From: Dehalococcoidia bacterium | GTDB lineage: Bacteria; Chloroflexota; Dehalococcoidia; Lucifugimonadales; SHYT01 | Direction of reading: 5' to 3' | Length of the DNA stretch: 64,000 nt | Assembly (NCBI GenBank): GCA_009692665.1 | Contig: SHYT01000002.1 | Coordinates: forward strand, 56,606 to 120,605 | In this document: in pieces, positions 1 to 64,000 of the stretch | Numbering within the stretch: the stretch's first letter is position 1 | How the letters are laid out: each line of letters starts with the position of its first letter | Position numbers and translations under genes: made by a program | The notes under the pieces: generated by a model | Database searches by the model: none | What the model was told of the DNA's origin: nothing | The model's input: only the letters and a program-made list of their open reading frames with translations

Positions 1-192
1 TCCAGTTGAACGAGCTAGGCTGCGTGCCAGCATGGTCTTTCCGACGCCAGGAACATCTTCAATAAGGGCATGTCCACCGGCAAGGAGGGCGACAACACTC
101 ATGTCAACAGCAGTGTCTTTTCCAATGATCACCCGCTTCACGTTTGCGATTATCTTTTTGCTTATGGATTCCGCACGTTTTAGCTCTTGCAC
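1..192 (-). CDS. MoxR-family AAA+ ATPase, N-terminal fragment (gene continues beyond left edge)
   Basis: Reverse translation gives [64 protein letters not shown]. The GKDxxV...ALLAGGHxLxEDxPGxGKT block with Walker A is the MoxR signature. An in-frame TAA lies at 201-199, and GTG at 192-190 is the first possible start. Confidence 0.6.
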
Positions 193-405
193 GCTATATT
201 ACCGCCTTCCGCTGGCTGAGCTCACGGCTCAGTGTAGCACCAGATACTTCTAAAACGGGAAGGAGCAGAAGCCGAGTGCTTGCAGGAACTGTTCCCAGGT
301 TTTGTAGTCCCGGTAACTTGACCTAAGAGAGCGGGCGCCCAAAGAGGGCAGGCACCCAAAAGCAAGCACAAAGCCCCGGGGGAATGGCCTAGAAGCTGGG
401 CGGAT

Positions 406-789
406 TTAGTCGTCCAAAGAGTAATTGTGGAGGGTGCAGAAGGAATAGGTGCTAACCACCATCTCGGCGTAGGCTGCGGGGGCATCGCAGTCTTCTTCAT
501 CGCACATCTCTGATTGCACTTCAATCGGAAGAAAGTCCACGCCATCTTGCAGACCTGCTTCTCGTAAGGCATCCCCTAAACCACTATCCAAGGCCGTGTC
601 CTCTTGCGCTTGATGAGCAGCGCAGAGGTGGCGTTCCACAACACGCTCGGTGAACTGGTGCGTGGCGAAGGCGCCACAGTGATATTCCGCTTGTCCCGGT
701 TCGGTTTCCAGGTGGAACTGGCACAATACCCGCTCATCTTTAGAGACGGCCTTTTCCCATGATGTGCCTGCATCGCAGTGTTCACACAT
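406..789 (-). CDS. hypothetical acidic Cys/His-rich protein (127 aa)
   Basis: Only long ORF in this interval. It has 9 Cys, several His and an acidic C-terminal half, with a weak GGAG 14 nt upstream of the ATG. I recognise no family. Confidence 0.4.
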   Translation of the reverse strand: MCEHCDAGTSWEKAVSKDERVLCQFHLETEPGQAEYHCGAFATHQFTERVVERHLCAAHQAQEDTALDSGLGDALREAGLQDGVDFLPIEVQSEMCDEEDCDAPAAYAEMVVSTYSFCTLHNYSLDD

Positions 790-922
790 TGTTAGGTGCC
801 CGCTCCACTTGGCTACTTGTGACCGTTGGAGTGATTTCTGATTACTTGGCGAATAAGCAGCAAATGCCTTGGATTCTCATGATAACAATGGCATTACTGC
901 ACGCTCGGTAACATTAGGTAGG

Positions 923-999
923 TGGTGGGCAGTACAGGATTCGAACCTGTGACCCCTGCGATGTCAACGCAGTGCTCTAGGCCACTGAGCTAACCGCCC
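923..999 (-). tRNA. tRNA-Val (anticodon GAC), CCA encoded
   Basis: Reverse complement is GGGCGGT TA GCTC AGTGGCCTA GAGC A CTGCG TTGACAT CGCAG GGGTC ACAGG TTCGAAT CCTGT ACTGCCC A CCA. All four cloverleaf stems pair and the loop TTGACAT gives anticodon GAC. Confidence 0.92.
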
Positions 1000-1042
1000 A
1001 ATAAGAGGGTGTATTCAGTGTAGCCAAGGGGCTTGCAAGGCG

Positions 1043-1399
1043 TCAACTTCGCAATCTCGCACTAGACGGCTGCGGGTGGCATTTCCTCGTTCGTGCTCCA
1101 TATGCGGACAATATACGGACAACAGGCTTGCTTTGCATGAGACTGTCTATTCTTTCGATTATCTTTGTGCGATCTGCGCTTCTCTCCCGCTGTTGCCAGG
1201 CAGCCATGGTCGTCCAGCGGCTAATGGTCATGAACACGGTGGGATTCAACGTATCAACAACAACTTCGCCAGAAATGTAGCCCCTCTGACGGACTGCCCT
1301 GGATTGCAGGTCACGGAGCAAGTCCGTGAGCTCTTTCTGCGTGCCAGGCGCTATTTTTCTTTCAACAGTGCGCGTTGCGGAAGATGCCGACGGGGTCAT
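1043..1399 (-). CDS. antibiotic-biosynthesis-monooxygenase (ABM/Dabb) domain protein
   Basis: The C-terminal 118 aa of the 289-aa minus ORF read MTPSASSATRTVERKIAPGTQKELTDLLRDLQSRAVRQRGYISGEVVVDTLNPTVFMTISRWTTMAAWQQRERSADR..., the ferredoxin-like ABM pattern (PG..EF..LL..L...A..QPGyISgE...D...P....S.W.S...W..W..S..R). The upstream 171 aa are low-complexity antisense of the plus-strand Ig-repeat gene, so I placed the start at the ATG at 1399. Confidence 0.5.
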   Translation of the reverse strand: MTPSASSATRTVERKIAPGTQKELTDLLRDLQSRAVRQRGYISGEVVVDTLNPTVFMTISRWTTMAAWQQRERSADRTKIIERIDSLMQSKPVVRILSAYGARTRKCHPQPSSARLRS

Positions 1400-2372
1400 A
1401 GTGCCCAGCGCACAACTCCGCTGGCAAATAGAAGGGTCGATTGGCTCCATTACGCAAGGTGGCCGGTTCATAGCCGGAGCGCGCGTTGGGAGCTTCCCCT
1501 CTGCCATTCGCGTGCAAGTAGTTTCTCCCGGCGCAACAGCCACGCCAATCTCCTCGGCAATAGACGTCGTGATCCGGAACGATGCATTCTTCGGCGGTGC
1601 AACCGGATACGCGCTGCTGCGCCCGCAAACGGCCGTGTTACGGCCTGGAGAGGAATTCGCCTTTGGCGCCATTGTGCTGGGTGCCACCGGGCGGACGCTG
1701 CAACCCGGGCAAGTCACCTGGTAAGTAGAGGACCGCGCGGCTGGTACGGTGACCGCGGACATTGTAGTGCCCGGCGCCCCAGGCGGACGAGTGCGCGCAA
1801 CGGCAACCGTTACAGTAGTCGATGCGCCCACGGGCGAGTCGCTGTTTCTTTTCAAGCCACAGACCTTCTTGTTCCCAGAGCGCATTGAGCTGTCTCGCGG
1901 GGAGCCGTTCACGTTCTCCGTGGTTGTGCTGGACGCTCAGGGCCGCCGTGTGAGCGAGCCCAGGGTGGCATGGTCTATCCCACAGGAGCTTGGCTCTATC
2001 ACGCCGCAGGGAAAGCTTACGCTGAGCGGCCCGCCCGGTGAGTACTCTGCGAGTGTCCGGGCCACGGTGACCATGGACGGGCCGGACGGGCCAATAGCGC
2101 AAGAAGTGTCCGCGTCGGTAGTGATTCGCGGGCCGCTTGCGCGCATTAACATTGTGCCAACTTCACCCTCCGTGGTGGTCAATGGACGGGTGCAGTTCCG
2201 CGCGGTTGCCTATGACGCCAACGGGGTAACTCTGCCGGATATCTTCTTTCGCTGGAGCATTGCGGATGAGCACGCGGGAGCCATCTCTTCAAGCGGCGCG
2301 TTTCGTGCTGGACGGATACCCAGCAACTACCTGAATGCCATCAAAGTGCAGGTGATTGCACGGCCCGGCTGA
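1326..2372 (+). pseudogene. bacterial Ig-like (Big_2-type) repeat protein remnant, in-frame TAA at 1722-1724, no signal peptide
   Basis: ORFs 1326-1724 and 1749-2372 are in the same frame and are separated only by a TAA. Four repeats share W-[S/Q]-[I/V]-x4-G-[ST]-I...G.F.AG....A.[VI][RK][VA], and the stop sits at the S/Q position (VTW*VEDRAAGTVTADIVVPG). The frame opens only at 1290, so the N-terminus and export signal are missing. Confidence 0.5.
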
Positions 2373-2532
2373 TACCGAACATAAGGCGATGGCGGATTTC
2401 GGCTGTACTAGCTTCAAGGGACGGCGTTATAATGCATCGATTCTTTTCGGCCGTCTGTCCCGTTTACTACGAACATACGTCGCTGCGTTTGGCGATGGAG
2501 CGGGCGAGCAACCCGCCTGGAGGTGAGGCCCA

Positions 2533-3756
2533 ATGGGATTTGTGAAAGCGCTCCACTGTCGCGAATGCGGCCGCCAGTATCCAGTCGAGGCGGCGAACGC
2601 CTGCGATTTCTGCTTTGGCCCGCTAGAAGTGACGTACGACTACGAGGCGATGGGACGGGTCATTAGCCGTGAGCGGATCCAAAAAGGGCCTCTGAGCATG
2701 TGGCGCTACATTGATCTCCTGCCGGTGGAAGGCACTGAGGTCAACGACCTAAACACCGGCTTTACGCCGTTAGTGAAGTCCAAGCGGCTTGGCCGCTACC
2801 TGGGCCTGAATGAGTTGTACATTAAGAACGATGCGGTCAATCCCTCCTATTCCTTCAAGGACCGTGTTGTGTCTGTGGCATCCACGAAGGCGCTGGAGTT
2901 CGGCTACGATACGCTGGCCTGCGCCTCCACAGGCAACCTAGCAGGCAGCGTTGCCGCCCATGCCGCGCGCGCCGGGATGAAGGCGTTCATCTTTGTTCCC
3001 GCTGACCTGGAACAGGGTAAAATGGTGGGCGCCGCGGTCTACGGGCCAACACTGGTGGCGGTGAAGGGCAACTACGATGAAGTGAACCGCCTTTGCAGCG
3101 AGCTGGCAGACACCTATCACTGGGCGTTTGTGAACATCAACATGCGCCCATACTACGCGGAAGGCAGCAAGACGCTGGGCTACGAGACGGCGGAACAGCT
3201 TGGCTGGCGGGCGCCGGACCATTGCATTGTGCCGTCCGCGTCCGGGTCGCTGTTCACCAAGATATACAAGGGGCTTCACGAGTTTTCCAAATTGGGGCTG
3301 ATTGGCTCCGTGAAGACGCAAATGCACATGGCGCAGGCCCAGGGCTGCGCGCCCATCGCCACCGCATGGATCAACAAGCTGGAGGTAGTGAAACCGGTAC
3401 GGCCCAACACCATCGCCAAGTCGCTGGCCATTGGCAACCCGGCGGACGGCTTCTACGCGCTGAAGGTCATTAAGGACAGTGAGGGCTCCGCAAACATTGT
3501 GCATGAAGACCAGATTGTTGAAGGGATCAAGATGCTTGCCGAGATGGAAGGCATCTTCACCGAGACAGCGGGCGGCGTGACGATCAGCGCGCTGGCGGCG
3601 CTGGCACGGAAGGGCGTCATCAAGAAGGATGATGTAACGGTGGTGTACGTGACGGGCAACGGTCTCAAGACCCAAGAGGCGGTGGTTGACCTGCTGCGTC
3701 CGCTGGTGATTGAGCCAACGGTCACTGCGTTCCAGCAGGCGCTGGGCGGCCGGTAG
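2533..3756 (+). CDS. thrC: threonine synthase family PLP enzyme (ThrC-like, N-terminal zinc ribbon)
   Basis: 407 aa. Has the CRECG...CDFCFGPLEV zinc ribbon of the archaeal-type ThrC subfamily, the PLP-lysine motif NPSYSFKDRVVS and a glycine-rich GSGSL-like loop (SASGSLF). GGAGGTGAGG lies upstream of the ATG. Confidence 0.85.
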   Translation: MGFVKALHCRECGRQYPVEAANACDFCFGPLEVTYDYEAMGRVISRERIQKGPLSMWRYIDLLPVEGTEVNDLNTGFTPLVKSKRLGRYLGLNELYIKNDAVNPSYSFKDRVVSVASTKALEFGYDTLACASTGNLAGSVAAHAARAGMKAFIFVPADLEQGKMVGAAVYGPTLVAVKGNYDEVNRLCSELADTYHWAFVNINMRPYYAEGSKTLGYETAEQLGWRAPDHCIVPSASGSLFTKIYKGLHEFSKLGLIGSVKTQMHMAQAQGCAPIATAWINKLEVVKPVRPNTIAKSLAIGNPADGFYALKVIKDSEGSANIVHEDQIVEGIKMLAEMEGIFTETAGGVTISALAALARKGVIKKDDVTVVYVTGNGLKTQEAVVDLLRPLVIEPTVTAFQQALGGR

Positions 3757-3770
3757 GCGAAGGGGAGATC

Positions 3771-4013
3771 ATGACAAGTAGACGCGTGAAGTTTACGTAC
3801 TCGCCTGCGCTCATTACTGACCCGCTCATTTACGAGCTTAGCCATAAGTTTCCTATTGTTACGAACATTCGCCGCGCAGATGTGCGCGACACGGTGGGCT
3901 GGGTAGTGCTTGAGCTCACGGGTGACGACGCTGCCATTGATAGCGGGCTGGCGTGGGTGCGCTCCAAGGGTGTTCGCATTGACTTGGTCACCGGCGACGT
4001 CGTGGAAGGATAG
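3771..4013 (+). CDS. stand-alone NIL domain protein (80 aa)
   Basis: VKFTYSPALITDPLIYELSHKFPIVTNIRRADV...GWVVLELTGDDAAIDSGLAWVRSKGVRIDLV matches the NIL-domain pattern (F.g....P.i..l...f.v..NIl.a.i....G.l.l.l.G......a..yl...gv.ve). Starts 14 nt after the thrC-like stop. Confidence 0.75.
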   Translation: MTSRRVKFTYSPALITDPLIYELSHKFPIVTNIRRADVRDTVGWVVLELTGDDAAIDSGLAWVRSKGVRIDLVTGDVVEG

Positions 4014-4146
4014 CGTTTTCTGGCTCCCACCATTTTGTCGGTTTTGCCACTCTAGCTGAGGTAGCTAACTTGGCAACGAAGGGGCTGAACCGTACAATGG
4101 GCATTTGAAGAAACCAATGTCCAAAGCATACAGACAGGAGCTTTCC

Positions 4147-4425
4147 ATGAGCGTACTCGTTCGTATCCCAGCGCCGCTCCGCAAAGTGGCTAATGGCAAG
4201 GACCGCACAACGGTCGAGTCGAAGAATCTGTCACAGGCGCTAGTTGAGCTGGATAAGCAGTTCCCCGGAATGAAGGAGCGCATCATGGATGAATCAGGCG
4301 CGCTCCGGCACTTTGTGAACATTTACATCAACGGTGAGGATGTGCGCTTCCTCAAGGGCCTGGAGACAGAGACAAAGACCGGCGACGAAGTCAGCATCGT
4401 CCCCGCCGTAGCCGGCGGACGCTAG
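4147..4425 (+). CDS. MoaD/ThiS-family ubiquitin-like sulfur carrier protein, C-terminus ...VAGGR
   Basis: MSVLVRIPAPLRKVANGKD...HFVNIYINGEDVRFLKGLETETKTGDEVSIVPAVAGGR is the beta-grasp carrier pattern with a near-terminal Gly-Gly. I preferred the ATG at 4147 over 4105 because AGGAG lies 6 nt upstream of it. Confidence 0.75.
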   Translation: MSVLVRIPAPLRKVANGKDRTTVESKNLSQALVELDKQFPGMKERIMDESGALRHFVNIYINGEDVRFLKGLETETKTGDEVSIVPAVAGGR

Positions 4426-4470
4426 TGCAGGGCTAGGCGCGTTCAGGAACAAAGCGGGCATCGCAAAAAT

Positions 4471-4504
4471 ACGAGGGGTGGGTAATTCACTCTCTCGTTT
4501 TTTT
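4471..4504 (+). terminator. putative rho-independent terminator after the MoaD-like gene
   Basis: A 7-bp stem (ACGAGGG / CTCTCGT) with a 14-nt loop is followed by a T7 run. Confidence 0.45.
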
Positions 4505-4549
4505 GGGGGTTGCGTGTGACCCAACTGACGGTCTATTTCATCTGCGCTT

Positions 4550-5074
4550 TTATCCTTCAGGGCTGTTCTTTGAGTTGCGCTTCGCCTTCCCCAGAACATT
4601 TACTGCACCGACCAGCCTCCTTGTTCGCAGTTCGCAAGGTTGATTTAGAAAAACCTTGTCGAAATTCGTAAGTGCATCTTGCACATAGGTCTGTCGCGAG
4701 GCAACGCACGGTGCGCATGGTAACCGCCGTGTTTCTTTGGTCATAATCTTGTCCGGGCTTCCGGCGATGCCGGAACTCAAGAAGAGGCCGGCAACTGTCT
4801 GCCGTTGGTAAAGCTCCATAAAGAGGCTGGAGAGCTCCTCGATGGTATAGGAGAAGCGTTTTCTCGGCACCCAATGACTGTTTGGGCAATATGCACAGTC
4901 CATCATGCAGAAATCCGTAAACATCACCCGCAGAAGTGCTATGGACTTGCCATTTGGCATAGCCGCTCGGTAGACCCCCGCGGGGAGATTCCGGTTGCGG
5001 GCCTGGACTGGCATGGTAGACGGCTGTATGAACTTTTCTTCGCGGGTGGAGCCGAGCACGTCATCGGTGGCCAT
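4550..5074 (-). pseudogene. radical SAM protein fragment (N-terminal third of the putative DNA modification/repair radical SAM family)
   Basis: The CMMDCAYC (CxxxCxxC) cluster and the following RFSYTIEELSSLFMELYQRQTVAGLFLSSGIAGSPDKIMTKE resemble a roughly 420-aa family (...TN.C..DC.YC.NR...R..f...E......FY.RNYIEGLFLSSGI..sPD.TME). Similarity is lost after that point in every frame, and the convergent MoaD-like gene leaves no room for the rest. Confidence 0.45.
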
Positions 5075-5157
5075 GCCGCGAGGTCATGGCGACCCAATGC
5101 TCGTTTACTCCTTATGTACAGCGTGGTAAACTCGACAAGCGCATTTTCGAGGGTGTT

Positions 5158-5874
5158 ATGCCGTTAATCGGAATCACCACCACAGATGAAAAGTCTGCGG
5201 CACGGTACGCAGAAGCTGTGCAGGCACACGGCGCAGATAGTATGTTTCTTACTACTGGGAAGGCTTGGTCTCCGCATGAGGTGCTTCTCAAACTTCATGG
5301 GTTGCTCCTGAGCGGCGGGCATGACATTGACCCAAAGGAGTACGGCGCAGTCGCCGATCCTGCGGCTAATGTTCGCTCCAAGCCAGAACGTGACGCGTTC
5401 GAGCTTCCTTTAATCCGTGCGGCACTCGTCGCCGACATGCCCATGCTGGCAATATGCCGGGGCATGCAGGCGCTGAACGTGGCGGCGGGCGGCAAGCTTT
5501 TGCAGGACATCCCCAACCACCTCGCGCACGACGAGCAGGGCCACGGCAAGACGTCGTTCCACCATATCTGGATCTCACCGGGGAGCAAACTGGCGGCGTC
5601 CATCGGGTCGGGCGGGCAAGTGCGGGTGAGCTCATTTCATCATCAAGGACTGCGTGAGGCGCAAAAGGCGCCAAACCTAAAGGCATCTGCGTACTCGCCG
5701 GAGGACTTCATTATTGAGGGGTTAGAAAGCCCGGACCACACGTGGGTCGTGGGCGTGCAGTTCCATCCAGAGCGCAAAGAGGAACTGCCAAAGCACTTCC
5801 AGGGCCTGTTTGATGCGCTAGTGTACTTTGCAGGGAAGCGAGCAGCGGCTGTTCGGCCGGCTGCCCGCTCATAA
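5158..5874 (+). CDS. class I glutamine amidotransferase, gamma-glutamyl hydrolase (peptidase C26) family
   Basis: PLIGITT...LLLSGGHDIDPKEYG...RDAFELPLIRAAL..MPMLAICRGMQALNVAAGG...HHQG...VGVQFHPE carries the catalytic Cys-His-Glu context. I chose the ATG at 5158 (MPLIGITT) over the upstream ATG at 5086. Confidence 0.8.
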   Translation: MPLIGITTTDEKSAARYAEAVQAHGADSMFLTTGKAWSPHEVLLKLHGLLLSGGHDIDPKEYGAVADPAANVRSKPERDAFELPLIRAALVADMPMLAICRGMQALNVAAGGKLLQDIPNHLAHDEQGHGKTSFHHIWISPGSKLAASIGSGGQVRVSSFHHQGLREAQKAPNLKASAYSPEDFIIEGLESPDHTWVVGVQFHPERKEELPKHFQGLFDALVYFAGKRAAAVRPAARS

Positions 5875-5897
5875 GCCAGCCTTAGAGAGAGGTAGAT

Positions 5898-8432
5898 ATG
5901 GTCAGCAACATTGGGAACATACGCGATGCACGCATTGAGGAGGAGCTGCGAGGCTCGTACCTTGACTACGCGATGTCGGTTATCGTGGCCCGCGCGCTCC
6001 CGGACGTGCGTGACGGGCTGAAGCCCGTGCAGCGTCGCATCCTCTACGGCATGGAAGAGCTTTCCATGCGGCCCAACGCCGGGTACAAGAAGTCGGCGCG
6101 ACTCGTGGGTGAGGTGCTGGGCAAATATCACCCGCATGGCGATGTGTCGGTGTACGACGCCATGGTGCGCATGGCTCAGGACTTCTCGCTCCGCTACCCT
6201 CTTGTGGACGGCCAGGGCAACTTTGGCTCTATTGATGACGACCCGCCCGCGGCCATGCGCTATACGGAAGCGCGCATGGCACGCATTGCGCTGGAGATGC
6301 TGGCGGACATCGACAAGGACACCGTCAATTTCGCTGACAACTTTGACGGCTCTTTGCGGGAGCCAACGGTGCTTCCCGCACGACTGCCGAATCTGCTGGT
6401 CAACGGCGCTACGGGCATTGCAGTAGGCATGGCGACGTCCATTCCTCCGCACAACCTGCGTGAGGTCTGCGACGCGGTTATCTATTACATTGATAACCCA
6501 GCGGCAACGTCCGCTGACCTGCTCCGGTTTGTGAAGGGACCGGACTTCCCGACAGGCGGCATCATGCTGGCTGGTCCAGGCCGCAGCGCGCTCTACGACG
6601 CGTACGAGCGCGGGCAGGGCCGCGTGGTTGTTCGCGCCAAGATTGATCTGCAGGAGATCAAGCGCACGTCCGGCCGGCAACAACTGGTGGTGACGGAAAT
6701 CCCGTACATGGTGAACAAGGCAACGCTGGTTGAGAAGATTGCTAGTCTGGTGCGGGACAAGCGCATCGAAGGCATCAGCGACGTACGGGACGAGTCTGAC
6801 CGCGAGGGTATGCGCGTTGTTGTTGAGCTTCGCGGCGGGGCAAACCCGGATATTGTGCTCAACAATCTGTACAAGCACACGCAGCTGCAAGCAGCATTCT
6901 CCATCAACATGCTGGCGCTGGTGAACAACCAGCCAACAGTGTTAGGGTTGCAAGGGTTTATTACGCACTTCGTGGACTTCCGCGTGCAGGTGGTGACCCG
7001 CCGCGCCCAGTTTGATTTAAAGAAAGCGCAGGACCGCGCGCACATCTTGGCCGGGCTGCGTATTGCACTGGACAACCTGGATGCAGTCATCAAGAGTATC
7101 CGTGCGTCCGCAGACGTGGACGTGGCACGCCAAACGCTCATTGCGCGGTTCCACCTCACGGTCATCCAGGCGCAGGCAATCCTGGACATGCAGTTGCGCA
7201 GGCTGGCTGCGCTGGAGCGCCAGAAGATTGACGAAGAGTTTGGCGAGTTGGCGAAGAAGATCGATGAACTGGAAACGCTGCTGGCAGACCAGAAGAAAAT
7301 TCTGGCACTCGTCCGTACCGAAACGGTAGACCTCCAGAAGTCGTTTGGCGATGCGCGGCGGACGGAGATCAGCGAGGAGGCGCCGGACGACGTCTCCCGT
7401 GACATGAGCCAGTTTATCCAGCACGCCGACATGGTTGTGATGATGACGCAGGGCGGGTACATCAAGCGGCTGCCGCTGTCCACATACCGCCGCCAGAACC
7501 GCGGCGGTAAGGGCGTGGCTGGCATCACCACTCGTGAGGACGACGTAGTGCAGCAGGTCTTGGTCTGCGACACGCACGAGTACCTGTACATGTTCACGAA
7601 CAAGGGCCGCGTGTTCGCCAAACGGTGCTATGACGTGCCGGAGTCTTCCCGCACGGCACGCGGGACGCTGATTGGGAACGTCATCAACTTACAGCCCGAA
7701 GAAGAGGTCAGCTCCATCATTCCTATCAAGGACATCACGCACGCCCCGTCGCTGGTACTAGGTACTAAGCTAGGCGAGGTGAAGCGGATGCCCGCTACCT
7801 CGCTGGCCTCCGTCCGGCAGTCCGGGCTCATTGCCATGGACCTGGAGCACGGGGATGAGATGGTGGCCGCCCGGCTAGCAGCGGACGACGACGAGATTGT
7901 GGTGGTAACACGCCAAGGCAAGGGCGCGCTGTTCCCCGCCAAGGAGCTGACGGTCCGCTCACGGCAAGCAGGCGGCGTGCGGGCTATCCGCCTCAAGACC
8001 GAAGGCAAGGACAAGGATGAAGTCATTGCAATGGACGTGGCCAGCGCTGGCGGCAAACTATTCACCGTGACGGTGAACGGCTACGGCAAGGTCACTGAAT
8101 TGGCCGAGTTCTCCGTCCACCACCGTGGCGGCGGCGGCGTCATTGCCCACAGGGTCTCCGCGAAGACCGGCGAGATTGCCTGGGCAGGCATTATCCCAGA
8201 CATGCAGCGTGAAATCGTCCTCGCCTCCAGCAGCGGCCAAGTGGAACGCACGACGCTGGAGGCGGTGAGCTCCAAAGGCCGGAACGCAATGGGCGTACTG
8301 GTGATGCGCATGGATGTCAACGACCACGTGGTGGCCGCTGCGTGTATGGCCGTAGGCATAGCGAGCAGCGAACTCGCGGAGGGCGAAATGCTGAGCAAGA
8401 ACGGCAGCAACGGCGCGAAACCGGAGAACTAA
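5898..8432 (+). CDS. gyrA: DNA gyrase subunit A
   Basis: 844 aa. [31 protein letters not shown], the active-site region [10 protein letters not shown] and C-terminal beta-pinwheel repeats are present. Confidence 0.97.
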
Positions 8433-8469
8433 AGCGAGTTAAGACTTCTTTTTGGGGCTCGACTCGGGG

Positions 8470-9756
8470 CTAGTGCCCACCAGACGTGGTCTGGGATGCC
8501 TCCGTCGTTGTGGGAGCGCCCCCTTTCAGCTGGCGAATGGCCCGGCTGGTTACCCCAAGAAATGCTGCGAACCCCGCGACTGCTCCACCACCAACGGCCA
8601 GCGCAAACGGAGCGCCTACCCAGTCTGCTAGGAAGCCTCCCTGAAGCCCCCCGACCGGCATCAAGCTCCAGGTCATGCCCCAAACGCCCATGACCCTCCC
8701 TCTCAAGTTGTCCGGCACGAGCAACTGGATGGAGGTCATGGTTAACACCTGATAGAGGGCTCCCATGACTCCAACGATGAACATGAGCGCGAGCGACAGC
8801 GGGAACCACACTGAGTACGCGAATGTGATGATAGCAAGACCAAACAGCGCAGCCCCGCCCAGGATGAGCGGTCCGCGCCAAGAGACGCGCGCCAGAATTG
8901 GCGAAGCAAAGCTCATAAGCAGTGCTCCTACACCAGACGCCGTCTGTAAGTAGCCAAATCCTTGCGGACCTATCTGGAGGATATCTTTGGCAAAGACCGG
9001 CAAGAGAAAGATATAGCTCATACCGAATACGCTGTTGAAGAATGTCATGCCCATGAGCGACAAGAAAAGTCGGTTGGAGCCGATGAAGGCAAACCCTTCA
9101 CGCAACTGATGCAGAATAGGCGCCTTGGGCCGCTTCTGTGGTGGCGCCAAATAGACACATGCCATAGCAATCGCCATGATAAGAGAGCCAGCGGTAGCAA
9201 AGTAGATAGCGCTTGCTATGTTCAGCCACGCAATGAGCGCTCCACCAATGGCGGGGCCGACTATGCGAGCACCGTTCCATACCGTTGAGTTCAGCGCCAC
9301 GGCATTCATCATCTGGGAGCGGTCGATAAGCCGGGGGAACATGGCCATGCGTGTGGGGCCATCGAAGGAGCTGAGCGCGCCGTACACAACGGCAATGGTG
9401 AGAATGTGCCAGACTTGCACCGCACCAAGCAATGTTAGCGTTCCCAGTACGGCAGTACACACAGCGGCGGCGGACTGGGTACACACCAGCATGACTCGCT
9501 GGTTGACGCGGTCCGCAACCACTCCACCGACCAGGTTCAAGATGAAGGTTGGAACGGCTGTCGCGACGCCCAGGATACCCAGGTACGCCGCGGAGTCGGT
9601 CAACTCGTAGATGAGCCAGAATTGGCCGACCTGCATGCACGTCATGCCAGTGACAGAAGCTACCAGCCCGAGCCAGTAGAGGCGGAAGTCCCGATTTCGC
9701 AGCACTTCCAAAAACTGAAGGTGCTTGATCCGTAATCCTCCTGAGATGACTGCCAT
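8470..9756 (-). CDS. MFS transporter
   Basis: 428 aa, about 12 hydrophobic segments, and an N-terminal FRLYWLG..VS..G motif typical of the enterobactin-exporter-like MFS_3 group. Confidence 0.8.
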   Translation of the reverse strand: MAVISGGLRIKHLQFLEVLRNRDFRLYWLGLVASVTGMTCMQVGQFWLIYELTDSAAYLGILGVATAVPTFILNLVGGVVADRVNQRVMLVCTQSAAAVCTAVLGTLTLLGAVQVWHILTIAVVYGALSSFDGPTRMAMFPRLIDRSQMMNAVALNSTVWNGARIVGPAIGGALIAWLNIASAIYFATAGSLIMAIAMACVYLAPPQKRPKAPILHQLREGFAFIGSNRLFLSLMGMTFFNSVFGMSYIFLLPVFAKDILQIGPQGFGYLQTASGVGALLMSFASPILARVSWRGPLILGGAALFGLAIITFAYSVWFPLSLALMFIVGVMGALYQVLTMTSIQLLVPDNLRGRVMGVWGMTWSLMPVGGLQGGFLADWVGAPFALAVGGGAVAGFAAFLGVTSRAIRQLKGGAPTTTEASQTTSGGH

Positions 9757-9782
9757 GGTGGCCCTTCTACCTTCTTTGCGCG

Positions 9783-10478
9783 CTACTCCGGCGGCTGTAC
9801 CCCGCCGGCATGCGCCTGAGGGTTGGATGCAGGAGGTGTCTCGCCAGGTTTTCCGTAGACGCCTCGGTACCGTGGCGACAGAAGCTCTGCAACGCGCTCC
9901 ATCATGAACGTTGTCAGGCCGTCCAGTTGCTCTCGCCGGACGCGAGCTGTGTCTGGCAGTGTAAAGGGTTTGCCGACGCGGACGAGAATATCGCCCGTTG
10001 GGAAAAACACCCTGGGCAGTGGCTTGATGTGTTGGGTACCGGTGATGCCGATCGGCAGGATCGCGGCGCGGGTGCGCAACGCCAGCAGTGCGGTACCGGG
10101 CAGCGCTTTAATCATGGCAGCTTCCGGCGCGCGCCTGGCTTCAGGGAACATGCAGATGGCGCCTCCGGCGGCCAGCGTCCTACGGCACCAGTTGAACCCG
10201 TCCAGGTCCTGACCGTCCCGATCTACCGGGTATGCGCCGTATGCGCGCAGAAATTGGGCGATGCCAGGCTTGAAGATACCGCGCTTAGAAAGGAAGTAGA
10301 GCCGCCGGGGCAGGCTGCACGATAGCAATGGTGGATCCAGGTTGCTAAGGTGGTTGGCGACGATAAGGAGAGGACCTTCCTTGGGAACGTTCTCCAAGCC
10401 TTCGATACGCCACTTCGCAAAATGGCGCAGCATGAAGCTGACGTACCCATTGGAGAACCAGTACACCTTATCAGGCAT
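9783..10478 (-). CDS. plsC: 1-acyl-sn-glycerol-3-phosphate acyltransferase
   Basis: Has the HxxxxD motif (IVANHLSNLDPPLL), FPEARR and PVGITG blocks. The ATG at 10478 (MPDKVYWF) is preferred over the TTG at 10517 and leaves an 8-nt overlap with the cmk stop. Confidence 0.85.
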   Translation of the reverse strand: MPDKVYWFSNGYVSFMLRHFAKWRIEGLENVPKEGPLLIVANHLSNLDPPLLSCSLPRRLYFLSKRGIFKPGIAQFLRAYGAYPVDRDGQDLDGFNWCRRTLAAGGAICMFPEARRAPEAAMIKALPGTALLALRTRAAILPIGITGTQHIKPLPRVFFPTGDILVRVGKPFTLPDTARVRREQLDGLTTFMMERVAELLSPRYRGVYGKPGETPPASNPQAHAGGVQPPE

Positions 10479-11148
10479 GACCAGTCTTTCTGCGGAACTC
10501 CATGCGAATGCGGTCAACTACCTGCGCAACGCTGATGCCGTCTGTATTAATGAGAACGGCGTCGGGCGCAGGCTTTAATGGAGAGATGATCCGCTCGGTA
10601 TCCAGCTTGTCTCGCTGTTTGGTTTCTTCCAGGACTGCCTCATACCGGATCTGCGAGCCGCCTTGCTTCATCTCTTCATGCCGCCTATGAGCGCGCTCTT
10701 CCGGAGACGCGGTGAGAAACACCTTCAGGTCAGCATTGGGAAGCACTACGGTCCCGATGTCCCGGCCGACCGCGATGATGTTGTAGCGCTGAGCAATCTG
10801 GCGCTGCTGCTCCACGAGGGCCTGTCGCACCGCCGCGTGTTGGGAAACCAGGGAGACTAAGCGGTCCACCTCTGGCTTCCTGAGAAAACCGGTCACGTCT
10901 TTCTCTCCTACCAGGAAACGCATTTGGGTGTGGGTGCCGCCAGGGGCCTCTTGCGCGGTGGTCTGGTGAGCAAGGGCACCAAGCGCATCGCCGTTGTCTG
11001 TGGATAGGCCGTGCTGGAGCGCTGCCCACGTGACCGCGCGGTACATCATGCCGGTGTCCAGAAAGCGAAAGCCCAAGCGTTCAGCAAGTTTCCGAGCAAC
11101 AACTGTCTTGCCGGAAGCGGCTGGTCCATCGATGGCAATACTGACCGT
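10471..11148 (-). CDS. cmk: cytidylate kinase (start codon non-canonical, see findings)
   Basis: IAIDGPAASGKTVVARKLAERLGFRFLDTGMMYRAVT... is the Cmk N-terminus. The P-loop lies upstream of the first ATG/GTG/TTG (TTG at 11076). The frame is closed by TGA at 11163-11161. GAGGAG at 11162-11157 sits 8 nt before ACG at 11148. Confidence 0.85.
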   Translation of the reverse strand, partial: TVSIAIDGPAASGKTVVARKLAERLGFRFLDTGMMYRAVTWAALQHGLSTDNGDALGALAHQTTAQEAPGGTHTQMRFLVGEKDVTGFLRKPEVDRLVSLVSQHAAVRQALVEQQRQIAQRYNIIAVGRDIGTVVLPNADLKVFLTASPEERAHRRHEEMKQGGSQIRYEAVLEETKQRDKLDTERIISPLKPAPDAVLINTDGISVAQVVDRIRMEFRRKTGHA

Positions 11149-11440
11149 GGCTGTTTCTCCTCAACGGGTATGAGTGCATTATACGGTGCCGCCCCTGCCT
11201 AACTCTGGAAGGTCCAAGAGGATGTTTGTCCCAATTCTTTGAGCGAGTTTTTGTTTTTTAAAGGCCGGATGAGAAGAACGCTATGCATTCTTATGGAGAG
11301 TTATTAATCCCTCTGCGCGAATGCTTGGCCATCTGAGAAAAACACCTTTGCCTTCACAAGATTCCTCGCAATGGCGTATTCACGGCATTCGTTTGAAAGT
11401 TTGACGGTGTAAGGTCACGTCGATAGAATGACTTTGCTAT

Positions 11441-11515
11441 GCGGGCGTAACTCAGTGGTAGAGTGTTTGCTTCCCAAGCAAAAAGTCGTGGGTTCGAATC
11501 CCATCGCCCGCTCCA
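11441..11515 (+). tRNA. tRNA-Gly (anticodon CCC), CCA encoded
   Basis: GCGGGCG TA ACTC AGTGGTA GAGT G TTTGC TTCCCAA GCAAA AAGTC GTGGG TTCGAAT CCCAT CGCCCGC T CCA forms a full cloverleaf. Confidence 0.92.
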
Positions 11516-11724
11516 CTCTTCTCCTCTTTCGGCTTCGGCCTCTCCACTGCTTCGCGCACCTCATACCGTGGTTCTCATAAATACCGTACCCATGGGATTC
11601 CCAGCTATCAGCATTTTCGGCGAGGGCAAGGCCCTTCCTTAATTAAAAGTGCTTGACGAATGCTGAAGGGTCATGGGATGAGTAGGGAGTTTCGATGAGT
11701 CTTCAAAAATGGCATCCAAAAGTA

Positions 11725-11753
11725 TTGACAAAGCTATAACCTGCTGTTACGGT
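11725..11753 (+). promoter_or_regulatory. putative sigma-A promoter TTGACA-17-TACGGT
   Basis: A perfect -35 and a TAnnGT-type -10 about 95 nt upstream of the 18-codon ORF. The same architecture recurs at six other gene starts in the window. Confidence 0.4.
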
Positions 11754-11846
11754 TTTCATGAACTTGGCTTCACGGTATTTGCAACGCACTCGGAGCCAAG
11801 AAGCGGGACTAACACTCATCCTAAATATGAAGGGAGGTGAACACCA

Positions 11847-11903
11847 ATGCCCGCAGCGAAGAAGGCAGCGCCAGCCAAGAAGGCGGCCACGAAGAAGAAG
11901 TAA
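11847..11903 (+). CDS. 18-aa Lys/Ala-rich micro-protein MPAAKKAAPAKKAATKKK
   Basis: AAGGGAGGTGA lies 6 nt before the ATG. The TAA stop is followed 18 nt later by a strong GC hairpin. Confidence 0.5.
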   Translation: MPAAKKAAPAKKAATKKK

Positions 11904-11921
11904 TTCTGCTTCTGGATCGGA

Positions 11922-11959
11922 AGAAGGCCCTCCTCATCACTGAGGAGGGTCTTCTGTTT
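11922..11959 (+). terminator. hairpin terminator after the micro-ORF
   Basis: AGAAGGCCCTCCTCA tcac TGAGGAGGGTCTTCT followed by GTTT. The stem is long and the U-tract short. Confidence 0.5.
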
Positions 11960-12445
11960 AAGCCGACACCACGGGCTTTTCTGCCCTCCGCCCAGAGGTT
12001 GTTTCGAAATGGTTTATGGGGTCCTTACCAGCGAGACTGCGTTACGTCTGCGGTTTGATGCACCCTCACTGAGCTTAAGTGCTGTTCCACAGAGACACCT
12101 CATCTGCCACACCCGGCCTTTGCACAACATCGCACTTCGGACTGTTTTGCATAAAACCAGCAAATCTCTTTTGCAGCACGAAAGGGTTACGGATTCTTCA
12201 CCCTCTCGGAGCCTAGTAGGGTTACGTCGAGCTAAACTTCGCGGAGCATGATGATGAGAATGTGTTCCCGCTGACAGCGATTTTCTATGCAAGGCCACCT
12301 ACTCTTATTCAGACCGACGTCGTGTGCCACCAGCAAGAATTTTGAAACGAAGCCTGGAGGCATGTTTGCGACAAACTATAGAGTAGGAGAGCGTGCCAAC
12401 TCTTCTTCTTCTCCTTCCATTCCTTCTTTGGAAGCCTCTGTGTGG

Positions 12446-12474
12446 TTGCGAAAATTTTCTGTTGCTGGTATTCT
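12446..12474 (+). promoter_or_regulatory. putative pyr operon promoter TTGCGA-17-TATTCT
   Basis: It would start the transcript about 10 nt upstream of the PyrR binding loop. Confidence 0.35.
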
Positions 12475-12486
12475 TCCAGTGCGGCG

Positions 12487-13167
<681 letters not shown>

Positions 13168-13168
<1 letters not shown>

Positions 13169-14220
13169 TGCAAGGCAGAAGCAAAGAAGTGGAGAGCAGG
13201 GCTACTCCAGCGGAGTCGATAACTCCTCCGACAGAGGGTTCGAACGGGGCATCCGTACGGAAGGTCTGGCAGCACCGACACCTGCTTGACCTGGACACGC
13301 TGTCCATGGACGAACTTGAGTTGCTGCTGAAGACGGCTGAAACGATGCAGGGGGTCCTCCAGCGGGACGTGAAGAAGGTGCCCACACTGCGAGGGCGGGT
13401 CATCATCACGCTCTTCTATGAAGCGAGCACACGGACGCGCATGGGGTTTGAGATGGCGGGCAAGTTATTGAGCGCGGATGTCATCAACATAACGGTGGGT
13501 TCAAGCAGTGTGGTGAAGGGCGAAACCCTACTGGACACCATCCTCACGCTCCAGGCATCGACGGCGGACGTGATTGTGATACGGCACGGGGACTCGGGCG
13601 CGCCGTACATGGCGGCGCGTGTGCTGACGCACACGTCGGTGGTGAACGCCGGCGATGGGGCGCACGCACATCCGACGCAAGGACTGTTGGACCTGTTTAC
13701 GGTACAGAAGCAACTGGGCTCCCTTACGGGAAGGAAAATTGTCCTGGTAGGAGACATTGCATATAGCAGGGTTGCCCGCTCTGACCTCTGGGGGTTCACG
13801 CGCATGGGCGCCCAGGTAGTGCTCTGCGCACCACCGACGCTGTTGCCATGGGACTTGCTGAACGGAAGGACGGAGTGCCAAGGGCATCCGTTCAGCTCAG
13901 TGGAGATTGAGCCAGACTTGCGCAAGGCAGCCCGCGACGCGGACGTGGTCATGGCGCTGCGGCTCCAGCAGGAGCGACAACAAGCGGAGCGCATTCCCAG
14001 CCTCCGTGAGTACGCGCGCTACTGGCAAGTGAACGAGGAAGTCCTTTCGCTGGCCAAGCCGAACGCGCTAGTCATGCACCCAGGGCCAATGAACGAAGGC
14101 GTGGAGATTAGCTCGTCAGTGGCACATGGGGCGCAGTCAGTGGTAGAGCAGCAAGTATCCAACGGGCTTGCCGTGCGGATGGCGGTCCTGTATCTCCTGG
14201 GCGCGCCGCGTGAGCAGTAG
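13168..14220 (+). CDS. pyrB: aspartate carbamoyltransferase catalytic subunit
   Basis: FYEASTRTRMGFE, HPTQGLLD and HPGPMN motifs. The N-terminal roughly 35 aa extension is unusual, so the start could be further downstream. Confidence 0.9.
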
Positions 14221-14234
14221 GGTGTGAGAAGAAG

Positions 14235-15620
14235 ATGACAACACCAAGCAGTCTCCTTATCAGAAATGGACGGGTCATTGATCCTTCGCAGGGGTTAGAC
14301 CAGCGGGCGGACGTGTTGCTGGAGGATGGCAAGGTCGCGTGGGTGGCAGTTTCTTCTGAGAAGCGGCTTGCCACGGATGCACAGGTCATTGATGCTGGAG
14401 GCTTTGTGGTATGCCCTGGCTTCGTGGACTTGCACTGCCATTTGCGCGAGCCTGGGTTTGAAGATAAAGAAACCATCGCCAGTGGGACGCTCGCGGCTGC
14501 CCGTGGCGGGTTTACTACCGTGTGCGCCATGCCAAACACGAACCCGGCGGTGGACTCGGCGGCGATTGTCCGATGGGTTGCGCAGAAAGCACAGGTCGAA
14601 GGGTACGTGCGGGTACTACCTATTGGCTGCGTCACGAAAGGGCGTAACGGCAAAGAGCTGACGGAGATGGGAGAGCTTGCCGAAGCGGGGGTCATTGGGT
14701 TCAGCGATGACGGGAGCCCTGTGGCGGATGTGAACCTGATGCGGACGGCCCTGCTCTACAGCTCATTCACGGGCCTTCCGATTATCCAGCATTGCGAAGA
14801 ACCATCACTGGCTCGAGGCGGGATGATGCACGAGGGGTGGGTTGCCAGCAGGCTAGGACTGAAAGGGCAACCTTCGCAGGCGGAAGAGGTGATGGCCTCC
14901 CGCGACGTGGGGCTGGTGCAACTCACGCATGGAAGGCTGCATCTGGCGCATGTGAGCACGGCAGGCACTACGGCGATAGTCCGATGGGCCAAGGGCAGTG
15001 GCCTAGCAGTCACTGCTGAGGTGACGCCGCACCACCTGGCGCTAACCGACGAGTGGGTGCTGGGCATGCAGGACAAGAACGCGGTGTACGCGCCACTTTC
15101 TTTAATGGCCTACGACACCAACGCTAAGGTGAACCCGCCACTCCGGACAGCACGGGACATTGAGGCGCTGGTGGCCGCGTTGAAGGACGGCACCCTCGAC
15201 GCCATCGCAACAGACCATGCGCCGCACGCAGCAACGGACAAGGAATGCACGTTCAATGAGGCTGCGTTCGGCATCAGTGGGTTGGAGACGGCATTTGGGC
15301 TGGTGATGCGGCTGGTACATGCCGGACAACTGCCCCTGGGACTGGTCATCGAAAAGATGACGGCTGGTCCGGCCAAGGTGCTTGGGGAGAAGGGACGCGG
15401 GCTGGGATCGCTGAAGGCTGGGGCGATGGCGGACGTGGCTATTCTGGACCCAAACGCTGAATGGGTGGTTGACCGAAAGGCACTGGCTTCCAAAGGAAAG
15501 AACACGCCGCTGGACGGCGTGCGGCTGAAGGGCAGTGTGGTGGCAACGGTTGTAGGCGGACGTGTAGCCTACATGGCGCGCACGCTGAAGCTCACGCCCG
15601 CAGGGCGCGGCGCTCGATAA
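14235..15620 (+). CDS. pyrC: dihydroorotase
   Basis: PGFVDLHCHLREPG (HxH metal site), ATDHAPH, 461 aa, amidohydrolase pattern, within the pyr operon. Confidence 0.9.
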   Translation: MTTPSSLLIRNGRVIDPSQGLDQRADVLLEDGKVAWVAVSSEKRLATDAQVIDAGGFVVCPGFVDLHCHLREPGFEDKETIASGTLAAARGGFTTVCAMPNTNPAVDSAAIVRWVAQKAQVEGYVRVLPIGCVTKGRNGKELTEMGELAEAGVIGFSDDGSPVADVNLMRTALLYSSFTGLPIIQHCEEPSLARGGMMHEGWVASRLGLKGQPSQAEEVMASRDVGLVQLTHGRLHLAHVSTAGTTAIVRWAKGSGLAVTAEVTPHHLALTDEWVLGMQDKNAVYAPLSLMAYDTNAKVNPPLRTARDIEALVAALKDGTLDAIATDHAPHAATDKECTFNEAAFGISGLETAFGLVMRLVHAGQLPLGLVIEKMTAGPAKVLGEKGRGLGSLKAGAMADVAILDPNAEWVVDRKALASKGKNTPLDGVRLKGSVVATVVGGRVAYMARTLKLTPAGRGAR

Positions 15621-15639
15621 GGCTGAGAGGGACTGAGAC

Positions 15640-16734
15640 ATGGCGGCTGCATACCTGGTGCTGAACGATGGAACAGTCTACGAAGGGCAGGCGTTTGGGG
15701 CTTCTACGCCGGCGACTGGCGAGGTGGTGTTCAACACCTCCATGACCGGCTATCAGGAGATCCTGACCGACCCGTCCTACGCGGGTCAAATCGTTATGCC
15801 CACATATCCGCTCATTGGCAACTATGGGATTAACAGCGAGGACTTCGAGTCGTCACGCATCCAGGTGTCCGGGTTTGTTGTGCGGCAGTGGTGTGACCTG
15901 CCAAGCCACACGCTCAGCGAGCGCACGATCCATGACTTCCTGGCTTCGCAGGGGATACCGGGCATCAGCGGCGTGGACACCCGCGCGATTACCAGAAAGA
16001 TACGCACGCACGGAGTCATGATGGGGATGTTGGCCGTGGGTATGTCTCCCAAGGAGGCGCTGGCCAAGCTGAATAGTGCTACGCCCTACGACGATACGGA
16101 TTTTGTGAAGCAGGTGAGCACCAAGCAGCCGTACGAATGGCAAAAGCCCACTATAGCTGGCCCGCACTACCGCGTGGTAGTTGACGACTGCGGCCTTAAG
16201 AGGAACATTGCTCGGCTGCTGACGGCGCGAGGCTGTGAGGTGACCGTCCTGCCTGCTGTCTCTAGCAGTGATGACATTCTGGGGCTGAAGCCAGACGGTG
16301 TTGTGATGTCGCCAGGACCCGGTGACCCGGCCAAGCTAGACTATGCGGTCAACACCGCTCAGGGGCTTATTGGGCGGATCCCTATCTTGGGTATCTGTCT
16401 GGGCCAACAGGTGCTGGCACGTGCAATGGGCGGCAAGACGTACAAGCTGAAGTTTGGGCACCGGGGAGGCAACCACCCAGTGATGGATATACGCACGGGT
16501 AAGGTGCATATCACGGCGCAGAACCATGGGTACTCAGTAGACGCAGACTCGCTGCCACGCGAGCTTGAGGTCAGTCATATCAACCTGAACGACGGCACAG
16601 TGGAAGGCCTGCGACACCGCTCCCTGCCGCTGCTGAGCATCCAGTACCACTCGGAGGCAGCGCCAGGACCACGGGATAACGAATACATCTTCGACGAGTT
16701 TGTGAAGATGATGCGCCATGTACAAAAGAAGTAG
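15640..16734 (+). CDS. carA: carbamoyl-phosphate synthase small (glutaminase) subunit
   Basis: FNTSMTGYQEILTDPSY, GICLGQQ (catalytic Cys) and a HGYSV...QYHSEA(A)PGP C-terminus. Confidence 0.95.
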   Translation: MAAAYLVLNDGTVYEGQAFGASTPATGEVVFNTSMTGYQEILTDPSYAGQIVMPTYPLIGNYGINSEDFESSRIQVSGFVVRQWCDLPSHTLSERTIHDFLASQGIPGISGVDTRAITRKIRTHGVMMGMLAVGMSPKEALAKLNSATPYDDTDFVKQVSTKQPYEWQKPTIAGPHYRVVVDDCGLKRNIARLLTARGCEVTVLPAVSSSDDILGLKPDGVVMSPGPGDPAKLDYAVNTAQGLIGRIPILGICLGQQVLARAMGGKTYKLKFGHRGGNHPVMDIRTGKVHITAQNHGYSVDADSLPRELEVSHINLNDGTVEGLRHRSLPLLSIQYHSEAAPGPRDNEYIFDEFVKMMRHVQKK

Positions 16735-16746
16735 GGGGAAGGTTTC

Positions 16747-19700
16747 ATGCCAAATAAGCCGTCCAAAGTGCTTGTCATAGGCTCAGGCCCGATCGTCATT
16801 GGGCAGGGGGCAGAGTTTGACTACGCTGGCACGCAGGCGTGCAAGTCGCTGCGGGAGGAAGGGGTCATTACCGTACTCGTGAATTCCAACCCGGCGACTA
16901 TCATGACCGACCAGGGCATTGCCGACATTGTGTACATTGAGCCGCTTAATACGGACGTGATCGAGCGGATCATTGCGCGGGAAAAGCCAGACGGCATCCT
17001 CCCAACGCTGGGCGGCCAGACAGGCCTCAACCTAGCCGTGCAACTTGCCGAGCGCGGCATCCTGGAAAAGTACAACGTGAGGCTTCTCGGCACGAGCCTT
17101 GAAGCCATCAAAAAGGCGGAGGACCGCGAGTTATTCCGTCAGATGCTGCATGACATCGGCGAGCCGGAGCCGCCCAACCAGACGGTCACGAGCCTGGATG
17201 AGGCGAAGCGCGCGGCGGTAGAGCTTGGGCTACCGCTCGTGGTGCGGCCTGCGTTCACGCTCGGCGGTACCGGGGGAGGGATGGTGCGCCGCCTGCAAGA
17301 CCTGGAGCCGATGGTCAAAGCCGGACTAGCGGCCAGCCCTATCCACCAAATCCTTCTTGAGAAATGCCTGGAGGGCTGGAAAGAGGTCGAGTACGAGGTC
17401 ATCCGCGACAGCGCAGACAACTGCATCATTGTTTGCAACATGGAGAACCTAGATCCTATGGGTGTACATACTGGCGACAGCATTGTGGTGGCGCCCTCCC
17501 AGACGCTGCGGGACAAGGAGTACCAGCTTCTGCGTTCTGCCAGCATCAAGATTATCCGCGCGCTCGGCATTGAGGGCGGATGCAATGTGCAACTGGCACT
17601 GGCACCTAGCGCGGCAGTGGCAGAGAGGCTGCCGGAAGGCGTACGGCCCAAGAGCCCGCTGGAGTACTACGTCATTGAAGTGAACCCCCGCGTCAGCCGA
17701 TCGTCTGCGCTGGCGTCAAAAGCCACCGGGTACCCAATTGCGCGTGTGGCCGCCAAGATCGCGGTGGGCCTCACGCTCGACCAGATCCCAAACGCGGTGA
17801 CGAAGAAGACGCTCGCGGCCTTCGAGCCAGCGCTGGACTATTGCGTGGTGAAGATTCCACGTTGGCCCTTCGACAAGTTCCCTAACGGCGACCCGACCAT
17901 TGGCACGCAGATGAAGGCCACTGGCGAGGTCATGGCAATTGACCGGTCGTTTGAGGCTGCGCTTCAGAAGGCCGTGCGTTCACTGGAGATTGGCAGGCGG
18001 CCGTTGACGTGGGAACACCAGGACTGGCTGGGTGTGAAGGACTGGAAGCAGCTCCCTCTCTTCCCGCCGTCGGGCAACCGGCTGTGGGCACTGGCTGCCG
18101 CCCTACGCCGCGGCGCGACGCCTGAGGATGTGACAAACGCCACATGGATTGACCTTTGGTTCACTCGCGCCCTCAGCCGCATTGTGGAAACGGAGCAGAA
18201 ACTGAAGCACACCCCGCACATGACCAAAGATCTCATGCTGGAAGCCAAGCGCATGGGCTACTCAGATGAGGTCATCGCCTCGCTTGGCCACGGCGAAGGG
18301 CAAGCTGAGCGCGTGCGTCGGCAGCGGCTTGGCTGGGAGATCAAGCCCGTCTACAAGATGGTGGATACATGCGCGGGGGAGTTTGAGGCGGTTACGCCAT
18401 ACTTCTATAGCACCTATGAGCAGGAGAACGAGGCCTTGCCCCTAGAGGGTGCGCGTGCGTTGGTCATCGGCAGTGGGCCCATTCGCATAGGGCAGGGAAT
18501 TGAATTTGACTACTGCTCAGTACACGCCGCTTGGGCGCTCCAGGAAGAAGGCGTGAAGAGCATCATGGTCAATTCCAATCCTGAAACCGTGTCCACCGAC
18601 TTTGACACTAGCAGCCGCCTCTACTTTGAGCCGCTGGACGAAGAGAGCGTACGCGATTTGCTAGAGAACGAAGCTCGCACACCGGAGGGCTCGCCACGCA
18701 GCGGGCCTGGGCTGGACGTGCCGCCCTCCGTGGTGCAATTCGGCGGGCAAACGGCCATCAACCTTTCGCAGACACTGCACGCGGTAGGCATGCCACTGCT
18801 TGGCTCCGCGGCCCGCGCCATCGACGCGGCGTCTGACCGGAAGCAATTTGAGGAGTTCCTGACCTCGCTGAACATCCCCAAGCCACCAGGCACAACGGCG
18901 ATGAACAAAGAGGAAGCGGTCCACGCCGCAAGGCAGCTCGGGTACCCCATCCTCGTGCGGCCCAGTTACGTCCTGGGTGGGCGTGCAATGGAAATTGTGC
19001 AGACGGAAGCGGAGCTTGAAGGCTTTGTGCAGGCGGCTATGGATGCCAGCCCCGGTAAGCCGGTCTTGCTTGACCGCTACTTACAAGGCAAAGAATGCGA
19101 GGTAGACGCTGTATGCGATGGCGAGACGGTGCTCATTCCGGGCGTGATGGAGCATGTGGAGCGAGCAGGCGTCCATAGCGGCGACTCCATGGCCATCTAT
19201 CCCGGCCTTACGCTGACCAAAGATGAAGTCGCTACCCTGGTCGACTATACGACTAGAATGGGCCTGGCGCTCCACGTATCCGGCCTTATGAACGTCCAGT
19301 TCGTCATCATGCAAGAGACGCAGAGCGGGCCGTACCGGAGCCCGGGCCGACGGCGCGGCACGGCTCGCTCCAGCGTGTATGTGCTTGAGGTGAACCCGCG
19401 CGGGAGCCGCACCGTGCCGTTCATTTCCAAGGTGACTGGCGTGCCAATGGTGCAGCTGGCGACAAAGGTCATGCTGGGGCGCAAGCTGAAGGACCTGGGG
19501 TACCAGGGCGGCCTCTACCCGGCGAAGAACCTTGTAGGCGTCAAGGCGCCTGTTTTCTCCATGTCAAAACTTGTAGGCGTCGACACATACCTTGGCCCGG
19601 AGATGAAATCCACCGGCGAGGTGATGGGCATTGACCACCATGTTTACCCGGCGCTGGCAAAGGCGCTTATGGCCTCTGGCATGATGCCGCCCGTCAAGGG

Positions 19701-20115
19701 GTCCGTGCTCCTGAGTATTGCCGACCGAGATAAGCCGGACGCTGAGCCGTTGATCCGCGCATTGGAGCAGCTGGGCTATCAGTTCTACGCAACCGCTGGC
19801 ACCGCCAGCATGCTTCGGGGTATGAACATTGCCAACGTCACGCCAGTGATGAAGCTAGATGAGGGCATTCCGAACGTCATTGACGTCATTGAGCAGGGGC
19901 TAGTGGATATGGTAGTAAACACCATGTCAGGCGGCCGGGACCCCATGCACGACGGTTTCCAGATCCGCCGCACCGCTGTGGAGCGCCGCATTCCGTGCTT
20001 CACATCCCTAGATACTGTGCGCGCTGCGGTGGAGACGTTGGTGGACGGCGGCGGACCATACTCAGTGCGGCGCATCGACGAGTACGTGGCAGGCCCACCA
20101 AGTACTACGCCTTAG
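16747..20115 (+). CDS. carB: carbamoyl-phosphate synthase large subunit
   Basis: 1122 aa. Duplicated ATP-grasp halves (GSGPIVIGQGAEFDYAGTQA / GSGPIRIGQGIEFDYCSVHA, YVIEVNPRVSRSSALASKATG / YVLEVNPRGSRTVPFISKVTG) and a C-terminal MGS-like domain. Confidence 0.97.
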   Translation: MPNKPSKVLVIGSGPIVIGQGAEFDYAGTQACKSLREEGVITVLVNSNPATIMTDQGIADIVYIEPLNTDVIERIIAREKPDGILPTLGGQTGLNLAVQLAERGILEKYNVRLLGTSLEAIKKAEDRELFRQMLHDIGEPEPPNQTVTSLDEAKRAAVELGLPLVVRPAFTLGGTGGGMVRRLQDLEPMVKAGLAASPIHQILLEKCLEGWKEVEYEVIRDSADNCIIVCNMENLDPMGVHTGDSIVVAPSQTLRDKEYQLLRSASIKIIRALGIEGGCNVQLALAPSAAVAERLPEGVRPKSPLEYYVIEVNPRVSRSSALASKATGYPIARVAAKIAVGLTLDQIPNAVTKKTLAAFEPALDYCVVKIPRWPFDKFPNGDPTIGTQMKATGEVMAIDRSFEAALQKAVRSLEIGRRPLTWEHQDWLGVKDWKQLPLFPPSGNRLWALAAALRRGATPEDVTNATWIDLWFTRALSRIVETEQKLKHTPHMTKDLMLEAKRMGYSDEVIASLGHGEGQAERVRRQRLGWEIKPVYKMVDTCAGEFEAVTPYFYSTYEQENEALPLEGARALVIGSGPIRIGQGIEFDYCSVHAAWALQEEGVKSIMVNSNPETVSTDFDTSSRLYFEPLDEESVRDLLENEARTPEGSPRSGPGLDVPPSVVQFGGQTAINLSQTLHAVGMPLLGSAARAIDAASDRKQFEEFLTSLNIPKPPGTTAMNKEEAVHAARQLGYPILVRPSYVLGGRAMEIVQTEAELEGFVQAAMDASPGKPVLLDRYLQGKECEVDAVCDGETVLIPGVMEHVERAGVHSGDSMAIYPGLTLTKDEVATLVDYTTRMGLALHVSGLMNVQFVIMQETQSGPYRSPGRRRGTARSSVYVLEVNPRGSRTVPFISKVTGVPMVQLATKVMLGRKLKDLGYQGGLYPAKNLVGVKAPVFSMSKLVGVDTYLGPEMKSTGEVMGIDHHVYPALAKALMASGMMPPVKGSVLLSIADRDKPDAEPLIRALEQLGYQFYATAGTASMLRGMNIANVTPVMKLDEGIPNVIDVIEQGLVDMVVNTMSGGRDPMHDGFQIRRTAVERRIPCFTSLDTVRAAVETLVDGGGPYSVRRIDEYVAGPPSTTP

Positions 20116-20259
20116 CCTTCGAAGGTAGGGGGATGGGATCTCCAACCCTTGAATGCCGCGTCGGCAGACTGGAAGCGATATCTTCGCCCGCTAGATTCCG
20201 TCGCCGTGCTTGGCGTGCATGGCGAAGTTGGCCTACTGCAGTCCTACGCGGCGCGGGCT

Positions 20260-21597
20260 CTAGAGGAGCGGCAGGTAATACTTGATCTCGTAGTCTGTTA
20301 CCTGCGACCGGTACCGCTCCCATTCAATTTTCTTGCTCTTCAGCAAGTTCTGGAATGCATGCTCGCCCAGCGCGCTGCGGACGAGCTGGCTGCCTTCCGC
20401 GAGGTCAATTGCCTCGCAAAGGCTGTCCGGCAGGGTACGGATGTTTCGCCTCCGCCGTTCCTCTTCACTCATGAGGGCGACGTTCTCCTCCACAGGGCCA
20501 GGCACCGGCAACTCCCGGACCACACCGTCCAGTCCAGCGGCCAAAAGGGTGGCGAATGCAAGGTACGGATTGCACGCGGGGTCCGGTGCGCGATACTCCA
20601 AGCGCACTGCATCTTCACGACCCGGACGGAAGGCTGGAACACGGATGAGGTCGGAACGGTTCGTACTGGCCCAGGAAACGTAGACTGGCGCCTCATATCC
20701 TGGCACCAGCCGCTTGTAGGAGTTCACCCACTGGTTCGTCACCAGCGTGAGCTCAGGAGCGTGCTGGAGCAACCCGGCAATGAACGAACGGGCCATGCTG
20801 GAAATCTTGAGAGGAGTCTTTGGATCATAGAACAGGTTCTGTTCCCCGCGGAACAGCGAGAGGTTGATGTGCATGCCTGAGCCATTCACTCCGGCGAACG
20901 GCTTGGGCATAAAGGTTGCGTAGTTGCCCTTGCCGGCGGCTATCTCCTTTATCGCAAGACGTGTGGTCATGACGCTGTCCGCCATCGTCAGCGCGTCCGC
21001 GTACTGCAGGTCAATCTCATGCTGCCCCGGCGCGCCCTCATGGTGCGACGAAGTGAGTGGGATACCCATCTCCGCCAAGGTCAGCACCGTCTCGCGGCGC
21101 AGATCAGTAGCGGCATCGGAGGACTGGTCAAAGTAGTCGCCTTGCCCCAGTGGCACGAGAGAACTGGAGTCCTTTAAATAGAAGAACTCAAGTTCGGGGC
21201 CTACGTAATAGGTAAAGCCCATTTTAATGGCTTGTTCCAAGTTCCGCCGCAGGATGTAGCGGGGATCCCCATCAAATGGACGGCCGTCCGGCGTCACCAC
21301 ATCGCAGAAGATGCGTGCCACAGCGTTCTCACGCGGCCGCCATGGAAGGATGCTAAACGTGGTCGGGTCCGGAAGAGCAATCATGTCCGATTCATCTACT
21401 CGTGCAAACCCCTGGATGGACGAGCCATCGAAGGCAATGCCGCGCTCAAGTGCCGTCTGCAACTCTTCGATACCAATGGCAATCCCTTTCAAGTTGCCAA
21501 GGATGTCTGTAAACCAAAGTCGGATGAACCGCACATTCTTCTCTCTGGCGGTGTGCAGAACGTAGTTAATAGCAGATGGGTCGCGCTGCGTTGCCAA
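20260..21597 (-). CDS. glnA: glutamine synthetase, type I
   Basis: 445 aa. VRFIRLWFTDILG, GSGMHINLS, NSYKRLVPGYEAP and RLEYRAPDPACNPYL. TTG start with AAGGA 8 nt upstream. Confidence 0.95.
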   Translation of the reverse strand: MATQRDPSAINYVLHTAREKNVRFIRLWFTDILGNLKGIAIGIEELQTALERGIAFDGSSIQGFARVDESDMIALPDPTTFSILPWRPRENAVARIFCDVVTPDGRPFDGDPRYILRRNLEQAIKMGFTYYVGPELEFFYLKDSSSLVPLGQGDYFDQSSDAATDLRRETVLTLAEMGIPLTSSHHEGAPGQHEIDLQYADALTMADSVMTTRLAIKEIAAGKGNYATFMPKPFAGVNGSGMHINLSLFRGEQNLFYDPKTPLKISSMARSFIAGLLQHAPELTLVTNQWVNSYKRLVPGYEAPVYVSWASTNRSDLIRVPAFRPGREDAVRLEYRAPDPACNPYLAFATLLAAGLDGVVRELPVPGPVEENVALMSEEERRRRNIRTLPDSLCEAIDLAEGSQLVRSALGEHAFQNLLKSKKIEWERYRSQVTDYEIKYYLPLL

Positions 21598-21775
21598 CGT
21601 CTTTTCCTTTACTCTGTTCTAAACGCCCCTCAGGCGCTGGGTGTGGAAAAAGAATTGTAGAAGTTTGCCACAGACTTTAAGATGGCTGAATTGTACGGCG
21701 ATGCTATTGGATTGTAAAGGGTAGATACTTGCTGCGCGACCGGATGACACGGGCTCCCCAGGTTCGACAGGTAAG

Positions 21776-21813
21776 CAAAAAGGGGTGTCAGTTTCGCCTG
21801 CTGGCACCCCTTT
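21776..21813 (-). terminator. rho-independent terminator ending the amt-glnK-microORF transcript
   Basis: The minus strand reads AAAGGGGTGCCAGCAGGCGAAACTGACACCCCTTTTTGC: a GGGGTG/CACCCC stem followed by T5. Confidence 0.65.
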
Positions 21814-21869
21814 AGCTCTTGCCTTGTCGGAAGCTTACGCTGAGTACTGCTTAGCGTGCAGAGGAAACC

Positions 21870-21962
21870 CTACCCCGACATTTTCTTCCGCGTCGGCAAG
21901 ACAGCCCACGTGCCAACCATGACCACAAAACCGACTAATGAGACTACGGTGTCCAATCCCAT
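21870..21962 (-). CDS. 30-aa hydrophobic micro-protein MGLDTVVSLVGFVVMVGTWAVLPTRKKMSG
   Basis: GGAGGTG lies 6-7 nt upstream of the ATG. It has one predicted TM helix and a basic tail. GTTAC repeats lie upstream and a terminator about 55 nt downstream. It sits between glnK and glnA on the same strand. Confidence 0.5.
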   Translation of the reverse strand: MGLDTVVSLVGFVVMVGTWAVLPTRKKMSG

Positions 21963-22019
21963 GACGCCACCTCCGCTCGTTTTGTTGGATTCAGTATCGG
22001 AGGCCCATATGACAAGGGT

Positions 22020-22046
22020 GTTACGCAGATGTTACGGAAATGTTAA
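22020..22046. promoter_or_regulatory. three 11-bp-phased GTTAC/GTTAA direct repeats (GlnR-box-like)
   Basis: GTTAC at 22020, GTTAC at 22031 and GTTAA at 22042, about 60-90 nt upstream of the micro-ORF start. Same pentamer and phase as the array at 23910-23968. Confidence 0.45.
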
Positions 22047-22147
22047 ATCTCACCCGTTTGGGACTCGCCTTAGACATACTTGCCTCGTCACCAGGCACGA
22101 GCACCAGCGACGAGGAAAGGTGTCTAGAATAGGTCTAAAAGGGAACT

Positions 22148-23807
<1,660 letters not shown>

Positions 23808-23909
23808 GGTGCCTCCTTACGTTTGCCTGCTTTCATGCTTCATTCGACAGCGCCGCCCAGCCTGCTAGGTTTCTGCCGTAATGAGCACGATTTAGGCTAG
23901 TGAGGAGGT

Positions 23910-23968
23910 GTTACATAGTCATTACACATATGTTACAGATGTGTTACACGATGGTTACGTATGGTTAC
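23910..23968. promoter_or_regulatory. array of six phased (G/A)TTAC direct repeats upstream of amt (GlnR-box-like operator)
   Basis: Pentamers start at 23910, 23921, 23932, 23943, 23954 and 23964 (spacing 11, 11, 11, 11, 10). The array is flanked by TGAGGAGG at 23901-23908 and 23970-23977. It lies between the response-regulator stop (23986) and the amt start (23807). Confidence 0.6.
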
Positions 23969-23985
23969 GTGAGGAGGCTGGGGAA

Positions 23986-24654
23986 CTAAGCAGCCGGAGC
24001 TTTGAAGCGGTAGCCAACGTTCCAAACTGTCTCAATGAACGAGTGATTGAGATCCCCAATTTTGCTGCGGAGCCGCCGCACATGCACGTCCACCGTACGC
24101 GTGCCACCGAAATAGTCGTAGCCCCACACCTTAGAAAGCAACTCCTCGCGAGAAAAGACACGGCCTGGGTTTGAGGCAAGTAGTTTCAGGAGCTCGTACT
24201 CCTTATAGGTGAGCAGCTTGACGTCACCCGCAACGCGGACCTCGTACTTCTCTTCATCGATGGCGAGGTCGCCAATCTTCAGCACGTGTTCGGAGACCAG
24301 TTCCACACCACGCCCGAGCAGGCGGCGGATCCGAGTAGCGATCTCCAGCGGGCGGACCGGCTCCAGAATGAAGTCGTCGGCACGCTGCAATAGCTTCTGG
24401 TCGCCCAGGTTTTCCGGAGAGAGTAGCATCACTATCGGCACCTGCCAGCCCTGGGACCGCTCGAATGCTGCCTCGACTTGCGCCTGATTCAGCGACGGGA
24501 CATCAACGATGACGAGCCGGGGAGGCTGGTCTGGCGAGTGGGCCAACTTACTCACGTCTTGCACGCACACTGTCTCCAGCCCGGCCTCCGTGAGACTGGC
24601 CAGTACCAGATCGCGTTTGCGTTCCGCGGCGGAGACAAGCACGACGGTAACCAA
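23986..24654 (-). CDS. OmpR/PhoB-family response regulator with atypical receiver domain (orphan, GlnR-like)
   Basis: The C-terminal winged helix is LLTYKEYELLKLLASNPGRVFSREELLSKVWGYDYFGGTRTVDVHVRRLRSKI...VWNVGYRF. The receiver keeps the central Asp (LVIVDV). It has SA in place of the N-terminal acidic DD (VVLVSAAE) and Glu in place of the conserved Lys (DDFILEPV). No kinase gene is adjacent. Confidence 0.85.
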   Translation of the reverse strand: MVTVVLVSAAERKRDLVLASLTEAGLETVCVQDVSKLAHSPDQPPRLVIVDVPSLNQAQVEAAFERSQGWQVPIVMLLSPENLGDQKLLQRADDFILEPVRPLEIATRIRRLLGRGVELVSEHVLKIGDLAIDEEKYEVRVAGDVKLLTYKEYELLKLLASNPGRVFSREELLSKVWGYDYFGGTRTVDVHVRRLRSKIGDLNHSFIETVWNVGYRFKAPAA

Positions 24655-24834
24655 GCGGTTCCTTTTTCATGGGGATACCTGCCAGTATACGAACCGCGCA
24701 CATGACCTTGCAACCCAAGCGGAGAAGCGGTATCACTTCAGAACACGGGCTTTCACGTCCATCACCCGCGCCCAAGCTGTCCTGTTAGAATGGGGGCGGT
24801 TACTACCGAGGAAATGGCTCCCTCTCTTCTCATT

Positions 24835-26013
24835 ATGAGGTACGCTGTGCGGCTGACCCACCTGAACCTTTACCGATATCGCAACTTCCAAGAGCTTGCG
24901 CTTGAGCTGCCAGGCGGCTTGGTCATGTTTCACGGCCACAACGGCGCGGGGAAGAGCAACCTGCTGGAGGCGTGCTACCTTCTGGCCACTACGAAGTCCT
25001 ACCGGGCCAGCAACGAAAAGGAGTTGCTCAACTTTGGCGCCATAACCGCTGGCGAAATCCCGTACTCCCGCGTCAGTGGCACATCACTCACTGTGACTGG
25101 CGTGCAGTCCAAGGTGCAGATTGATCTGCTCTGGAAAGAGCCGCAAGGCGCTGACCCCATTGGCCCAACACTGAGCAAGCGTATCCGCATCAACGGTATG
25201 CCGCGCCGCGCCGCTGACGCGCTGGGCATTGTCAGCGCTGTGCTCTTTACCGCGGAAGACATCAATTTGGTTACTGGTGCACCTTCTGAGCGCCGGCGTT
25301 TCATTGATGTGCTGCTCTGCCAGCTTGACCCCGCTTATCTCCGTGCGCTGCAGCAGTACCAACGCGTCATGGTGCAACGCAATCACCTTCTCCGGCAGAT
25401 TCGCGAAGGCGAGGCCCAGCCGGACGAGTTGCAGTTCTGGAACGCGCAACTCATCAGGCATGGCGCCATCATCATGGCAATGCGGCGTGCCACCCTCCGC
25501 GAGGTGAGCACACTTGCCGACCGCTTCTATGAAGAAGTCGCCAGTGGACGCGAGAAGCTACAAGTGGATTACGTCCCTAGCCTGGAATGCGACAGTGACA
25601 ATGCTGCTGAGCTTGAGGCAGCGCTGTCTGAGCGTTTGGAGGCAGTGCGGCGTCAGGAGATTAGTGCGGGCCTGAGCTTGCTCGGCCCACACCGAGACGA
25701 TGTCAGCCTGCTGGTGGCTGGAAGCGCCGCAGGCCTGTTTGGCTCGCGTGGCCAGTCTCGCAGTGTTGCGCTCGCGTTGCGCCTTGCGGAGTCCCGCATT
25801 ATCGCCAGCGCCCGCGGCGAAGAGCCGATTCTATTGCTTGACGATATGCTTTCCGAACTTGACCCGCCACGCCGCCGCCAGGTGCTGGAAGCTGCGTCGC
25901 GGGCGCAGCAAGCCTTGCTCACTACGGCAGACATGGAAGGCGCTCTGGACCCGCGCGTCCGGTCGGCACCGCGCTACCTGGTTGAGGCCGGCAGCGTCAC
26001 CAAGGAACAGTAG
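24835..26013 (+). CDS. recF: DNA replication and repair protein RecF
   Basis: LTHLNLYRYRNF...FHGHNGAGKSNLLEA (Walker A), the signature LSGGQ-like region LFGSRGQSRSVALALRLAE and LLLDDMLSELD (Walker B). The start is ambiguous: ATG 24790, ATG 24835 or GTG 24847. Confidence 0.9.
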   Translation: MRYAVRLTHLNLYRYRNFQELALELPGGLVMFHGHNGAGKSNLLEACYLLATTKSYRASNEKELLNFGAITAGEIPYSRVSGTSLTVTGVQSKVQIDLLWKEPQGADPIGPTLSKRIRINGMPRRAADALGIVSAVLFTAEDINLVTGAPSERRRFIDVLLCQLDPAYLRALQQYQRVMVQRNHLLRQIREGEAQPDELQFWNAQLIRHGAIIMAMRRATLREVSTLADRFYEEVASGREKLQVDYVPSLECDSDNAAELEAALSERLEAVRRQEISAGLSLLGPHRDDVSLLVAGSAAGLFGSRGQSRSVALALRLAESRIIASARGEEPILLLDDMLSELDPPRRRQVLEAASRAQQALLTTADMEGALDPRVRSAPRYLVEAGSVTKEQ

Positions 26014-26195
26014 CACGGGCCAGGACGTTAGGCCCTATCGATAGAGACGCAGATCCGACGTCGTTTGCACAGCACACCAAGCGCCATGGGCATCCGATGG
26101 CAATGAGCGCTAGTGCGATACACTGTGGTGTCCGATTGCTTCGCTGCCACTAATAGCTGTGCGTTCTAGTCAGTCTTTCTAACAGGAAAGCCAAT

Positions 26196-27515
26196 ATGAT
26201 ACGAGTCTCTATCAACGGCCGCCGCCACAGCATTTTCTACGGATGGGTCATCGTACTTTCGGGATTCTTAAATCAACTGCTCAACGCTGGCCTGGGATTT
26301 CAAGGATTTGGCACCTACCTCATTCCGCTCCAACATGAGTTCGGCTGGAGCAAGGCTTCGCTAGCTGGTGCCCGGTCGCTGATGCAATTCGAGAACGGCT
26401 TGCTGGGACCCCTCGAGGGGTTTCTAGTCGACCGGTTCGGGCCTCGGCGCATCATGGCCATCGGCATGTTGATCTTCGGTCTGGGCCTCTTTCTATTTGG
26501 TTTCATCGATTCACTTCTTACGTACTACGGGGTGTTTCTGATTGTGGCGCTGGGCAATGGCTTGGGCGGTTTCCTCGTCATGACAGTGGCCATTAACAGC
26601 TGGTTCCGCCGAAACCGCACAACGGCGATGGCTATCGCTGGGGTAGGCTTGGGCGTAGGCGGCATCGTGGTTATTCCATTGCTGGTGTGGACTCAGACAA
26701 CGTTTGGATGGCGCACCGCCGCCATGGCCTCGGGCATCGCGATATGGCTCATTGGCATCCCCGCGGCCTTACTCATGCGCGGATCGCCTGAGAGGTATGG
26801 CGCCTATCAAGACGGTGATTCCACGCCTCCATCGGGCGTCATTTCGCGTGATCGCCATACGGCAAATGTCCATGTGCCTGCCGGAACAGTCGACTTTACT
26901 TTGAAGGAAGCCATACGTACTCCTACGTTCTGGTTCCTAGGTCTTGGGCAGGGCACCGCGGTGATGGTCGTATCTGCAGCCACCACGCATCAATTCGCCC
27001 ACATGGAGGAGGGGATCGGGCTTTCGCGTGGTTCTGCCGCTGCGGTCATTACCGTAATGAGCGCACTCAACATTGGAGGCCGGCTTCTGGGGGGCTATCT
27101 GGGCGACCGGCTAGACAAGCGCTACCTTGCTGCCATCGGCATGGTTGGCACCGCCGCTGCGCTCATTATCCTAGCGCTGGCAACGTCATTGTGGTCTGCA
27201 ATGCTGTTTGGCGTTCTGTACGGTTTCTTTTGGGGCATGCGAGGGCCAATGGGGGATTCGCTACGCGGTCAGTATTTTGGCCGTGCAGCGTTCGGAAAGA
27301 TTTCCGGCATGACTGCCGTGTTGAGCGCGCCTGGGTCCATTTTTGGCCCTATCTTTGCCGGAGTCATGGCCGATATCCAGGGCAGCTACATAACAGGTTT
27401 CATAGTACTCGCCTGTCTGAGTGCGATGGGATGCGTATTCTTCTTGTTGGCCCGCCCTCCAGATCCTCTCGCTCGGCTACGTATTGCTGTTCCAAGCCCG
27501 AAAGCCCAAGCTTAG
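26196..27515 (+). CDS. MFS transporter (oxalate/formate antiporter-like)
   Basis: 439 aa, 12 hydrophobic segments, G..VDRFGPRR motif in loop 2-3. Confidence 0.8.
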   Translation: MIRVSINGRRHSIFYGWVIVLSGFLNQLLNAGLGFQGFGTYLIPLQHEFGWSKASLAGARSLMQFENGLLGPLEGFLVDRFGPRRIMAIGMLIFGLGLFLFGFIDSLLTYYGVFLIVALGNGLGGFLVMTVAINSWFRRNRTTAMAIAGVGLGVGGIVVIPLLVWTQTTFGWRTAAMASGIAIWLIGIPAALLMRGSPERYGAYQDGDSTPPSGVISRDRHTANVHVPAGTVDFTLKEAIRTPTFWFLGLGQGTAVMVVSAATTHQFAHMEEGIGLSRGSAAAVITVMSALNIGGRLLGGYLGDRLDKRYLAAIGMVGTAAALIILALATSLWSAMLFGVLYGFFWGMRGPMGDSLRGQYFGRAAFGKISGMTAVLSAPGSIFGPIFAGVMADIQGSYITGFIVLACLSAMGCVFFLLARPPDPLARLRIAVPSPKAQA

Positions 27516-27694
27516 TATTCGCTCGTCCGTTGCCTGTGAATGGGCCTCCTGTATCAAGCGCTTTCCAGCGCTCACCCTTGGGGATTGTTGATATCGTTGC
27601 CCAGCGGACTATACGGACGCCGGAAAACAAGGACTAGTGGGTGCACACGCTTCTGCCGTATGCGGATTGACCGCCTGAAGAACACGATGGTACG

Positions 27695-28720
27695 GTGATA
27701 TCCACGTCCTGCCTGGAGGCCTTCTTGTCCGCTCTTGACCAGTGGGTGACACAAATGCGCGCCGGCGACCGGCGCGCATTGGCCCGGCTGCTCACCATCG
27801 TTGAGCGTGGCGGCCCGAATGCCGCAGCGGTGCTCGCGGCCACCCATCAATACACCGGCAGGGCCTATGTTATAGGTATCACCGGCCCGCCAGGCGCCGG
27901 TAAGTCCACCACCGTTGACCGGCTGGCGGCTCTCTACCGCGCTGCCGGGAAAGAAGTCGGCATTCTTGCCGTTGACCCGACCAGCCCCTTTACGGGCGGC
28001 GCGTTCTTGGGCGACCGCATCCGCATGCAGGACCACTACCTTGATAAGGGAGTCTTCATTCGGAGCATGGCCACCCGCGGCGGCACTGGCGGCCTACCGC
28101 GTATGGTGAAGGCTTCGCTGCGCGTGCTAGACGCCTCAAACAAAGACATCATCATCGTGGAAACCGTCGGCGTTGGACAGACCGAAGTGGACGTTATGCG
28201 CGTCGTTGATTCGGTCGTTGTCGTACTAGTGCCGGAAGCCGGCGACGCCATCCAGACACAAAAGGCTGGCCTCCTGGAAATCGCCGACATCTTCGCCGTC
28301 AACAAGGCGGACCGGCCTGGTGCAGGCCGACTCATCACGGAGCTGGAAGCGATGCTGAACCTTGCGGACACCATGCCCTGGTGGCGCCCTCCCACCCTGG
28401 AGTTGCAGGCGAGCAACAACGTGGGGGTGGACAAGCTGTACGGTCTCATTGAGGAGCACCACGCAGCGCTGGAGAGCAGCGGCAACCTGGCCAAGAAGCG
28501 GCAGGAACGCCAGCGGCAGGAGTTCTTTTCCACGCTGGAGGAGGAAGCCGGCACTCTCCTTAAGCGCCTTGCCGATCGCCAGGGCTCCCTGGCCACCGTT
28601 CTGAGCAGAGTTGAGAGCGGCAAGGAGGACCCGTTCGTTGCTGCTATGCAGGTGATCAACAACGGCGCCTTCCTCCGCGAATGGCTCGCTACGATTGAGC
28701 AGCCTGCGGACTCGCCCTAA
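27695..28720 (+). CDS. meaB: methylmalonyl-CoA mutase-associated G3E GTPase MeaB/ArgK
   Basis: RALARLLTIVE, GITGPPGAGKSTTVDRL, AVDPTSPFTGGAFLGDRIRM, ETVGVGQ and VNKADR. No mutase gene is adjacent. Confidence 0.88.
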   Translation: MISTSCLEAFLSALDQWVTQMRAGDRRALARLLTIVERGGPNAAAVLAATHQYTGRAYVIGITGPPGAGKSTTVDRLAALYRAAGKEVGILAVDPTSPFTGGAFLGDRIRMQDHYLDKGVFIRSMATRGGTGGLPRMVKASLRVLDASNKDIIIVETVGVGQTEVDVMRVVDSVVVVLVPEAGDAIQTQKAGLLEIADIFAVNKADRPGAGRLITELEAMLNLADTMPWWRPPTLELQASNNVGVDKLYGLIEEHHAALESSGNLAKKRQERQRQEFFSTLEEEAGTLLKRLADRQGSLATVLSRVESGKEDPFVAAMQVINNGAFLREWLATIEQPADSP

Positions 28721-28800
28721 CCTATCCAGTATCCGGAAGCAGGGTTCAAGTGTCACAGTAGCCGGTGGATCCAAGAGGCGGTGCCGGACGCGTGCCTTGC

Positions 28801-28830
28801 TTGACACTTTAAAGAGCCACATGGTAGCGT
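28801..28830 (+). promoter_or_regulatory. putative promoter TTGACA-18-TAGCGT upstream of otsA
   Basis: A perfect -35 and a TAnnGT-type -10, 60 nt before the ATG. Confidence 0.4.
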
Positions 28831-28889
28831 GTTGCGAATAGGGAGCGCCGCGGCCTGTAGAAAGACGCGTATCCGCCAGAAGGTCGGCA

Positions 28890-30437
28890 ATGGCACATTC
28901 TGCTGAGGCACAACGTCGTGCCGATGAGGCATTAGCCCTCTGCAAAGAGGTCCTTGCCGAACATCCCCTCATCGTCGTCAGTAACCGTGGGCCTGTGGAA
29001 TACCAGTCCATTCCCACGGGTGGCGCTCCGCAGCCAAGGCGTCGCAGCGGCACCGTTACCACCGCTCTCAATGCTCTTCTTGCTACCACTGACTTCTCAT
29101 GGGTTGCCAGCGCTATGGGTGAGGGCGACCGCCGCATGGCGGAGCAGGCGAACGGCCCCAGCATCAAGCCCGCTATACCTAACTGCCACATCAACATCCG
29201 CTTCGTCATCACCCCGCGCCGGGCCTACCACAAGTTCTATAACATCTTCTGCAACCCGCTGCTGTGGTTCTTGCAACACTACATGTGGAGTTCCCCGTAC
29301 ACGCCGAATATCGACGCGTCTGTCTATGATGCATGGGACACCGGGTACGTTGTGGTGAACCAGAGCTTCGCTGATGGCGTAGTGGCACAGGCCAAGGAGC
29401 TGTCAGGCTCGCCACTTGTGATGCTCCACGACTACCACTTGTACCTGGTGCCTGAAATGGTGCGCAGCCGCCTGCCGGGCGCGTTGCTGCACTACTTGGT
29501 GCACATCCCGTGGCCTACACCGCACCTCTGGCAACTGCTGCCCGCGCACATGCGCAACGCCATCTTCCGCGGCCTTGCCGCCTGCGACGTTGTGGGGTTC
29601 CAGTCAAGCATGGACGCCCACAACTTCCTTGAATGCTGCCGCTGGGCGCTGCCTGACGTTGAGGTAGACTTCGCACACAATACGGTGAGACAGGGTACCC
29701 ACACCACGTTGGTGCGCTCATACCCGCTCACCATCGACATGGAGGAAATCCGGCAAATTGCGGACTCCCCCTGGGCGGTAGAGCACGAACGCCGCCTGGC
29801 CCCTATCTGCACAGAGAAGACCATCGTCCGCGTGGACCGCGCGGAGCCGAACAAGAACGTGGTGCGGGGCTTCCGAGCATACCAACTCATGCTGGAACGG
29901 CACCCCGAGCTGCACGGCAAGGTGAAGTTTCTCGCCTTCCTGGTGCCGTCACGCACGCACATCAAGCAGTATGAGCGCTACCTCCAGGAAATCGACGAGG
30001 TGGTGCGTGACATTAATAAGACGCTGGGCAAGCCCGACTGGCAGCCCATCTATGTCTCATACGAGAACAATTACGTTCAGGCGCTAGCCGGTCTCCGGCT
30101 GGCAGATGCCCTGCTGGTCAACCCCGTGAACGACGGCGCGAACCTGGTGGCCAAGGAAGGGCCCGTAGTGAACACCAAGAGAATGGTGCTCATCCTCTCA
30201 GAAGGTTCCGCCGCGTACGACCAGCTTAGCGAGTCAGCGCTTGGCGTTTCACCCGCGGACATTGAAGGCACCAGCCAGGCGCTCTACAAAGCGGTTACGA
30301 TGCCGCAAGACGAGCGTGATCGTCGCTTCAATACGCTGCTGGCAAAGATTGAGCAGGAAGATTCCTCCTGGTGGCTGCAAACGCAGTTTGAGGAAATCCG
30401 CTCACTGCTGCCTTCTAAGAAGCCTGTCCAACATTAG
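28890..30437 (+). CDS. otsA: GT20-family alpha,alpha-trehalose-phosphate synthase-like glycosyltransferase
   Basis: 515 aa. LIVVSNRGPVEY, FCNPLLWFLQHYMW, HDYHLYLVP, VDRAEPNKN and NPVNDGANLVAKEG are GT20 blocks. No phosphatase gene is adjacent, so the acceptor specificity is not certain. Confidence 0.8.
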   Translation: MAHSAEAQRRADEALALCKEVLAEHPLIVVSNRGPVEYQSIPTGGAPQPRRRSGTVTTALNALLATTDFSWVASAMGEGDRRMAEQANGPSIKPAIPNCHINIRFVITPRRAYHKFYNIFCNPLLWFLQHYMWSSPYTPNIDASVYDAWDTGYVVVNQSFADGVVAQAKELSGSPLVMLHDYHLYLVPEMVRSRLPGALLHYLVHIPWPTPHLWQLLPAHMRNAIFRGLAACDVVGFQSSMDAHNFLECCRWALPDVEVDFAHNTVRQGTHTTLVRSYPLTIDMEEIRQIADSPWAVEHERRLAPICTEKTIVRVDRAEPNKNVVRGFRAYQLMLERHPELHGKVKFLAFLVPSRTHIKQYERYLQEIDEVVRDINKTLGKPDWQPIYVSYENNYVQALAGLRLADALLVNPVNDGANLVAKEGPVVNTKRMVLILSEGSAAYDQLSESALGVSPADIEGTSQALYKAVTMPQDERDRRFNTLLAKIEQEDSSWWLQTQFEEIRSLLPSKKPVQH

Positions 30438-30450
30438 AGCTATCGGAAAA

Positions 30451-30479
30451 GGGTAGTGGTTCGAATTGACCCACTACCC
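30451..30479. repeat. hairpin GGGTAGTGG-ttcgAATTGA-CCCACTACCC, related to the element at 47176-47358
   Basis: A 9-bp perfect stem. The loop plus 3-prime arm AATTGACCCACTACCCG recurs as AATTGACCCACTATCCG at 47343-47359, where a GGTAGTGG partner lies at 47176-47183. Confidence 0.4.
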
Positions 30480-30485
30480 GAAAAA

Positions 30486-30523
30486 CGAAAAGAGGCGGGC
30501 TTTACCAGCCCGCCTCTTTTCGT
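30486..30523. terminator. bidirectional rho-independent terminator between otsA and aqpZ
   Basis: CGAAAAGAGGCGGGC tttaccag CCCGCCTCTTTTCG, with an A-run upstream and a T-run downstream. Confidence 0.8.
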
Positions 30524-30541
30524 TCAGGACAAAGACTCTTG

Positions 30542-31258
30542 CTAGTCCTTGCGGTTCATGAAGACGCATTGGTACAGGAGGCCGCCTATGGCGCCTCCGA
30601 CGAGAGGGCCGACGAGGTAAATCCAGAAGTTGCCGAACGTCCCGCTCATCAGCGCCGGCCCAAAGCTCCGCGCCGGGTTCACTGACGCACCCGTCAGGGG
30701 AACTGCGAAGAGGTGGATGAGCATCACTGTGAAACCAATGGCAATAGGGGCTATGATGTTCGGCCCCTTCTTATCCACCGCAGCACCAAAGATGACCAGC
30801 ACCAGCGCCATCGTGAGCACAATCTCGGTCAGCAGGCCTGCGCCCACAGACACGCCGTTGCCGAGCCCATGCGATCCCAAGTTGCCGGCAATGGCTGCAG
30901 GAACCACCAGCTTAATGATGAGTGCGCCAATAGCAGCACCCACAAGCTGTGCAACGATATAGGAAACGCCTCTGCGCAAGCCGATCTTCCCGGTGAGAAA
31001 CACGGCAAAGGTGACCGCTGGGTTGAGATGCCCGCCAGAGATACTTGCTGTCATGGACACCATCGTCAAGATGCCCAGACCATGTGCAACAGCAATGGCC
31101 ACCAGTCTAGCTGGATCAAGTGCTCCGCCGTTCAAAGAGCCGGAAACCACTACTGTGCCCGCGCCCATGAGGACGAAGAGCATGGTGCCCACACCCTCAG
31201 CCAGTGCAGCCTTGATATCGACCTTGGTAGGTACCTCAGTCCTTAGCTGTCTTGCCAT
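30542..31258 (-). CDS. aqpZ: aquaporin (MIP family water channel)
   Basis: 238 aa with two NPA boxes (GGHLNPAVT, SVNPARSFG) and a His in helix 5 (MLIHLFAVP), consistent with a water-selective filter. Confidence 0.88.
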   Translation of the reverse strand: MARQLRTEVPTKVDIKAALAEGVGTMLFVLMGAGTVVVSGSLNGGALDPARLVAIAVAHGLGILTMVSMTASISGGHLNPAVTFAVFLTGKIGLRRGVSYIVAQLVGAAIGALIIKLVVPAAIAGNLGSHGLGNGVSVGAGLLTEIVLTMALVLVIFGAAVDKKGPNIIAPIAIGFTVMLIHLFAVPLTGASVNPARSFGPALMSGTFGNFWIYLVGPLVGGAIGGLLYQCVFMNRKD

Positions 31259-31301
31259 ACACTGCCCTCCTTATAGCATTCGTTGGGGGTCGCGCAGGTT
31301 A

Positions 31302-31790
31302 CTAGGAACCGAACCGGACATCAGCATGTGCATCCTTGTAATTGGGAACGCCCTTGGCTTCCCAGAACATGCCCGCGATCTTGTCCACGGCCGCTACCAA
31401 TTCCTTGGCGGCGTCCATGTTCACTTCCTGCTTATTCTTGGAGACGAGCTTTTCCGTCTTCCAGAAGGTGTCGTGGATATCCGGGAACTTTTGCAAGTGC
31501 GTGGGGTTGAAGAAGTCCTGCCAGAGGATATCAAGCTCTCGCTTGCAGATCTCGCCGTGGTCTTCCTTCACCTTAATGTAGCGGGACAGGGTGTTGGTGT
31601 ACGCGAGCTGCGCCGCGGCGGGGGCGTTCGGCTCGGGCTTTGCGAGGTTCTGAATGCGGAGCACCATCTTCTGGACGGTCTGCGCCGCAATCTTGGCGGA
31701 AATCGGGTCGTAGATGCCGCAGGGGATATCGCAGTGGGCGTGGGCCTTCCGGGCGGGCAGCCATCGGGTGATTTCAAACAAGCTCTTCAC
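31302..31790 (-). CDS. sodN: nickel-containing superoxide dismutase precursor
   Basis: The Ni-hook HCDIPCGIYDP follows an 18-aa propeptide MKSLFEITRWLPARKAHA. The four-helix-bundle body is similar to Streptomyces SodN (LDILWQDFF, IAGMFWEAKG). Confidence 0.9.
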   Translation of the reverse strand: MKSLFEITRWLPARKAHAHCDIPCGIYDPISAKIAAQTVQKMVLRIQNLAKPEPNAPAAAQLAYTNTLSRYIKVKEDHGEICKRELDILWQDFFNPTHLQKFPDIHDTFWKTEKLVSKNKQEVNMDAAKELVAAVDKIAGMFWEAKGVPNYKDAHADVRFGS

Positions 31791-31919
31791 TCTTTCCTCC
31801 TCCGTACTTGGCGCGTTGGGGTACTAGCCGCGCTCACTGGGGCCGAGCGCGAACCGCCCAAAGTATAATCAACGCATCCATGCCAAGCAAGCAGCGCGGT
31901 TATGTGAGGGTGCCCCACG

Positions 31920-32417
31920 GTGGAGCGCAATAGCGACCAGCGGCCTATGGGCCTTGCCCACTTACCGGCATTGCTGCTCGCTAAACGCGTAGTCATTAGC
32001 GGATGGAGCATGACGCCCACACTGGTCCCGGGCGAGCGGGTGCTGGTAAACCGGCTGGCGTATCGACGACACCCACCTGCGCGTGGCGATGTGGTGCTGG
32101 CGGAGGACCCTCGGGGCGGTCGGACACTCTTCGTGAAGCGGGTGCTCGGCTGTCCGGGCGATGTGGTGCAGGCCACCACGGAAGGGTTGCGCGTTAATGG
32201 GAAGCTGGCGCAGGAGCTTGGACCGTCTGAAAGCCGGAGCGCGCCTGCATCGTGGACACTGGGGACAGATGACTACTTTCTGGTGGGCGATGCGGCGGAC
32301 ATCCACTCAGCGATGAGCACGGACAGCCGGACGTTTGGGCCGGTGCCTCGGAGGCTGATTCGCGGACGAGTGTGGATGGTGTACTGGCCGCCTTCGCGCG
32401 CGCGGCGGATAGATTAA
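31920..32417 (+). CDS. sodX: S26-family signal-peptidase-like Ni-SOD maturation protease
   Basis: GWSMTPTL (catalytic Ser), GDVVLAEDP, LFVKRVLGCPGDVV (Lys) and DSRTFGPV. Divergent from sodN, with a TATAAT at 31862-31867. Confidence 0.85.
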   Translation: MERNSDQRPMGLAHLPALLLAKRVVISGWSMTPTLVPGERVLVNRLAYRRHPPARGDVVLAEDPRGGRTLFVKRVLGCPGDVVQATTEGLRVNGKLAQELGPSESRSAPASWTLGTDDYFLVGDAADIHSAMSTDSRTFGPVPRRLIRGRVWMVYWPPSRARRID

Positions 32418-32677
32418 GGGCTAATCCTACAAAGGATGGGCTGCAAGAGCAAAAGTAGGAAGGGATGAGAGCAGGAGAGATCCTTCGGCGTGTCCTCAAG
32501 ATGACAAATAGAGGCGGGCGGTGAAGGCAGAAGGTATGGGCAGTCAGGACGAGGACGCCTCGTCCCTACAGCGTGAGAGTGGTACCCCGTCATGGTACCG
32601 TTCTGGAAGCTATTTTTAGTGCAACGACAATCGGGTAGGTGACGAGCGAAGATGACGAGTCGCGGCAGGTGAGGGAG

Positions 32678-33961
32678 TTAAAGGGTTGCGGCTACTTGCT
32701 TGGTGGCAATGAGCGTTTCCTCGATGTCATCCGGCGTGTGGGTGAGGGAGACGAACATGGCTTCAAAGGCTGAGGGGGCCAGGTAGACGCCACGGTCCAG
32801 CATGCCGTGGAAGAATTTTCCATAGGCCGGCACGTCGGACTTTTCAACGTCGCTCCAGTTCTGCACTGGGCTTTGGCGGAAGAAGACCGTCATTAGGGAA
32901 CCAATGCGGTTGATGGTGACGGGCCGTCCTGCTTGTTTAAAAATATCACGCAGACCAGCCTCAAGACTGGCCGAGGTTTCCTCCAAGCGCTCGTACACCT
33001 TGGGCGTTTGCAAGGCATGCAGCATGGCGATGCCCGCGGCGACGGCGACGGGGTTGCCGGAGAGCGTGCCCGCCTGGTACATGGCGCCAAGGGGAGCTAC
33101 CTGCCGCATGATGTCTGCGCTCCCGCCGTAGACCGCCAGCGGCATGCCGCCGCCCACGATTTTACCCAGGCAGGTCAAGTCGGGCGTTACAGCGTAACGC
33201 TGCTGCGCTCCACCCCACGCGACGCGGAACCCCGTGATCACCTCGTCAAAGATGAGGAGTGCGCCCGCTTCGGCGGTCAGGCTGCGCAGGCCTTCGAGGA
33301 AGCCCGCTTGCGGAAGCACCACGCCCATGTTGGCGGCGATGGGCTCCACGATAATCGCGGCGATGCCGCCTGCATTCGCGTGTATCAAGCGGTCAACGGA
33401 TGCCAGGTCGTTGTATTCGGCGACGAGGGTTTCCGCAGCGAAAGACGCCGGCACGCCCGCGCTGTCCGGCACGCCGAAGGTAGCTCCGCCGGAGCCGGCT
33501 TTTACCAGCAGTGAATCGGCGTGGCCGTGGTAGCAACCGTTGAACTTGATGATTTTGCTGCGGCTGGTGAATGCGCGGGCGAGACGGACGGCGCTCATGC
33601 ACGCTTCGGTACCGGAGCTGACCAGGCGCATCATCTGCATGGAGGGGAACGCTGTCTGGATAAGCTGCGCGAGCTGCACTTCGCCGGGTGTGGGTGCGCC
33701 GAAGCTGGTGCCACGGGAGGCCATTTCGCGGACGGCGAGGGTGACGCCAGGGTGCGCGTGGCCCAAGATGAGCGGCCCCCAGGAGCCAACGTAGTCGATG
33801 TACTCATTATTATCCGCATCCCAGATGCGGGAGCCGCGGCCACGGAGAATGAATGGCGGCTCGCCGCCCACGCCTTTGAAGGAGCGGACGGGGCTGTTCA
33901 CGCCGCCGGGCAGGAGCTTTTTCGCCTCTTCATAGAGACGGTGGGAGGTGTCGTGTTTCAT
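32678..33961 (-). CDS. hemL: glutamate-1-semialdehyde 2,1-aminomutase
   Basis: 427 aa. GGVNSPVRSF, DYVGSWGPLILGH, LIFDEVITGFR and GKIVGGGMP (PLP Lys). Confidence 0.96.
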   Translation of the reverse strand: MKHDTSHRLYEEAKKLLPGGVNSPVRSFKGVGGEPPFILRGRGSRIWDADNNEYIDYVGSWGPLILGHAHPGVTLAVREMASRGTSFGAPTPGEVQLAQLIQTAFPSMQMMRLVSSGTEACMSAVRLARAFTSRSKIIKFNGCYHGHADSLLVKAGSGGATFGVPDSAGVPASFAAETLVAEYNDLASVDRLIHANAGGIAAIIVEPIAANMGVVLPQAGFLEGLRSLTAEAGALLIFDEVITGFRVAWGGAQQRYAVTPDLTCLGKIVGGGMPLAVYGGSADIMRQVAPLGAMYQAGTLSGNPVAVAAGIAMLHALQTPKVYERLEETSASLEAGLRDIFKQAGRPVTINRIGSLMTVFFRQSPVQNWSDVEKSDVPAYGKFFHGMLDRGVYLAPSAFEAMFVSLTHTPDDIEETLIATKQVAATL

Positions 33962-33974
33962 GAAATACTAGTTT

Positions 33975-34008
33975 ACATTGTCCAGGATATCTTGACAATG
34001 TTGACAAT
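33975..34008. promoter_or_regulatory. AT-rich promoter/operator of the toxin-antitoxin pair
   Basis: An inverted repeat ACATTGTC (33975-33982) / GACAATGT (33994-34001) overlaps tandem TTGACAAT TG TTGACAAT (33992-34008) in an AT-rich island, 60-90 nt upstream of the antitoxin ATG. Confidence 0.5.
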
Positions 34009-34065
34009 CATAATAATGATATAAATATTGACCACATTACCACATTCTTTTTTTGGAGTCAGACT

Positions 34066-34386
34066 ATGGAACGTCATCGCGTGATGCTTGGGGATATAGA
34101 CCAGCGACTCTGGGCTCGCGTCAAAGCCGAGGCTGCTCTCGCGCAAAAGCCAATCAGCACGTGGGTTGCTGAAGCACTCATGGAAGCGGTAGAGGACGCA
34201 GAAAACACAAGGGCTGCCGAAGAAAGCCTCCAAGACCGGGGAGGTACAGTCACCTTAGAGGAGTATTTGGCACGTGAGAGAGCGGTATCGAATAAACCTA
34301 CTGCCGCGCGCGCAAAAAGACCTCGACGACCTAGCGCCGCTCATGAAGGAGCGAGTCATCGCCGCGCTGCAGCGGCTTCGGGTTGA
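34066..34386 (+). CDS. type II antitoxin (ribbon-helix-helix/CopG-like N-terminus)
   Basis: MERHRVMLGDIDQRLWARVKAEAALAQKPISTWVAEALMEAV is an RHH-like strand-helix-helix. GGAG lies 7 nt upstream. The frame runs 113 nt into the toxin gene, so the annotated C-terminus (Arg/Ala/Pro-rich) is doubtful. Confidence 0.6.
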   Translation: MERHRVMLGDIDQRLWARVKAEAALAQKPISTWVAEALMEAVEDAENTRAAEESLQDRGGTVTLEEYLARERAVSNKPTAARAKRPRRPSAAHEGASHRRAAAASG

Positions 34387-34549
34387 GCCGTTTTCAGCCA
34401 ATTCACAAAGGCTGAAAGGCTCCCGCGATTTATTCAGGCTCCGAGTGGGCGATTACCGGATTATCTATACAATCGCGCATCAGATGAAGCTGATTGAAAT
34501 TGCTAAAGTCCAACACCATCGCGATGTCTATCGTGGCCTGAATGACTAG
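34274..34549 (+). CDS. RelE/ParE-family type II toxin
   Basis: YRINLLPRAQKDLDDL...RVIAALQRLRVEPF......LKGSRDLFRLRVGDYRIIYTIAHQMKLIEIAKVQHHRDVY is the RelE/ParE pattern (GDYRIIY). Confidence 0.8.
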   Translation: MRERYRINLLPRAQKDLDDLAPLMKERVIAALQRLRVEPFSANSQRLKGSRDLFRLRVGDYRIIYTIAHQMKLIEIAKVQHHRDVYRGLND

Positions 34550-34698
34550 ACTTCTGAAGTTATGCGCGAGCTGCTTTAATACCAGGGGGGTCCATGGGAA
34601 ACGCTGCGCGGACAATCAACTGATATTCCGTGCATTCTTAATAGCCCTGCTTCGAGAGTGTCAACGAAACTCAGGCGCATTTCCTCGTCGGGCTTAGT

Positions 34699-35682
34699 CT
34701 AGCGCTCCGCCTGCAGCCACCGCGCGGCTTCCTTAGCGTGGTACGTCAGGATCAAGTCGGCTCCGGCGCGCTTAATAGAGGTCAGTACCTCAAGGATCGC
34801 GCGTTGCTCATCCAGCCAGCCATTCTTTGCGGCCGCCTTCACCATGCTGTATTCGCCACTCACGTTGTAGGCGACGAGGGGCAAGGGCACGCACTCACGC
34901 ACTTTGGCGATGATATCCAGGTACGACAGCGCGGGCTTCACCATCACGAGGTCGGCGCCTTCTTCTACATCGAGCTCCACCTCTCGGAGGGCCATACGCC
35001 AGTTGGCGGGGTCCATCTGGTAACCACGGCGGTCGCCGAACTGCGGAGCCGACTGCGCAGCGGCCCGGAACGGCCCGTAGAACGCCGACGCATACTTAGC
35101 GGCATACGCCATGATGGGCGTCTCGGTCAGACCGGCGGCGTCCAGCGCCTTGCGGATGGCGGCCACCTGCCCGTCCATCATCGCAGATGGCGCAACGATG
35201 TCCGCGCCCGCCTGCGCCTGGGTGACCGCTGTTCTGGCGAGGAGCTCCAGCGTGGCGTCGTTGTCCACGTTGCCATTGCGGACGATGCCACAATGACCGT
35301 GGTCCGTGTATTCGCAGAGACACGCGTCCGTGATCACCGCAAGCTCCGGCCAGCGTTTCTTGATGGCGCGCACTGCCTCTTGCACTACGCCCTCTTCGGC
35401 GTACGCGCCCGTGCCCTTGGCGTCCTTAAGGGAGGGAATACCGAACAACAGCACCCCTGGGATGCCGAGGCCTACAACCTCAGCAATCTCATCGTGCAGC
35501 CTGTCCAAAGAGACCTGATAGCAGCCGGGCATCGGCTCAATCTCCTCGCGCACGTTCTTGCCGTGCGTCACGAAGAGCGGATACACGAACTGATCAGCGG
35601 AGAGCTTTGTCTCCTGCACCATGCGCCGCACCGCGCCTGACTGACGTAGCCGCCGCATACGAGTTATTGGAAACTGAGCCAT
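34699..35682 (-). CDS. hemB: porphobilinogen synthase (delta-aminolevulinate dehydratase)
   Basis: [20 protein letters not shown] (Zn site), MVKPAL (Schiff-base Lys) and [10 protein letters not shown]. Confidence 0.96.
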
Positions 35683-35690
35683 CGTTCTCC

Positions 35691-37214
35691 CTATTGCCTG
35701 GCCGGGGCTGACCCGACATACTCTATTATCGCGCGCACTAATCCTGGTACCGTGTGCTCCTGCGCTTCAACGTCCACGTGCAGCCCCAACTCGCGCGCCG
35801 TTGCTGATGTGATTGGTCCAATGCTGGCGATGAGCACGCCATCCAGTTTCTTCACGTCGCCATCCAACAACCGCACCAGATTTTTCACCGTTGAGGAACT
35901 GGTGAACGTGGCGGCGTCTATGCCGTCTTTAAGAATGCTGTTCGCCTGTGCTCGGGCAGAGCTCGGCATGCGCGTTTCATAGACGGCCACGTCGTCCACC
36001 TGCACCCCAATTGCCCGCAATCCTCTGGACAGCACGTCCCGGCTTTCCAGAGCACGCGGTACCAACACTGTATCGCCGGAAGAGACATGCCCTCGCAAGG
36101 CTTGCAATGCATCCTCAGAAACGAATTCGTTTGGCAGCAGGTCTGCGAGGACACCGCGCTCCCGCAGCGCTACCGCCGTGGCAGTGCCGATGGCGCACAC
36201 GCGGGCCGCACCAAACGCTCTCACGTCTTTTTTGAGGATGGCGAGGCGTTTGAAGAAGATCTCCACGCTATTCGTGCTCGTGAATACCACCCACTGGTAG
36301 CCGCCAAGATGGGCAAGTGCTGCATCCAGCGGTTTTGTGTCGCTGGTGGGAACAACTTCAATGGTTGAGAGATGGATGGGTTGCGCACCTTCTGCGGCGA
36401 GCAGTTCACTCATGCTGCTGGCCTGGTCCCGCGTGCGCGTCACCAGCACACTCGTGCCAAAGAGCGGCCTTCGTTCAAACCACGCCAGCCGCTCCCGTAG
36501 TGACACTACGTCTCCCACCACCATGAGCACCGGCGCCGACAGCTTTGCAGCATCGGCTTTGCGGGCAATAGTATTGAGAGTTCCTGTGACCACTTGCTGT
36601 CTGGAAGTAGTGCCCCAGTGCACCAGCGCGACCGGCGTGTCCGCTTTGCGGCCGGCGGCAATTATGGCGTGCATAATGCCGTCAAGATTTGCGAGGCCCA
36701 TGAGCACAACAAGAGTATCGGCAGCATTTGCGAGCCGTTGCCAGTCAATGCTTACGGCTTCTTTGGCAGGGTCTTGGCTCCCGGTGACGAACGCGACGGA
36801 TGACGCGACGCCGCGATGGGTGACAGGGATGCCTGCATACGCAGGCGCAGCGATGGCGGAGGTCACGCCGGGCACAACCTCAAAGGCCACGCCTGCCTTA
36901 GCCAGGGCCTCCGCCTCTTCGCCGCCGCGTCCGAAGACAAACGGGTCGCCGCCTTTAAGCCGGATGACCTGCTTGCCGGCCTGCCCTTTTTCCACGAGCA
37001 GCGCGTTGATTCCCTCTTGGCTCATCACGCGCAGCCCACGGCCCTTGCCCGCATCAATCAGCTCCGCACCGTCACGCGCGTGTTCCAGTAATCGGGTATC
37101 CATGAGCCGGTCATATACCACCACGTCCGCGCGCTTCAGCAGTTCCAGCCCACGCACAGTGAGAAGCCCTGGATCACCAGGCCCGGCCCCCACCAGGAAC
37201 ACGCGCCCACTCAC
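35691..37214 (-). CDS. cobA/hemD: fused uroporphyrinogen-III C-methyltransferase / uroporphyrinogen-III synthase
   Basis: 507 aa. The N-terminus [18 protein letters not shown]...VVYDRL...[16 protein letters not shown] is SUMT. The C-terminal half from [13 protein letters not shown] is HemD-like. Confidence 0.92.
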
Positions 37215-38134
37215 GCCGCACCTTCACGCAGCAAGTCATCCGCACCAGCCGCGCGAAGCATTTGCAGCAATCGCTCTCCGGCGGCGCCTGCCTGCTCAAC
37301 AGAAGCAGTAACCAACTGGCGATAGACCCGTTTGCCGTCAGTGGACGCGACCAGTCCGCGGACACGCACGGTGCTGCCCTGGACTGTTGCATATGCGGCT
37401 ATGGGCGTCTTGCAGCCTGCACCCGCTGCCCGCAGAAACGCGCGCTCCGCTTGTGTCGCAATGCATGTTGGTTCATGGTCCAACAGTTTCAGTAAGGCCA
37501 GCGTTTCCACATCGTCCACGCGCGCTTCCACGCCCAACACCCCTTGTGAGATCGCAGGCACCAAGGTATCGGGGTCCAGAAACTCGGTGATGTGCCGTTC
37601 CAGCCCAAGACGGATGAGACCAGCGGCGGCTAGCACTACGGCGTCGTACTCGCTGGCCAGGAGCTTCCGCACGCGCGTGTCCACATTGCCACGAATATTC
37701 TGTGTATCCACGTCCGGCCTGAGTTCTTTCACAAGCGCGGTCCGCCGCGGACTGCTGGTGCCAATAACAGCGCCCGCCTGCAATTGCCCAAGGCTGCGAC
37801 CATCCTTGCTGACGATGACATCGCGCGCATCTGCCCGTTCCGGCACGGCGGCTAGCACAAGTCCGGCAGGTAACTGCCCCGGCAAGTCCTTCAGGCTATG
37901 CACAGCGAGGTCAACGTCATGAGCCAGCAGGGCGTTCTCGATTTCCCGGCTGAATGCGCCACGGCCTAGCTCTTCAAGAGGCGCCTGCGTGACGACATCG
38001 CCTTTGGTCTTGATGGTCTTGATGTGGAACTCGCGGGTGGGATCCAGCAGTCGCAACGCACTGACCACGATGCCGGTTTGTATAAGCGCCAGCTTGCTCC
38101 CGCGAGTGCCTATCACCAGTGCGCGAGCAGCCAT
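37211..38134 (-). CDS. hemC: hydroxymethylbilane synthase (porphobilinogen deaminase)
   Basis: IGTRGSKLALIQT, TKGD, AVHSLKDLP, RGNVDTR and a C-terminal cofactor Cys (GAGCKTPIAA). Confidence 0.96.
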   Translation of the reverse strand: MAARALVIGTRGSKLALIQTGIVVSALRLLDPTREFHIKTIKTKGDVVTQAPLEELGRGAFSREIENALLAHDVDLAVHSLKDLPGQLPAGLVLAAVPERADARDVIVSKDGRSLGQLQAGAVIGTSSPRRTALVKELRPDVDTQNIRGNVDTRVRKLLASEYDAVVLAAAGLIRLGLERHITEFLDPDTLVPAISQGVLGVEARVDDVETLALLKLLDHEPTCIATQAERAFLRAAGAGCKTPIAAYATVQGSTVRVRGLVASTDGKRVYRQLVTASVEQAGAAGERLLQMLRAAGADDLLREGAA

Positions 38135-38136
38135 TG

Positions 38137-39426
38137 CTAGTCCTTGTCCTGAAGATGATGGCCTCTCGCCTGGCCTGGGGCATCCACAGGAAGCTGAAAC
38201 AGCTCCCGGAACAGCTTGAGCTGCTCCTGGTTGCCGCTGGACTTGATTGTGGTGATGGGCGCGTGGAGCAGCTTCTGCACCAGTGCGCGGCTCATGTCCT
38301 CAAGCACCACCTGCTGCTCCGGGCTCAACTCTTGCAGCCTGCGCAAAGCCCGCGCAAATTCACGCTGGCGCACTGCTTCTGCCTGTTGCTGGAGCGATGC
38401 CACGGCAGGCTGAATAGCCAGGCCGTCCCACCACGTTTGGAACTGCGCCACTTCTTCTTCGACAATGCCTTCCGCACGCGCCGATTCCTCGTCCTGTTCG
38501 TGGCGATGCAGCGCAGCAATCTCGTTGAAGTCATCCAGGTCAAACAGCGATACGTAGGGCAGCGTCCGCACGTCGGGGTCAACGTCACGTGGTATCGCAA
38601 TATCCATGAGCACCAGCGGTTTCTGAGAGATGCGTATAGCCTCAAGAAGTCCCCGGGTAATGACCGTTCCCGGCGACTCTGTAGCGCTCACCACCACGTC
38701 GGCATCCGCCAGCAAGGCGTGCAGCGATTCAAACGGCTCGGCCCCTGTAGCCCCTACCTCTGCCACAAGATCCTGCGCGCGCTGGAACGTGCGGTTCGTG
38801 ATGACCAGGGATTCGAGCTTGGCTTGCGAAAGTGCTCGCGCGGCCAACTTCCCGGCCTGTCCCGCGCCAATCACAACAGCACGCTTGCCGGCAAGATTGC
38901 CCAGCGTTTGGCGCGCCAGATGGATGCACGCCGCGCTGATAGAAAGCCCGTTCCGGCTGAGGCGCGTTTCTGTGTGGACCCGTTTGCCAACGCGCAATGC
39001 TTGATGGAACATCTTCCCCAGCGGATCGTGCACGGTTCCCGCCAGCGTGGCTGCGCTGAACGCCGAACGCACCTGGCCCAGCACCTGCGTCTCGCCGACC
39101 AGTAGCGAGTCCAGGCCGCTTGCCACGCGGAACAGGTGCCGCACGGCATCAGGCCCTTCATAGCGGTAGAAGTACCGCTCAATGGACCCCGCGCCGAGCG
39201 GGTACAGTTGTTCCAGGAACGCCATCCATGCATCCCGCTGCCCAGCGGACGCGTCAGCCATTGTGTAAAACTCTGTACGGTTGCACGTGGAGACGATGAC
39301 AGCGTGGCCGAACGGCTTCGCCAGCGCCTCTAGCGCACTCGGCAACCGTTCTGCAGACACGCTGAGCCGCTCACGCACTTCAAGCGGCGCCGTGCGATGG
39401 CTTATGCCAAGAATGATAGGCTTCAC
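38137..39426 (-). CDS. hemA: glutamyl-tRNA reductase
   Basis: ILGISHRTAPLEVRE, STCNRTEFY (catalytic Cys), LLVGETQVLGQV and an NADPH site VIGAGQAGK. Confidence 0.96.
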   Translation of the reverse strand: MKPIILGISHRTAPLEVRERLSVSAERLPSALEALAKPFGHAVIVSTCNRTEFYTMADASAGQRDAWMAFLEQLYPLGAGSIERYFYRYEGPDAVRHLFRVASGLDSLLVGETQVLGQVRSAFSAATLAGTVHDPLGKMFHQALRVGKRVHTETRLSRNGLSISAACIHLARQTLGNLAGKRAVVIGAGQAGKLAARALSQAKLESLVITNRTFQRAQDLVAEVGATGAEPFESLHALLADADVVVSATESPGTVITRGLLEAIRISQKPLVLMDIAIPRDVDPDVRTLPYVSLFDLDDFNEIAALHRHEQDEESARAEGIVEEEVAQFQTWWDGLAIQPAVASLQQQAEAVRQREFARALRRLQELSPEQQVVLEDMSRALVQKLLHAPITTIKSSGNQEQLKLFRELFQLPVDAPGQARGHHLQDKD

Positions 39427-40100
39427 GAATGCTTCACTCCCGCAGGCTGTGCGCCCGCCTCAAGTCGAGCCGTGAGCACCTTGCGAGCCTCTGCTCTCTT
39501 TCCTTGCCGGACCATCTCCAGCACATCGGTGGTCATGCACGCCTGCCAATGGTCTGACGCGACAATGACGCCCCGACTACGCAGGTCGCCGCGCACCTCG
39601 CCAAGCATCTCTCCTGCGTCTGCCCACGCAATGCAACAGGCCGTGCCGCGCTGCAGGCTTTTGTCCAAGTCTTCGCGAAGCCGTCGCGCCAATGCAGGGC
39701 TCAGCCCCCCCGTTGAGACAGCCACAGTGACCGGCCCCCGGTGCACTACCGCTGGCGCAATCCAGTTGCAGAGATGCGGAACGTCCATGACATTCAAGAG
39801 GCAATTGCGGTGCTCAGCTTCGTGGTTCACTGCCTCGTTCACAGCAGGGTTCGACGTGTCTGCCACAATGGCCATGAAGGCACCCTGCAGGTCTCCGCGC
39901 CGGTAATGGCGCTTGTGCCACGTGATTTTCCCGCTTGTCGCCAGTTGTTGCAGGTGTTCCGTAAGACCTAGACTCACGATCTCAATGCGCGCACCGCAGG
40001 CTAGCATTGGGCCAATCTTGCCTTCGGCCGCAGCGTCGCCGCCAATGACCACACACTTTCGATTCCTCAGGTCTAAGAACACGGGATAAAAATCAGCCAC
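39423..40100 (-). CDS. sirC: precorrin-2 dehydrogenase / sirohydrochlorin ferrochelatase (SirC / CysG N-domain / Met8-like)
   Basis: FYPVFLDLRNRKCVVIGGDAAAEGKIGPMLACGARIEIVS (Rossmann), 225 aa, overlapping the hemA start by 4 nt. Confidence 0.85.
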   Translation of the reverse strand: MADFYPVFLDLRNRKCVVIGGDAAAEGKIGPMLACGARIEIVSLGLTEHLQQLATSGKITWHKRHYRRGDLQGAFMAIVADTSNPAVNEAVNHEAEHRNCLLNVMDVPHLCNWIAPAVVHRGPVTVAVSTGGLSPALARRLREDLDKSLQRGTACCIAWADAGEMLGEVRGDLRSRGVIVASDHWQACMTTDVLEMVRQGKRAEARKVLTARLEAGAQPAGVKHS

Positions 40101-40126
40101 ATCTCACCTCGTTGAGCCTGCGCCGG

Positions 40127-41107
40127 TTAGACAAAGTACCGCACGCGTGTCTTTTTGTACTCGCGCGTGCTAAACAGCAACATGTAGTCGCTGACCCCGC
40201 ACTCTTGCGACATCTCCTTTGCAATTTCCTCGCACTTCTCTTGGGTCGTAGCGTGGATCATCGCAAAGTGGCTGTAGGGCCAGTCCGGATACGTGGGGCG
40301 CTCATAGCAGTGCGTAACCCACTTGGATTTCGCCAGCGCACGTCCCACCTCTGCCGAATTGGCGGTCTCCGGCACGCGCCACACGGACATGGCATTAAAC
40401 TTGAACCCCGCACGACGGTGGTGCAGCACTGCACTGAACCGGCGCATCAACCCACGCTGCTGCAATCCGTTCGCAATGTCGAAGAGTTCCCGGTTCGTTA
40501 GGTGTAACCGCTGTGCTATGACATCAAACGGGCGGCTCTCCAGCGCAATGTCCTCTTGCAGCTCCAGCACCGCCTCAACGTCAAACGGCGTGACCTTCTC
40601 CGCTCTGTTCCAGTTAGGGTTGTCCGGGTCGTAGGAAACCGCGGCGCCCTCTTCTTTCACCATGTCAAAGTTCACGCCAATCTTGAAGAAGCGGATGACC
40701 GGCAGCAGACGACACTCCAGAGCTTCTGTGCGCTGCGCCATTTCCTTGATTGTGCCTTCCAGGCTCTCCATTGGCGGCACTGCCAGCGTGAACCATAGGT
40801 TGAAGTAGTGCCCCTCGCGAGCGTAGTTGTGGGACACACCCGGATGACGGTTGATAAGTAGCGCCGATTTGTGCAGCCTTTCCGGGTCAAAAGCCATCGC
40901 CACCAAGCACGTCGTATAGCCCAGCCTGCGAGTGTCAAAGATAGCGCTGATCTGGCGCACCACATGCTTGCGCTTCAACTCACCAATGCGGCGCAGCACA
41001 CCCTCCTCAGTAAGCCCAAGCTCGTCACCTATGGCCTTGAACGGCTCATCTGTCAGTGGGAACCGCGTTTGGATGACGTTCAGAATGCGCCGGTCGTCAA
41101 GGTCCAT
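40127..41107 (-). CDS. ahbAB: fused siroheme decarboxylase AhbA/AhbB (NirD/NirL-like, tandem Lrp/AsnC-type modules)
   Basis: Two tandem modules: LDDRRILNVIQTRFPLTDEPFKAIGDELGLTEEGVLRRIGELKRKHVVRQISAIFD...HPGVSHNY and TPFDVEAVLELQEDIALESRPFDVIAQRLHLTNRELFDIANGLQQRGLMRRFSAVL...WVTHCYERP. The start is ambiguous: ATG 41107 (MDLDDRRIL) avoids the overlap, while the ORF opens at 41224. Confidence 0.75.
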   Translation of the reverse strand: MDLDDRRILNVIQTRFPLTDEPFKAIGDELGLTEEGVLRRIGELKRKHVVRQISAIFDTRRLGYTTCLVAMAFDPERLHKSALLINRHPGVSHNYAREGHYFNLWFTLAVPPMESLEGTIKEMAQRTEALECRLLPVIRFFKIGVNFDMVKEEGAAVSYDPDNPNWNRAEKVTPFDVEAVLELQEDIALESRPFDVIAQRLHLTNRELFDIANGLQQRGLMRRFSAVLHHRRAGFKFNAMSVWRVPETANSAEVGRALAKSKWVTHCYERPTYPDWPYSHFAMIHATTQEKCEEIAKEMSQECGVSDYMLLFSTREYKKTRVRYFV

Positions 41108-41156
41108 GTCGCTGGCGTCACGCTTGGGGGCGCTGCGCTTAGAAGCAGCCGCTGGC

Positions 41157-41837
41157 TCAGACTGCGCCGGCGGCTTGGATTGCGCTTTGCGTATCATTGC
41201 CCGCACCATTGTGGCTCCCTTCATAGGACCGGATCATGGACAGCAACATATGGTCCGCCACCTGCTCCATCTGCTCCCAGATGAGAGTGGTGTCAGTCCC
41301 ACGGAGTGAGCCGTGTTGGGCAGCTTCTCGCACGGCCTCAAAGAGCGAGTTCCGGAAGAAGATGAATGCTTCGAGCACCTGTCCAAGCGGCACGCCCACA
41401 CGCGCAATGTCCTGGCCATACCCCTCGGCAAGTACACCAACTTCTGATAGCACGTCTGCCTGCCCCCGGCGCTGGCTGACATAGGTAATGCTCAAATCAA
41501 GCAACCGCCTGCCAAGCACGCGCATCTTGACGCGCCCCTCTTCACTAAGCTTCCCCATCCACGCCTGCTTGCGCGGGGAGTGCTCGCCGTGCAGGCCTTT
41601 GCGTATCCTGCGCAGCGCGGACTCTTCAAGAGTGGCCACCGCTATTTGGACCGGCCTGCGCCCCTGCGTCATGGCGACAAGGTCTTCCCGCAGGAACCGG
41701 CGATGGCCGCCCGCAGTGCGGAACGTGCGGATCTGTCCATTATCGGCCCACTGGCGGAGGGTAGATTGATGCACCTTCATCAAGGCGCACGCCTCGGAGA
41801 GAGGCAGCCACTGCGTTTGAAGCTGCGAAGATGCCAT
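41157..41837 (-). CDS. DNA-binding regulator: excisionase/MerR-type HTH plus C-terminal helical sensor-like domain
   Basis: The N-terminus WLPLSEACALMKVHQSTLRQWADNGQIRTFRTAGGHRRFLREDL is the HTH_17/excisionase-family motif. The C-terminal roughly 150 aa are all-helical (..LGRRLLDLSITYV...GYGQDIARVGVPLGQVLEAFIFFRNSLFEAV..), reminiscent of RsbR-N/globin-coupled-sensor-type modules. First gene of the heme cluster. Confidence 0.65.
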   Translation of the reverse strand: MASSQLQTQWLPLSEACALMKVHQSTLRQWADNGQIRTFRTAGGHRRFLREDLVAMTQGRRPVQIAVATLEESALRRIRKGLHGEHSPRKQAWMGKLSEEGRVKMRVLGRRLLDLSITYVSQRRGQADVLSEVGVLAEGYGQDIARVGVPLGQVLEAFIFFRNSLFEAVREAAQHGSLRGTDTTLIWEQMEQVADHMLLSMIRSYEGSHNGAGNDTQSAIQAAGAV

Positions 41838-41850
41838 TGTTTGATCCTAT

Positions 41851-41877
41851 GAAATCTGAGGAAATCTATGGAATTCT
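41851..41877. repeat. three 10-bp-phased direct repeats GAAATCT / GAAATCT / GAATTCT in the leader of the heme-cluster regulator
   Basis: Repeats start at 41851, 41861 and 41871, which is 14-40 nt upstream of the regulator ATG (41837) and downstream of the predicted promoter. Confidence 0.55.
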
Positions 41878-41897
41878 TCTGGTAACTTCCGGCACAT

Positions 41898-41927
41898 ACC
41901 CTATCACGAGGCATAGAGAGAAGTCAA
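41898..41927 (-). promoter_or_regulatory. putative promoter TTGACT-18-TAGGGT of the heme-cluster regulator
   Basis: The minus strand reads TTGACT tctctctatgcctcgtga TAGGGT. The predicted start site is about 50 nt before the ATG, which places the GAAATCT repeats in the 5-prime UTR. Confidence 0.4.
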
Positions 41928-41993
41928 TGAGAAATGTGGAGCCCACGCAACCTTCCAGCTTTCGAGGCACGTATCTCATGCTATAGTAAATCT

Positions 41994-42685
41994 ATGGGCA
42001 GATGGGGCACAAACTTCTTTAGAGAAGGCAAATTTCAACACGAAAAGCGTCTTTTGCTCGACAAAATACGCACGGAAATCAGCAACGGTTGAGTAGTAGC
42101 TGCCATAGAACGCGTCCCTCGCGAGCATTTCGTTCCTGCGGCCTGGCGCGAGGTGGCCTATCGGGACTCTGCTTTACCCCTGCCCTATGGCCAGACTATC
42201 TCCCAACCGCTCATGGTCGCCATCATGACCGCTGCATTCGACCCGCAGCCGCAGCACATGGTGCTTGAAATTGGTACCGGCAGCGGCTACCAAACAGCGA
42301 TACTGGCTGAACTCGTGCAGCAAGTGATTACAGTTGAGCGTGTTGCCCAGCTTGCCGGCGCCGCACGCCAGGCGCTTACTGCTCTTGGATACGGCGGCCT
42401 CGTCACCACGCGCGCCGCCACCAGCGAGTTGGGCTGTCCCGAAGAAGCACCGTTTGACGGCATCATCGTCACTGCGGCAGCACCCAAGATTCCGGTTGGC
42501 CTGCTCAGGCAGCTGGCGCTAGGAGGACGTCTCATCATCCCTGTCGGCGCCGCCCAGGACCAGAACCTCTTCCCGATTATTAATGCCCCGACCGGTTGGA
42601 CATGACCCGCCTTGGGCCATGCCGCTTTGTGCCGCTCATTGGGCAGGAAGGCTGGCTTCTCCAGCCCACTGCTGAGGCGTTCTGA
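41994..42685 (+). pseudogene. pcm: protein-L-isoaspartate O-methyltransferase, disrupted (in-frame TGA at 42090, frameshift near 42586-42589)
   Basis: The conceptual product is MGRWGTNFFREGKFQHEKRLLLDKIRTEISNG*VVAAIERVPREHFVPAAWREVAYRDSALPLPYGQTISQP...LEIGTGSGYQTAILA...GGRLIIPVG. The expected C-terminus RFVPLIGQEGW is only found in the -1 frame after the CCCC run. Confidence 0.65.
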
Positions 42686-42709
42686 CCGACGCCCTGTTAT
42701 ACTGACTGC

Positions 42710-43642
42710 ATGGCAAAGACGAGCCTTTTCGGGCGTGACATCCTCTCATTCGGTGACCTCTCTCCTGATGAAGTCGCCTACCTCCTAGAGTCGGCGCGTA
42801 CACTCAAGAAGCAGCGGAACATGGGGACACCGCTGGCGGGCAAGAGTCTGGCGCTTGTCTTTGAGAAACCGTCCATGCGCACCAAGTCTAGCTTCACAAT
42901 AGGGATGCATCAGTTGGGCGGGCACGTCCTCTACCTTGGCCCCGATGAAGTGGGCCTCGGTAAGCGGGAGCCTGTCTATGATGTAGGCAAAGTGCTTGCC
43001 ACCTACGTAGATGTCATTGCCTGTCGCACATTCGCCCAGCAGACGCTGATTGAGCTTGCGAGAGCGGCCGATGTCCCGGTGATTAACGCCCTGTCCGATG
43101 AGGAGCATCCCTGTCAGGCGCTCGCGGACATCCTGACAATTCTTGAAGTTAACGGCTCGCTCAGAGGTATCGAAGTCGCCTTTATCGGCGATGGCAATAA
43201 CGTAGCTGCAAGCCTTGCCCTTGCCGTAGCGAGCACAGGAGGAGTGTTCCGCCTGGCAGCCCCGCAGGGCTATGACCTGCCGAAGGACATGCTGGAAAAA
43301 ACCCACGTTGTTGCGAAGAAGACCGGCGCCAAGATCGCGACAATGCGCGACCCCAGAGAGGCAGTCCGCGGCGCCGACGTAGTGTATACGGACGTCTGGA
43401 CCAGCATGGGACAGGAAACCGCGTCTGCCATCCGCCGCAAGGCCTTTGCAGGCTACCAGGTCAATGAGGCATTGATGGCACTGGCCAAGCCGTCGGCCAT
43501 TTTCCTCCATGACATGCCCGCGCACTATGGTGAAGAGGTCCCGACAGGCTTCCTTGATCACCCACAGTCAAGGGCATACCAGCAGGCGGAGAATCGCCTG
43601 CACGCGCAGAAAGCGCTTGTATTGGCTTTGCTAGCCCAGTAG
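42710..43642 (+). CDS. argF: ornithine carbamoyltransferase family protein with variant active-site motifs
   Basis: 310 aa. HPCQALAD, DVWTSMGQE and QAENRLHAQKA are OTC-like. However, the carbamoyl-phosphate motif reads SMRTK (canonical STRTR) and the HCLP motif reads HDMP. Confidence 0.8.
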   Translation: MAKTSLFGRDILSFGDLSPDEVAYLLESARTLKKQRNMGTPLAGKSLALVFEKPSMRTKSSFTIGMHQLGGHVLYLGPDEVGLGKREPVYDVGKVLATYVDVIACRTFAQQTLIELARAADVPVINALSDEEHPCQALADILTILEVNGSLRGIEVAFIGDGNNVAASLALAVASTGGVFRLAAPQGYDLPKDMLEKTHVVAKKTGAKIATMRDPREAVRGADVVYTDVWTSMGQETASAIRRKAFAGYQVNEALMALAKPSAIFLHDMPAHYGEEVPTGFLDHPQSRAYQQAENRLHAQKALVLALLAQ

Positions 43643-43666
43643 TACCGGTCGTTTTGGAGAGGCAGT

Positions 43667-45019
43667 ATGGAACATCCACTTCCCGTCGTTGCCGTCGTTG
43701 GCAGGCCAAATGTCGGCAAATCATCGCTGTTTAACCGGCTCATGGGCCAGCGGCTCGCGATCGTTAGCGACATACCAGGCACCACACGCGACAGGCTCAT
43801 TGGCCGCGCCGTGTGGGACGAACACGCCTTGTTGCTTATGGATACCGGCGGCCTTGTGCTCCAGGATGAGGAGGTCATGACCGCCAAAGTGCGCCAGCAA
43901 GTGAACACCGCACTCGCTGAAGCGGACCTGGTGCTCTTCATAGTGGATGCGGCGGCAGGGCTCCATCCTGGCGATCAAGAGGTAGCCAAACTCCTGCACC
44001 GCCGCGGCAAGCCAGTCCTGCTCGTGGCGAACAAGACCGAGAACAGGACGCAAGAGCACGCGCTCTCCGCCGAGTTTGCACGTCTCGGCTTCGGCGAACC
44101 GATGGCGGTAACCGCCATGCACAACCTGGGAATCATGGACTTGCAAGAGAAGGTTCTCTCCATGCTTCCCACTATCTTGGTAGATGCATCCCAGCAGGAC
44201 AAGACGCCGCAGCTCGCGATTGTTGGCCGGCCCAACGCCGGCAAGTCCAGCCTTCTCAACGCGATAGCCGGTGAGGAACGCGTCATTGTGGACGACACCC
44301 CCGGCACCACACGTGACACGATTGACACCACCATTCACTATAAAGACCATGAACTGATCCTTATTGATACCGCAGGTGTTCGCCGGCGCGGAAAAATTGA
44401 GCCAGGCATCGAACACTACAGTGTGCTCCGCGTGCTCCAAGCTATTGAGCGCTGCAACGTCGCCATTCTTGTGCTGGATGCCACAGAGCTGGTAACGGCC
44501 CAAGACGAGCACATCGCGGGGTTTGCAGCTGAAGCGTATAAGGGCATTGTCGTTGTAGTGAACAAATGGGACTTAGCCCCAAAGCTCAACCTGACTGAAG
44601 AGATAGCTGGGGCGGAAGTAAAGAAGCGGTTCACATGGGCTTCTTATGCTCCCATCTGCTTCACTTCCGCCCTCAAGAAGCAGGGCCTGGAAACCCTTAT
44701 GAACACCGTGCTGCGCGTCTTTACGGAGCGCAACAAGCGCGTGGAGCAAAAAGACTTGGATGAGGTGCTCAAGGAAGCAATAGAGCGCCGTCCCACATCG
44801 TCCCACCCTGCACACCCGCTGCGGATCTTCCGCATGCTTCAAGTGGATGTGAACCCACCGACGTTTGTGGCCTTCGTCAACAACCCCAGCCGGGTACACT
44901 TCTCATACAGGCGATACCTGGAGAACCAGCTTCGTAGCAGGTTCGGCTTCGAGGGAAACCACCTGCGGCTGGTGTTCAAAGGTGGGGAAGAAAGCCGCAC
45001 GAACCGAAGGAGTGGTTAG
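43667..45019 (+). CDS. der: ribosome-associated GTPase Der (EngA)
   Basis: Two tandem G domains (GRPNVGKSSLFN...DTGG...NKTE, GRPNAGKSSLLN...DTAG...NKWD) and a KH-like C-terminus. Confidence 0.95.
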   Translation: MEHPLPVVAVVGRPNVGKSSLFNRLMGQRLAIVSDIPGTTRDRLIGRAVWDEHALLLMDTGGLVLQDEEVMTAKVRQQVNTALAEADLVLFIVDAAAGLHPGDQEVAKLLHRRGKPVLLVANKTENRTQEHALSAEFARLGFGEPMAVTAMHNLGIMDLQEKVLSMLPTILVDASQQDKTPQLAIVGRPNAGKSSLLNAIAGEERVIVDDTPGTTRDTIDTTIHYKDHELILIDTAGVRRRGKIEPGIEHYSVLRVLQAIERCNVAILVLDATELVTAQDEHIAGFAAEAYKGIVVVVNKWDLAPKLNLTEEIAGAEVKKRFTWASYAPICFTSALKKQGLETLMNTVLRVFTERNKRVEQKDLDEVLKEAIERRPTSSHPAHPLRIFRMLQVDVNPPTFVAFVNNPSRVHFSYRRYLENQLRSRFGFEGNHLRLVFKGGEESRTNRRSG

Positions 45020-45924
45020 CCTACCTCACAGAGCAGTGTTACCCAGTCCTCGTCCTGGTACGCCTGCTTCAGGCGTAGTCCATTCTCAGCTAATGCGGAC
45101 ACCACTTCGTCCCGCCGCTCGATAAGCAACCCTGACCCAATGAGCAGCCCGCCACTGCGCAGCACAGGCTTGAACTGCGGCGCCAGCGCAATAAGCGCCT
45201 TCGCTGAGATGTTGGCCAGCACCATGTCAAACGGCCCAATGTCCGGCTGTGGCAGCGTTCCCTTACGCACATGAAAAAGCCTGCCCACGCCGTTTATGCG
45301 TGCATTTTGACGCGTGGCGCGGGTTGCAGCGGCTTCCGTGTCCAGGCCAAGCACGCTATCGGCGCCCAGCTTCAAGGCAGCAATTCCGAGGATGCCTGAG
45401 CCGCAGCCCAGATCTAACACCACGCTACCGGGCCGGCAATGCTCCTCAAGCGCGACCAGGCAGCGGCGTGTAGTTGGATGATGCCCTGTGCCAAACGCAA
45501 GGCCGGGGTCAAGCGTTAGGACGACCTGGCCCTGACTCTTATCAGGTGCATCAAGCCACGGCGGCATAACCAAGAGCCGTTTGCCCAGACGGAGCGCTGG
45601 GAAGTGTTCCTTCCAGTTCTCCTCCCATTCAGCCGAGTCCACTATCCGCTCATCAATTGGCGGGATGGGGCGAATGAGTGAAAGGAGTTTGGCTCCAGTC
45701 TCAATCCGGGCCTTTCGCCACTTCGCCCGGCTGTTGTTTGGGTAGTACGCTATCACCGTGACCAGCGCATTGGGATTGACCGACTCCCCTTCATCAGGGT
45801 TAAAGCCCCCAGGCTGCTCTATTGCCACAGTGTTGCTGGCGTAGCGGTTGAAAAGCTCCGTGATGGGCTCAACTAGCTCAGGAGATACCTGCACACTGAC
45901 CCGGACCCACTGCGTGCCGGCCAC
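45016..45924 (-). CDS. prmA: ribosomal protein L11 methyltransferase
   Basis: WEENWKEHFPALRLG, DPGLAFGTGHHPTT and VLDLGCGSGILGIAA. Confidence 0.92.
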   Translation of the reverse strand: MAGTQWVRVSVQVSPELVEPITELFNRYASNTVAIEQPGGFNPDEGESVNPNALVTVIAYYPNNSRAKWRKARIETGAKLLSLIRPIPPIDERIVDSAEWEENWKEHFPALRLGKRLLVMPPWLDAPDKSQGQVVLTLDPGLAFGTGHHPTTRRCLVALEEHCRPGSVVLDLGCGSGILGIAALKLGADSVLGLDTEAAATRATRQNARINGVGRLFHVRKGTLPQPDIGPFDMVLANISAKALIALAPQFKPVLRSGGLLIGSGLLIERRDEVVSALAENGLRLKQAYQDEDWVTLLCEVG

Positions 45925-45989
45925 TAGCGGACGTGGCCTGAGCGCGAGTCATCTGCCGAAGCGAGCACCCAACGGAGAAAAGACATCAG

Positions 45990-47075
45990 CTATTCAACGG
46001 ACTGCTTGGGGTGTTCCGGCTCAAGAAGTTTGTGCAGCTCTTCAAGCAGTTTCTTCGTCCTGGCGTCCAGTTTCTTGGGCGTTGTCACCTGCACCACAAC
46101 CAGCAGGTCTCCCCGCTGCCGCGAGTTCACGTCCGTGACGCCCTTCCCTTTGATGCGCAGGACTGTGCCTGGCTGCGTGCCAGAGGGAATCTTCAACTGG
46201 TCTATAGCTCCACCAAGAAGCGGCACATCTACCATGTCCCCAAGCGCTGCCTGCGGGAAAGTGATTGGCATTTCATAGATGAGGTGGTTGCCCTCGCGCT
46301 TGAAGAACGGGTGCGCCTTAACGGTTACACTGAGGTAAAAATGCCCTGGCGGGCCACTGTTCCAGCCCGCGTCGCCCTCACCGGACAGGCGTACCTGCGT
46401 CCCATCCTCAATGCCTGCTGGAATCGCCACCTGCAGCTTCCGAGTGCGCTGTTCACGGCCCGCGCCCTTGCATTGCGCACACGGCATCTGCACAATGCGT
46501 CCCTCACCCTTACACGTAGGACAGGGGACCACCTGCATAAACTGACCAAAGAGGTTTGACTGCGTGCGGCGCACCTGCCCATTTCCCCGGCAGGTATTGC
46601 ATTGCGTCAGCGACGTCCCAGGCTCTGCCCGGTTGCCCTTGCAGCGCGTGCACAGTTCAGTACGGGCTGCATCAATCTCCCGCCCCAGGCCAAACGCCGC
46701 TTCTTGAAAACTGATAGTAATGGCATAGTGGAGGTCGCCGCCACGGCGCGGCCCGCGCTCCTCGCGCACGCCAAACCCGCTAAAGAACGCCTCGAAGATG
46801 TCACCAAGACCGCCGCCGGGGTCAAAGCCCTCAAATCCTCGCCTGCCAGCGTCACTTACCGCAACACGACCGTAGCGGTCGTACATCTGGCGCTTCTGGG
46901 GGTCGCTGAGGGTCTGATAGGCCTCATTAATTTCCTTGAAGCGTTGTTCCGCCTCAGGAGTGTTGTTTCGATCAGGGTGCCAGTCCATCGCAAGCTTGCG
47001 ATACACCTTGCGAATATCATCTTCGCTGGCGCCCTTCCCGATGCCAAGCACCTCGTAAAAATCGCGTCCGTTCAT
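45990..47075 (-). CDS. dnaJ: molecular chaperone DnaJ
   Basis: J domain DFYEVLGI...YRKLAMDWHPDRN, a G/F region and four CxxCxGxG zinc motifs. 361 aa. Confidence 0.96.
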   Translation of the reverse strand: MNGRDFYEVLGIGKGASEDDIRKVYRKLAMDWHPDRNNTPEAEQRFKEINEAYQTLSDPQKRQMYDRYGRVAVSDAGRRGFEGFDPGGGLGDIFEAFFSGFGVREERGPRRGGDLHYAITISFQEAAFGLGREIDAARTELCTRCKGNRAEPGTSLTQCNTCRGNGQVRRTQSNLFGQFMQVVPCPTCKGEGRIVQMPCAQCKGAGREQRTRKLQVAIPAGIEDGTQVRLSGEGDAGWNSGPPGHFYLSVTVKAHPFFKREGNHLIYEMPITFPQAALGDMVDVPLLGGAIDQLKIPSGTQPGTVLRIKGKGVTDVNSRQRGDLLVVVQVTTPKKLDARTKKLLEELHKLLEPEHPKQSVE

Positions 47076-47376
47076 ACTGCTTTTGCGCTGCTCCTCACTA
47101 CCAAGAAGACCATAACCAATGCATCCAGATAGTATACCGCAAGGGGCCTTGCACGGCTAGTTCACCGCGTCGAGAGGTAGTGGATCACCTTGAGAATCGG
47201 AGCCTGAGAGAGTTGCCCTCTCCTGTGGTGTCCGTTCATGGTTCGACAGGCTCACCACGAACGGGGAAAACAGGTGACTGCGAAAGGGGGCAAGGAGCCG
47301 GTGTACCCATATTTGCCGCGTCGAGCAGATAACCACATGTCAAATTGACCCACTATCCGTCGAGAGGATACGCAGA

Positions 47377-47876
47377 CTAGGGCTGGGAAGCTGGCTTTGC
47401 TTGGTTCTTGCCAACCACCACCAGCGCGGGCCTCAGCACCTGCCCGCCAAAGGTGTATCCCTGCTGCACAACGTGCAGTATCTTCCCGGCCTCTCCATCC
47501 GTCTCTTGCACTGCCTGATGGCATGACGGGTCAAACGCCTTCCCTGCAGCGTCAATTTGGCAAACGTCATACGCTTCCAAAAGTGCCAGGAATTTGCGGT
47601 AGGTGAATCATATCCCGTCTACCCAGGTGAAGCCCTTTAAGGGCTCAGCAACAGTCGCCAACGCCCGCTCCAGGTCATCAACCAGCGGGAGGAACTCTGC
47701 GATCACCACCGAAGCGGCGGCCTTAGCCATATCCGCTTCTGAGCGTTGCCAGCTGGCGAGAAACCAGTCAGAGCACGCCTTCACCTCGGCACGCTCATAG
47801 CGAAGGGCTTCAAGCGCTTGTTCAGGGGAGGGAAAGTATTGCCGGCCGGCATTGCGCCGCTCTCCTGGGCCGCCAT
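47377..47876 (-). pseudogene. grpE: nucleotide exchange factor GrpE, disrupted (in-frame TGA at 47610-47608, no in-frame start, degenerate core motif)
   Basis: The frame reads ...PEQALEALRYERAEVKACSDWFLASWQRSEADMAKAAASVVIAEFLPLVDDLERALATVAEPLKGFTWVDGI*FTYRKFLALLEAYDVCQIDAAGKAFDPSCHQAVQ...GYTFGGQVLRPALVVV. The only upstream ATG (47876) is in another frame. The usual A[ED]F[ED]NYRKR block is eroded. Confidence 0.6.
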
Positions 47877-47883
47877 GTAGCCC

Positions 47884-48927
47884 CTAACTCGACGGCAGGT
47901 GGCCGTGCACGCCTTCCAGGAGTGTCCCCAGCAATTGCGAGAGGTAGCGGATGCTGGCCACAGAACGCTCATAATCAAGCCGTGTTGGGCCCACAATACC
48001 AATCGTGCCGGTCGCCTCGCCGGGCCGGCCATAGCGCCCTAAAATGAGGCTGAACGATTTGAGGTTCTCTTCACTGTTCTCCGTGCCTATCAACACCCGT
48101 GGCTTGGCGTCATCCGGCCTTGCTGAGGTGACAACCTGGTGAATGCGCTTTGAGTCAAGCAAGTTCGCCAGGTCGGCAAGCCGCTGCTGGTCAGTCAACT
48201 CCGGCTGTGTCAGCAAGTGCTGGAGCCCCTCAATGAGCCCTTCATAGAGGCTACCTTCCTCTTGCCGCATCATGTCCAGCACTTGCGCCAAAATCTGCGC
48301 CTCAAGAGGCGTTAACTCCACCGGTTTTGCCTGAATCTCCCGCGAGGTCAGCCCGGAGTACAGCGCCGACAGCTTGTTGGATGCGTGTTGCATGTCCTCA
48401 CGGGTCACCGGCATTGGGAGCGGCACAATCTCCTTCCGCACGTGGGGCTGCTGGAGCACCAGCACCAAAAGCCCGAGCAGGTCCTGGAGGTAGGCAATAT
48501 CAATGTGCTGCACACGCGTCTCACGCGAATGCGGATACGTGACAACCACCAGGTTTTGAGCCAGGCGCGCCAAAACCTGCGCGGAGAGTTGCAACCACGC
48601 CTCCGGATCGCGGTCAACAGCGCGGAACTCCTGCAAGACCTGACGCTTGAGTGATTCCGGCAGCTCGCCGGAGTCCGTCAGGTACTCCACGTAATAGCGA
48701 TACCCTCTGTCAGACGGCACGCCCCCAGCTGATATGTGCGGGCGTCGAATATAGCCCTCGTCTTCAAGCTCCGCCATCTCGTTCCGCACTGTGGCCGAGC
48801 TGACACGCAGAGGAAATTTCCGCGCAATGACATCCGAACTCACCGGCACCGCAGTGGAAACGTAGTCACCAACCACGGCACGAAGGATCTGGCGCTTACG
48901 GTCTGAAAGACTGTCCAGCATTTCCAT
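47884..48927 (-). CDS. hrcA: heat-inducible transcription repressor HrcA
   Basis: LSDRKRQILRAVVGDYVSTAVPVSSDVIA...SSATVRNEMAELEDEGYIRRPHISAGGVPSDRGYRYYV. 347 aa. Confidence 0.93.
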   Translation of the reverse strand: MEMLDSLSDRKRQILRAVVGDYVSTAVPVSSDVIARKFPLRVSSATVRNEMAELEDEGYIRRPHISAGGVPSDRGYRYYVEYLTDSGELPESLKRQVLQEFRAVDRDPEAWLQLSAQVLARLAQNLVVVTYPHSRETRVQHIDIAYLQDLLGLLVLVLQQPHVRKEIVPLPMPVTREDMQHASNKLSALYSGLTSREIQAKPVELTPLEAQILAQVLDMMRQEEGSLYEGLIEGLQHLLTQPELTDQQRLADLANLLDSKRIHQVVTSARPDDAKPRVLIGTENSEENLKSFSLILGRYGRPGEATGTIGIVGPTRLDYERSVASIRYLSQLLGTLLEGVHGHLPSS

Positions 48928-48987
48928 TACGCATACTCCCTAGCGGGGGTTGCAATGGAGGCAACGCGATGCGCCGCTTCTGGTACG

Positions 48988-49016
48988 ACTGTACTGGGGG
49001 TATCATCGGCTGTCAA
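48988..49016 (-). promoter_or_regulatory. putative hrcA promoter TTGACA-17-TACAGT
   Basis: The minus strand reads TTGACA gccgatgatacccccag TACAGT, 55-60 nt upstream of the hrcA ATG. Confidence 0.45.
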
Positions 49017-49051
49017 GGCAAATGAGTGCGTGTTAATGTAGCGTGCACAAC

Positions 49052-49100
49052 AAAAAAGAGATAACAAGAGGGGTGGCCCGTTCGGCGGGCCACCCCTCTT
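49052..49100 (-). terminator. rho-independent terminator after the collagen-like surface protein gene
   Basis: AAGAGGGGTGGCCCG ccga ACGGGCCACCCCTCTT followed on the minus strand by GTTATCTCTTTTTTG. Confidence 0.75.
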
Positions 49101-49120
49101 GTCTAGGCTCCGGAAACTAA

Positions 49121-49993
49121 CTAGGCGTTTTTGGGCTTGCGCATGATGAATACACTTGCCAGAGCGATCACCGCCGCCACGATGGCGACGACGAGGGCAA
49201 TGACGGCCAAACCGCTTGCAGCATCCTGACCGGCAGGACCCGCAGCGCCAATAGCCCCAGCTTTTCCGTCAGCGCCAGCTTTGCCAGCAGCGCCTGCGAC
49301 ACCGGCAATACCGGCAGGACCAGCTGTACCTGCAGGACCTACGGCGCCCTGAGCGCCAGCAGCACCGCTAGCGCCCGCACCAATGGTGTAGGTGGTGGTC
49401 GCGGTACGGCCAGCGTTGTCAGCAGCCGTGATGACGTACGCGCCAGCAGCGCTGCTCGGCAGCACCGCGACGGCGCTAAAGGAGCCGTTAGGCGCAACTG
49501 TCACCACGTTCGTGGTGGCCGCTGGGCCACCGGGCACCGTGAGGGTCACCGGAGAGCCCGCGCTGAACCTGCTGCCGGAGACCACCACCACGTTACCCGG
49601 GCCGGTGGTCGGGGCAACAGTCGCAGTAGCCGCGGCCGCGGGACCACTGTTTGCATTCAGATCCTTTCGCTCGTTGTTGAACGCGGTGAATTGTGCTGAC
49701 TGGGTCGCACTAAAGGTACCGATCGTAAACTTAATGGTCTTACCGGTCAACTGCCCCGCAACGGTCTCCACTATCATGAGGATATAGTCGCCCGTGGCAT
49801 CCGTGTTTGCCGAAGCGACTTCCATTCCATCAACAGTAGCGGCAACCTTCGTATTGGCTGATGCAGCCACTCCGTCTATCCGGGCCTTCCCATAGAACCC
49901 ATGTGGGCTCGTGGATTGCGCCGAGACGAAAGCCGGCACCAACGCCAAGGACAGAGCCAGCACTGTGGCCAGCAGGATCCTTAGATTGGACAT
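49121..49993 (-). CDS. membrane-anchored surface protein: signal peptide, Ig-like domain, collagen-like Gly-X-Y stalk, C-terminal TM anchor
   Basis: Signal peptide MSNLRILLATVLALSLALVPAFVSA|Q. An IPT/Ig-like segment (GNVVVVSGSRFSAGSPVTLTV...NGSFSAVAVLP). 17 uninterrupted G-X-Y triplets (GAS GAA GAQ GAV GPA GTA GPA GIA GVA GAA GKA GAD GKA GAI GAA GPA GQD, nt 49223-49375). A TM helix LAVIALVVAIVAAVIALASVFI and a basic tail MRKPKNA. Confidence 0.8.
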   Translation of the reverse strand: MSNLRILLATVLALSLALVPAFVSAQSTSPHGFYGKARIDGVAASANTKVAATVDGMEVASANTDATGDYILMIVETVAGQLTGKTIKFTIGTFSATQSAQFTAFNNERKDLNANSGPAAAATATVAPTTGPGNVVVVSGSRFSAGSPVTLTVPGGPAATTNVVTVAPNGSFSAVAVLPSSAAGAYVITAADNAGRTATTTYTIGAGASGAAGAQGAVGPAGTAGPAGIAGVAGAAGKAGADGKAGAIGAAGPAGQDAASGLAVIALVVAIVAAVIALASVFIMRKPKNA

Positions 49994-50034
49994 GCCACCT
50001 CCTTAAGATTTCGCGAGCTCAGAGCTTGTGTCCT

Positions 50035-50061
50035 CGCTGGGGGCCATCAAGGCCCCCAGCG
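50035..50061 (-). other. intercistronic 11-bp GC hairpin between the two surface protein genes
   Basis: CGCTGGGGGCC atcaa GGCCCCCAGCG, a perfect palindrome 12 nt after the upstream stop. There is no U-tract. Confidence 0.5.
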
Positions 50062-50072
50062 AGTTGTTGGCG

Positions 50073-52871
50073 TTAGCGCCAGCCGAGGATATTGTTGCCC
50101 TTTGTCAGCGTGCGTGTGAAGGTGCTCGTCGTCAGCGTGCAGTCGGCATCGACTACGATGTTTACTGCGTCGCCGGGGACGATGCTGAGTAGCGTGTTGG
50201 CGGCGGAAGGGGCGGCTATGTCATAGAGCAGCCATGCCTTCTTTCCGTTGTCATATCCCCACACGCGGGTAACGCTAGCTGCGATCGACTGAACCTGAGA
50301 CGCCACGGTTTGGGTCGCGACGGAGATAGTGAGGGAGGTCGTGGCGGCGAATAAGCCCGCGGTGGCATTCACAGCTACGACGCCCGTGTTCATGGCAGGA
50401 ACAATTATGGTGATATTGAATTGGCCGTTCGCGTCGGTGTTCAGCGCCTGGGCAGGCAGCACACCAAGGCCGCCAACCGTCAGCACGTCCACGCCTACGA
50501 ACTGCGGGAATCCGTCACCACGGATAGTCAGGTTGCCGCCAACGGTCGAGGTCGCGGCCGTGCCCACACCGGTGGCAGATACGGTCGGCGCGGGGATGAA
50601 GTGGGTCACAGCGGTTAAGTTGGTGCCTAACGAGACCGCGTCCGTAGCGGTGATCGTGTTCAACGAGTTCGGATTAGCGGCCAGCGGGACCGTCACGTTG
50701 ACGGTGAAGTTACCGCTGCCGTCCGTTGTGGCGGCCCCAATGACGTTGGTCGCAGAAGTGGGGATGGGGTAGTTGAGCGTTACTGTGCTAGCACGGCTCC
50801 AGCCTGTGCCGGTGAGGGTTATGATGGTGCCGCGCTTTCCAGACGTCGGGGTCGCCGTCATCAGACGGGACGGAATGGTAACGGACGTCTGGCCGTTCAG
50901 ACCCGCTGCGTCGGTAACGATCACCGTCAATGTGCCGGTGGTCGTGCCCAGACCAGGAGATGCTACGCCCGTGCCTATTTCAAAGACCGCCGCTGGGAAG
51001 TTCCCTGCGGCATCCAAGGTCCAGTTTCCGCCGGTTGGGCAACCGCCTCGCGGGGTCCAGGCCAGAGAGTTAATCGTCACACCGGCCGGGCAAGCAACGG
51101 TGCTGCTCGCCGAAAGACCGGTTGCTGTGAGGGTCACCGGGCTGCCAGGAGTGCCCACCACACCCGTATTGGGCGTGATAAGGATAGTGGCGCCATACAA
51201 CGTTACCGTAGCAGTTGCACCGGCAGCCGTTGAGCTTGCGGTCGTCCACACCCGGATGGTGGCCACGCCCGCAGGTACACCCAGCGGCACTGTGCAGGTA
51301 GCAGTTGCGGTCAACTGGCCAGCCGCGTTCGCATTGACTGCGCTGGATGGACCGCAGTTTCTGCCACCAATCGAGATGCCCTCAGCAGCCGTCCCAGCGA
51401 CGGGGCCGACAATGCTTGCGTTTGCTGCGAAGTCGTCACCGCTGATCGTGAAGACGGAGCCTACGACACCCGTGGCCGAGCTCAGCCGGATGCTTGCGAG
51501 AACCGTGAAGCCGGTCTTTGGGAAGTTCGCACCAGGGAGGCCAGCGTTGTCCATGACTTTGATGTTTGCGTTGGCCCCGGTAGCCAGCGGTGGGACCGTG
51601 GCGATCCAGGCAATGGATGCCTTGCCGTCCGTGCCAACCGTGCCCGTGCCAAGGACAATTTCAGCCGCGGTCACCGCGTTATCGTCGTTGGCGTCGTTCC
51701 ACAGGGTAGCCGAGGAGCCGGAGGTGAGACCTGCAGCTGTGGAGGTCACGCTCGTGCCACGTGCGCCAGACGTCGCGCTGTGGCTCAGTGTGCGCACGAA
51801 CATCACGCGCGCCTGGTTGTTTATGGCGACTTGGAGCCCGTTGCTGGACAGGATGGAGCCGCCGCTGGCCGTGCCGCTGGCAATGGCACCAGCAGGGCCG
51901 CCGCTTGCGGAGTTCTTGATGAGCGCAGACTGGCCAATGGTGACCATCACCAGGGACGCCGCACCAGGAGTTTGCGCGGCAATGTTTGTTATTGCGACGC
52001 CGGCCGGCGTCAGGTTCGGCAGCGTTATTTGAATGTTACGTGTGTTCGCTGAGCCACCAATGATCAGTGAGCCTCCCACGATTGGGTCGATGTTCAGCGG
52101 GTTAGATGCACCGCCATTCACCGAAACCGCCACCATACTTTTCGATATCGTGGCCGGGAGTACAACACCCAATGGCATAGCGAGAATCATCGTGTCCACA
52201 CCAGAGACCAGGATCGTTCGCGCTGGGAACGTGATGTTCCACTGAGCGAACTGGTCCACCGTGTTGGGGTTCACCACGAAGGCTGTTGCAAAGACCAGGG
52301 GGAGTTCGGAGCTAACGAGTGGATGGGTTACAGGCGTCGTAGCCTGAACCGAAACCACGGCCGGTATGTAGTTTTGTGCCCCGCCTTGTGAAGCCGTGCC
52401 GTCCGCAGGATGGACGTTTGCGGCAGCTATAAACTGGAGCGCGACGTAGGCGCCAGCGCCCGGGGCCATTACCGCTGACACATGGGTCAGTACTTGGCCC
52501 GAAATGGTTAACGAGGCTGTGTTAGCGGCTGCTAGGGCGGTGACGGCAGCGGCGACGTTTGCGCCGGTCCCTGCGTACACGTTAGCGGCTATTACAGTGC
52601 TCGCTGGCATTACTGTGCCATTCGGCAGAGTGTAAGCAACTGACTGCCCTGCGTTGTAACCAGTGCTAGTGACAAACACTATTGTCACTACTGATGCGGA
52701 TGGCTGACCAAGTGCCGCACCGGGATTTACCGTGTCAGTGGTCACAGTGACCGCTGTAATCACGCCAGCCGCGTGTGCGCTCTGTGGGCGCACTGCGAAT
52801 GGCGCAATGACGCTAACGAGCAGCGCGAGCGTCAAAAGCCAGGAGAATACCTTGGTAACTTGCTTAGTCAT
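50073..52871 (-). CDS. large secreted Ala/Thr/Gly/Val-rich surface protein with repeated Ig/IPT-like modules (S-layer candidate)
   Basis: 932 aa. Signal peptide MTKQVTKVFSWLLTLALLVSVIAPFAVRPQSAHA|AG. Very few charged residues. Repeated ...G[ST]xxT[IL][ST]G.GF/W......V.......T.D..G.F...[IV].VP modules. No LPXTG, SLH or TM anchor that I recognise. AAAGGAGG lies before the ATG. Confidence 0.8.
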   Translation of the reverse strand: MTKQVTKVFSWLLTLALLVSVIAPFAVRPQSAHAAGVITAVTVTTDTVNPGAALGQPSASVVTIVFVTSTGYNAGQSVAYTLPNGTVMPASTVIAANVYAGTGANVAAAVTALAAANTASLTISGQVLTHVSAVMAPGAGAYVALQFIAAANVHPADGTASQGGAQNYIPAVVSVQATTPVTHPLVSSELPLVFATAFVVNPNTVDQFAQWNITFPARTILVSGVDTMILAMPLGVVLPATISKSMVAVSVNGGASNPLNIDPIVGGSLIIGGSANTRNIQITLPNLTPAGVAITNIAAQTPGAASLVMVTIGQSALIKNSASGGPAGAIASGTASGGSILSSNGLQVAINNQARVMFVRTLSHSATSGARGTSVTSTAAGLTSGSSATLWNDANDDNAVTAAEIVLGTGTVGTDGKASIAWIATVPPLATGANANIKVMDNAGLPGANFPKTGFTVLASIRLSSATGVVGSVFTISGDDFAANASIVGPVAGTAAEGISIGGRNCGPSSAVNANAAGQLTATATCTVPLGVPAGVATIRVWTTASSTAAGATATVTLYGATILITPNTGVVGTPGSPVTLTATGLSASSTVACPAGVTINSLAWTPRGGCPTGGNWTLDAAGNFPAAVFEIGTGVASPGLGTTTGTLTVIVTDAAGLNGQTSVTIPSRLMTATPTSGKRGTIITLTGTGWSRASTVTLNYPIPTSATNVIGAATTDGSGNFTVNVTVPLAANPNSLNTITATDAVSLGTNLTAVTHFIPAPTVSATGVGTAATSTVGGNLTIRGDGFPQFVGVDVLTVGGLGVLPAQALNTDANGQFNITIIVPAMNTGVVAVNATAGLFAATTSLTISVATQTVASQVQSIAASVTRVWGYDNGKKAWLLYDIAAPSAANTLLSIVPGDAVNIVVDADCTLTTSTFTRTLTKGNNILGWR

Positions 52872-53327
52872 CTAGCCTCCTTTTAAATTGCCTGGATATT
52901 TGCTTGGCCTGGGTACTTACGATATTTGTGCGTTGTCTGGCGGCTTCCTGTGGGGCTTGAGCCCCGCTGCTTCGGTGCTGTTCCCGAGAAGCGCCGAACT
53001 TCGTGCCCTGTATTGGGTCTAACTGTGGATTCGGCAACTACTACCTCCAACCACCCCACCCCGCGCCTCTCTCATGCGCTCACTCCCTTCCATACATATT
53101 AAGCCGGGCGTCCTCTTCGGCATCATGCCTTGCTTCCTTAGTCGCCCTGCACTCCGGTGGCGGCCTCCCAATTCCCATCGGGAAGTGCCACTATCACCTA
53201 GAACGTGCCATAGCCTCAAAAAGTTCCATGCTCGACTACTACGTCGAACCCGGAACCTCAAGGCCACCTTCTAGACGCAACGAAAAGGGCATCCCGATAC
53301 TCGGGACGCCCCCTCAGGCTGTAACGC

Positions 53328-53356
53328 ATCGTAATCAAAACTGAAGGGGGTGTCAA
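53328..53356 (-). promoter_or_regulatory. putative promoter TTGACA-17-TACGAT about 450 nt upstream of the large surface protein gene
   Basis: The minus strand reads TTGACA cccccttcagttttgat TACGAT. No credible ORF lies between it and the ATG at 52871, which implies a long 5-prime UTR. Confidence 0.4.
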
Positions 53357-53717
53357 GGGGGAAATACGTGTAAACTACCTAGACTTCTTAGATGACGAGC
53401 ACCTTGCACGAAAAGAAAGCCTAACATTTGTCAGAGAACTAAGCTAATGAAACTTCCCGAAGTTCCTATTATGTCTGGTACTTTGTACTAGCTGTCCTCA
53501 GTTCCTCTTCCTTATTAAGGAATCGTGCAGGATCTTCGGCGCCTCCTGCGGACAGCCTGACATCTACAAACGCACCCAGCCTAGCAAACATCTGTTCCAT
53601 TTGTAGCCTTGCCTTTATCATCCATATCAGAAACGGCGCGTCAATGGCTGCCACTCCCGGCGTGTACGTTGGCGCAGGGCGTTCTCCGTCTAGGCCAAGC
53701 AGCTTCTCAGCGCATTC

Positions 53718-53746
53718 TTGACATGCTATAGGGCAAGCACTACTGT
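53718..53746 (+). promoter_or_regulatory. putative promoter TTGACA-17-TACTGT of the ilv-leu T-box leader
   Basis: A perfect -35 and a TAnnGT-type -10, about 25 nt upstream of the first T-box Stem I elements. Confidence 0.5.
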
Positions 53747-53774
53747 ATAAGGGTTTCCTGTGAGACAACGCGAG

Positions 53775-54007
53775 GAACGGGAAGAGTACCCACCCACTCC
53801 AGCATCAGAGAGCCGGCGGATGGTGCGAGCCGGTTGCGGACGGCGGGGAACTGGCCCGGGAGCGGAGAGGGTGAATTCGCCAGAGGCGGACTAGCCATCT
53901 ACGGTGACACCGTTACCGTCTTGAGCGTCCCCTGATATCGGGGGAAATGGTGGTGGTACCGCGGGGTGCATATCCCGTCCGCCTTGTGTGGCGAACGGGA
54001 TTTTTTG
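53775..54007 (+). promoter_or_regulatory. T-box riboswitch leader (specifier CUG, Leu) with terminator, upstream of ilvB
   Basis: Stem I elements: GAAGAGTA (specifier-loop 5-prime side), CAGAGAGCC and GGTGCGAGCC. The specifier-loop 3-prime side is GGGGAA CTG G (CTG at 53851-53853), closed by CGGG/CCCG. The T-box sequence is AAATGGTGGTGGTACCGCGGGG (53945-53966). The terminator is CCCGTCCGCC ttgtgt GGCGAACGGG + TTTTTTG (53973-54007), whose 5-prime arm can alternatively pair with the T-box. Confidence 0.8.
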
Positions 54008-54156
54008 TTAACCAAGAACCTGGGACAGCAATTAACCGTTCCTTAAAGTAGAAGGCGTACGCTAGTGGCGCCTCTTGCCGGTTCTTCTTTTCTGAAGAAG
54101 GGTCGACGGGCAAGCGTCGTAAAGGGCAATCCGCCACAGGCGGAAAAGGAAGACAT

Positions 54157-55872
54157 ATGAAGATGAATGGCAGCCAAATGATGTGCGAGGCGCTCCTTCG
54201 CGAGGGCGTTGACGCGGTATTCGGCATTCCGGGCGGCGCAATCCTCCCGTTCTACCAGACGCTGCCTGAGTTCCCCAAGCTGCGGCACATCCTGGTCCGT
54301 CATGAGCAGGGCGCCACGCACGCCGCGGATGGCTACTTCCGCGCATCGGGTCGCGTCGGCGTTGCCATCGGCACCTCAGGCCCCGGCGCAACCAACATGC
54401 TCAGCGGCATCGCGTGCGCGCTCACGGACTCGGTGCCTATGGTCTGCATTACCGGCCAGGTAGCGCGCGGCGCAATCGGCACGGATGCGTTTCAAGAGAC
54501 GGACACTATTGGCGTGTCCATGCCCGTGGTGAAGCACAGCTACCAGATCATGCACGCTGTAGATGTCCCCCGCGTGGTCCGCGAGGCGTTCTACATCGCC
54601 AGGAACGGCCGGCCCGGCCCGGTGCTCATTGACTTCCCTAAAGATGTGCAGACGGAGATCGGCGAGTTCGTGTGGCCGGAAGAGCCGGTGTTTGACACTG
54701 ACTACCGCCCCATCATGGACGCGCAGACCAGCGACCTCCGGCAGGCCGCCCAGCTCATCGCGCAGGCGCAGCGCCCCGTCATCTTGTCCGGCCACGGCGT
54801 CATCCTGGCCGGCGCTTCTGACGAGGTGCAGCAGCTGGCGGAGAAGACGCAGATTCCGGTGATTACCACGTTGCTCGGTATCAGCGGCATACGGTCCAGC
54901 CACCCGCTGAACCTGGGCATGCCCGGTATGCACGGTCTCGCCTCTGCCAGCATAGCTATCAACGAAGCAGACCTGCTCATCGCCGTCGGCATGCGCTTTG
55001 ACGACCGTGTCACTGGCCGCCTCAGCGCCTTCGCGCCGCACGCCAAGGTCATCCACATCGATATCGACCCGGCGGAGATCAGCAAGAACGTGAAAGCTAC
55101 TGTCGGCATTGTGGGCGATGCTAAGCGCGTGCTTCGGCAGCTCATGCCGCTGGTCACGCCGGCCTCTCACGGCGACTGGATCGCCACCATTGAGCGCCTG
55201 AAGAAGAACCACCCACTCTACGTTCCGGACGAGGGCGACAAGCTCTTCCCGCAGCACGTCATCCAGGCAATCTCGGACGTCACAGACGGCCATGCGGTGC
55301 TCGTCACCGGCGTGGGCCAGCACCAGATGTGGGCCGCGCATCACTACAACTTTAAGGAGCGCGGACTCTTTATCTCCTCCGGTGGACAGGGCACCATGGG
55401 CTACGAAGTGCCTGCCGCCATGGGCGCTGCGGTTGCGCGGCCGGACAAGCAAGTCTGGTCCATCTGCGGCGACGGCGGCTTCCAGATGACCATGTACGAG
55501 CTGGCCACCTGCGCGGAGAACAACATTCCCGCAAAGTACGCCATCATCAACAACAACAACCTCGGCATGGTGAAGCAGTGGCAAGATATCTTCTATAAGC
55601 AGGACTACGTTGCCACCAAGTACACTAAGAACCCTGATTTTGTAAAGCTTGCTGATGCGTTCGGCATCCTTGGCCTCCGCTGCGATTCGCGCTCCAAGCT
55701 CCTGGATGTGGTGAAGAAGGCCAACGCGCATCCCGGCCCGGTGCTCGTGGACTTCGTCGTCGAAAGCTCGGAGAACGTCTACCCAATGATCCCGGCCGGG
55801 CAGTCCATCGCTGAGCTCATGGAGGACCCGCGCATCAAGAAAGCAAATACGAGCGGGAGCAAGGGACGGTAG
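54157..55872 (+). CDS. ilvB: acetolactate synthase large subunit (biosynthetic)
   Basis: 571 aa. GAEALVRxL-like N-terminus (MNGSQMMCEALLREGVDAVFGIPGG), HEQGATHAADGY, and a ThDP motif GDGGFQMTMYELAT...NNNNLGMV. Confidence 0.96.
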   Translation: MKMNGSQMMCEALLREGVDAVFGIPGGAILPFYQTLPEFPKLRHILVRHEQGATHAADGYFRASGRVGVAIGTSGPGATNMLSGIACALTDSVPMVCITGQVARGAIGTDAFQETDTIGVSMPVVKHSYQIMHAVDVPRVVREAFYIARNGRPGPVLIDFPKDVQTEIGEFVWPEEPVFDTDYRPIMDAQTSDLRQAAQLIAQAQRPVILSGHGVILAGASDEVQQLAEKTQIPVITTLLGISGIRSSHPLNLGMPGMHGLASASIAINEADLLIAVGMRFDDRVTGRLSAFAPHAKVIHIDIDPAEISKNVKATVGIVGDAKRVLRQLMPLVTPASHGDWIATIERLKKNHPLYVPDEGDKLFPQHVIQAISDVTDGHAVLVTGVGQHQMWAAHHYNFKERGLFISSGGQGTMGYEVPAAMGAAVARPDKQVWSICGDGGFQMTMYELATCAENNIPAKYAIINNNNLGMVKQWQDIFYKQDYVATKYTKNPDFVKLADAFGILGLRCDSRSKLLDVVKKANAHPGPVLVDFVVESSENVYPMIPAGQSIAELMEDPRIKKANTSGSKGR

Positions 55873-55877
55873 CAGGA

Positions 55878-56456
55878 ATGGAAGCAGATCGCGTTCACAC
55901 CATCGTTGCGCTATTGCGAGATCGCCCCGGCGTGCTTAACCGCGTCGCCAGCGTCATCCGCCGCCGCGGCTTCAACATCTCCAGCCTTACCGTTGGCAAC
56001 TGCGAAACGGAAGGCCTCTCCCGCATGACCTTTGTGGTGCAGGGCGATGATAACATCGCTGACCAGGTGACCAAGCAGCTCCGCAAGCTCATGGACGTTG
56101 TGCGCATTGCGGACATCAGCTATGAGAGTTTCATCTCCCGCGAGATGGCGCTCATCAAGGTGCGCGCCAATCCCGCTACGCGTGGCGAAATCATGCAGAT
56201 CGTGGACATCTTCCGCGCCAACATCGTGGATGTCTCACCGGAAGCGCTGGTCATTGAAGTAACCGGCGATGAGGACAAGGTGGCCTCCCTCCTCGGCATG
56301 GTCAACCACTTTGGCGTGTGCGAGGTGCAGCGCAGCGGCCGCCTCTCCATGGTGCGCGGCATGATTGGCGCGGGCGATTCCACCGCCGTCGTCACCAGGT
56401 CTCCCAACGGGCACATCCCGGAAGTCGCTGTCGAAGTGGACCGCTCCGGGGGCTAG
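55878..56456 (+). CDS. ilvN: acetolactate synthase small (regulatory) subunit
   Basis: ACT domain HTIVALLRDRPGVLNRVASVIRRRGFNISSLTVG...SRMT. Confidence 0.93.
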   Translation: MEADRVHTIVALLRDRPGVLNRVASVIRRRGFNISSLTVGNCETEGLSRMTFVVQGDDNIADQVTKQLRKLMDVVRIADISYESFISREMALIKVRANPATRGEIMQIVDIFRANIVDVSPEALVIEVTGDEDKVASLLGMVNHFGVCEVQRSGRLSMVRGMIGAGDSTAVVTRSPNGHIPEVAVEVDRSGG

Positions 56457-56506
56457 GTCCCACGCATAACGAAAGTACGCGCAGTATGCGCCGATAAGGA
56501 AACGAA

Positions 56507-57505
56507 ATGGCAAAGCTATACTACGACAAGGACGCAGACCTCTCCTATCTCAAGGGCAAGACCATCGGCATCATTGGCTACGGCAGCCAGGGGCACGCCC
56601 ACGCGCTGAACCTCAAGGACAGCGGCCAGGACGTCGTCGTTGGCCTGTACAAGGGCAGTCCGCGTTGGGCCGTTGCGCAGCAAGCGGGCCTCCGCGTCGC
56701 CGAGGTGAAGGACGTCGCCAAGGAAGCTGACATCATCATGATGCTCATCCCGGACATGGCCCAAAAAGACGTGTACGAGAAAGAGATCAAGCCGTCCCTG
56801 CGCTCCGGTCAGACCCTCATGTTCGCGCACGGGTTCAGCATCCACTTCAAGCGCATCGTGCCGTCACCGCTAGTGGACGTCACCATGATTGCGCCTAAAG
56901 CTCCCGGCCACCGCGTGCGTGAAGTGTTCATGCAGGGCTTGGGCACACCGTGCCTCCTGGCCGTGCAGCAAGATGTCTCCGGCCACGCCAAGCAGACCGC
57001 GCTCGCATACGCAAAGGGGATCGGCGGCGGGCGCGCAGGCATTCTGGAGACCACGTTTAAGGAAGAGACTGAGACAGACCTCTTCGGCGAACAGGCTGTC
57101 CTCTGCGGCGGCGTGAGCGCACTGGTCAAGACCGCGTTTGAAACGCTCGTCAAAGCCGGTTATCAGCCCGAGGTCGCGTACTTCGAGTGCATGCATGAGC
57201 TCAAACTCATCGTCGACCTCTTCTACGTCGGCGGCCTCAGCTACATGCGCTACTCCGTCAGCGATACCGCTGAGTACGGCGACTACACCCGTGGCCCGCG
57301 GGTCATTGACCAGCACGTCCGCGATTCCATGGAGAAAATCCTGAAGGAAATCCAGAGCGGCCAGTTCGCCAAAGAGTGGAGCGCTGAGAACGACGAGGGC
57401 AAGAAGCGGTTCTTGCAGATGCGTGAGCAAGAGACGCACCACCAGATCGAGCAAGTTGGCACGGAGCTGCGCGCAATGATGCCCTGGCTCAAGCGTTCAA
57501 CGTAG
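56507..57505 (+). CDS. ilvC: ketol-acid reductoisomerase (class I)
   Basis: [26 protein letters not shown] and [17 protein letters not shown]. Confidence 0.97.
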
Positions 57506-57747
57506 GGTTGCGCGGCAGTGCAGAGAAGGCGAAGAGAAGGACATGAAGGATTTGGAGGTCTACGCCGTAACCATCCGTCCCATTTCCGCCGGGTATCCGG
57601 TGGACGGGGCGGTCTACGGTACCCTGTAGCCCAGCCTTTGACGGTGCTACTGGCATGAGCCCCACATTGAGGTTTCTTGCGGAGTCGCACCCAGTCCACT
57701 GCTCGTCAACGCATAGCTGGCCGCAACTACTGTAAGGAGAACATCAC

Positions 57748-59295
57748 ATGGCGGAAGACAAAGTTATCATCTTTGATACCACGCTCCGGGATGGGGAACA
57801 GTCCGCGGGCGCAGGCATGACCACAGATGAAAAACTCCAGATCGCGCACCAGCTTGACCGCCTCGGTGTAGACGTCATTGAAGCGGGCTTCGCTGCATCG
57901 TCCCCCGGCGACTTTGAAGCGGTCAGACAAATCGCAAAAGAAGTCCGCCGGCCCGTTATCGCATCCCTCGCGCGCGCCAACCCTGCAGATGTCGACAAGG
58001 CGGCGGAAGCGGTAAAGGGCGCTGAGCACCCGCGCATCCATGTATTCCTGTCCAGCTCAGACAACCACCTTCTGTACCAGATGCGCAAGAATCAAGAAGA
58101 GGTGCTTGAGATGGCGGTGGACAACGTCAAGCGCGCAAGGCGCTACTGCGAGAACGTAGAGTTCTCCCCCATGGACGCCAGCCGCACCGGCATCGAATTC
58201 CTGCTTCGCATCGTCGAATCCGTCATCGCAGCAGGCGCCACCACCGTCAACATCCCTGACTCGGTGGGCTACGCCATTCCCGAGCAGTTCGGCGAGATGA
58301 TCCGTACCATCATGAACAAAGTGCCCAATGTGCACAAAGCGGTCATAAGCGTCCACTGCCACAACGACCTCGGCCTGTCCGTAGCCAACAGCCTGGCCGC
58401 CGTTCGCGCAGGCGCGCGGCAAATCGAAGGCTGCATCAACGGCGTCGGCGAGCGCGCAGGCAATGCGGCGTTAGAAGAAGTCATCATGGGTCTCCAGACC
58501 CGCAAAGACCTTTTCGGGGTGTCCAACAACATTGACACCACCCAGTTGCTCGCCACCAGCCGCCTGGTCAGTGACATCTTCGGCTTCCCAGTCCAGTTCA
58601 ATAAAGCCATTGTCGGCGCGAATGCGTTCCGCCATGCGTCCGGCATCCATCAGGACGCTATTATCAAGGAGCGTACGACGTTTGAAATCATGGACCCCGC
58701 GTCCGTCGGTTGGCGCAGCAACGCGCTGGTGCTCGGCAAGCTCAGTGGACGCGCGGGCCTGAAGGCGCGCCTGGAAGAGTTGGGCTACCATCTCAGTGTG
58801 GAAGACCTCAACAAGACTTTCGAATCCTTCAAAGCGCTCGCCGACAAGAAGCACGAGGTCACCGACCGCGACTTGGAAGCGCTCATGGCTGAGCAGCGCC
58901 GCGAGAGTGACACGACTATCTACAAGCTCGATTTAGTCCAGGTGCACACCGGCACCAGCGAGATCCCAACAGCAACCGTGCGCCTAATCACCAGCGATGG
59001 CAAGCAGGTTAGCGAAGCGGCTACCGGGAACGGTCCTGTAGACGCCATTTGCAAGACTATCGCCAAGATTGTGGGCATAGAGGCGCGTGTTGACGAGTAC
59101 TCAGTGCGCTCTGTGACCGCCGGCCTTGATGCGGTTGGCGAAGTCACCATCCGCCTGGACTACCAGGGACGCATGTACGTCGGCCGCGGCGCCGATACGG
59201 ACATCCTGGTCGCCAGCGCCAAGGCACACCTGAACGCCATCAACCGCCTGCTCAGCATCGAGAACGTCGTCACACGGGCAATGGCAGCACACTAA
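57748..59295 (+). CDS. leuA: 2-isopropylmalate synthase
   Basis: IFDTTLRDGEQSAG, HCHNDLGL(S)VAN, and a C-terminal LeuA dimerisation/regulatory domain. Confidence 0.96.
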   Translation: MAEDKVIIFDTTLRDGEQSAGAGMTTDEKLQIAHQLDRLGVDVIEAGFAASSPGDFEAVRQIAKEVRRPVIASLARANPADVDKAAEAVKGAEHPRIHVFLSSSDNHLLYQMRKNQEEVLEMAVDNVKRARRYCENVEFSPMDASRTGIEFLLRIVESVIAAGATTVNIPDSVGYAIPEQFGEMIRTIMNKVPNVHKAVISVHCHNDLGLSVANSLAAVRAGARQIEGCINGVGERAGNAALEEVIMGLQTRKDLFGVSNNIDTTQLLATSRLVSDIFGFPVQFNKAIVGANAFRHASGIHQDAIIKERTTFEIMDPASVGWRSNALVLGKLSGRAGLKARLEELGYHLSVEDLNKTFESFKALADKKHEVTDRDLEALMAEQRRESDTTIYKLDLVQVHTGTSEIPTATVRLITSDGKQVSEAATGNGPVDAICKTIAKIVGIEARVDEYSVRSVTAGLDAVGEVTIRLDYQGRMYVGRGADTDILVASAKAHLNAINRLLSIENVVTRAMAAH

Positions 59296-59343
59296 AACGC
59301 TCTCGCCATGACGGCAAGAGAGCTGGCAAGAGAGGGAGCAAGC

Positions 59344-60750
59344 ATGGCTGGTAAAACAATGTTCGAGAAAATCTGGGACGCGCACCTCGTCGATGAGGAG
59401 CCTGGAAAGCCAGCGCTCATATACATCGATTTGCATTTGGTGCATGAGGTGACCTCACCGCAAGCGTTCGACGGCCTGCGCATGACCAACCGCAAAGTAC
59501 GAAGGCCGGATCTCACCATCTGCACCGTAGACCACAACGTTCCCACGTGGGCGCGCAACTTGCCCATCACGGACGAGGTTTCGTTGAAGCAGTTGGACGC
59601 CATGGAGAAAAATGCCAAGGACTTTGGCCTGACGTTCTATGGAATCAACTCCCCAGGCCAGGGCATTGTTCACGTCATTGGGCCTGAGCAGGGCTACACG
59701 CAGCCTGGCATGACCATTGTCTGCGGCGATAGCCACACCTCCACGCACGGCGCAGTCGGCGCCCTCGCGTTCGGCATCGGCACCTCTGAAGTTGAGCACG
59801 TGCTGGCAACGCAGTGCGTGGTGCAGCGCAAGCCCAAAACCATGGAAATCCGCGTGGACGGCCCGCTGCCCTTCGGCGTTGCCGCCAAGGACATCATCCT
59901 GGGCATCATCGGCCGCATCGGCATCGACGGCGCAACCGGACACGTGGTGGAGTACACCGGCGAGGCGATCCGCTCCCTGTCTATGGAAGGCCGCTTCACC
60001 GTCTGCAACATGTCCATTGAGGGCGGCGCCCGCGCTGGCATGATCGCCCCGGACGACAAGACCATCGCCTACGTCAAGGGCAGGCCGCATGCGCCCAAGG
60101 GCGCAGCCTGGGACAAGGCCGAGTCCCACTGGCGCAGCCTGCCGTCCGACAAGGACGCCAAGTTCGACAAGACCGTCATCATCCCATCCACGGAGCTGGA
60201 GCCGTTCGTTACCTGGGGTACCAATCCCGGCATGGTCGCGCGCGTCAGTGGCCGCGTCCCTGACCCAAAATCCTTCGAGGCGGTCGCAGACAAGCAAGCT
60301 GCGGTGCGCGCCCTTGAATACATGGGCCTGGAGCCCAATACGCGGGTTGAGGACATCAAGATAGACCGCGTCTTTGTTGGCTCCTGCACCAACGGCCGTA
60401 TTGAGGACCTGCGCGCCGCCGCGGAAGTAGCCAGGGGCCGCAAGGTCAATCCCAACGTCTACGCCATGGTCGTCCCAGGCTCCACTGCTGTGAAAAAGCA
60501 GGCTGAAGCTGAGGGCCTTGATCGTATCTTCAGGGATGCTAACTTTGACTGGCGAGAGGCTGGCTGCTCTATGTGCCTGGGCATGAACCCTGACATCCTG
60601 AAGCCCGGCGAGCGATGCGCCTCCACCTCCAACCGCAACTTTGAGGGTCGCCAGGGCAAGGGCGGCCGCACGCACCTCGTCAGCCCGCAGATGGCCGCCG
60701 CCGCCGCCATCGCAGGCCACTTTGTAGACATCCGGCAGTGGAAGAACTAA
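59344..60750 (+). CDS. leuC: 3-isopropylmalate dehydratase large subunit
   Basis: [23 protein letters not shown], and the Fe-S Cys in [11 protein letters not shown] and CSMCLGMN. The ATG at 59344 has GAGGGAG upstream, while the ORF opens at 59308. Confidence 0.95.
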
Positions 60751-60848
60751 GGGTCGCTACCATACGCCGCACTATCAGGATGCTGGCAAAACAGTTAAGT
60801 TGACAAGTTGAATAGATTAGACCAACTGAGGATAGGTTAGGAGGCGCC

Positions 60849-61451
60849 ATGGAACCACTCAAGCGCGTTCTCGGCACCGTTGCTCCGCTCAATCGCGTCA
60901 ACGTGGACACAGACCAGATCATTCCCAAGCAATTTCTGAAACGTATTGAACGGACAGGCTTCGGCGAATTCCTGTTCTATGACTGGCGCTTCCTGGAAGA
61001 CGGCAAGACGCTCAACCCAAAGTTTGAGTTGAATCACCCCGGCTACAAGGACGCGCAAATCCTTGTGGCAGGCCGCAACTTCGGCTGCGGCTCCTCCCGC
61101 GAGCACGCGCCGTGGGCCCTCTTAGACTACGGCTTCCGCATCGTCATTGCCCCCAGCTACGCGGACATCTTCTACAACAACTGTTTCCAGAACGGCATGC
61201 TCCCCATCACGCTGCCGGAAGAAACAGTTGAGAAGATTATGAAGAACGCGGAAAGCCGCCCTGGCTACAAGCTGGCTGTCGACTTGGAACGCGGCGTCAT
61301 TGAAGATGACCACGGCTTCAGCGCCAAGTTCGACATTGAACCCTTCCGGAAATACTGCCTGCTGAACGGCCTGGACGACATTGGCCTCACGCTCCAGCGC
61401 GAAGACAAAATCACCGCCTTTGAAAAGAAGCACGCAATCTCGCAGCGATAA
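60849..61451 (+). CDS. leuD: 3-isopropylmalate dehydratase small subunit
   Basis: [14 protein letters not shown] and [17 protein letters not shown]. Confidence 0.95.
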
Positions 61452-61475
61452 CGGCGGTATCCAAGTAGGACTAAA

Positions 61476-61505
61476 AGAGCGCCTCTAGCTTCCTAGAGGC
61501 GCTCT
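61476..61505 (+). terminator. hairpin (putative terminator) after leuD
   Basis: AGAGCGCCTCTAG cttc CTAGAGGCGCTCT is a 13-bp perfect stem. It is followed only by CCATTTGT, a weak U-tract. Confidence 0.5.
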
Positions 61506-61625
61506 CCATTTGTCCGCCGATAGCTCACATGCTTGACTTTTCCCAGCAAGAGTAGTACGTATTCGTGCCGAGGCCTGGCGTCACAACGGTTACAGGCGTG
61601 TATCTCAGCAGGAGGGTAAGCAGCT

Positions 61626-62003
61626 ATGGAAACAGTCGTCGATTTGACATCCAAGGGTCTTGTAGCTCTGATCGCCGCCATCTTGATAGGCAGGAGAACA
61701 GGCAACTCTTCCGGGGCCGTCATGGGTGGGATTATCGCCGGGGTAATTGGCGCTGTCATTGGTGTCACCGCAGGCGAGCTGGGGCTGCTACTATACCGGA
61801 CACTAGATAAATCAGTTATTGGCGCTATCGCCGGAGTGGGTGGCGCGCTCGCCCTCGGCAGTCTAATCGGATTTGGTGTCAGCGTGGCCCTCAAAAACAT
61901 GATGGGCGACCTGGCGGGCGACAAGGCAGACGTCTACAAGGCCATGGTTATTGGTGGAATCCTTGGCGCAGTTGCTGCGACGTTGTTTGGAAGCTGGATC
62001 TAG
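61626..62003 (+). CDS. small glycine-zipper membrane protein (125 aa), hypothetical
   Basis: AGGAGGG lies before the ATG. Three or four Gly-rich hydrophobic segments (GGIIAGVIGAVIGVTAG, GAIAGVGGALALGSLIGFG, IGGILGAVAATLFG). Confidence 0.6.
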   Translation: METVVDLTSKGLVALIAAILIGRRTGNSSGAVMGGIIAGVIGAVIGVTAGELGLLLYRTLDKSVIGAIAGVGGALALGSLIGFGVSVALKNMMGDLAGDKADVYKAMVIGGILGAVAATLFGSWI

Positions 62004-62093
62004 AGCAGGCCCGCCAACTCGTGCAGTTGTACGCCTTCATGTACTGAGGTTTAGGCGTGTCCAGCAGCGCGTACGCCACGCGACGGGCTCGCC

Positions 62094-62357
62094 CTAGGGC
62101 GCTTTGGCTTCTTTGGTGTAATTGGTGTACACCATGCCCACATCCTCGCCTTTCATCCCGCGGTCCACCATATACGCTTGCAGCTTTTGCGCTGCCTGCG
62201 CGCCCACAAAATGCACGTTTCCGCTGCAGTAATGCTCATGCCCCACATCCTCTGTGCCGCGCTTGTGACGCGCCCTAGGCTTGCAGCCACAAGGGCAGCC
62301 ATACCGCACCTCAACCACATCCGGTTGATTCCATGACGACCACACGATAAACTCCAT
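62094..62357 (-). CDS. small Cys/His-rich hypothetical protein (about 87 aa, GCPCGC motif)
   Basis: MEFIVWSSWNQPDVVEVRYGCPCGCKPRARHKRGTEDVGHEHYCSGNVHFVG... has balanced composition, unlike the overlapping plus-strand shadow ORF. There is no good SD sequence. Confidence 0.45.
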   Translation of the reverse strand: MEFIVWSSWNQPDVVEVRYGCPCGCKPRARHKRGTEDVGHEHYCSGNVHFVGAQAAQKLQAYMVDRGMKGEDVGMVYTNYTKEAKAP

Positions 62358-62419
62358 CAAGCATCAATCTAGGCCCCTCCCCAGGGGAAGGGTATTGAAA
62401 GAAGCAGAGGAGACACTGG

Positions 62420-63508
62420 ATGAACTTCAACATTGCAGTCCTTGGCGGTGACGGCATTGGCCCGGAGGTTACGGGCGAGGCCGTCCGCGTCCTGCAGGTC
62501 TTGGCCCAGAAGCGCGGCCATACATTCACCTTTGAGTTTGGCGCAATCGGCGGCAACGCCATTGACGACTACGGCAGCGCTCTGCCTGCCGCAACCCTCA
62601 AGTTGGCGAAAGCCAGCGACGCTGTGCTGCTCGGCGCCGTCGGCGGCCCCAAGTGGGACGATCCCAAGGCTAAGACCCGGCCTGAGGATGGCCTCCTTGC
62701 CATCCGTAAAGAACTAGGTTTGTTCGCGAACCTGCGCCCCGTCAAAGTGCACCCGGCGCTCATAAACGCCAGCCCTCTCAAGCCATCAGTCCTGCAAGGC
62801 GTAGACCTGGTGGTGGTACGCGAGCTGACCGGCGGCCTCTATTTTGGCAAGCCCAAAAAGCGCTGGTCCACCTCCCGCGGCCGCCGTGGCGTGGACACCC
62901 TGGCCTACAGCGAAAAGGAAATCCGCCGCGTGCTCCACGTCGGCTTTTCATTGGCCAAGGGCCGCAAGAAAAAGCTCACCTCAGTGGACAAAGCCAACGT
63001 CCTGGAGACCTCCCGCCTCTGGCGGGAGATGGCCACGGAAATCGCCGCGGAGTACCCTGACGTCACACTCGAGCACATGCTCGTAGACACTGCCGCTATG
63101 CAGCTCGTCCGCGCGCCATCCCGCTTCGATGTCATGGTTACAGAGAATACGTTTGGCGACATTCTGACGGACGAAGCGGCCGTCCTCGCAGGCTCCATGG
63201 GCCTGTTGCCATCAGCGAGCATGGCAGGGGTCCCGCAAATCGGCAAGCGCTCTAAGGGTCTCTATGAACCCATCCACGGCAGCGCGCCTGACATTGCCGG
63301 CAAAGGCATTGCCAACCCGCTCGCCACCATCCTGAGCACCGCGCTCATGCTCCGCTACTCCCTCAATTTGGAGGCGGAAGCCCACATCATTGAGGAAGCA
63401 GTAGGCAAAGTGGTCTCTGACGGCTACCGCACGCCAGACATCGCTGCGCCAGGCGAAAAAACCATCGGCACACGGGAAATGGGTGACCTGGTGGCGAATC
63501 TGTTGTAG
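62420..63508 (+). CDS. leuB: 3-isopropylmalate dehydrogenase
   Basis: [38 protein letters not shown] and [12 protein letters not shown]. Confidence 0.96.
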
Positions 63509-63513
63509 CAACC

Positions 63514-63543
63514 TTGACACCCCTCCGCCCTCCATGCTACCGT
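63514..63543 (+). promoter_or_regulatory. putative promoter TTGACA-18-TACCGT immediately after leuB
   Basis: A perfect -35 six nt after the leuB stop. It would drive the roughly 270-nt structured region that ends at the 63787-63822 terminator. Confidence 0.35.
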
Positions 63544-63786
63544 CGCTAGAACAGCCGTGACGGAGACCCGTCAGCGCAGCAGCGCCTCCAGCGAGTCCGA
63601 GAGGGTGTGAGCGGACAGGTAGCGCTGCGGTGAACATCCCTCCTGAGCTGCGCAGTGAATGTCCTTCCTGGAAGGGCGGAGTAGCCTGCGCCGGAATGCC
63701 ACCGTTACTGGGCAGGAGCGTGTTCGCGCTCCGCAAGAGTCCTGCTCCAGTTCAGCAGCGGGAGAATAAGGGTGGTATCACGAGAA

Positions 63787-63822
63787 CAAAAAGCTCGTCC
63801 CTTTGGGACGAGCTTTTTGTTT
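63787..63822. terminator. strong bidirectional rho-independent terminator
   Basis: AAAAAGCTCGTCCC ttt GGGACGAGCTTTTTGTTTG. Confidence 0.8.
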
Positions 63823-64000
63823 GCCTTGGTTATTCTTCTGTATTGTCTAACTTGGACTACAGAAGCCAAGTCAACGAAGTGCTGAACACGCTAGGTGTCG
63901 TCGCGGGAGCGGGCTAGAACACGTGCATCGTGAACAACGTATCACCTCGTTGGGAGAAAAAGGCGGAGAGGTCCCCCTTCCTTTAGGGGAATAGGGCCAG

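Follow-up and report, generated by a model that had tools for sequence, protein, structure and literature searches.

A gene annotated as threonine synthase by both NCBI and JGI is followed, in the 64-kb stretch of Chloroflexota DNA analysed here (the window), by two small genes for a NIL-domain protein and a ThiS-like sulfur carrier, which raises the question of what this enzyme makes and what its neighbours do. We favor, at moderate confidence, the reading that the three genes form an operon of the MetM/MetO type, in which homocysteine is synthesized by way of a protein thiocarboxylate, with the NIL protein as a methionine-sensing subunit. Gene content, clade membership, synteny, riboswitch linkage, gene fusions and protein fold carry this reading, and from them we infer the substrate and product of the enzyme, the removal of the carrier tail, and the ligand and target of the NIL protein.

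Gene layout and the ThrC-family enzyme

The locus consists of three closely packed ORFs on one strand (Table 1), in agreement with the preliminary description, which had reported three co-oriented and tightly spaced genes. Gaps of 14 nt and 133 nt separate ORF1 from ORF2 and ORF2 from ORF3, respectively, and a Shine-Dalgarno-like motif precedes each ORF. ORF3 could start at an ATG (92 aa) or at a TTG at position 4105 (106 aa), of which the ATG is favored because homologues begin at the corresponding MSV.. position. The operon leader had zero Rfam matches, whether at the gathering threshold or at E ≤ 1, and its predicted folding was no better than that of shuffled sequence (z = +1.1). Terminator-like patterns such as the one 3′ of the carrier gene were found twice, against 2.2 expected by chance. 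The 36 other ORFs surveyed in the window include no E1, JAMM, rhodanese, thrB (homoserine kinase), second thrC or met genes, and no methionine-synthase gene lies within the 64 kb; the homocysteine pathway is therefore incomplete as seen, because the E1, the JAMM peptidase and other components are not in the window. An ORF at 24790-26013 (407 aa), considered as a thrC paralogue, was rejected as it encodes an SMC/AAA protein.

Table 1 Features of the locus, in window coordinates
Feature	Position	Strand	Evidence or remark
Operon 5′ leader	2373..2532	+	No riboswitch match
ORF1, predicted MetM-type ThrC-family PLP enzyme	2533..3756	+	407 aa; PALP and TIGR00260 matches, clade placement
Zinc-ribbon motif C9-x2-C12 ... 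C24-x2-C27, ORF1 N-terminus	2557..2613	+	Alignment of homologues
PLP-lysine codon, K109 of SFKDR (residues 107-111)	2857..2859	+	Aligns with T. thermophilus (Tth) ThrC K61
ORF2, stand-alone NIL-domain protein	3771..4013	+	80 aa; PF09383 match, synteny, AlphaFold2 model
Promoter-like site TTGGCA-17-TACAAT, NIL-carrier spacer	4070..4098	+	10/12 consensus positions; consensus match only
ORF3, MetO/CysO-type ThiS-family carrier	4147..4425	+	92 aa; PF02597 match, synteny
Codons G90-G91-R92, carrier C-terminus	4414..4422	+	R92 would need removal before Gly-Gly activation
Terminator-like hairpin and T-run, 3′ of carrier gene	4475..4503	+	Pattern match only

ORF1 matches PALP (PF00291, 1.4e-65) and solved threonine synthases (1e-46 to 1e-55), and scores far higher with thrC than with CysM models (282 vs. 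36 bits). It passes the threonine synthase equivalog model TIGR00260 (cut-off 167 bits), as does the MetM-like protein of the Nitrospiraceae locus L030 (294 bits), and falls just below the cut-off of NF006050, its top NCBIfam model by E-value (301.4 vs. 303 bits). The SFKDR lysine and the zinc ribbon that had been reported for this enzyme both hold up. The lysine equivalent to K109 and Tth K61 is invariant in the MetM-like and ThrC clades alike, and the four ribbon cysteines (C9, C12, C24 and C27) do not vary across an alignment of 15 sequences, with homologues that are 41-71% identical. None of the nine canonical ThrCs in the comparison has the ribbon; four of them are solved structures, and in these the alignment begins at about query residue 56.

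Phylogenetic placement of the enzyme, which the preliminary description had proposed as a check, was done by neighbor joining: ORF1 groups with homologues linked to carriers and SAM riboswitches, apart from the four solved ThrCs and also from the second ThrC of five loci (L029, L057, L058, L076 and L083), where a canonical ThrC is encoded beside the MetM-like gene. A Microcystis locus with a ThrC-carrier gene pair falls within the ORF1 clade (59% identity), and the nearest actinobacterial proxies, from Micromonosporaceae (P0247 and P0473), are ~50% identical to ORF1. ThrC-like fusions with LeuA_dimer or PadR domains (36-39% identity) lie outside the clade and offer analogy only. Excluding the zinc ribbon, 32 alignment columns discriminate between the MetM-like clade and ThrC. 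Residues L136, N203, R205 and Y208 of ORF1 stand at the positions of T88, S155, N157 and R160 of Tth ThrC, and this L/N/R/Y pattern occurs in 29/29 clade members, whereas the Tth residues are kept in 9/9 ThrCs. We take T88, S155 and R160, from the ThrC structural literature, to be phosphate-site residues.

ORF1 shares with canonical ThrCs (2zsj, 6cgq, 1uim and 2d1f) the fold, the PLP lysine motif, a passing TIGR00260 score and probably the substrate O-phosphohomoserine, but differs in its zinc ribbon, its separate clade and the replaced equivalents of T88, S155 and R160. The two groups also differ in context, as the ORF1 clade is linked to carriers and SAM riboswitches, whereas canonical ThrC is the second gene in related loci. 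On this sequence evidence, ORF1 is probably not a canonical threonine synthase, and the suspicion that its annotation is functionally wrong is probably right, given clade, synteny, riboswitches and second thrC genes. Its most likely role is that of a thiocarboxylate-dependent homocysteine synthase acting on O-phosphohomoserine.

The sulfur carrier and its conserved neighborhood

Streptomyces albulus makes homocysteine from O-phosphohomoserine with MetM, MetO, Mec and MoeZ (Hasebe et al. 2024, AEM 90:e01247-24, as relayed in GapMind 2026). GapMind describes MetM as a ThrC homologue that is ‘often misannotated’ as threonine synthase, MetO as a ThiS/MoaD-like sulfur carrier and the Mec hydrolase as part of MetO maturation, and PMC12172450 places a SAM riboswitch upstream of S. 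albulus metM. The tie between ORF1 and this characterized MetM is indirect and runs through the carrier-linked ‘ThrC’ of Microcystis, for which 51.6% identity to MetM is stated, its neighbor being 47% identical to MetO (PMC12172450). The window resembles the S. albulus system in having a ThrC-homologous PLP enzyme and a ThiS/MoaD-type carrier, in the presumed C-terminal maturation of its carrier, in the SAM riboswitch found on orthologous operons and in the probable threonine synthase misannotation. It differs in its Chloroflexota lineage, in the NIL gene placed between enzyme and carrier genes, and in lacking a SAM riboswitch and a nearby Mec or MoeZ.

ORF3 matches ThiS (PF02597, 5.7e-15) and SAMP1 (NF041918, 67 bits), and among solved structures it is most similar to CysO of Mycobacterium tuberculosis (3dwg_C, 1.3e-17) and to 4n6e_B, with the CysO alignment running end to end as far as ..AVAGG. 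The C-terminus, VPAVAGGR, carries one residue (R92) beyond Gly-Gly, as had been described for a 92-aa carrier ending VAGGR. Some homologous carriers stop at the Gly-Gly, and the rest extend it by V, F, Q, N, H, SA, LL, LR, CF, GHD, TGEAAD or other tails; since these tails vary and are not conserved, they are presumably removed. Two points that the preliminary description had left in need of explanation can be put aside here. The GG-R tail is not anomalous, because post-GG extensions vary so widely and the published pathway includes the Mec hydrolase for MetO maturation (GapMind 2026), and the MoaD-like gene is the expected partner MetO, because the trio matches the published MetM/MetO pathway. 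Judged by its sequence, ORF3 is most likely a MetO/CysO-type sulfur carrier, and it is the NIL protein that is the unexplained extra.

In 69/79 named genomes, from at least eight phyla, the MetM-like gene is followed by a ThiS-like carrier (called by phmmer from single sequences, using domain coordinates). The PALP-NIL-ThiS trio was found on other contigs and in 17 named Chloroflexota genomes, and because it recurs amid unrelated flanking genes the arrangement is not due to chance. L010, L030 and further loci have genes for a ThiF-type E1 and a JAMM protein next to the module, and L030 has the full set in the order CysK-ThiF-MetM-MetO-NIL-ThiF-JAB; CysK-like genes also occur close to the module in L010 and in Nitrospirota. 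No biosynthetic-cluster genes were conserved around the module. In 13 loci a SAM riboswitch (RF00162, 56-91 bits) immediately precedes the MetM-like gene, and three of these loci (L020, L027 and L044) are trios ordered as in the window. The SAM riboswitch is a regulatory feature and varies among clade members. Together with the clade placement, the canonical thrC in the same loci and the MetM/MetO literature, carrier synteny and riboswitches argue for the sulfur-carrier-dependent homocysteine/methionine module proposed at the outset.

The stand-alone NIL protein

The description of ORF2 as an 80-aa NIL protein is supported by its match to PF09383 (1.1e-13; 51.3 bits, cut-off 24), and its score against the MetN model TIGR02314 (15.7 bits, cut-off 499.7) indicates that it is not the tail of a MetN ABC ATPase. 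The best PDB match of its AlphaFold2 model (pLDDT 89) is the MetN C2 domain 3tuz_H (TM 0.82, rmsd 1.1 Å), the MetN chain of a selenomethionine-soaked MetNI crystal, although identity in the structural alignment is only ~18-24%; ACT domains come next. In MetN, the C2 domain binds methionine and switches the transporter off. ORF2 shares the Pfam family and fold of that domain but is a free protein rather than an ABC ATPase tail, and methionine binding is predicted for it by analogy. ACT regulatory subunits and domains (AHAS IlvN/IlvH; the IlvA C-terminus) are likewise small ferredoxin-like modules and give end-product feedback, and IlvA is, like MetM, a fold-type II PLP enzyme; NIL is, however, a distinct Pfam family, and the likeness is one of analogy alone.

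The NIL gene is named either ‘FeS-binding protein’ or ‘ABC-type methionine transport ATPase subunit’. The former name is inapplicable because ORF2 has no ferredoxin domain among its Pfam matches and no conserved cysteines, with none in ORF2 itself and no invariant one among 51 homologues; a role as an Fe-S or persulfide protein was rejected on the same ground. A carrier-like function of a NIL C-terminal glycine is also unlikely, as the Nitrospirota NIL ends in ..NVVE, without glycine. NIL is tied to another homocysteine-forming system in the NIL-ferredoxin subunit of L-aspartate-semialdehyde sulfurtransferase (L-ASST; MA1822, DUF39 homocysteine pathway), where the domain is said to bind methionine and regulate L-ASST, and methionine feedback has been proposed (PMC12068725). 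The window protein differs from MA1822 in having neither a ferredoxin domain nor conserved cysteines, and its partner enzyme and chemistry also differ.

Members of this NIL subfamily lie directly downstream of a MetM-like gene in 77/77 assessable loci of a NIL-centered metagenome set. The co-conservation of NIL and carrier with this ThrC clade, on which the preliminary description had made its proposal depend, holds. Among the genome loci, 35/79 have NIL, in the order M-N-O or M-O-N, and it is absent from cyanobacterial and most actinobacterial MetM-MetO pairs. About 34 metagenome loci read MetM-NIL-NifS and lack a ThiS-like gene within 4 kb, which indicates that NIL tracks MetM and not the carrier. 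NIL fusions, on the other hand, join NIL to the carrier and not to MetM: it follows the Gly-Gly as a carrier C-terminus in L034 and L035, and comes after a carrier::ThiF (E1) fusion in L079. When we compared MetM residues between loci for a possible docking surface, one weak column (T262) was specific to NIL-bearing loci. NIL is not a simple substitute for the SAM riboswitch, as the two coexist in three M-N-O trios and their association is not significant (Fisher p = 0.21). We found no literature description linking a NIL partner to the MetM/MetO route. Given its fold and its pairing with MetM, NIL is probably a methionine-sensing regulatory subunit or partner of that enzyme.

Proposed pathway, alternatives and implications

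In the pathway we propose, ORF3 would be made with R92 past its Gly-Gly, and a JAMM/Mec-type peptidase encoded outside the window would cut this residue off, after which a ThiF/MoeB/MoeZ-type E1, also encoded elsewhere, would adenylate the Gly-Gly for conversion to the thiocarboxylate. ORF1 would bind O-phosphohomoserine on PLP and eliminate phosphate, and the carrier thiocarboxylate would attack Cγ, whereas threonine synthase adds water at Cβ. Hydrolysis of the carrier-homocysteine adduct would then yield free homocysteine. The NIL protein would take no part in the sulfur chemistry but act as a small ligand-binding subunit of the ACT-like kind, co-produced with MetM, most likely sensing methionine, as the homologous MetN C2 domain does, and lowering flux through the module. 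Against this reading stand the incomplete gene set of the window, its leader without a SAM riboswitch, the indirect tie to S. albulus MetM, the passing TIGR00260 score and the threonine synthase and deaminase activity reported for the Microcystis enzyme. The regulatory role of NIL is further weakened by the near lack of MetM residues specific to NIL-bearing loci, by fusions that involve the carrier instead of MetM, and by the coexistence of NIL with SAM riboswitches.

Two thiocarboxylate systems resemble the proposed one in part. In the CysO-CysM-Mec+ system of M. tuberculosis, too, the PLP enzyme is of fold type II and uses an O-phospho-amino acid together with a protein thiocarboxylate, as predicted for the window; the CysO of this system is the solved structure closest to the window carrier, and a JAMM hydrolase frees the product. 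The window enzyme, by contrast, belongs to the ThrC and not the CysM family, its predicted substrate is O-phosphohomoserine rather than O-phosphoserine, and its carrier ends in GG-R, unlike the tail-less Gly-Gly of CysO; we know of no NIL partner in the M. tuberculosis system. In Wolinella succinogenes, HcyS-HcyF-HcyD-MetY reportedly makes homocysteine from a protein thiocarboxylate, and its carrier is said to be produced with a residue past Gly-Gly (GG-A) that a JAMM protease trims. The extra residue is shared with the window, as the carrier route would be, but the enzyme fold type, the predicted substrate and NIL are not: the Wolinella enzyme is reportedly an O-acetylhomoserine sulfhydrylase of fold type I that uses O-acetylhomoserine, in a system not known to include a NIL protein.

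The role of NIL is where a MetM/MetO-type module could be read differently. It is possible, though we hold it with little confidence, that NIL is not a feedback sensor but a stoichiometric adaptor of the carrier cycle, for instance by keeping the carrier, or the homocysteine adduct at its C-terminus, in place for the JAMM peptidase or E1, or by chaperoning carrier maturation. The fusions to the carrier and after carrier::E1 point this way, as does the position of NIL between the carrier and ThiF-JAB genes in Nitrospirota. Carriers with post-GG residues are also commoner with NIL than without, both overall (24/33 vs. 3/36) and in Chloroflexota (12/17 vs. 1/7), but these counts ignore phylogeny and the association is weaker among metagenome loci (12/36). 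The loci with NifS and no nearby carrier gene and the MetM-MetO pairs without NIL argue against an adaptor, as does the spacing in the window, where NIL is close behind MetM but well ahead of the carrier gene. A broader proposal, rather unlikely in our estimation, makes NIL a third component of ubiquitin-like sulfur-carrier pathways, namely a methionine-gated switch or adaptor acting at JAMM maturation, E1 activation or hand-over to MetM. By analogy with ubiquitin fusion precursors, it would have begun as a C-terminal part of the carrier that can be cleaved off, and in some lineages would still be made in this way. In a more extreme version still, NIL would replace the carrier for sulfur delivery in MetM-NIL-NifS-AIRS-like loci without a ThiS gene.

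Other readings concern the reaction itself. That ORF1 is a bifunctional threonine synthase/threonine deaminase, with carrier and NIL playing no part in homocysteine synthesis, seems improbable, even though the Microcystis enzyme has threonine synthase and threonine-to-ketobutyrate (deaminase) activity in vitro and did not raise methionine (PMC12172450), and TIGR00260 is passed. The same study reports that the adjacent MetO-like gene is co-induced and that Microcystis has a separate canonical ThrC2, and it notes the identity to S. albulus MetM given above (PMC12172450); a threonine role would moreover leave the 13 SAM riboswitches, the near-universal carrier synteny and the replaced phosphate-site residues unexplained. 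It is very improbable that the module makes another sulfur compound, such as cysteine, formed from O-phosphoserine as in the CysM/CysO system, or a thio-cofactor or natural-product intermediate. Relatedness of the carrier to M. tuberculosis CysO and to the CysO in 4n6e, which we take to be a 2-thiosugar pathway complex, and the CysK-like genes nearby would fit such a product, but the enzyme is of the ThrC and not the CysK/CysM family by its model scores, the riboswitches point to methionine, and conserved biosynthetic-cluster genes were not found around the module. We give least credence to a housekeeping threonine synthase with coincidental small neighbors. The public annotation, the TIGR00260 and solved-ThrC matches and the absence of another thrC in the window would agree with it, whereas recurrence of the trio amid different flanks, the separate clade, the canonical ThrC beside the MetM-like gene in five loci and the score below the NF006050 cut-off do not.

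The name ‘threonine synthase’ is attached to members of the MetM-like clade in Chloroflexota, Nitrospirota, Cyanobacteria, Actinomycetota and further phyla. Because this name and those of the NIL gene are wrong under the homocysteine-synthesis reading, metabolic reconstructions would overlook the homocysteine step and wrongly predict auxotrophy for methionine. Aquifex and Acidimicrobium have been noted as having no known homocysteine route (Price et al. 2018), and MAGs assigned to Aquificaceae and Acidimicrobiia have a MetM-like gene. The replacements T88L, S155N, N157R and R160Y (Tth numbering) are candidate determinants of γ-replacement vs. β-addition on the same substrate. A small NIL protein that accompanies MetM, and in places is joined to the carrier, would bring protein-level control or a new accessory step into the thiocarboxylate pathway, and the NIL-MetM pairing provides a handle on NIL-domain function outside ABC transporters.

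Identity of the PLP enzyme

The three genes share one orientation, all have a Shine-Dalgarno-like motif in front of the start, and their preliminary description as a ThrC-family enzyme, a bare NIL domain and a small carrier proved right in every detail, from the ORFs and domains to the VAGG-R terminus. ORF1 belongs to the fold-type II PLP enzymes; its residues 107-111 read SFKDR, and residues 9-27 contain a CxxC...CxxC motif whose four cysteines are invariant in homologues down to 41% identity. Its best models are those of threonine synthase (TIGR00260, 282 bits, cut-off 167; NF006050, 301.4 bits, cut-off 303), and NCBI labels it 'threonine synthase'. A protein identical to ORF1 is recorded for a Dehalococcoidia (Chloroflexota) MAG, the probable source of the window.

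Features of the window, with positions in nucleotides
Feature	Position	Strand	Match or context
ORF1, MetM-like PLP enzyme, 407 aa	2533-3756	+	PF00291, 1.4e-65
ORF2, bare NIL domain, 80 aa	3771-4013	+	PF09383, 1.1e-13
C-terminal hexapeptide of ORF2, residues 75-80	3996-4013	+	GD[VIL][VIL]EG
ORF3, ThiS-family carrier ending VAGG-R, 92 aa	4147-4425	+	PF02597, 5.7e-15
174-aa ORF	4550-5074	-	directly abuts carrier gene
Tetrapyrrole cluster	34699-41224	-	hemB, cobA/hemD fusion, hemC, hemA, siroheme-synthase-like NAD-binding protein, NirD/L-like siroheme decarboxylase
289-aa protein with collagen triple-helix repeats	49121-49993	-	beside 931-aa ORF
931-aa ORF	50073-52871	-	no Pfam match at E<=1e-4
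T-box leader	53764-53985	+	RF00230, 117 bits; upstream of ilv-leu operon
ilvB-ilvN-ilvC-leuA-leuC-leuD-leuB operon	54157-63508

According to the account of Hasebe et al. 2024 in the GapMind 2026 preprint, MetM of Streptomyces albulus is a threonine-synthase homologue, often misannotated as one, that converts O-phosphohomoserine to homocysteine with thiocarboxylated MetO, a sulfur-carrier protein matured by Mec and loaded with sulfur by MoeZ. In Microcystis the carrier-linked 'ThrC' shares 51.6% identity with S. albulus MetM and the product of the adjacent gene 47% with MetO, and a SAM riboswitch lies upstream of S. albulus metM (PMC12172450).

Placement against bona fide threonine synthases, proposed in the preliminary description, set ORF1 in a separate clade: in a neighbour-joining distance tree of 43 sequences, drawn without support values, it grouped with 28 carrier-linked homologues, among them one from a Microcystis locus (L077). 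The solved ThrCs 2zsj, 6cgq, 1uim and 2d1f formed the other clade, together with a second ThrC of ~365 aa from loci L029, L057, L058, L076 and L083, which indicates that genomes with the clade enzyme also keep a canonical thrC. Cyanobacteria likewise keep a separate canonical ThrC2 (PMC12172450).

SAM riboswitches (RF00162), every one over the gathering score at 56-91 bits, were found directly upstream of ORF1 homologues in Micromonospora (L003), three other Actinomycetota, one Verrucomicrobiia MAG and eight Chloroflexota, of which L020, L027 and L044 are trios in the window's gene order. Control by SAM marks an operon as one for methionine and not for threonine. The homocysteine operon of the window has no riboswitch, and the T-box leader points to tRNA-sensing control of branched-chain amino-acid synthesis in the same window.

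Four positions kept in 9/9 canonical ThrCs (T88, S155, N157 and R160 of the Thermus thermophilus enzyme) read L, N, R and Y across 29/29 clade members (L136, N203, R205 and Y208 in the window); the PLP lysine and N154 (T. thermophilus ThrC) are kept in the clade. T88, S155 and R160 make up what we take to be the phosphate-binding site steering water addition in ThrC. The curated NCBI thrC model TIGR00260 does not separate the clades, scoring the MetM-like enzyme of a Nitrospiraceae locus (L030) at 294 bits vs 306 for canonical ThrC, which explains the 'threonine synthase' annotation.

Tree, riboswitches, active-site residues and model behaviour are four independent results that put ORF1 with MetM-kind enzymes, not ThrC. 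Against a MetM/MetO assignment we count the report that a Microcystis member of the clade made threonine and ketobutyrate in vitro (PMC12172450), and the absence from the window of the remaining pathway genes and of a riboswitch. With a second-hand tie to the characterised S. albulus proteins, the assignment of the module to the MetM/MetO route is highly probable. More distant ThrC-like proteins (36-39% identity; P0347, P0358 and P0382 of 611-619 aa, and P0344, P0356, P0357 and P0364 of 489-499 aa) carry a C-terminal LeuA allosteric (LeuA_dimer) or PadR winged-helix domain, and ThrC-family enzymes appear to gain small regulatory domains repeatedly.

The carrier and the distribution of the module

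ORF3 aligned end to end, up to ..AVAGG, with Mycobacterium tuberculosis CysO (3dwg_C, 1.3e-17), and likewise up to ..AVAGG with the ThiS/MoaD protein of 4n6e. The CysO alignment identifies it as the carrier of MetO type called for by the published pathway; the preliminary description had regarded the carrier as an unexplained member, when it is instead the expected partner. Carrier homologues either stop at GG or continue past it with R, V, F, Q, N, H, SA, LL, LR, CF, GHD, TSCRM, TGEAAD and others, such that the residue after Gly-Gly is not conserved. These tails would have to come off before adenylation, and in the published pathway a hydrolase, Mec, serves to mature MetO. Tailed carriers are known in HcyS (GG-A) and QbsE (GG-CF).

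The PALP-NIL-ThiS trio recurred in other contigs with quite different flanks (HSP20/DnaJ upstream, TGT/TauE downstream). Scanning one genome per species with an alignment of diverse ORF1 homologues gave 80 named loci (55-71% identity) from Chloroflexota, Nitrospirota, Cyanobacteria, Actinomycetota, Planctomycetia, Nitrospinota, Aquificaceae, Methylomirabilota, Verrucomicrobiia and others, whose ORFs were translated and searched with the three window proteins. Among the 79 analysable loci, a ThiS-like gene adjoined the ORF1 homologue in 69 and a NIL gene was present in 35. Gene order followed lineage: enzyme-NIL-carrier in Chloroflexota, as in the window (17 loci, and two more without the carrier), enzyme-carrier-NIL in Nitrospirota (11/11) and enzyme-carrier only in Cyanobacteria (22/23). 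No further widely conserved gene was found in these neighbourhoods beyond the three families.

The 64 kb of the window hold neither an E1 nor a JAMM gene, and the rest of the pathway is missing there. JAMM (Prok-JAB) genes were found in 13 surveyed loci and ThiF-type E1 genes in ~20, and the Nitrospiraceae locus L030 carries the full apparatus contiguously (CysK, ThiF, MetM-like, ThiS, NIL, ThiF, JAB). In L030 (6054-11148) and a Dehalococcoidia MAG (L010, 3454-10300), the MetM module has as neighbours additional ThiS-like genes, E1 genes of the ThiF kind, a JAMM gene and a PALP enzyme resembling CysK/CysM; the cysteine and homocysteine carrier systems may have a locus in common.

The NIL partner

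NIL domains mediate trans-inhibition of MetNI. They have also been reported to bind methionine and regulate L-ASST (PMC12068725). The AlphaFold2 model of ORF2 (pLDDT 89) best matched the C2 domain of MetN from a selenomethionine-soaked MetNI crystal (3tuz_H, TM 0.82, rmsd 1.1 A), followed by the ACT domains of PGDH, SerB and RelA. The NIL family has no conserved cysteine, so that chemistry of the Fe-S or persulfide kind is excluded and the NCBI name 'FeS-binding protein' is wrong. The C-terminal hexapeptide hardly varies across the Chloroflexota-type family, although the model shows disorder at residues 77-80 (pLDDT <50). In Nitrospirota the protein terminates with ..NVVE.

The stand-alone NIL proteins, ~80 aa long, are closely related to one another (57-79% identity). 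In a NIL-centred scan of metagenome contigs, a MetM-like gene lay directly 5' of NIL in 77/77 loci with enough upstream sequence, the other three loci starting at the NIL gene. A ThiS-like gene came after NIL in 37 loci; ~34 continued instead to a NifS-type cysteine desulfurase with no ThiS-like gene within 4 kb, and in many of these an AIR-synthase-family (HypE/ThiL/SelD-like) gene followed NifS. With MetM always 5' and the downstream genes differing, NIL goes with the enzyme, and it is the genes for sulfur delivery that change; the NifS loci suggest another sulfur-delivery route to the same enzyme-NIL pair. This four-gene architecture occurs in L091 (4001-6505), L100, L101, L102, L107, L108, L114, L119 and ~25 more metagenome loci; the desulfurase matches TIGR03402 (595 bits) and the AIR-synthase protein falls below the HypE, ThiL and SelD cut-offs. 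No MetM residues separated loci with NIL from those without, except for one weak column.

We propose that R92 of ORF3 would be removed and the carrier then activated by an E1 encoded elsewhere, its thiocarboxylate and O-phosphohomoserine yielding homocysteine. NIL, whose start codon lies 14 nt past the enzyme stop, would be a small ACT-like subunit produced alongside the enzyme, sensing methionine or a close relative and limiting flux, in parallel to the IlvN/IlvH subunits of acetolactate synthase and to the ACT-like domain of IlvA, also a fold-type II PLP enzyme. NIL as a simple replacement for the riboswitch was rejected, since NIL and SAM riboswitches occur together in the same loci.

The main rival makes NIL an adaptor in the carrier cycle. 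Three natural fusions do tie NIL to the carrier side: carrier (...AIAGG), linker and NIL share one ORF in a Planctomycetia MAG (L034, 6334-6906) and a Syntrophaceae MAG (L035, 9288-9803), where the position of NIL after Gly-Gly implies proteolytic release, as with ubiquitin precursors, and a carrier::ThiF E1 fusion is directly followed by NIL in an Actinomycetota MAG (L079, 9235-10302). Carrier tails were also associated with NIL (24/33 loci with NIL vs 3/36 lacking it; Fisher 3e-8, uncorrected for phylogeny), including within Chloroflexota (12/17 vs 1/7, p = 0.02). However, only 12/36 carriers in the metagenome sample were tailed, and no carrier gene lies close by in the MetM-NIL-NifS loci. 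We consider an adaptor unlikely. A regulatory role for NIL is the better candidate, at somewhat short of even odds, and the combined reading of a MetM/MetO module with a regulatory NIL is one we favour on balance.

Wider context and consequences

Elsewhere in the window, the tetrapyrrole cluster suggests a siroheme-dependent (alternative) haem pathway. The 174-aa ORF aligns with no more than positions 38-121 of TIGR03916 (putative DNA modification/repair radical SAM protein), a model of 415 positions; it resembles what is left of a truncated gene and possibly marks a rearrangement boundary. A PYLIS_3 match (pyrrolysine insertion sequence, mttB; 42.6 bits, gathering score 38) in an Anaerolineae MAG (L068, 5418-5517, + strand) may be spurious.

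The MetM/MetO pathway is already known and the window locus is a new Chloroflexota member of it, set apart as a new variant by its conserved NIL partner. The literature searched, exclusive of the primary MetM/MetO paper, gives no description of that partner; three works in it name a NIL domain, all in other settings. Aquifex and Acidimicrobium were singled out as having no known homocysteine pathway (Price et al. 2018), and MetM-like genes are present in MAGs classified as Aquificaceae (L036) or Acidimicrobiia (L052, L080). The clade is widespread under the name 'threonine synthase', which has practical consequences for metabolic reconstruction.

Follow-up and report, generated by a model that had tools for sequence, protein, structure and literature searches.

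In a metagenome-assembled genome (MAG) of an uncultured Dehalococcoidia bacterium (Chloroflexota), a row of six phased pentamers lies between the gene of an atypical OmpR-type regulator and amt-glnK, and this locus raises the question of which protein binds the row and what binding does to the genes that follow. The DNA analysed, here called the window, is a stretch of 64,000 nucleotides. Every gene of the cluster is on the minus strand; the regulator comes first, followed by the array, amt-glnK, a small ORF and glnA. The regulator gene (23986..24654; 222 aa, TTG start) encodes an atypical OmpR/PhoB-family protein that is GlnR-like by Pfam, PDB matches and tree, amt (22515..23807; 430 aa, GTG start; Pfam Ammonium_transp, 438 bits) encodes an ammonium transporter and is preceded by the Shine-Dalgarno sequence AAGGAGG (23812-23818, minus strand), and glnK (22148..22489; 113 aa; Pfam P-II, 112.8 bits) and glnA (20260..21597; 445 aa) encode a P-II protein and a glutamine synthetase. 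A preliminary description, made from the letters alone, had placed the array between the regulator's stop codon and amt-glnK, in a gene context that did not look actinobacterial, and had proposed a GlnR-type nitrogen operator. The gene context was borne out, with all genes on the minus strand, the source organism is indeed not actinobacterial, and array conservation, the tree, the PDB matches and the taxon support the proposed reading. We put at roughly 85% the probability that the array serves as operator for an amt-glnK promoter that depends on an activator, and that the adjoining GlnR-type regulator binds it, a reading drawn from sequence comparison.

A motif scan placed the six head-to-tail half-sites at 23910..23968. 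On the plus strand GTTAC starts at 23910, 23932, 23943, 23954 and 23964 and ATTAC at 23921, which reproduces exactly the (G/A)TTAC starts and the spacings of 11, 11, 11, 11 and 10 bp first described. With every gene on the minus strand, GTAAC is the form of the motif that matters functionally, and the operator is read on that strand, where the half-sites GTAAC, GTAAC, GTAAC, GTAAC, GTAAT and GTAAC have their 5' ends at 23968, 23958, 23947, 23936, 23925 and 23914, respectively (spacings of 10, 11, 11, 11 and 11 bp). The same array with identical flanks was present in an independent assembly (L094, Logan SRR8561391). When one mismatch at most was allowed, GTTAC-N6-GTTAC matched seven times in the window against 1.28 expected, a number that 0 of 100 shuffles reached, and phased runs of at least four half-sites occurred in none of 300 Markov-2 shuffles as against the run of six in the array. 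The only two-site boxes in intergenic DNA of the window are the two in the nitrogen cluster; a match at 52024 and a box at 18187, both inside long ORFs, were treated as chance occurrences, of which about 0.5-1.3 are expected.

Motifs with GTA or TAC in them serve regulators of several families in the control of amt, glnA and P-II genes. Cyanobacterial NtcA, of the CRP family, binds the palindrome GTA-N8-TAC as a dimer, and TnrA/GlnR of Bacillus, of the MerR family, bind the palindrome TGTNA-N7-TNACA, likewise as dimers. On inspection the array fits neither palindrome, and sites of both kinds were rejected, as the array consists of direct repeats and is linked to an OmpR-type regulator. Direct repeats of about 11 bp, bound by head-to-tail winged helices that overlap or replace the -35 element, are shared with the pho boxes of PhoB/PhoP and other canonical OmpR-family operators, whose regulators differ in having an intact phospho-acceptor pocket, a paired histidine kinase and other repeat sequences. 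The half-site itself is the GTAAC consensus of the GlnR DBD-DNA co-crystal, and the array has the format of GlnR boxes, which follow one another directly as a-b-a-b sites with the published consensus gTnAc-n6-GaAAc, 6 nt standing between 5-nt half-sites of the GTAAC/GAAAC type. Six half-sites had been called an unusually high copy number, a judgement that did not hold, given that the Streptomyces coelicolor amtB promoter has three GlnR boxes and thus six half-sites (PMC10704036), and that six-site arrays are likewise found at L001, L092 and L093 among the Chloroflexota loci described below; an amtB6 template was also employed in PMC10235972.

The adjoining regulator carries a C-terminal OmpR/PhoB winged helix (Pfam Trans_reg_C, 98.9 bits, E 1.7e-28). 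Its residues 5-110 align with positions 4-108 of the 111 of Pfam GlnR_1st (PF21695) at 18.9 bits, short of the gathering score (27), and there was no match to Pfam Response_reg. Among 36 relatives, 21 match GlnR_1st (E < 0.01), one of them (P0010) exceeding the gathering score at 31.4 bits, and a single one matches Response_reg. The top three PDB matches of the regulator, with E values of 1e-36 to 3e-33, are all GlnR entries: 8HIG, Saccharopolyspora GlnR (129.7 bits); 8HIH, the Mycobacterium tuberculosis GlnR transcription activation complex, GlnR-TAC (127.9 bits); and 8HML, a GlnR DBD-DNA complex (118.2 bits). The identities of these entries were checked against PMC10235972, and lower matches were RegX3 (101 bits) and MtrA (92 bits). 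The DNA-binding domain is 60% identical to that of SaeGlnR. The four residues that read bases in the GlnR-DNA crystal, R186, V190, R193 and R194, are all identical in the regulator and invariant in 36 family members, RegX3 differing at two of these four positions. Among the 12 phosphate contacts 11 are kept, and R211 is replaced by Trp. The regulator passes no NCBIfam model, and a recognised canonical regulator such as MtrA (121 bits, cut-off 300) or PhoB (118 bits, cut-off 296) was ruled out by equivalog scores far below the cut-offs. In a neighbour-joining (NJ) distance tree with nine outgroup sequences, canonical regulators split from GlnR plus the Chloroflexota family in 200 of 200 bootstraps, which places the regulator with GlnR and away from PhoB, OmpR, RegX3 and the Streptomyces paralogues, the phylogenetic outcome on which the first reading had been made to depend.

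The receiver domain had been described as lacking the N-terminal acidic pair and the conserved Lys, and the alignment agrees: the regulator has S8-A9, D51, S79 and E98 where canonical receivers have E/D-D, D, T and K, so that the pair and the Lys are absent and the Asp is kept, a pattern that it has in common with GlnR. In actinobacterial GlnR the conserved Asp is not known to be phosphorylated, and other modifications set the activity. In the account that PMC10704036 gives of Lin et al. (2014), a charge network of Asp50, Arg52 and Thr9 stabilises the GlnR receiver dimer. This network is not reproduced in the regulator, in which Asp+2 is Pro and the Thr9 position is Ser. Arg stands at Asp+2 in all aligned GlnR proteins of the class Actinomycetes, and the position is variable across the Chloroflexota family; as the Arg (GlnR R52) is not conserved, oligomerisation may differ. 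The absence of a nearby kinase gene was upheld among the Pfam-scanned ORFs from 12.6 to 37.2 kb, which include no HisKA/HATPase_c protein, and no kinase gene adjoins the regulator gene in L001-L003 or L087-L090. Since the phospho-acceptor pocket is degenerate and no kinase is linked, control by a cognate histidine kinase is improbable, and the regulator would act independently of phosphorylation.

Comparison with related loci (L numbers) brought the set to 19 arrays and 84 half-sites, drawn from the window and 11 non-redundant Chloroflexota loci (12 sources in all). These phased G(T/A)AAC arrays have 3-6 half-sites, and all 19 are intergenic, upstream of amt, glnA or an amt/glnA-linked small ORF, and co-oriented with the gene. 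The half-sites are kept from array to array and the spacers vary. The consensus of the 84 half-sites is G-T/A-A-A-C-A. As the arrays were found by pattern, the frequencies for positions 1-5 carry some circularity; 87% of half-sites have the A at +1, to which the search pattern did not extend. The arrays of L012 and L017 (TTAAC, GCAAC) escaped the strict pattern G[TA][TA]A[CT] and were recovered by eye and then by a one-mismatch rule. Conservation upstream of amt, on which the first reading also depended, was found at L001, L002 (twice), L003/L004, L006, L012, L017, L091, L092 and L093. The regulator gene adjoins amt or glnA in L001-L004, L006, L012, L017, L088 and L090. By the criteria used there were no arrays at L005, L007, L008 and L089, where the regulator is not next to nitrogen genes, none at L088, where it is next to glnA, and none in the Acidimicrobiia or Armatimonadota glnA-glnR loci examined.

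These data bear on whether the adjoining regulator is the protein that binds. Direct repeats with an 11-bp period are generic for OmpR/PhoB proteins, and PhoP and AfsQ1 bind the Streptomyces amtB and glnA promoters (PMC10704036), so a PhoP-like competitor or some other OmpR-family protein with its gene elsewhere might target the array, to which the adjoining regulator would then be unrelated. We consider this very improbable: the adjoining regulator has exactly the residues that read GTAAC, the linkage of regulator, array and target is kept down to 39-40% protein identity (L012, L017), and arrays are also present at L090, where the regulator adjoins glnA instead of amt.

The array could also be a non-functional short tandem repeat born of replication slippage, since TRF reports 11-bp and 10-bp periodic repeats there and two of its units are an exact 10-bp tandem duplication of ATGGTTACGT (23951..23970, plus strand; repeat scan). 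Against this, only the pentamer and the following A are conserved among the units, their spacers being different, the shuffles described above never yielded four or more phased sites, and counterparts of the array, with spacers that differ, stand at a constant distance from a -10-like hexamer in 11 other loci. The comparative data effectively refute slippage as an account of the array as a whole. The duplication does account for the sixth, promoter-distal half-site and for the one spacing of 10 bp, and the array probably had five sites until recently. The distal half-site, which is 10 and not 11 bp from its neighbour, may be idle.

Having favoured the adjoining regulator as the binding protein, we turn to what binding would do at amt. 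A predicted -10 hexamer, TAGCCT (23894..23899, minus strand), of the form TAnnnT, begins exactly 10 nt past the last half-site and would set the amt transcription start at about 23887. The same hexamer form stands exactly 10 nt past the last half-site in 12 of the 19 arrays; among the first 14 arrays the count was 10 (P = 3e-20 against background). With this offset the last site falls on the downstream side of -35, an arrangement shared with the cryo-EM complex of GlnR and RNA polymerase. A promoter scan found no sigma-70-like -35/-10 pair at the amt promoter, which thus looks activator-dependent. At amtB, the b2 site of GlnR lies downstream of the -35 element of a promoter whose -35 is non-optimal (PMC10235972), and the geometry of GlnR-TAC, a proximal site downstream of a non-optimal -35 and four sites reaching to about -60, is seen here too when predicted starts are used.

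The same protein and sites could instead serve repression, with protomers over the -35 and the spacer occluding RNA polymerase and amt-glnK being derepressed on their release; half-sites that cover the -35 position and the -35/-10 spacer are placed as is typical of repressors, and actinobacterial GlnR has negative as well as positive targets (PMC10704036). However, a promoter with no detectable sigma-70-like pair has the look of activator dependence, the structure solved for GlnR at amtB, an activating one, has the identical geometry (PMC10235972), and GlnR activates amtB and glnA in actinobacteria (PMC10704036). Repression therefore seems unlikely to us, and we infer activation of amt. In the activation model, protomers of the regulator would bind head to tail, one per GTAAC half-site, on the 11-bp repeat. 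The promoter-proximal protomer would occupy roughly -27 to -23, past the -35 position; its neighbour would cover -35 itself, where the sigma-70 -35 consensus is absent. The four proximal protomers would recruit RNA polymerase as in the GlnR transcription activation complex of M. tuberculosis, and the two distal sites would form an extra box of the a3-b3 type, one of the pair being the recent 10-bp slippage duplicate.

The array is bracketed by a direct repeat, as had been noticed, although its length is 9 and not 8 bp: GTGAGGAGG occurs on the plus strand at 23969..23977 (distal copy) and 23900..23908 (proximal copy; repeat scan). The proximal copy occupies the 10-nt spacer from the last half-site to the predicted -10 hexamer. 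On the minus strand the repeat reads CCTCCTCAC, complementary to the amt Shine-Dalgarno region, and the distal copy pairs with the amt Shine-Dalgarno sequence in the predicted fold of read-through RNA. The regulator gene has a sigma-70-like promoter candidate of its own, TTGCAA-18-TATACT (24684..24713, minus strand; from a consensus scan only). No GTAAC array lies upstream of it, which argues against autoregulation via such sites. A terminator scan of 21500-24800 found no intrinsic terminator, hence none between the regulator gene and amt, and an Rfam search of 20000-25000 at E <= 1 had no match, hence the amt and glnA leaders contain no riboswitch or leader RNA of a known kind. More speculatively, the flanking anti-Shine-Dalgarno sequences (CCUCCUCAC) might silence amt translation on read-through transcripts from a constitutively expressed regulator gene, and translation would then be limited to transcripts begun at the GlnR-dependent promoter.

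A second operator, found by the motif scan at 22020..22046 (minus strand), has three half-sites in 11-bp phase, TTAAC, GTAAC and GTAAC, with 5' ends at 22046, 22035 and 22024. It precedes a conserved small ORF (21870..21962, minus strand) of 30 aa, MGLDTVVSLVGFVVMVGTWAVLPTRKKMSG, with one predicted transmembrane helix and a GGAGG Shine-Dalgarno sequence upstream. A search with a 40-aa member as the leading query gave a family of 28 unnamed proteins of 30-68 aa, for which neither Pfam nor NCBIfam has a credible family. The gene order amt, small ORF, glnA recurs in L091, L092 and L093; the small ORF has its own 4-site array in L091 and L092, and no array was detected before it in L093. The regulator probably also drives the 3-site promoter of this membrane-peptide gene between glnK and glnA, and the peptide, conserved in Chloroflexota as a 30-40-aa ORF, might belong to Amt or glutamine synthetase as a small subunit, or modulate one of them. 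Further downstream, glnA has its own sigma-70-like promoter candidate (21718..21690, minus strand; promoter scan).

Set beside GlnR, the orphan OmpR/PhoB-type protein that acts as global nitrogen regulator in the actinobacteria Streptomyces, Mycobacterium, Saccharopolyspora and Amycolatopsis, and beside its boxes of a and b sites, the system is alike in the DNA-binding domain and its base-reading residues, in head-to-tail arrays in which four to six half-sites of GTAAC type repeat every 11 nt, in its targets amt-glnK and glnA, in a last site downstream of a poor -35, and in a receiver that retains the Asp and has lost the acidic pair and the Lys, with no kinase linked to it. It differs in its host, Dehalococcoidia (Chloroflexota) and not Actinomycetota, in the length of the regulator (222 aa versus about 255-270 aa), and in a receiver with a weak GlnR_1st match and without the Arg at Asp+2. 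In model actinomycetes glnR is unlinked from amtB, and the regulator gene was not adjacent to amt in the actinobacterial loci compared, whereas here it is joined to its regulon (glnR, operator, amt-glnK, small ORF and glnA), which in addition includes an unannotated gene for a membrane peptide of 30-40 aa. A literature search of incomplete coverage found nothing that links OmpR-type GlnR to Chloroflexi, Chloroflexota or Dehalococcoidia, and nothing on the regulation of nitrogen assimilation in Chloroflexota. Judged by its sequence features, this is very probably a known kind of system, GlnR, here in a new phylum, Chloroflexota.

We suggest, much more tentatively, that GlnR-type control with the same polymerase-contact geometry may not be an actinobacterial invention and may be common to many Chloroflexota and probably Armatimonadota, with two unrecognised parts in Chloroflexota, a core-regulon gene for a single-helix membrane peptide of 30-40 aa between amt and glnA and an anti-Shine-Dalgarno CCUCCUCAC flanking the operator. 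On the present data the GlnR system, usually treated as actinobacterial, extends to at least two, possibly three, terrabacterial phyla. Soils, sediments and oceans all have abundant Chloroflexota, among them Dehalococcoidia and the marine SAR202-type lineages, and for this large and mostly uncultured phylum the locus provides a testable model. It consists of a specific regulator and its half-site, GTAACA, together with rules for the operator (4-6 sites with an 11-bp repeat, the last 10 nt before the -10 hexamer) and a proposed core regulon of amt, glnK, glnA and the new small ORF. These operator rules can be applied directly to predict nitrogen regulons in MAGs and to read metatranscriptomes.

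The array reads on the + strand as five GTTAC pentamers starting at 23910, 23932, 23943, 23954 and 23964 and one ATTAC starting at 23921, and recomputation on this strand returned the positions and the 11, 11, 11, 11 and 10 bp spacings of the preliminary description. In the direction of transcription, on the minus strand, the half-sites are GTAAC, GTAAC, GTAAC, GTAAC, GTAAT and GTAAC. The order of regulator, array and amt-glnK was also as first described. The OmpR-family regulator gene (24654..23986) lies next to the array, amt (23807..22515) and glnK (22489..22148) follow it, and glnA (21597..20260) comes after a 550-bp gap, all on the minus strand; a recF-like gene (24790..26013) is divergent from the regulator gene. 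The two units farthest from the promoter repeat each other exactly, as a 10-bp tandem duplication (ATGGTTACGT twice, 23951-23970). This accounts for the sixth half-site and the sole 10-bp spacing, and it suggests, from the sequence, that until recently there were five sites. Array and flanks were identical in an independent assembly (L094). In the window, GTTAC-N6-GTTAC with at most one mismatch gave seven matches against 1.28 expected, a number reached in 0 of 100 shuffles, and phased runs of at least four half-sites were absent from 300 Markov-2 shuffles, the run in the window having six. Searched with a broader two-site pattern, the 64 kb showed intergenic boxes only at the main array and at 22046-22020. 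The pyrimidine cluster on the + strand (12596-20115; pyrR-like phosphoribosyltransferase, pyrB, pyrC, carA and carB), which stops 145 bp short of the 3' end of the convergent glnA, had no GTAAC box except one match inside carB (18187); about 0.5 such matches are expected by chance.

We compared the array with those of related loci. The regulator gene is followed by amt or amt-glnK-glnA in L001-L004 (58-59% identity) and in L006, L012 and L017 (39-46%), and by glnA in L088 and L090. Each of these amt loci carries, in its intergenic region, four to six half-sites at exact 11-bp phase, co-oriented with amt and separated by divergent spacers. Further arrays stand before a second amt paralogue in L002, before glnA in L087 and L090, and before amt in L091-L093, loci reached independently through a small ORF described below, so that conservation upstream of amt orthologues, whose absence was named earlier as refuting, was found. 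That the array in the window is a non-functional slippage repeat, for all its exact duplication, is scarcely credible beside these arrays and the shuffles. The compiled 19 arrays (84 half-sites) gave the consensus G 85%, T/A 68/26%, A 93%, A 100%, C 87%, followed by an A (87%) that lay outside the search pattern; judged from this alignment, the functional Chloroflexota half-site is probably the hexamer GTAACA. The amt start codon of L003, and likewise that of L004, is immediately preceded by a perfect inverted repeat of about 25 bp (CATTCCTCTCAACTTGCTGCCCGCC ... GGCGGGCAGCAAGTTGAGAGGAATG; 6806-6865 in L003). The Shine-Dalgarno sequence lies within its 3' arm, so the repeat may fold into a leader hairpin that governs translation or stability.

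The second array (22046-22020, minus strand, TTAAC-n6-GTAAC-n6-GTAAC) has three sites, some 420 nt before glnA, which has its own sigma-70-like promoter candidate (21718..21690). Directly after it come a GGAGG Shine-Dalgarno sequence and a 30-codon ORF (21962-21870, minus strand) encoding MGLDTVVSLVGFVVMVGTWAVLPTRKKMSG. Homologous ORFs of 30-40 aa with the motif ...F-VVLPS-R/K-LRKR follow four-site arrays in L001 (8639-8743 and 8909-9016), L002 (8487-8609) and L003 (8423-8527), and a profile search returned 28 unnamed proteins and no Pfam or NCBIfam family. The family, unannotated and with the motif ...VVLP(S/T)(R/K)LRKR, is predicted to be a single-helix membrane peptide of 30-40 aa. Three homologues on long contigs (L091-L093, about 4001-4100) show the order amt, small ORF, glnA; a four-site array precedes the ORF in L091 and L092, and none was detected before it in L093. 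The ORF always lay in an amt/glnK/glnA cluster, with its own three- to four-site GTAAC array in most loci examined, not L093. When L002 (6001-12672) was compared with the window (20260-24654), the amt of the window proved orthologous to the second amt paralogue of L002 (77% identity) and not to the regulator-adjacent one (33%); the window lacks that first amt and has the small ORF after glnK rather than before the second amt, and thus the cluster has been rearranged between relatives.

The regulator was then placed by domain, structure and residue comparisons. Pfam found a winged-helix domain (98.9 bits) and no Response_reg; the N-terminal half aligned over the full length of GlnR_1st (PF21695) at 18.9 bits, under the cut-off of 27, and among 36 homologues GlnR_1st was matched in 21 and Response_reg in one. 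The public NCBI protein (P0002) has 147 aa, 66% of the ORF in the window, its deposited annotation lacking the divergent receiver half and the TTG start. The top solved-structure match was Saccharopolyspora erythraea GlnR (8HIG, E 1e-36), which together with 8HIH (the transcription activation complex, GlnR-TAC, of M. tuberculosis) and 8HML (the SaeGlnR DBD-DNA co-crystal), identities checked in PMC10235972, outscored RegX3, 7E1B and MtrA. The DNA-binding domain is 60% identical to that of SaeGlnR, with all four base-reading residues (R186, V190, R193 and R194) the same, numbering included, as are 11 of the 12 phosphate contacts, with R211W differing; the contact residues are invariant across the 36-member family alignment, and in RegX3 two of the four base readers differ. 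Occupation of the array by a different OmpR-type regulator is therefore hard to credit, though less so than slippage.

In the receiver, canonical regulators have E/D-D as acidic pair, D as the central Asp, T at Thr/Ser, K at Lys and no R at Asp+2; the protein in the window has S8-A9, D51, S79, E98 and P, and actinobacterial GlnR has T-N, D50, T, no Lys and R52. The acidic pair and Lys are thus missing, as first described, and both losses are shared by the Chloroflexota family and actinobacterial GlnR; the family differs in lacking the Arg at Asp+2, which joins the dimer-stabilising charge network of GlnR (PMC10704036). No kinase gene, again in line with the earlier description, was present among the ORFs scanned at 12.6-37.2 kb, where the neighbours are pyrR-pyrB-pyrC-carAB, the recF-like gene and MFS, MeaB, GT20, MIP and heme genes. 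In an NJ tree of 50 sequences, with E. coli PhoB and OmpR (NC_000913), RegX3, 7E1B and five canonical Streptomyces paralogues as outgroups, the canonical proteins were separated from actinobacterial GlnR, the Chloroflexota family and one Armatimonadota sequence in 200 of 200 bootstraps. This grouping, the structure matches and the base-reading residues bear out the GlnR-type identity.

The non-actinobacterial setting likewise held, since the protein is 100% identical to a Dehalococcoidia MAG protein, and the best 120 homologues (44-59% identity), wherever a source was named, were from Dehalococcoidia, Chloroflexi or Chloroflexota. A pattern scan with one genome per species listed Chloroflexota first, then one Armatimonadota and then many Actinomycetota (Streptomyces, Nonomuraea, Micromonospora and others). 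The last are actinobacterial GlnR genes, which share 42-50% identity across the C-terminal two thirds. In the literature combining GlnR or nitrogen with Chloroflexi, Chloroflexota or Dehalococcoid taxa, covered incompletely, no report turned up of an OmpR-type GlnR outside Actinobacteria in this lineage. A different form of regulator-target linkage occurs in L009 (Armatimonadota) and in L036, L040, L048, L062, L063, L070 and L079 (Acidimicrobiia and other Actinomycetota MAGs): glnA is directly followed by the GlnR-like gene, on the same strand. No phased arrays were found there by the criteria used here.

The direct repeat does bracket the array, but it measures 9 bp (GTGAGGAGG, + strand, 23900-23908 and 23969-23977) rather than 8 bp. 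Each copy is CCTCCTCAC on the minus strand (mRNA-strand form CCUCCUCAC) and is complementary to the Shine-Dalgarno region of amt, ACGTAAGGAGGC (23811-23822). A scan found no terminator between the regulator gene and amt. In the predicted fold of the read-through RNA from the regulator gene (MFE -58.8 kcal/mol, z = -2.9) the distal copy pairs with the Shine-Dalgarno sequence, and in the fold of the predicted-start transcript this is left free. The two folds suggest, as a lead only from one locus with weak hints in two others (L006 and L012), that the translation of amt may be insulated from read-through.

A TAnnnT element begins exactly 10 nt past the last half-site in 12 of the 19 arrays (TAGCCT at 23899-23894 in the window); of the first 14 arrays, 10 had it (binomial P = 3e-20, background 0.0055), and NAnnnT occupies the same position in several of those lacking it. 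Relative to the predicted start, the last half-site would occupy about -27 to -23, with the next covering -35 and four sites in all extending to about -60; a scan detected no sigma-70 -35/-10 pair at the amt promoter. This geometry matches the GlnR-TAC architecture on amtB, whose scaffold (-64 to +13) carries a1-b1-a2-b2 sites and a non-optimal -35, with GlnR protomer I on the b2 site downstream of -35 contacting the beta flap and sigma region 4 (PMC10235972). A six-site template, amtB6, is also active (PMC10235972), and three GlnR boxes are present at the amtB promoter of S. coelicolor (PMC10704036); six half-sites, also found before amt in L001, L092 and L093, thus fall at the top of the normal range for amt promoters and are not the unusually high copy number first claimed. 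Repression by the same protein from these positions is unlikely, if the least improbable of the alternatives.

We propose that the system works like GlnR: it shares most of the GlnR features tested here, but it lacks Arg52 and falls outside the taxon. Most likely, the regulator would bind the GTAAC array head to tail, the distal pair acting as an auxiliary box, and, with a signal input probably not from a cognate kinase, would activate, as in the GlnR-TAC, an amt-glnK promoter that is weak by itself.
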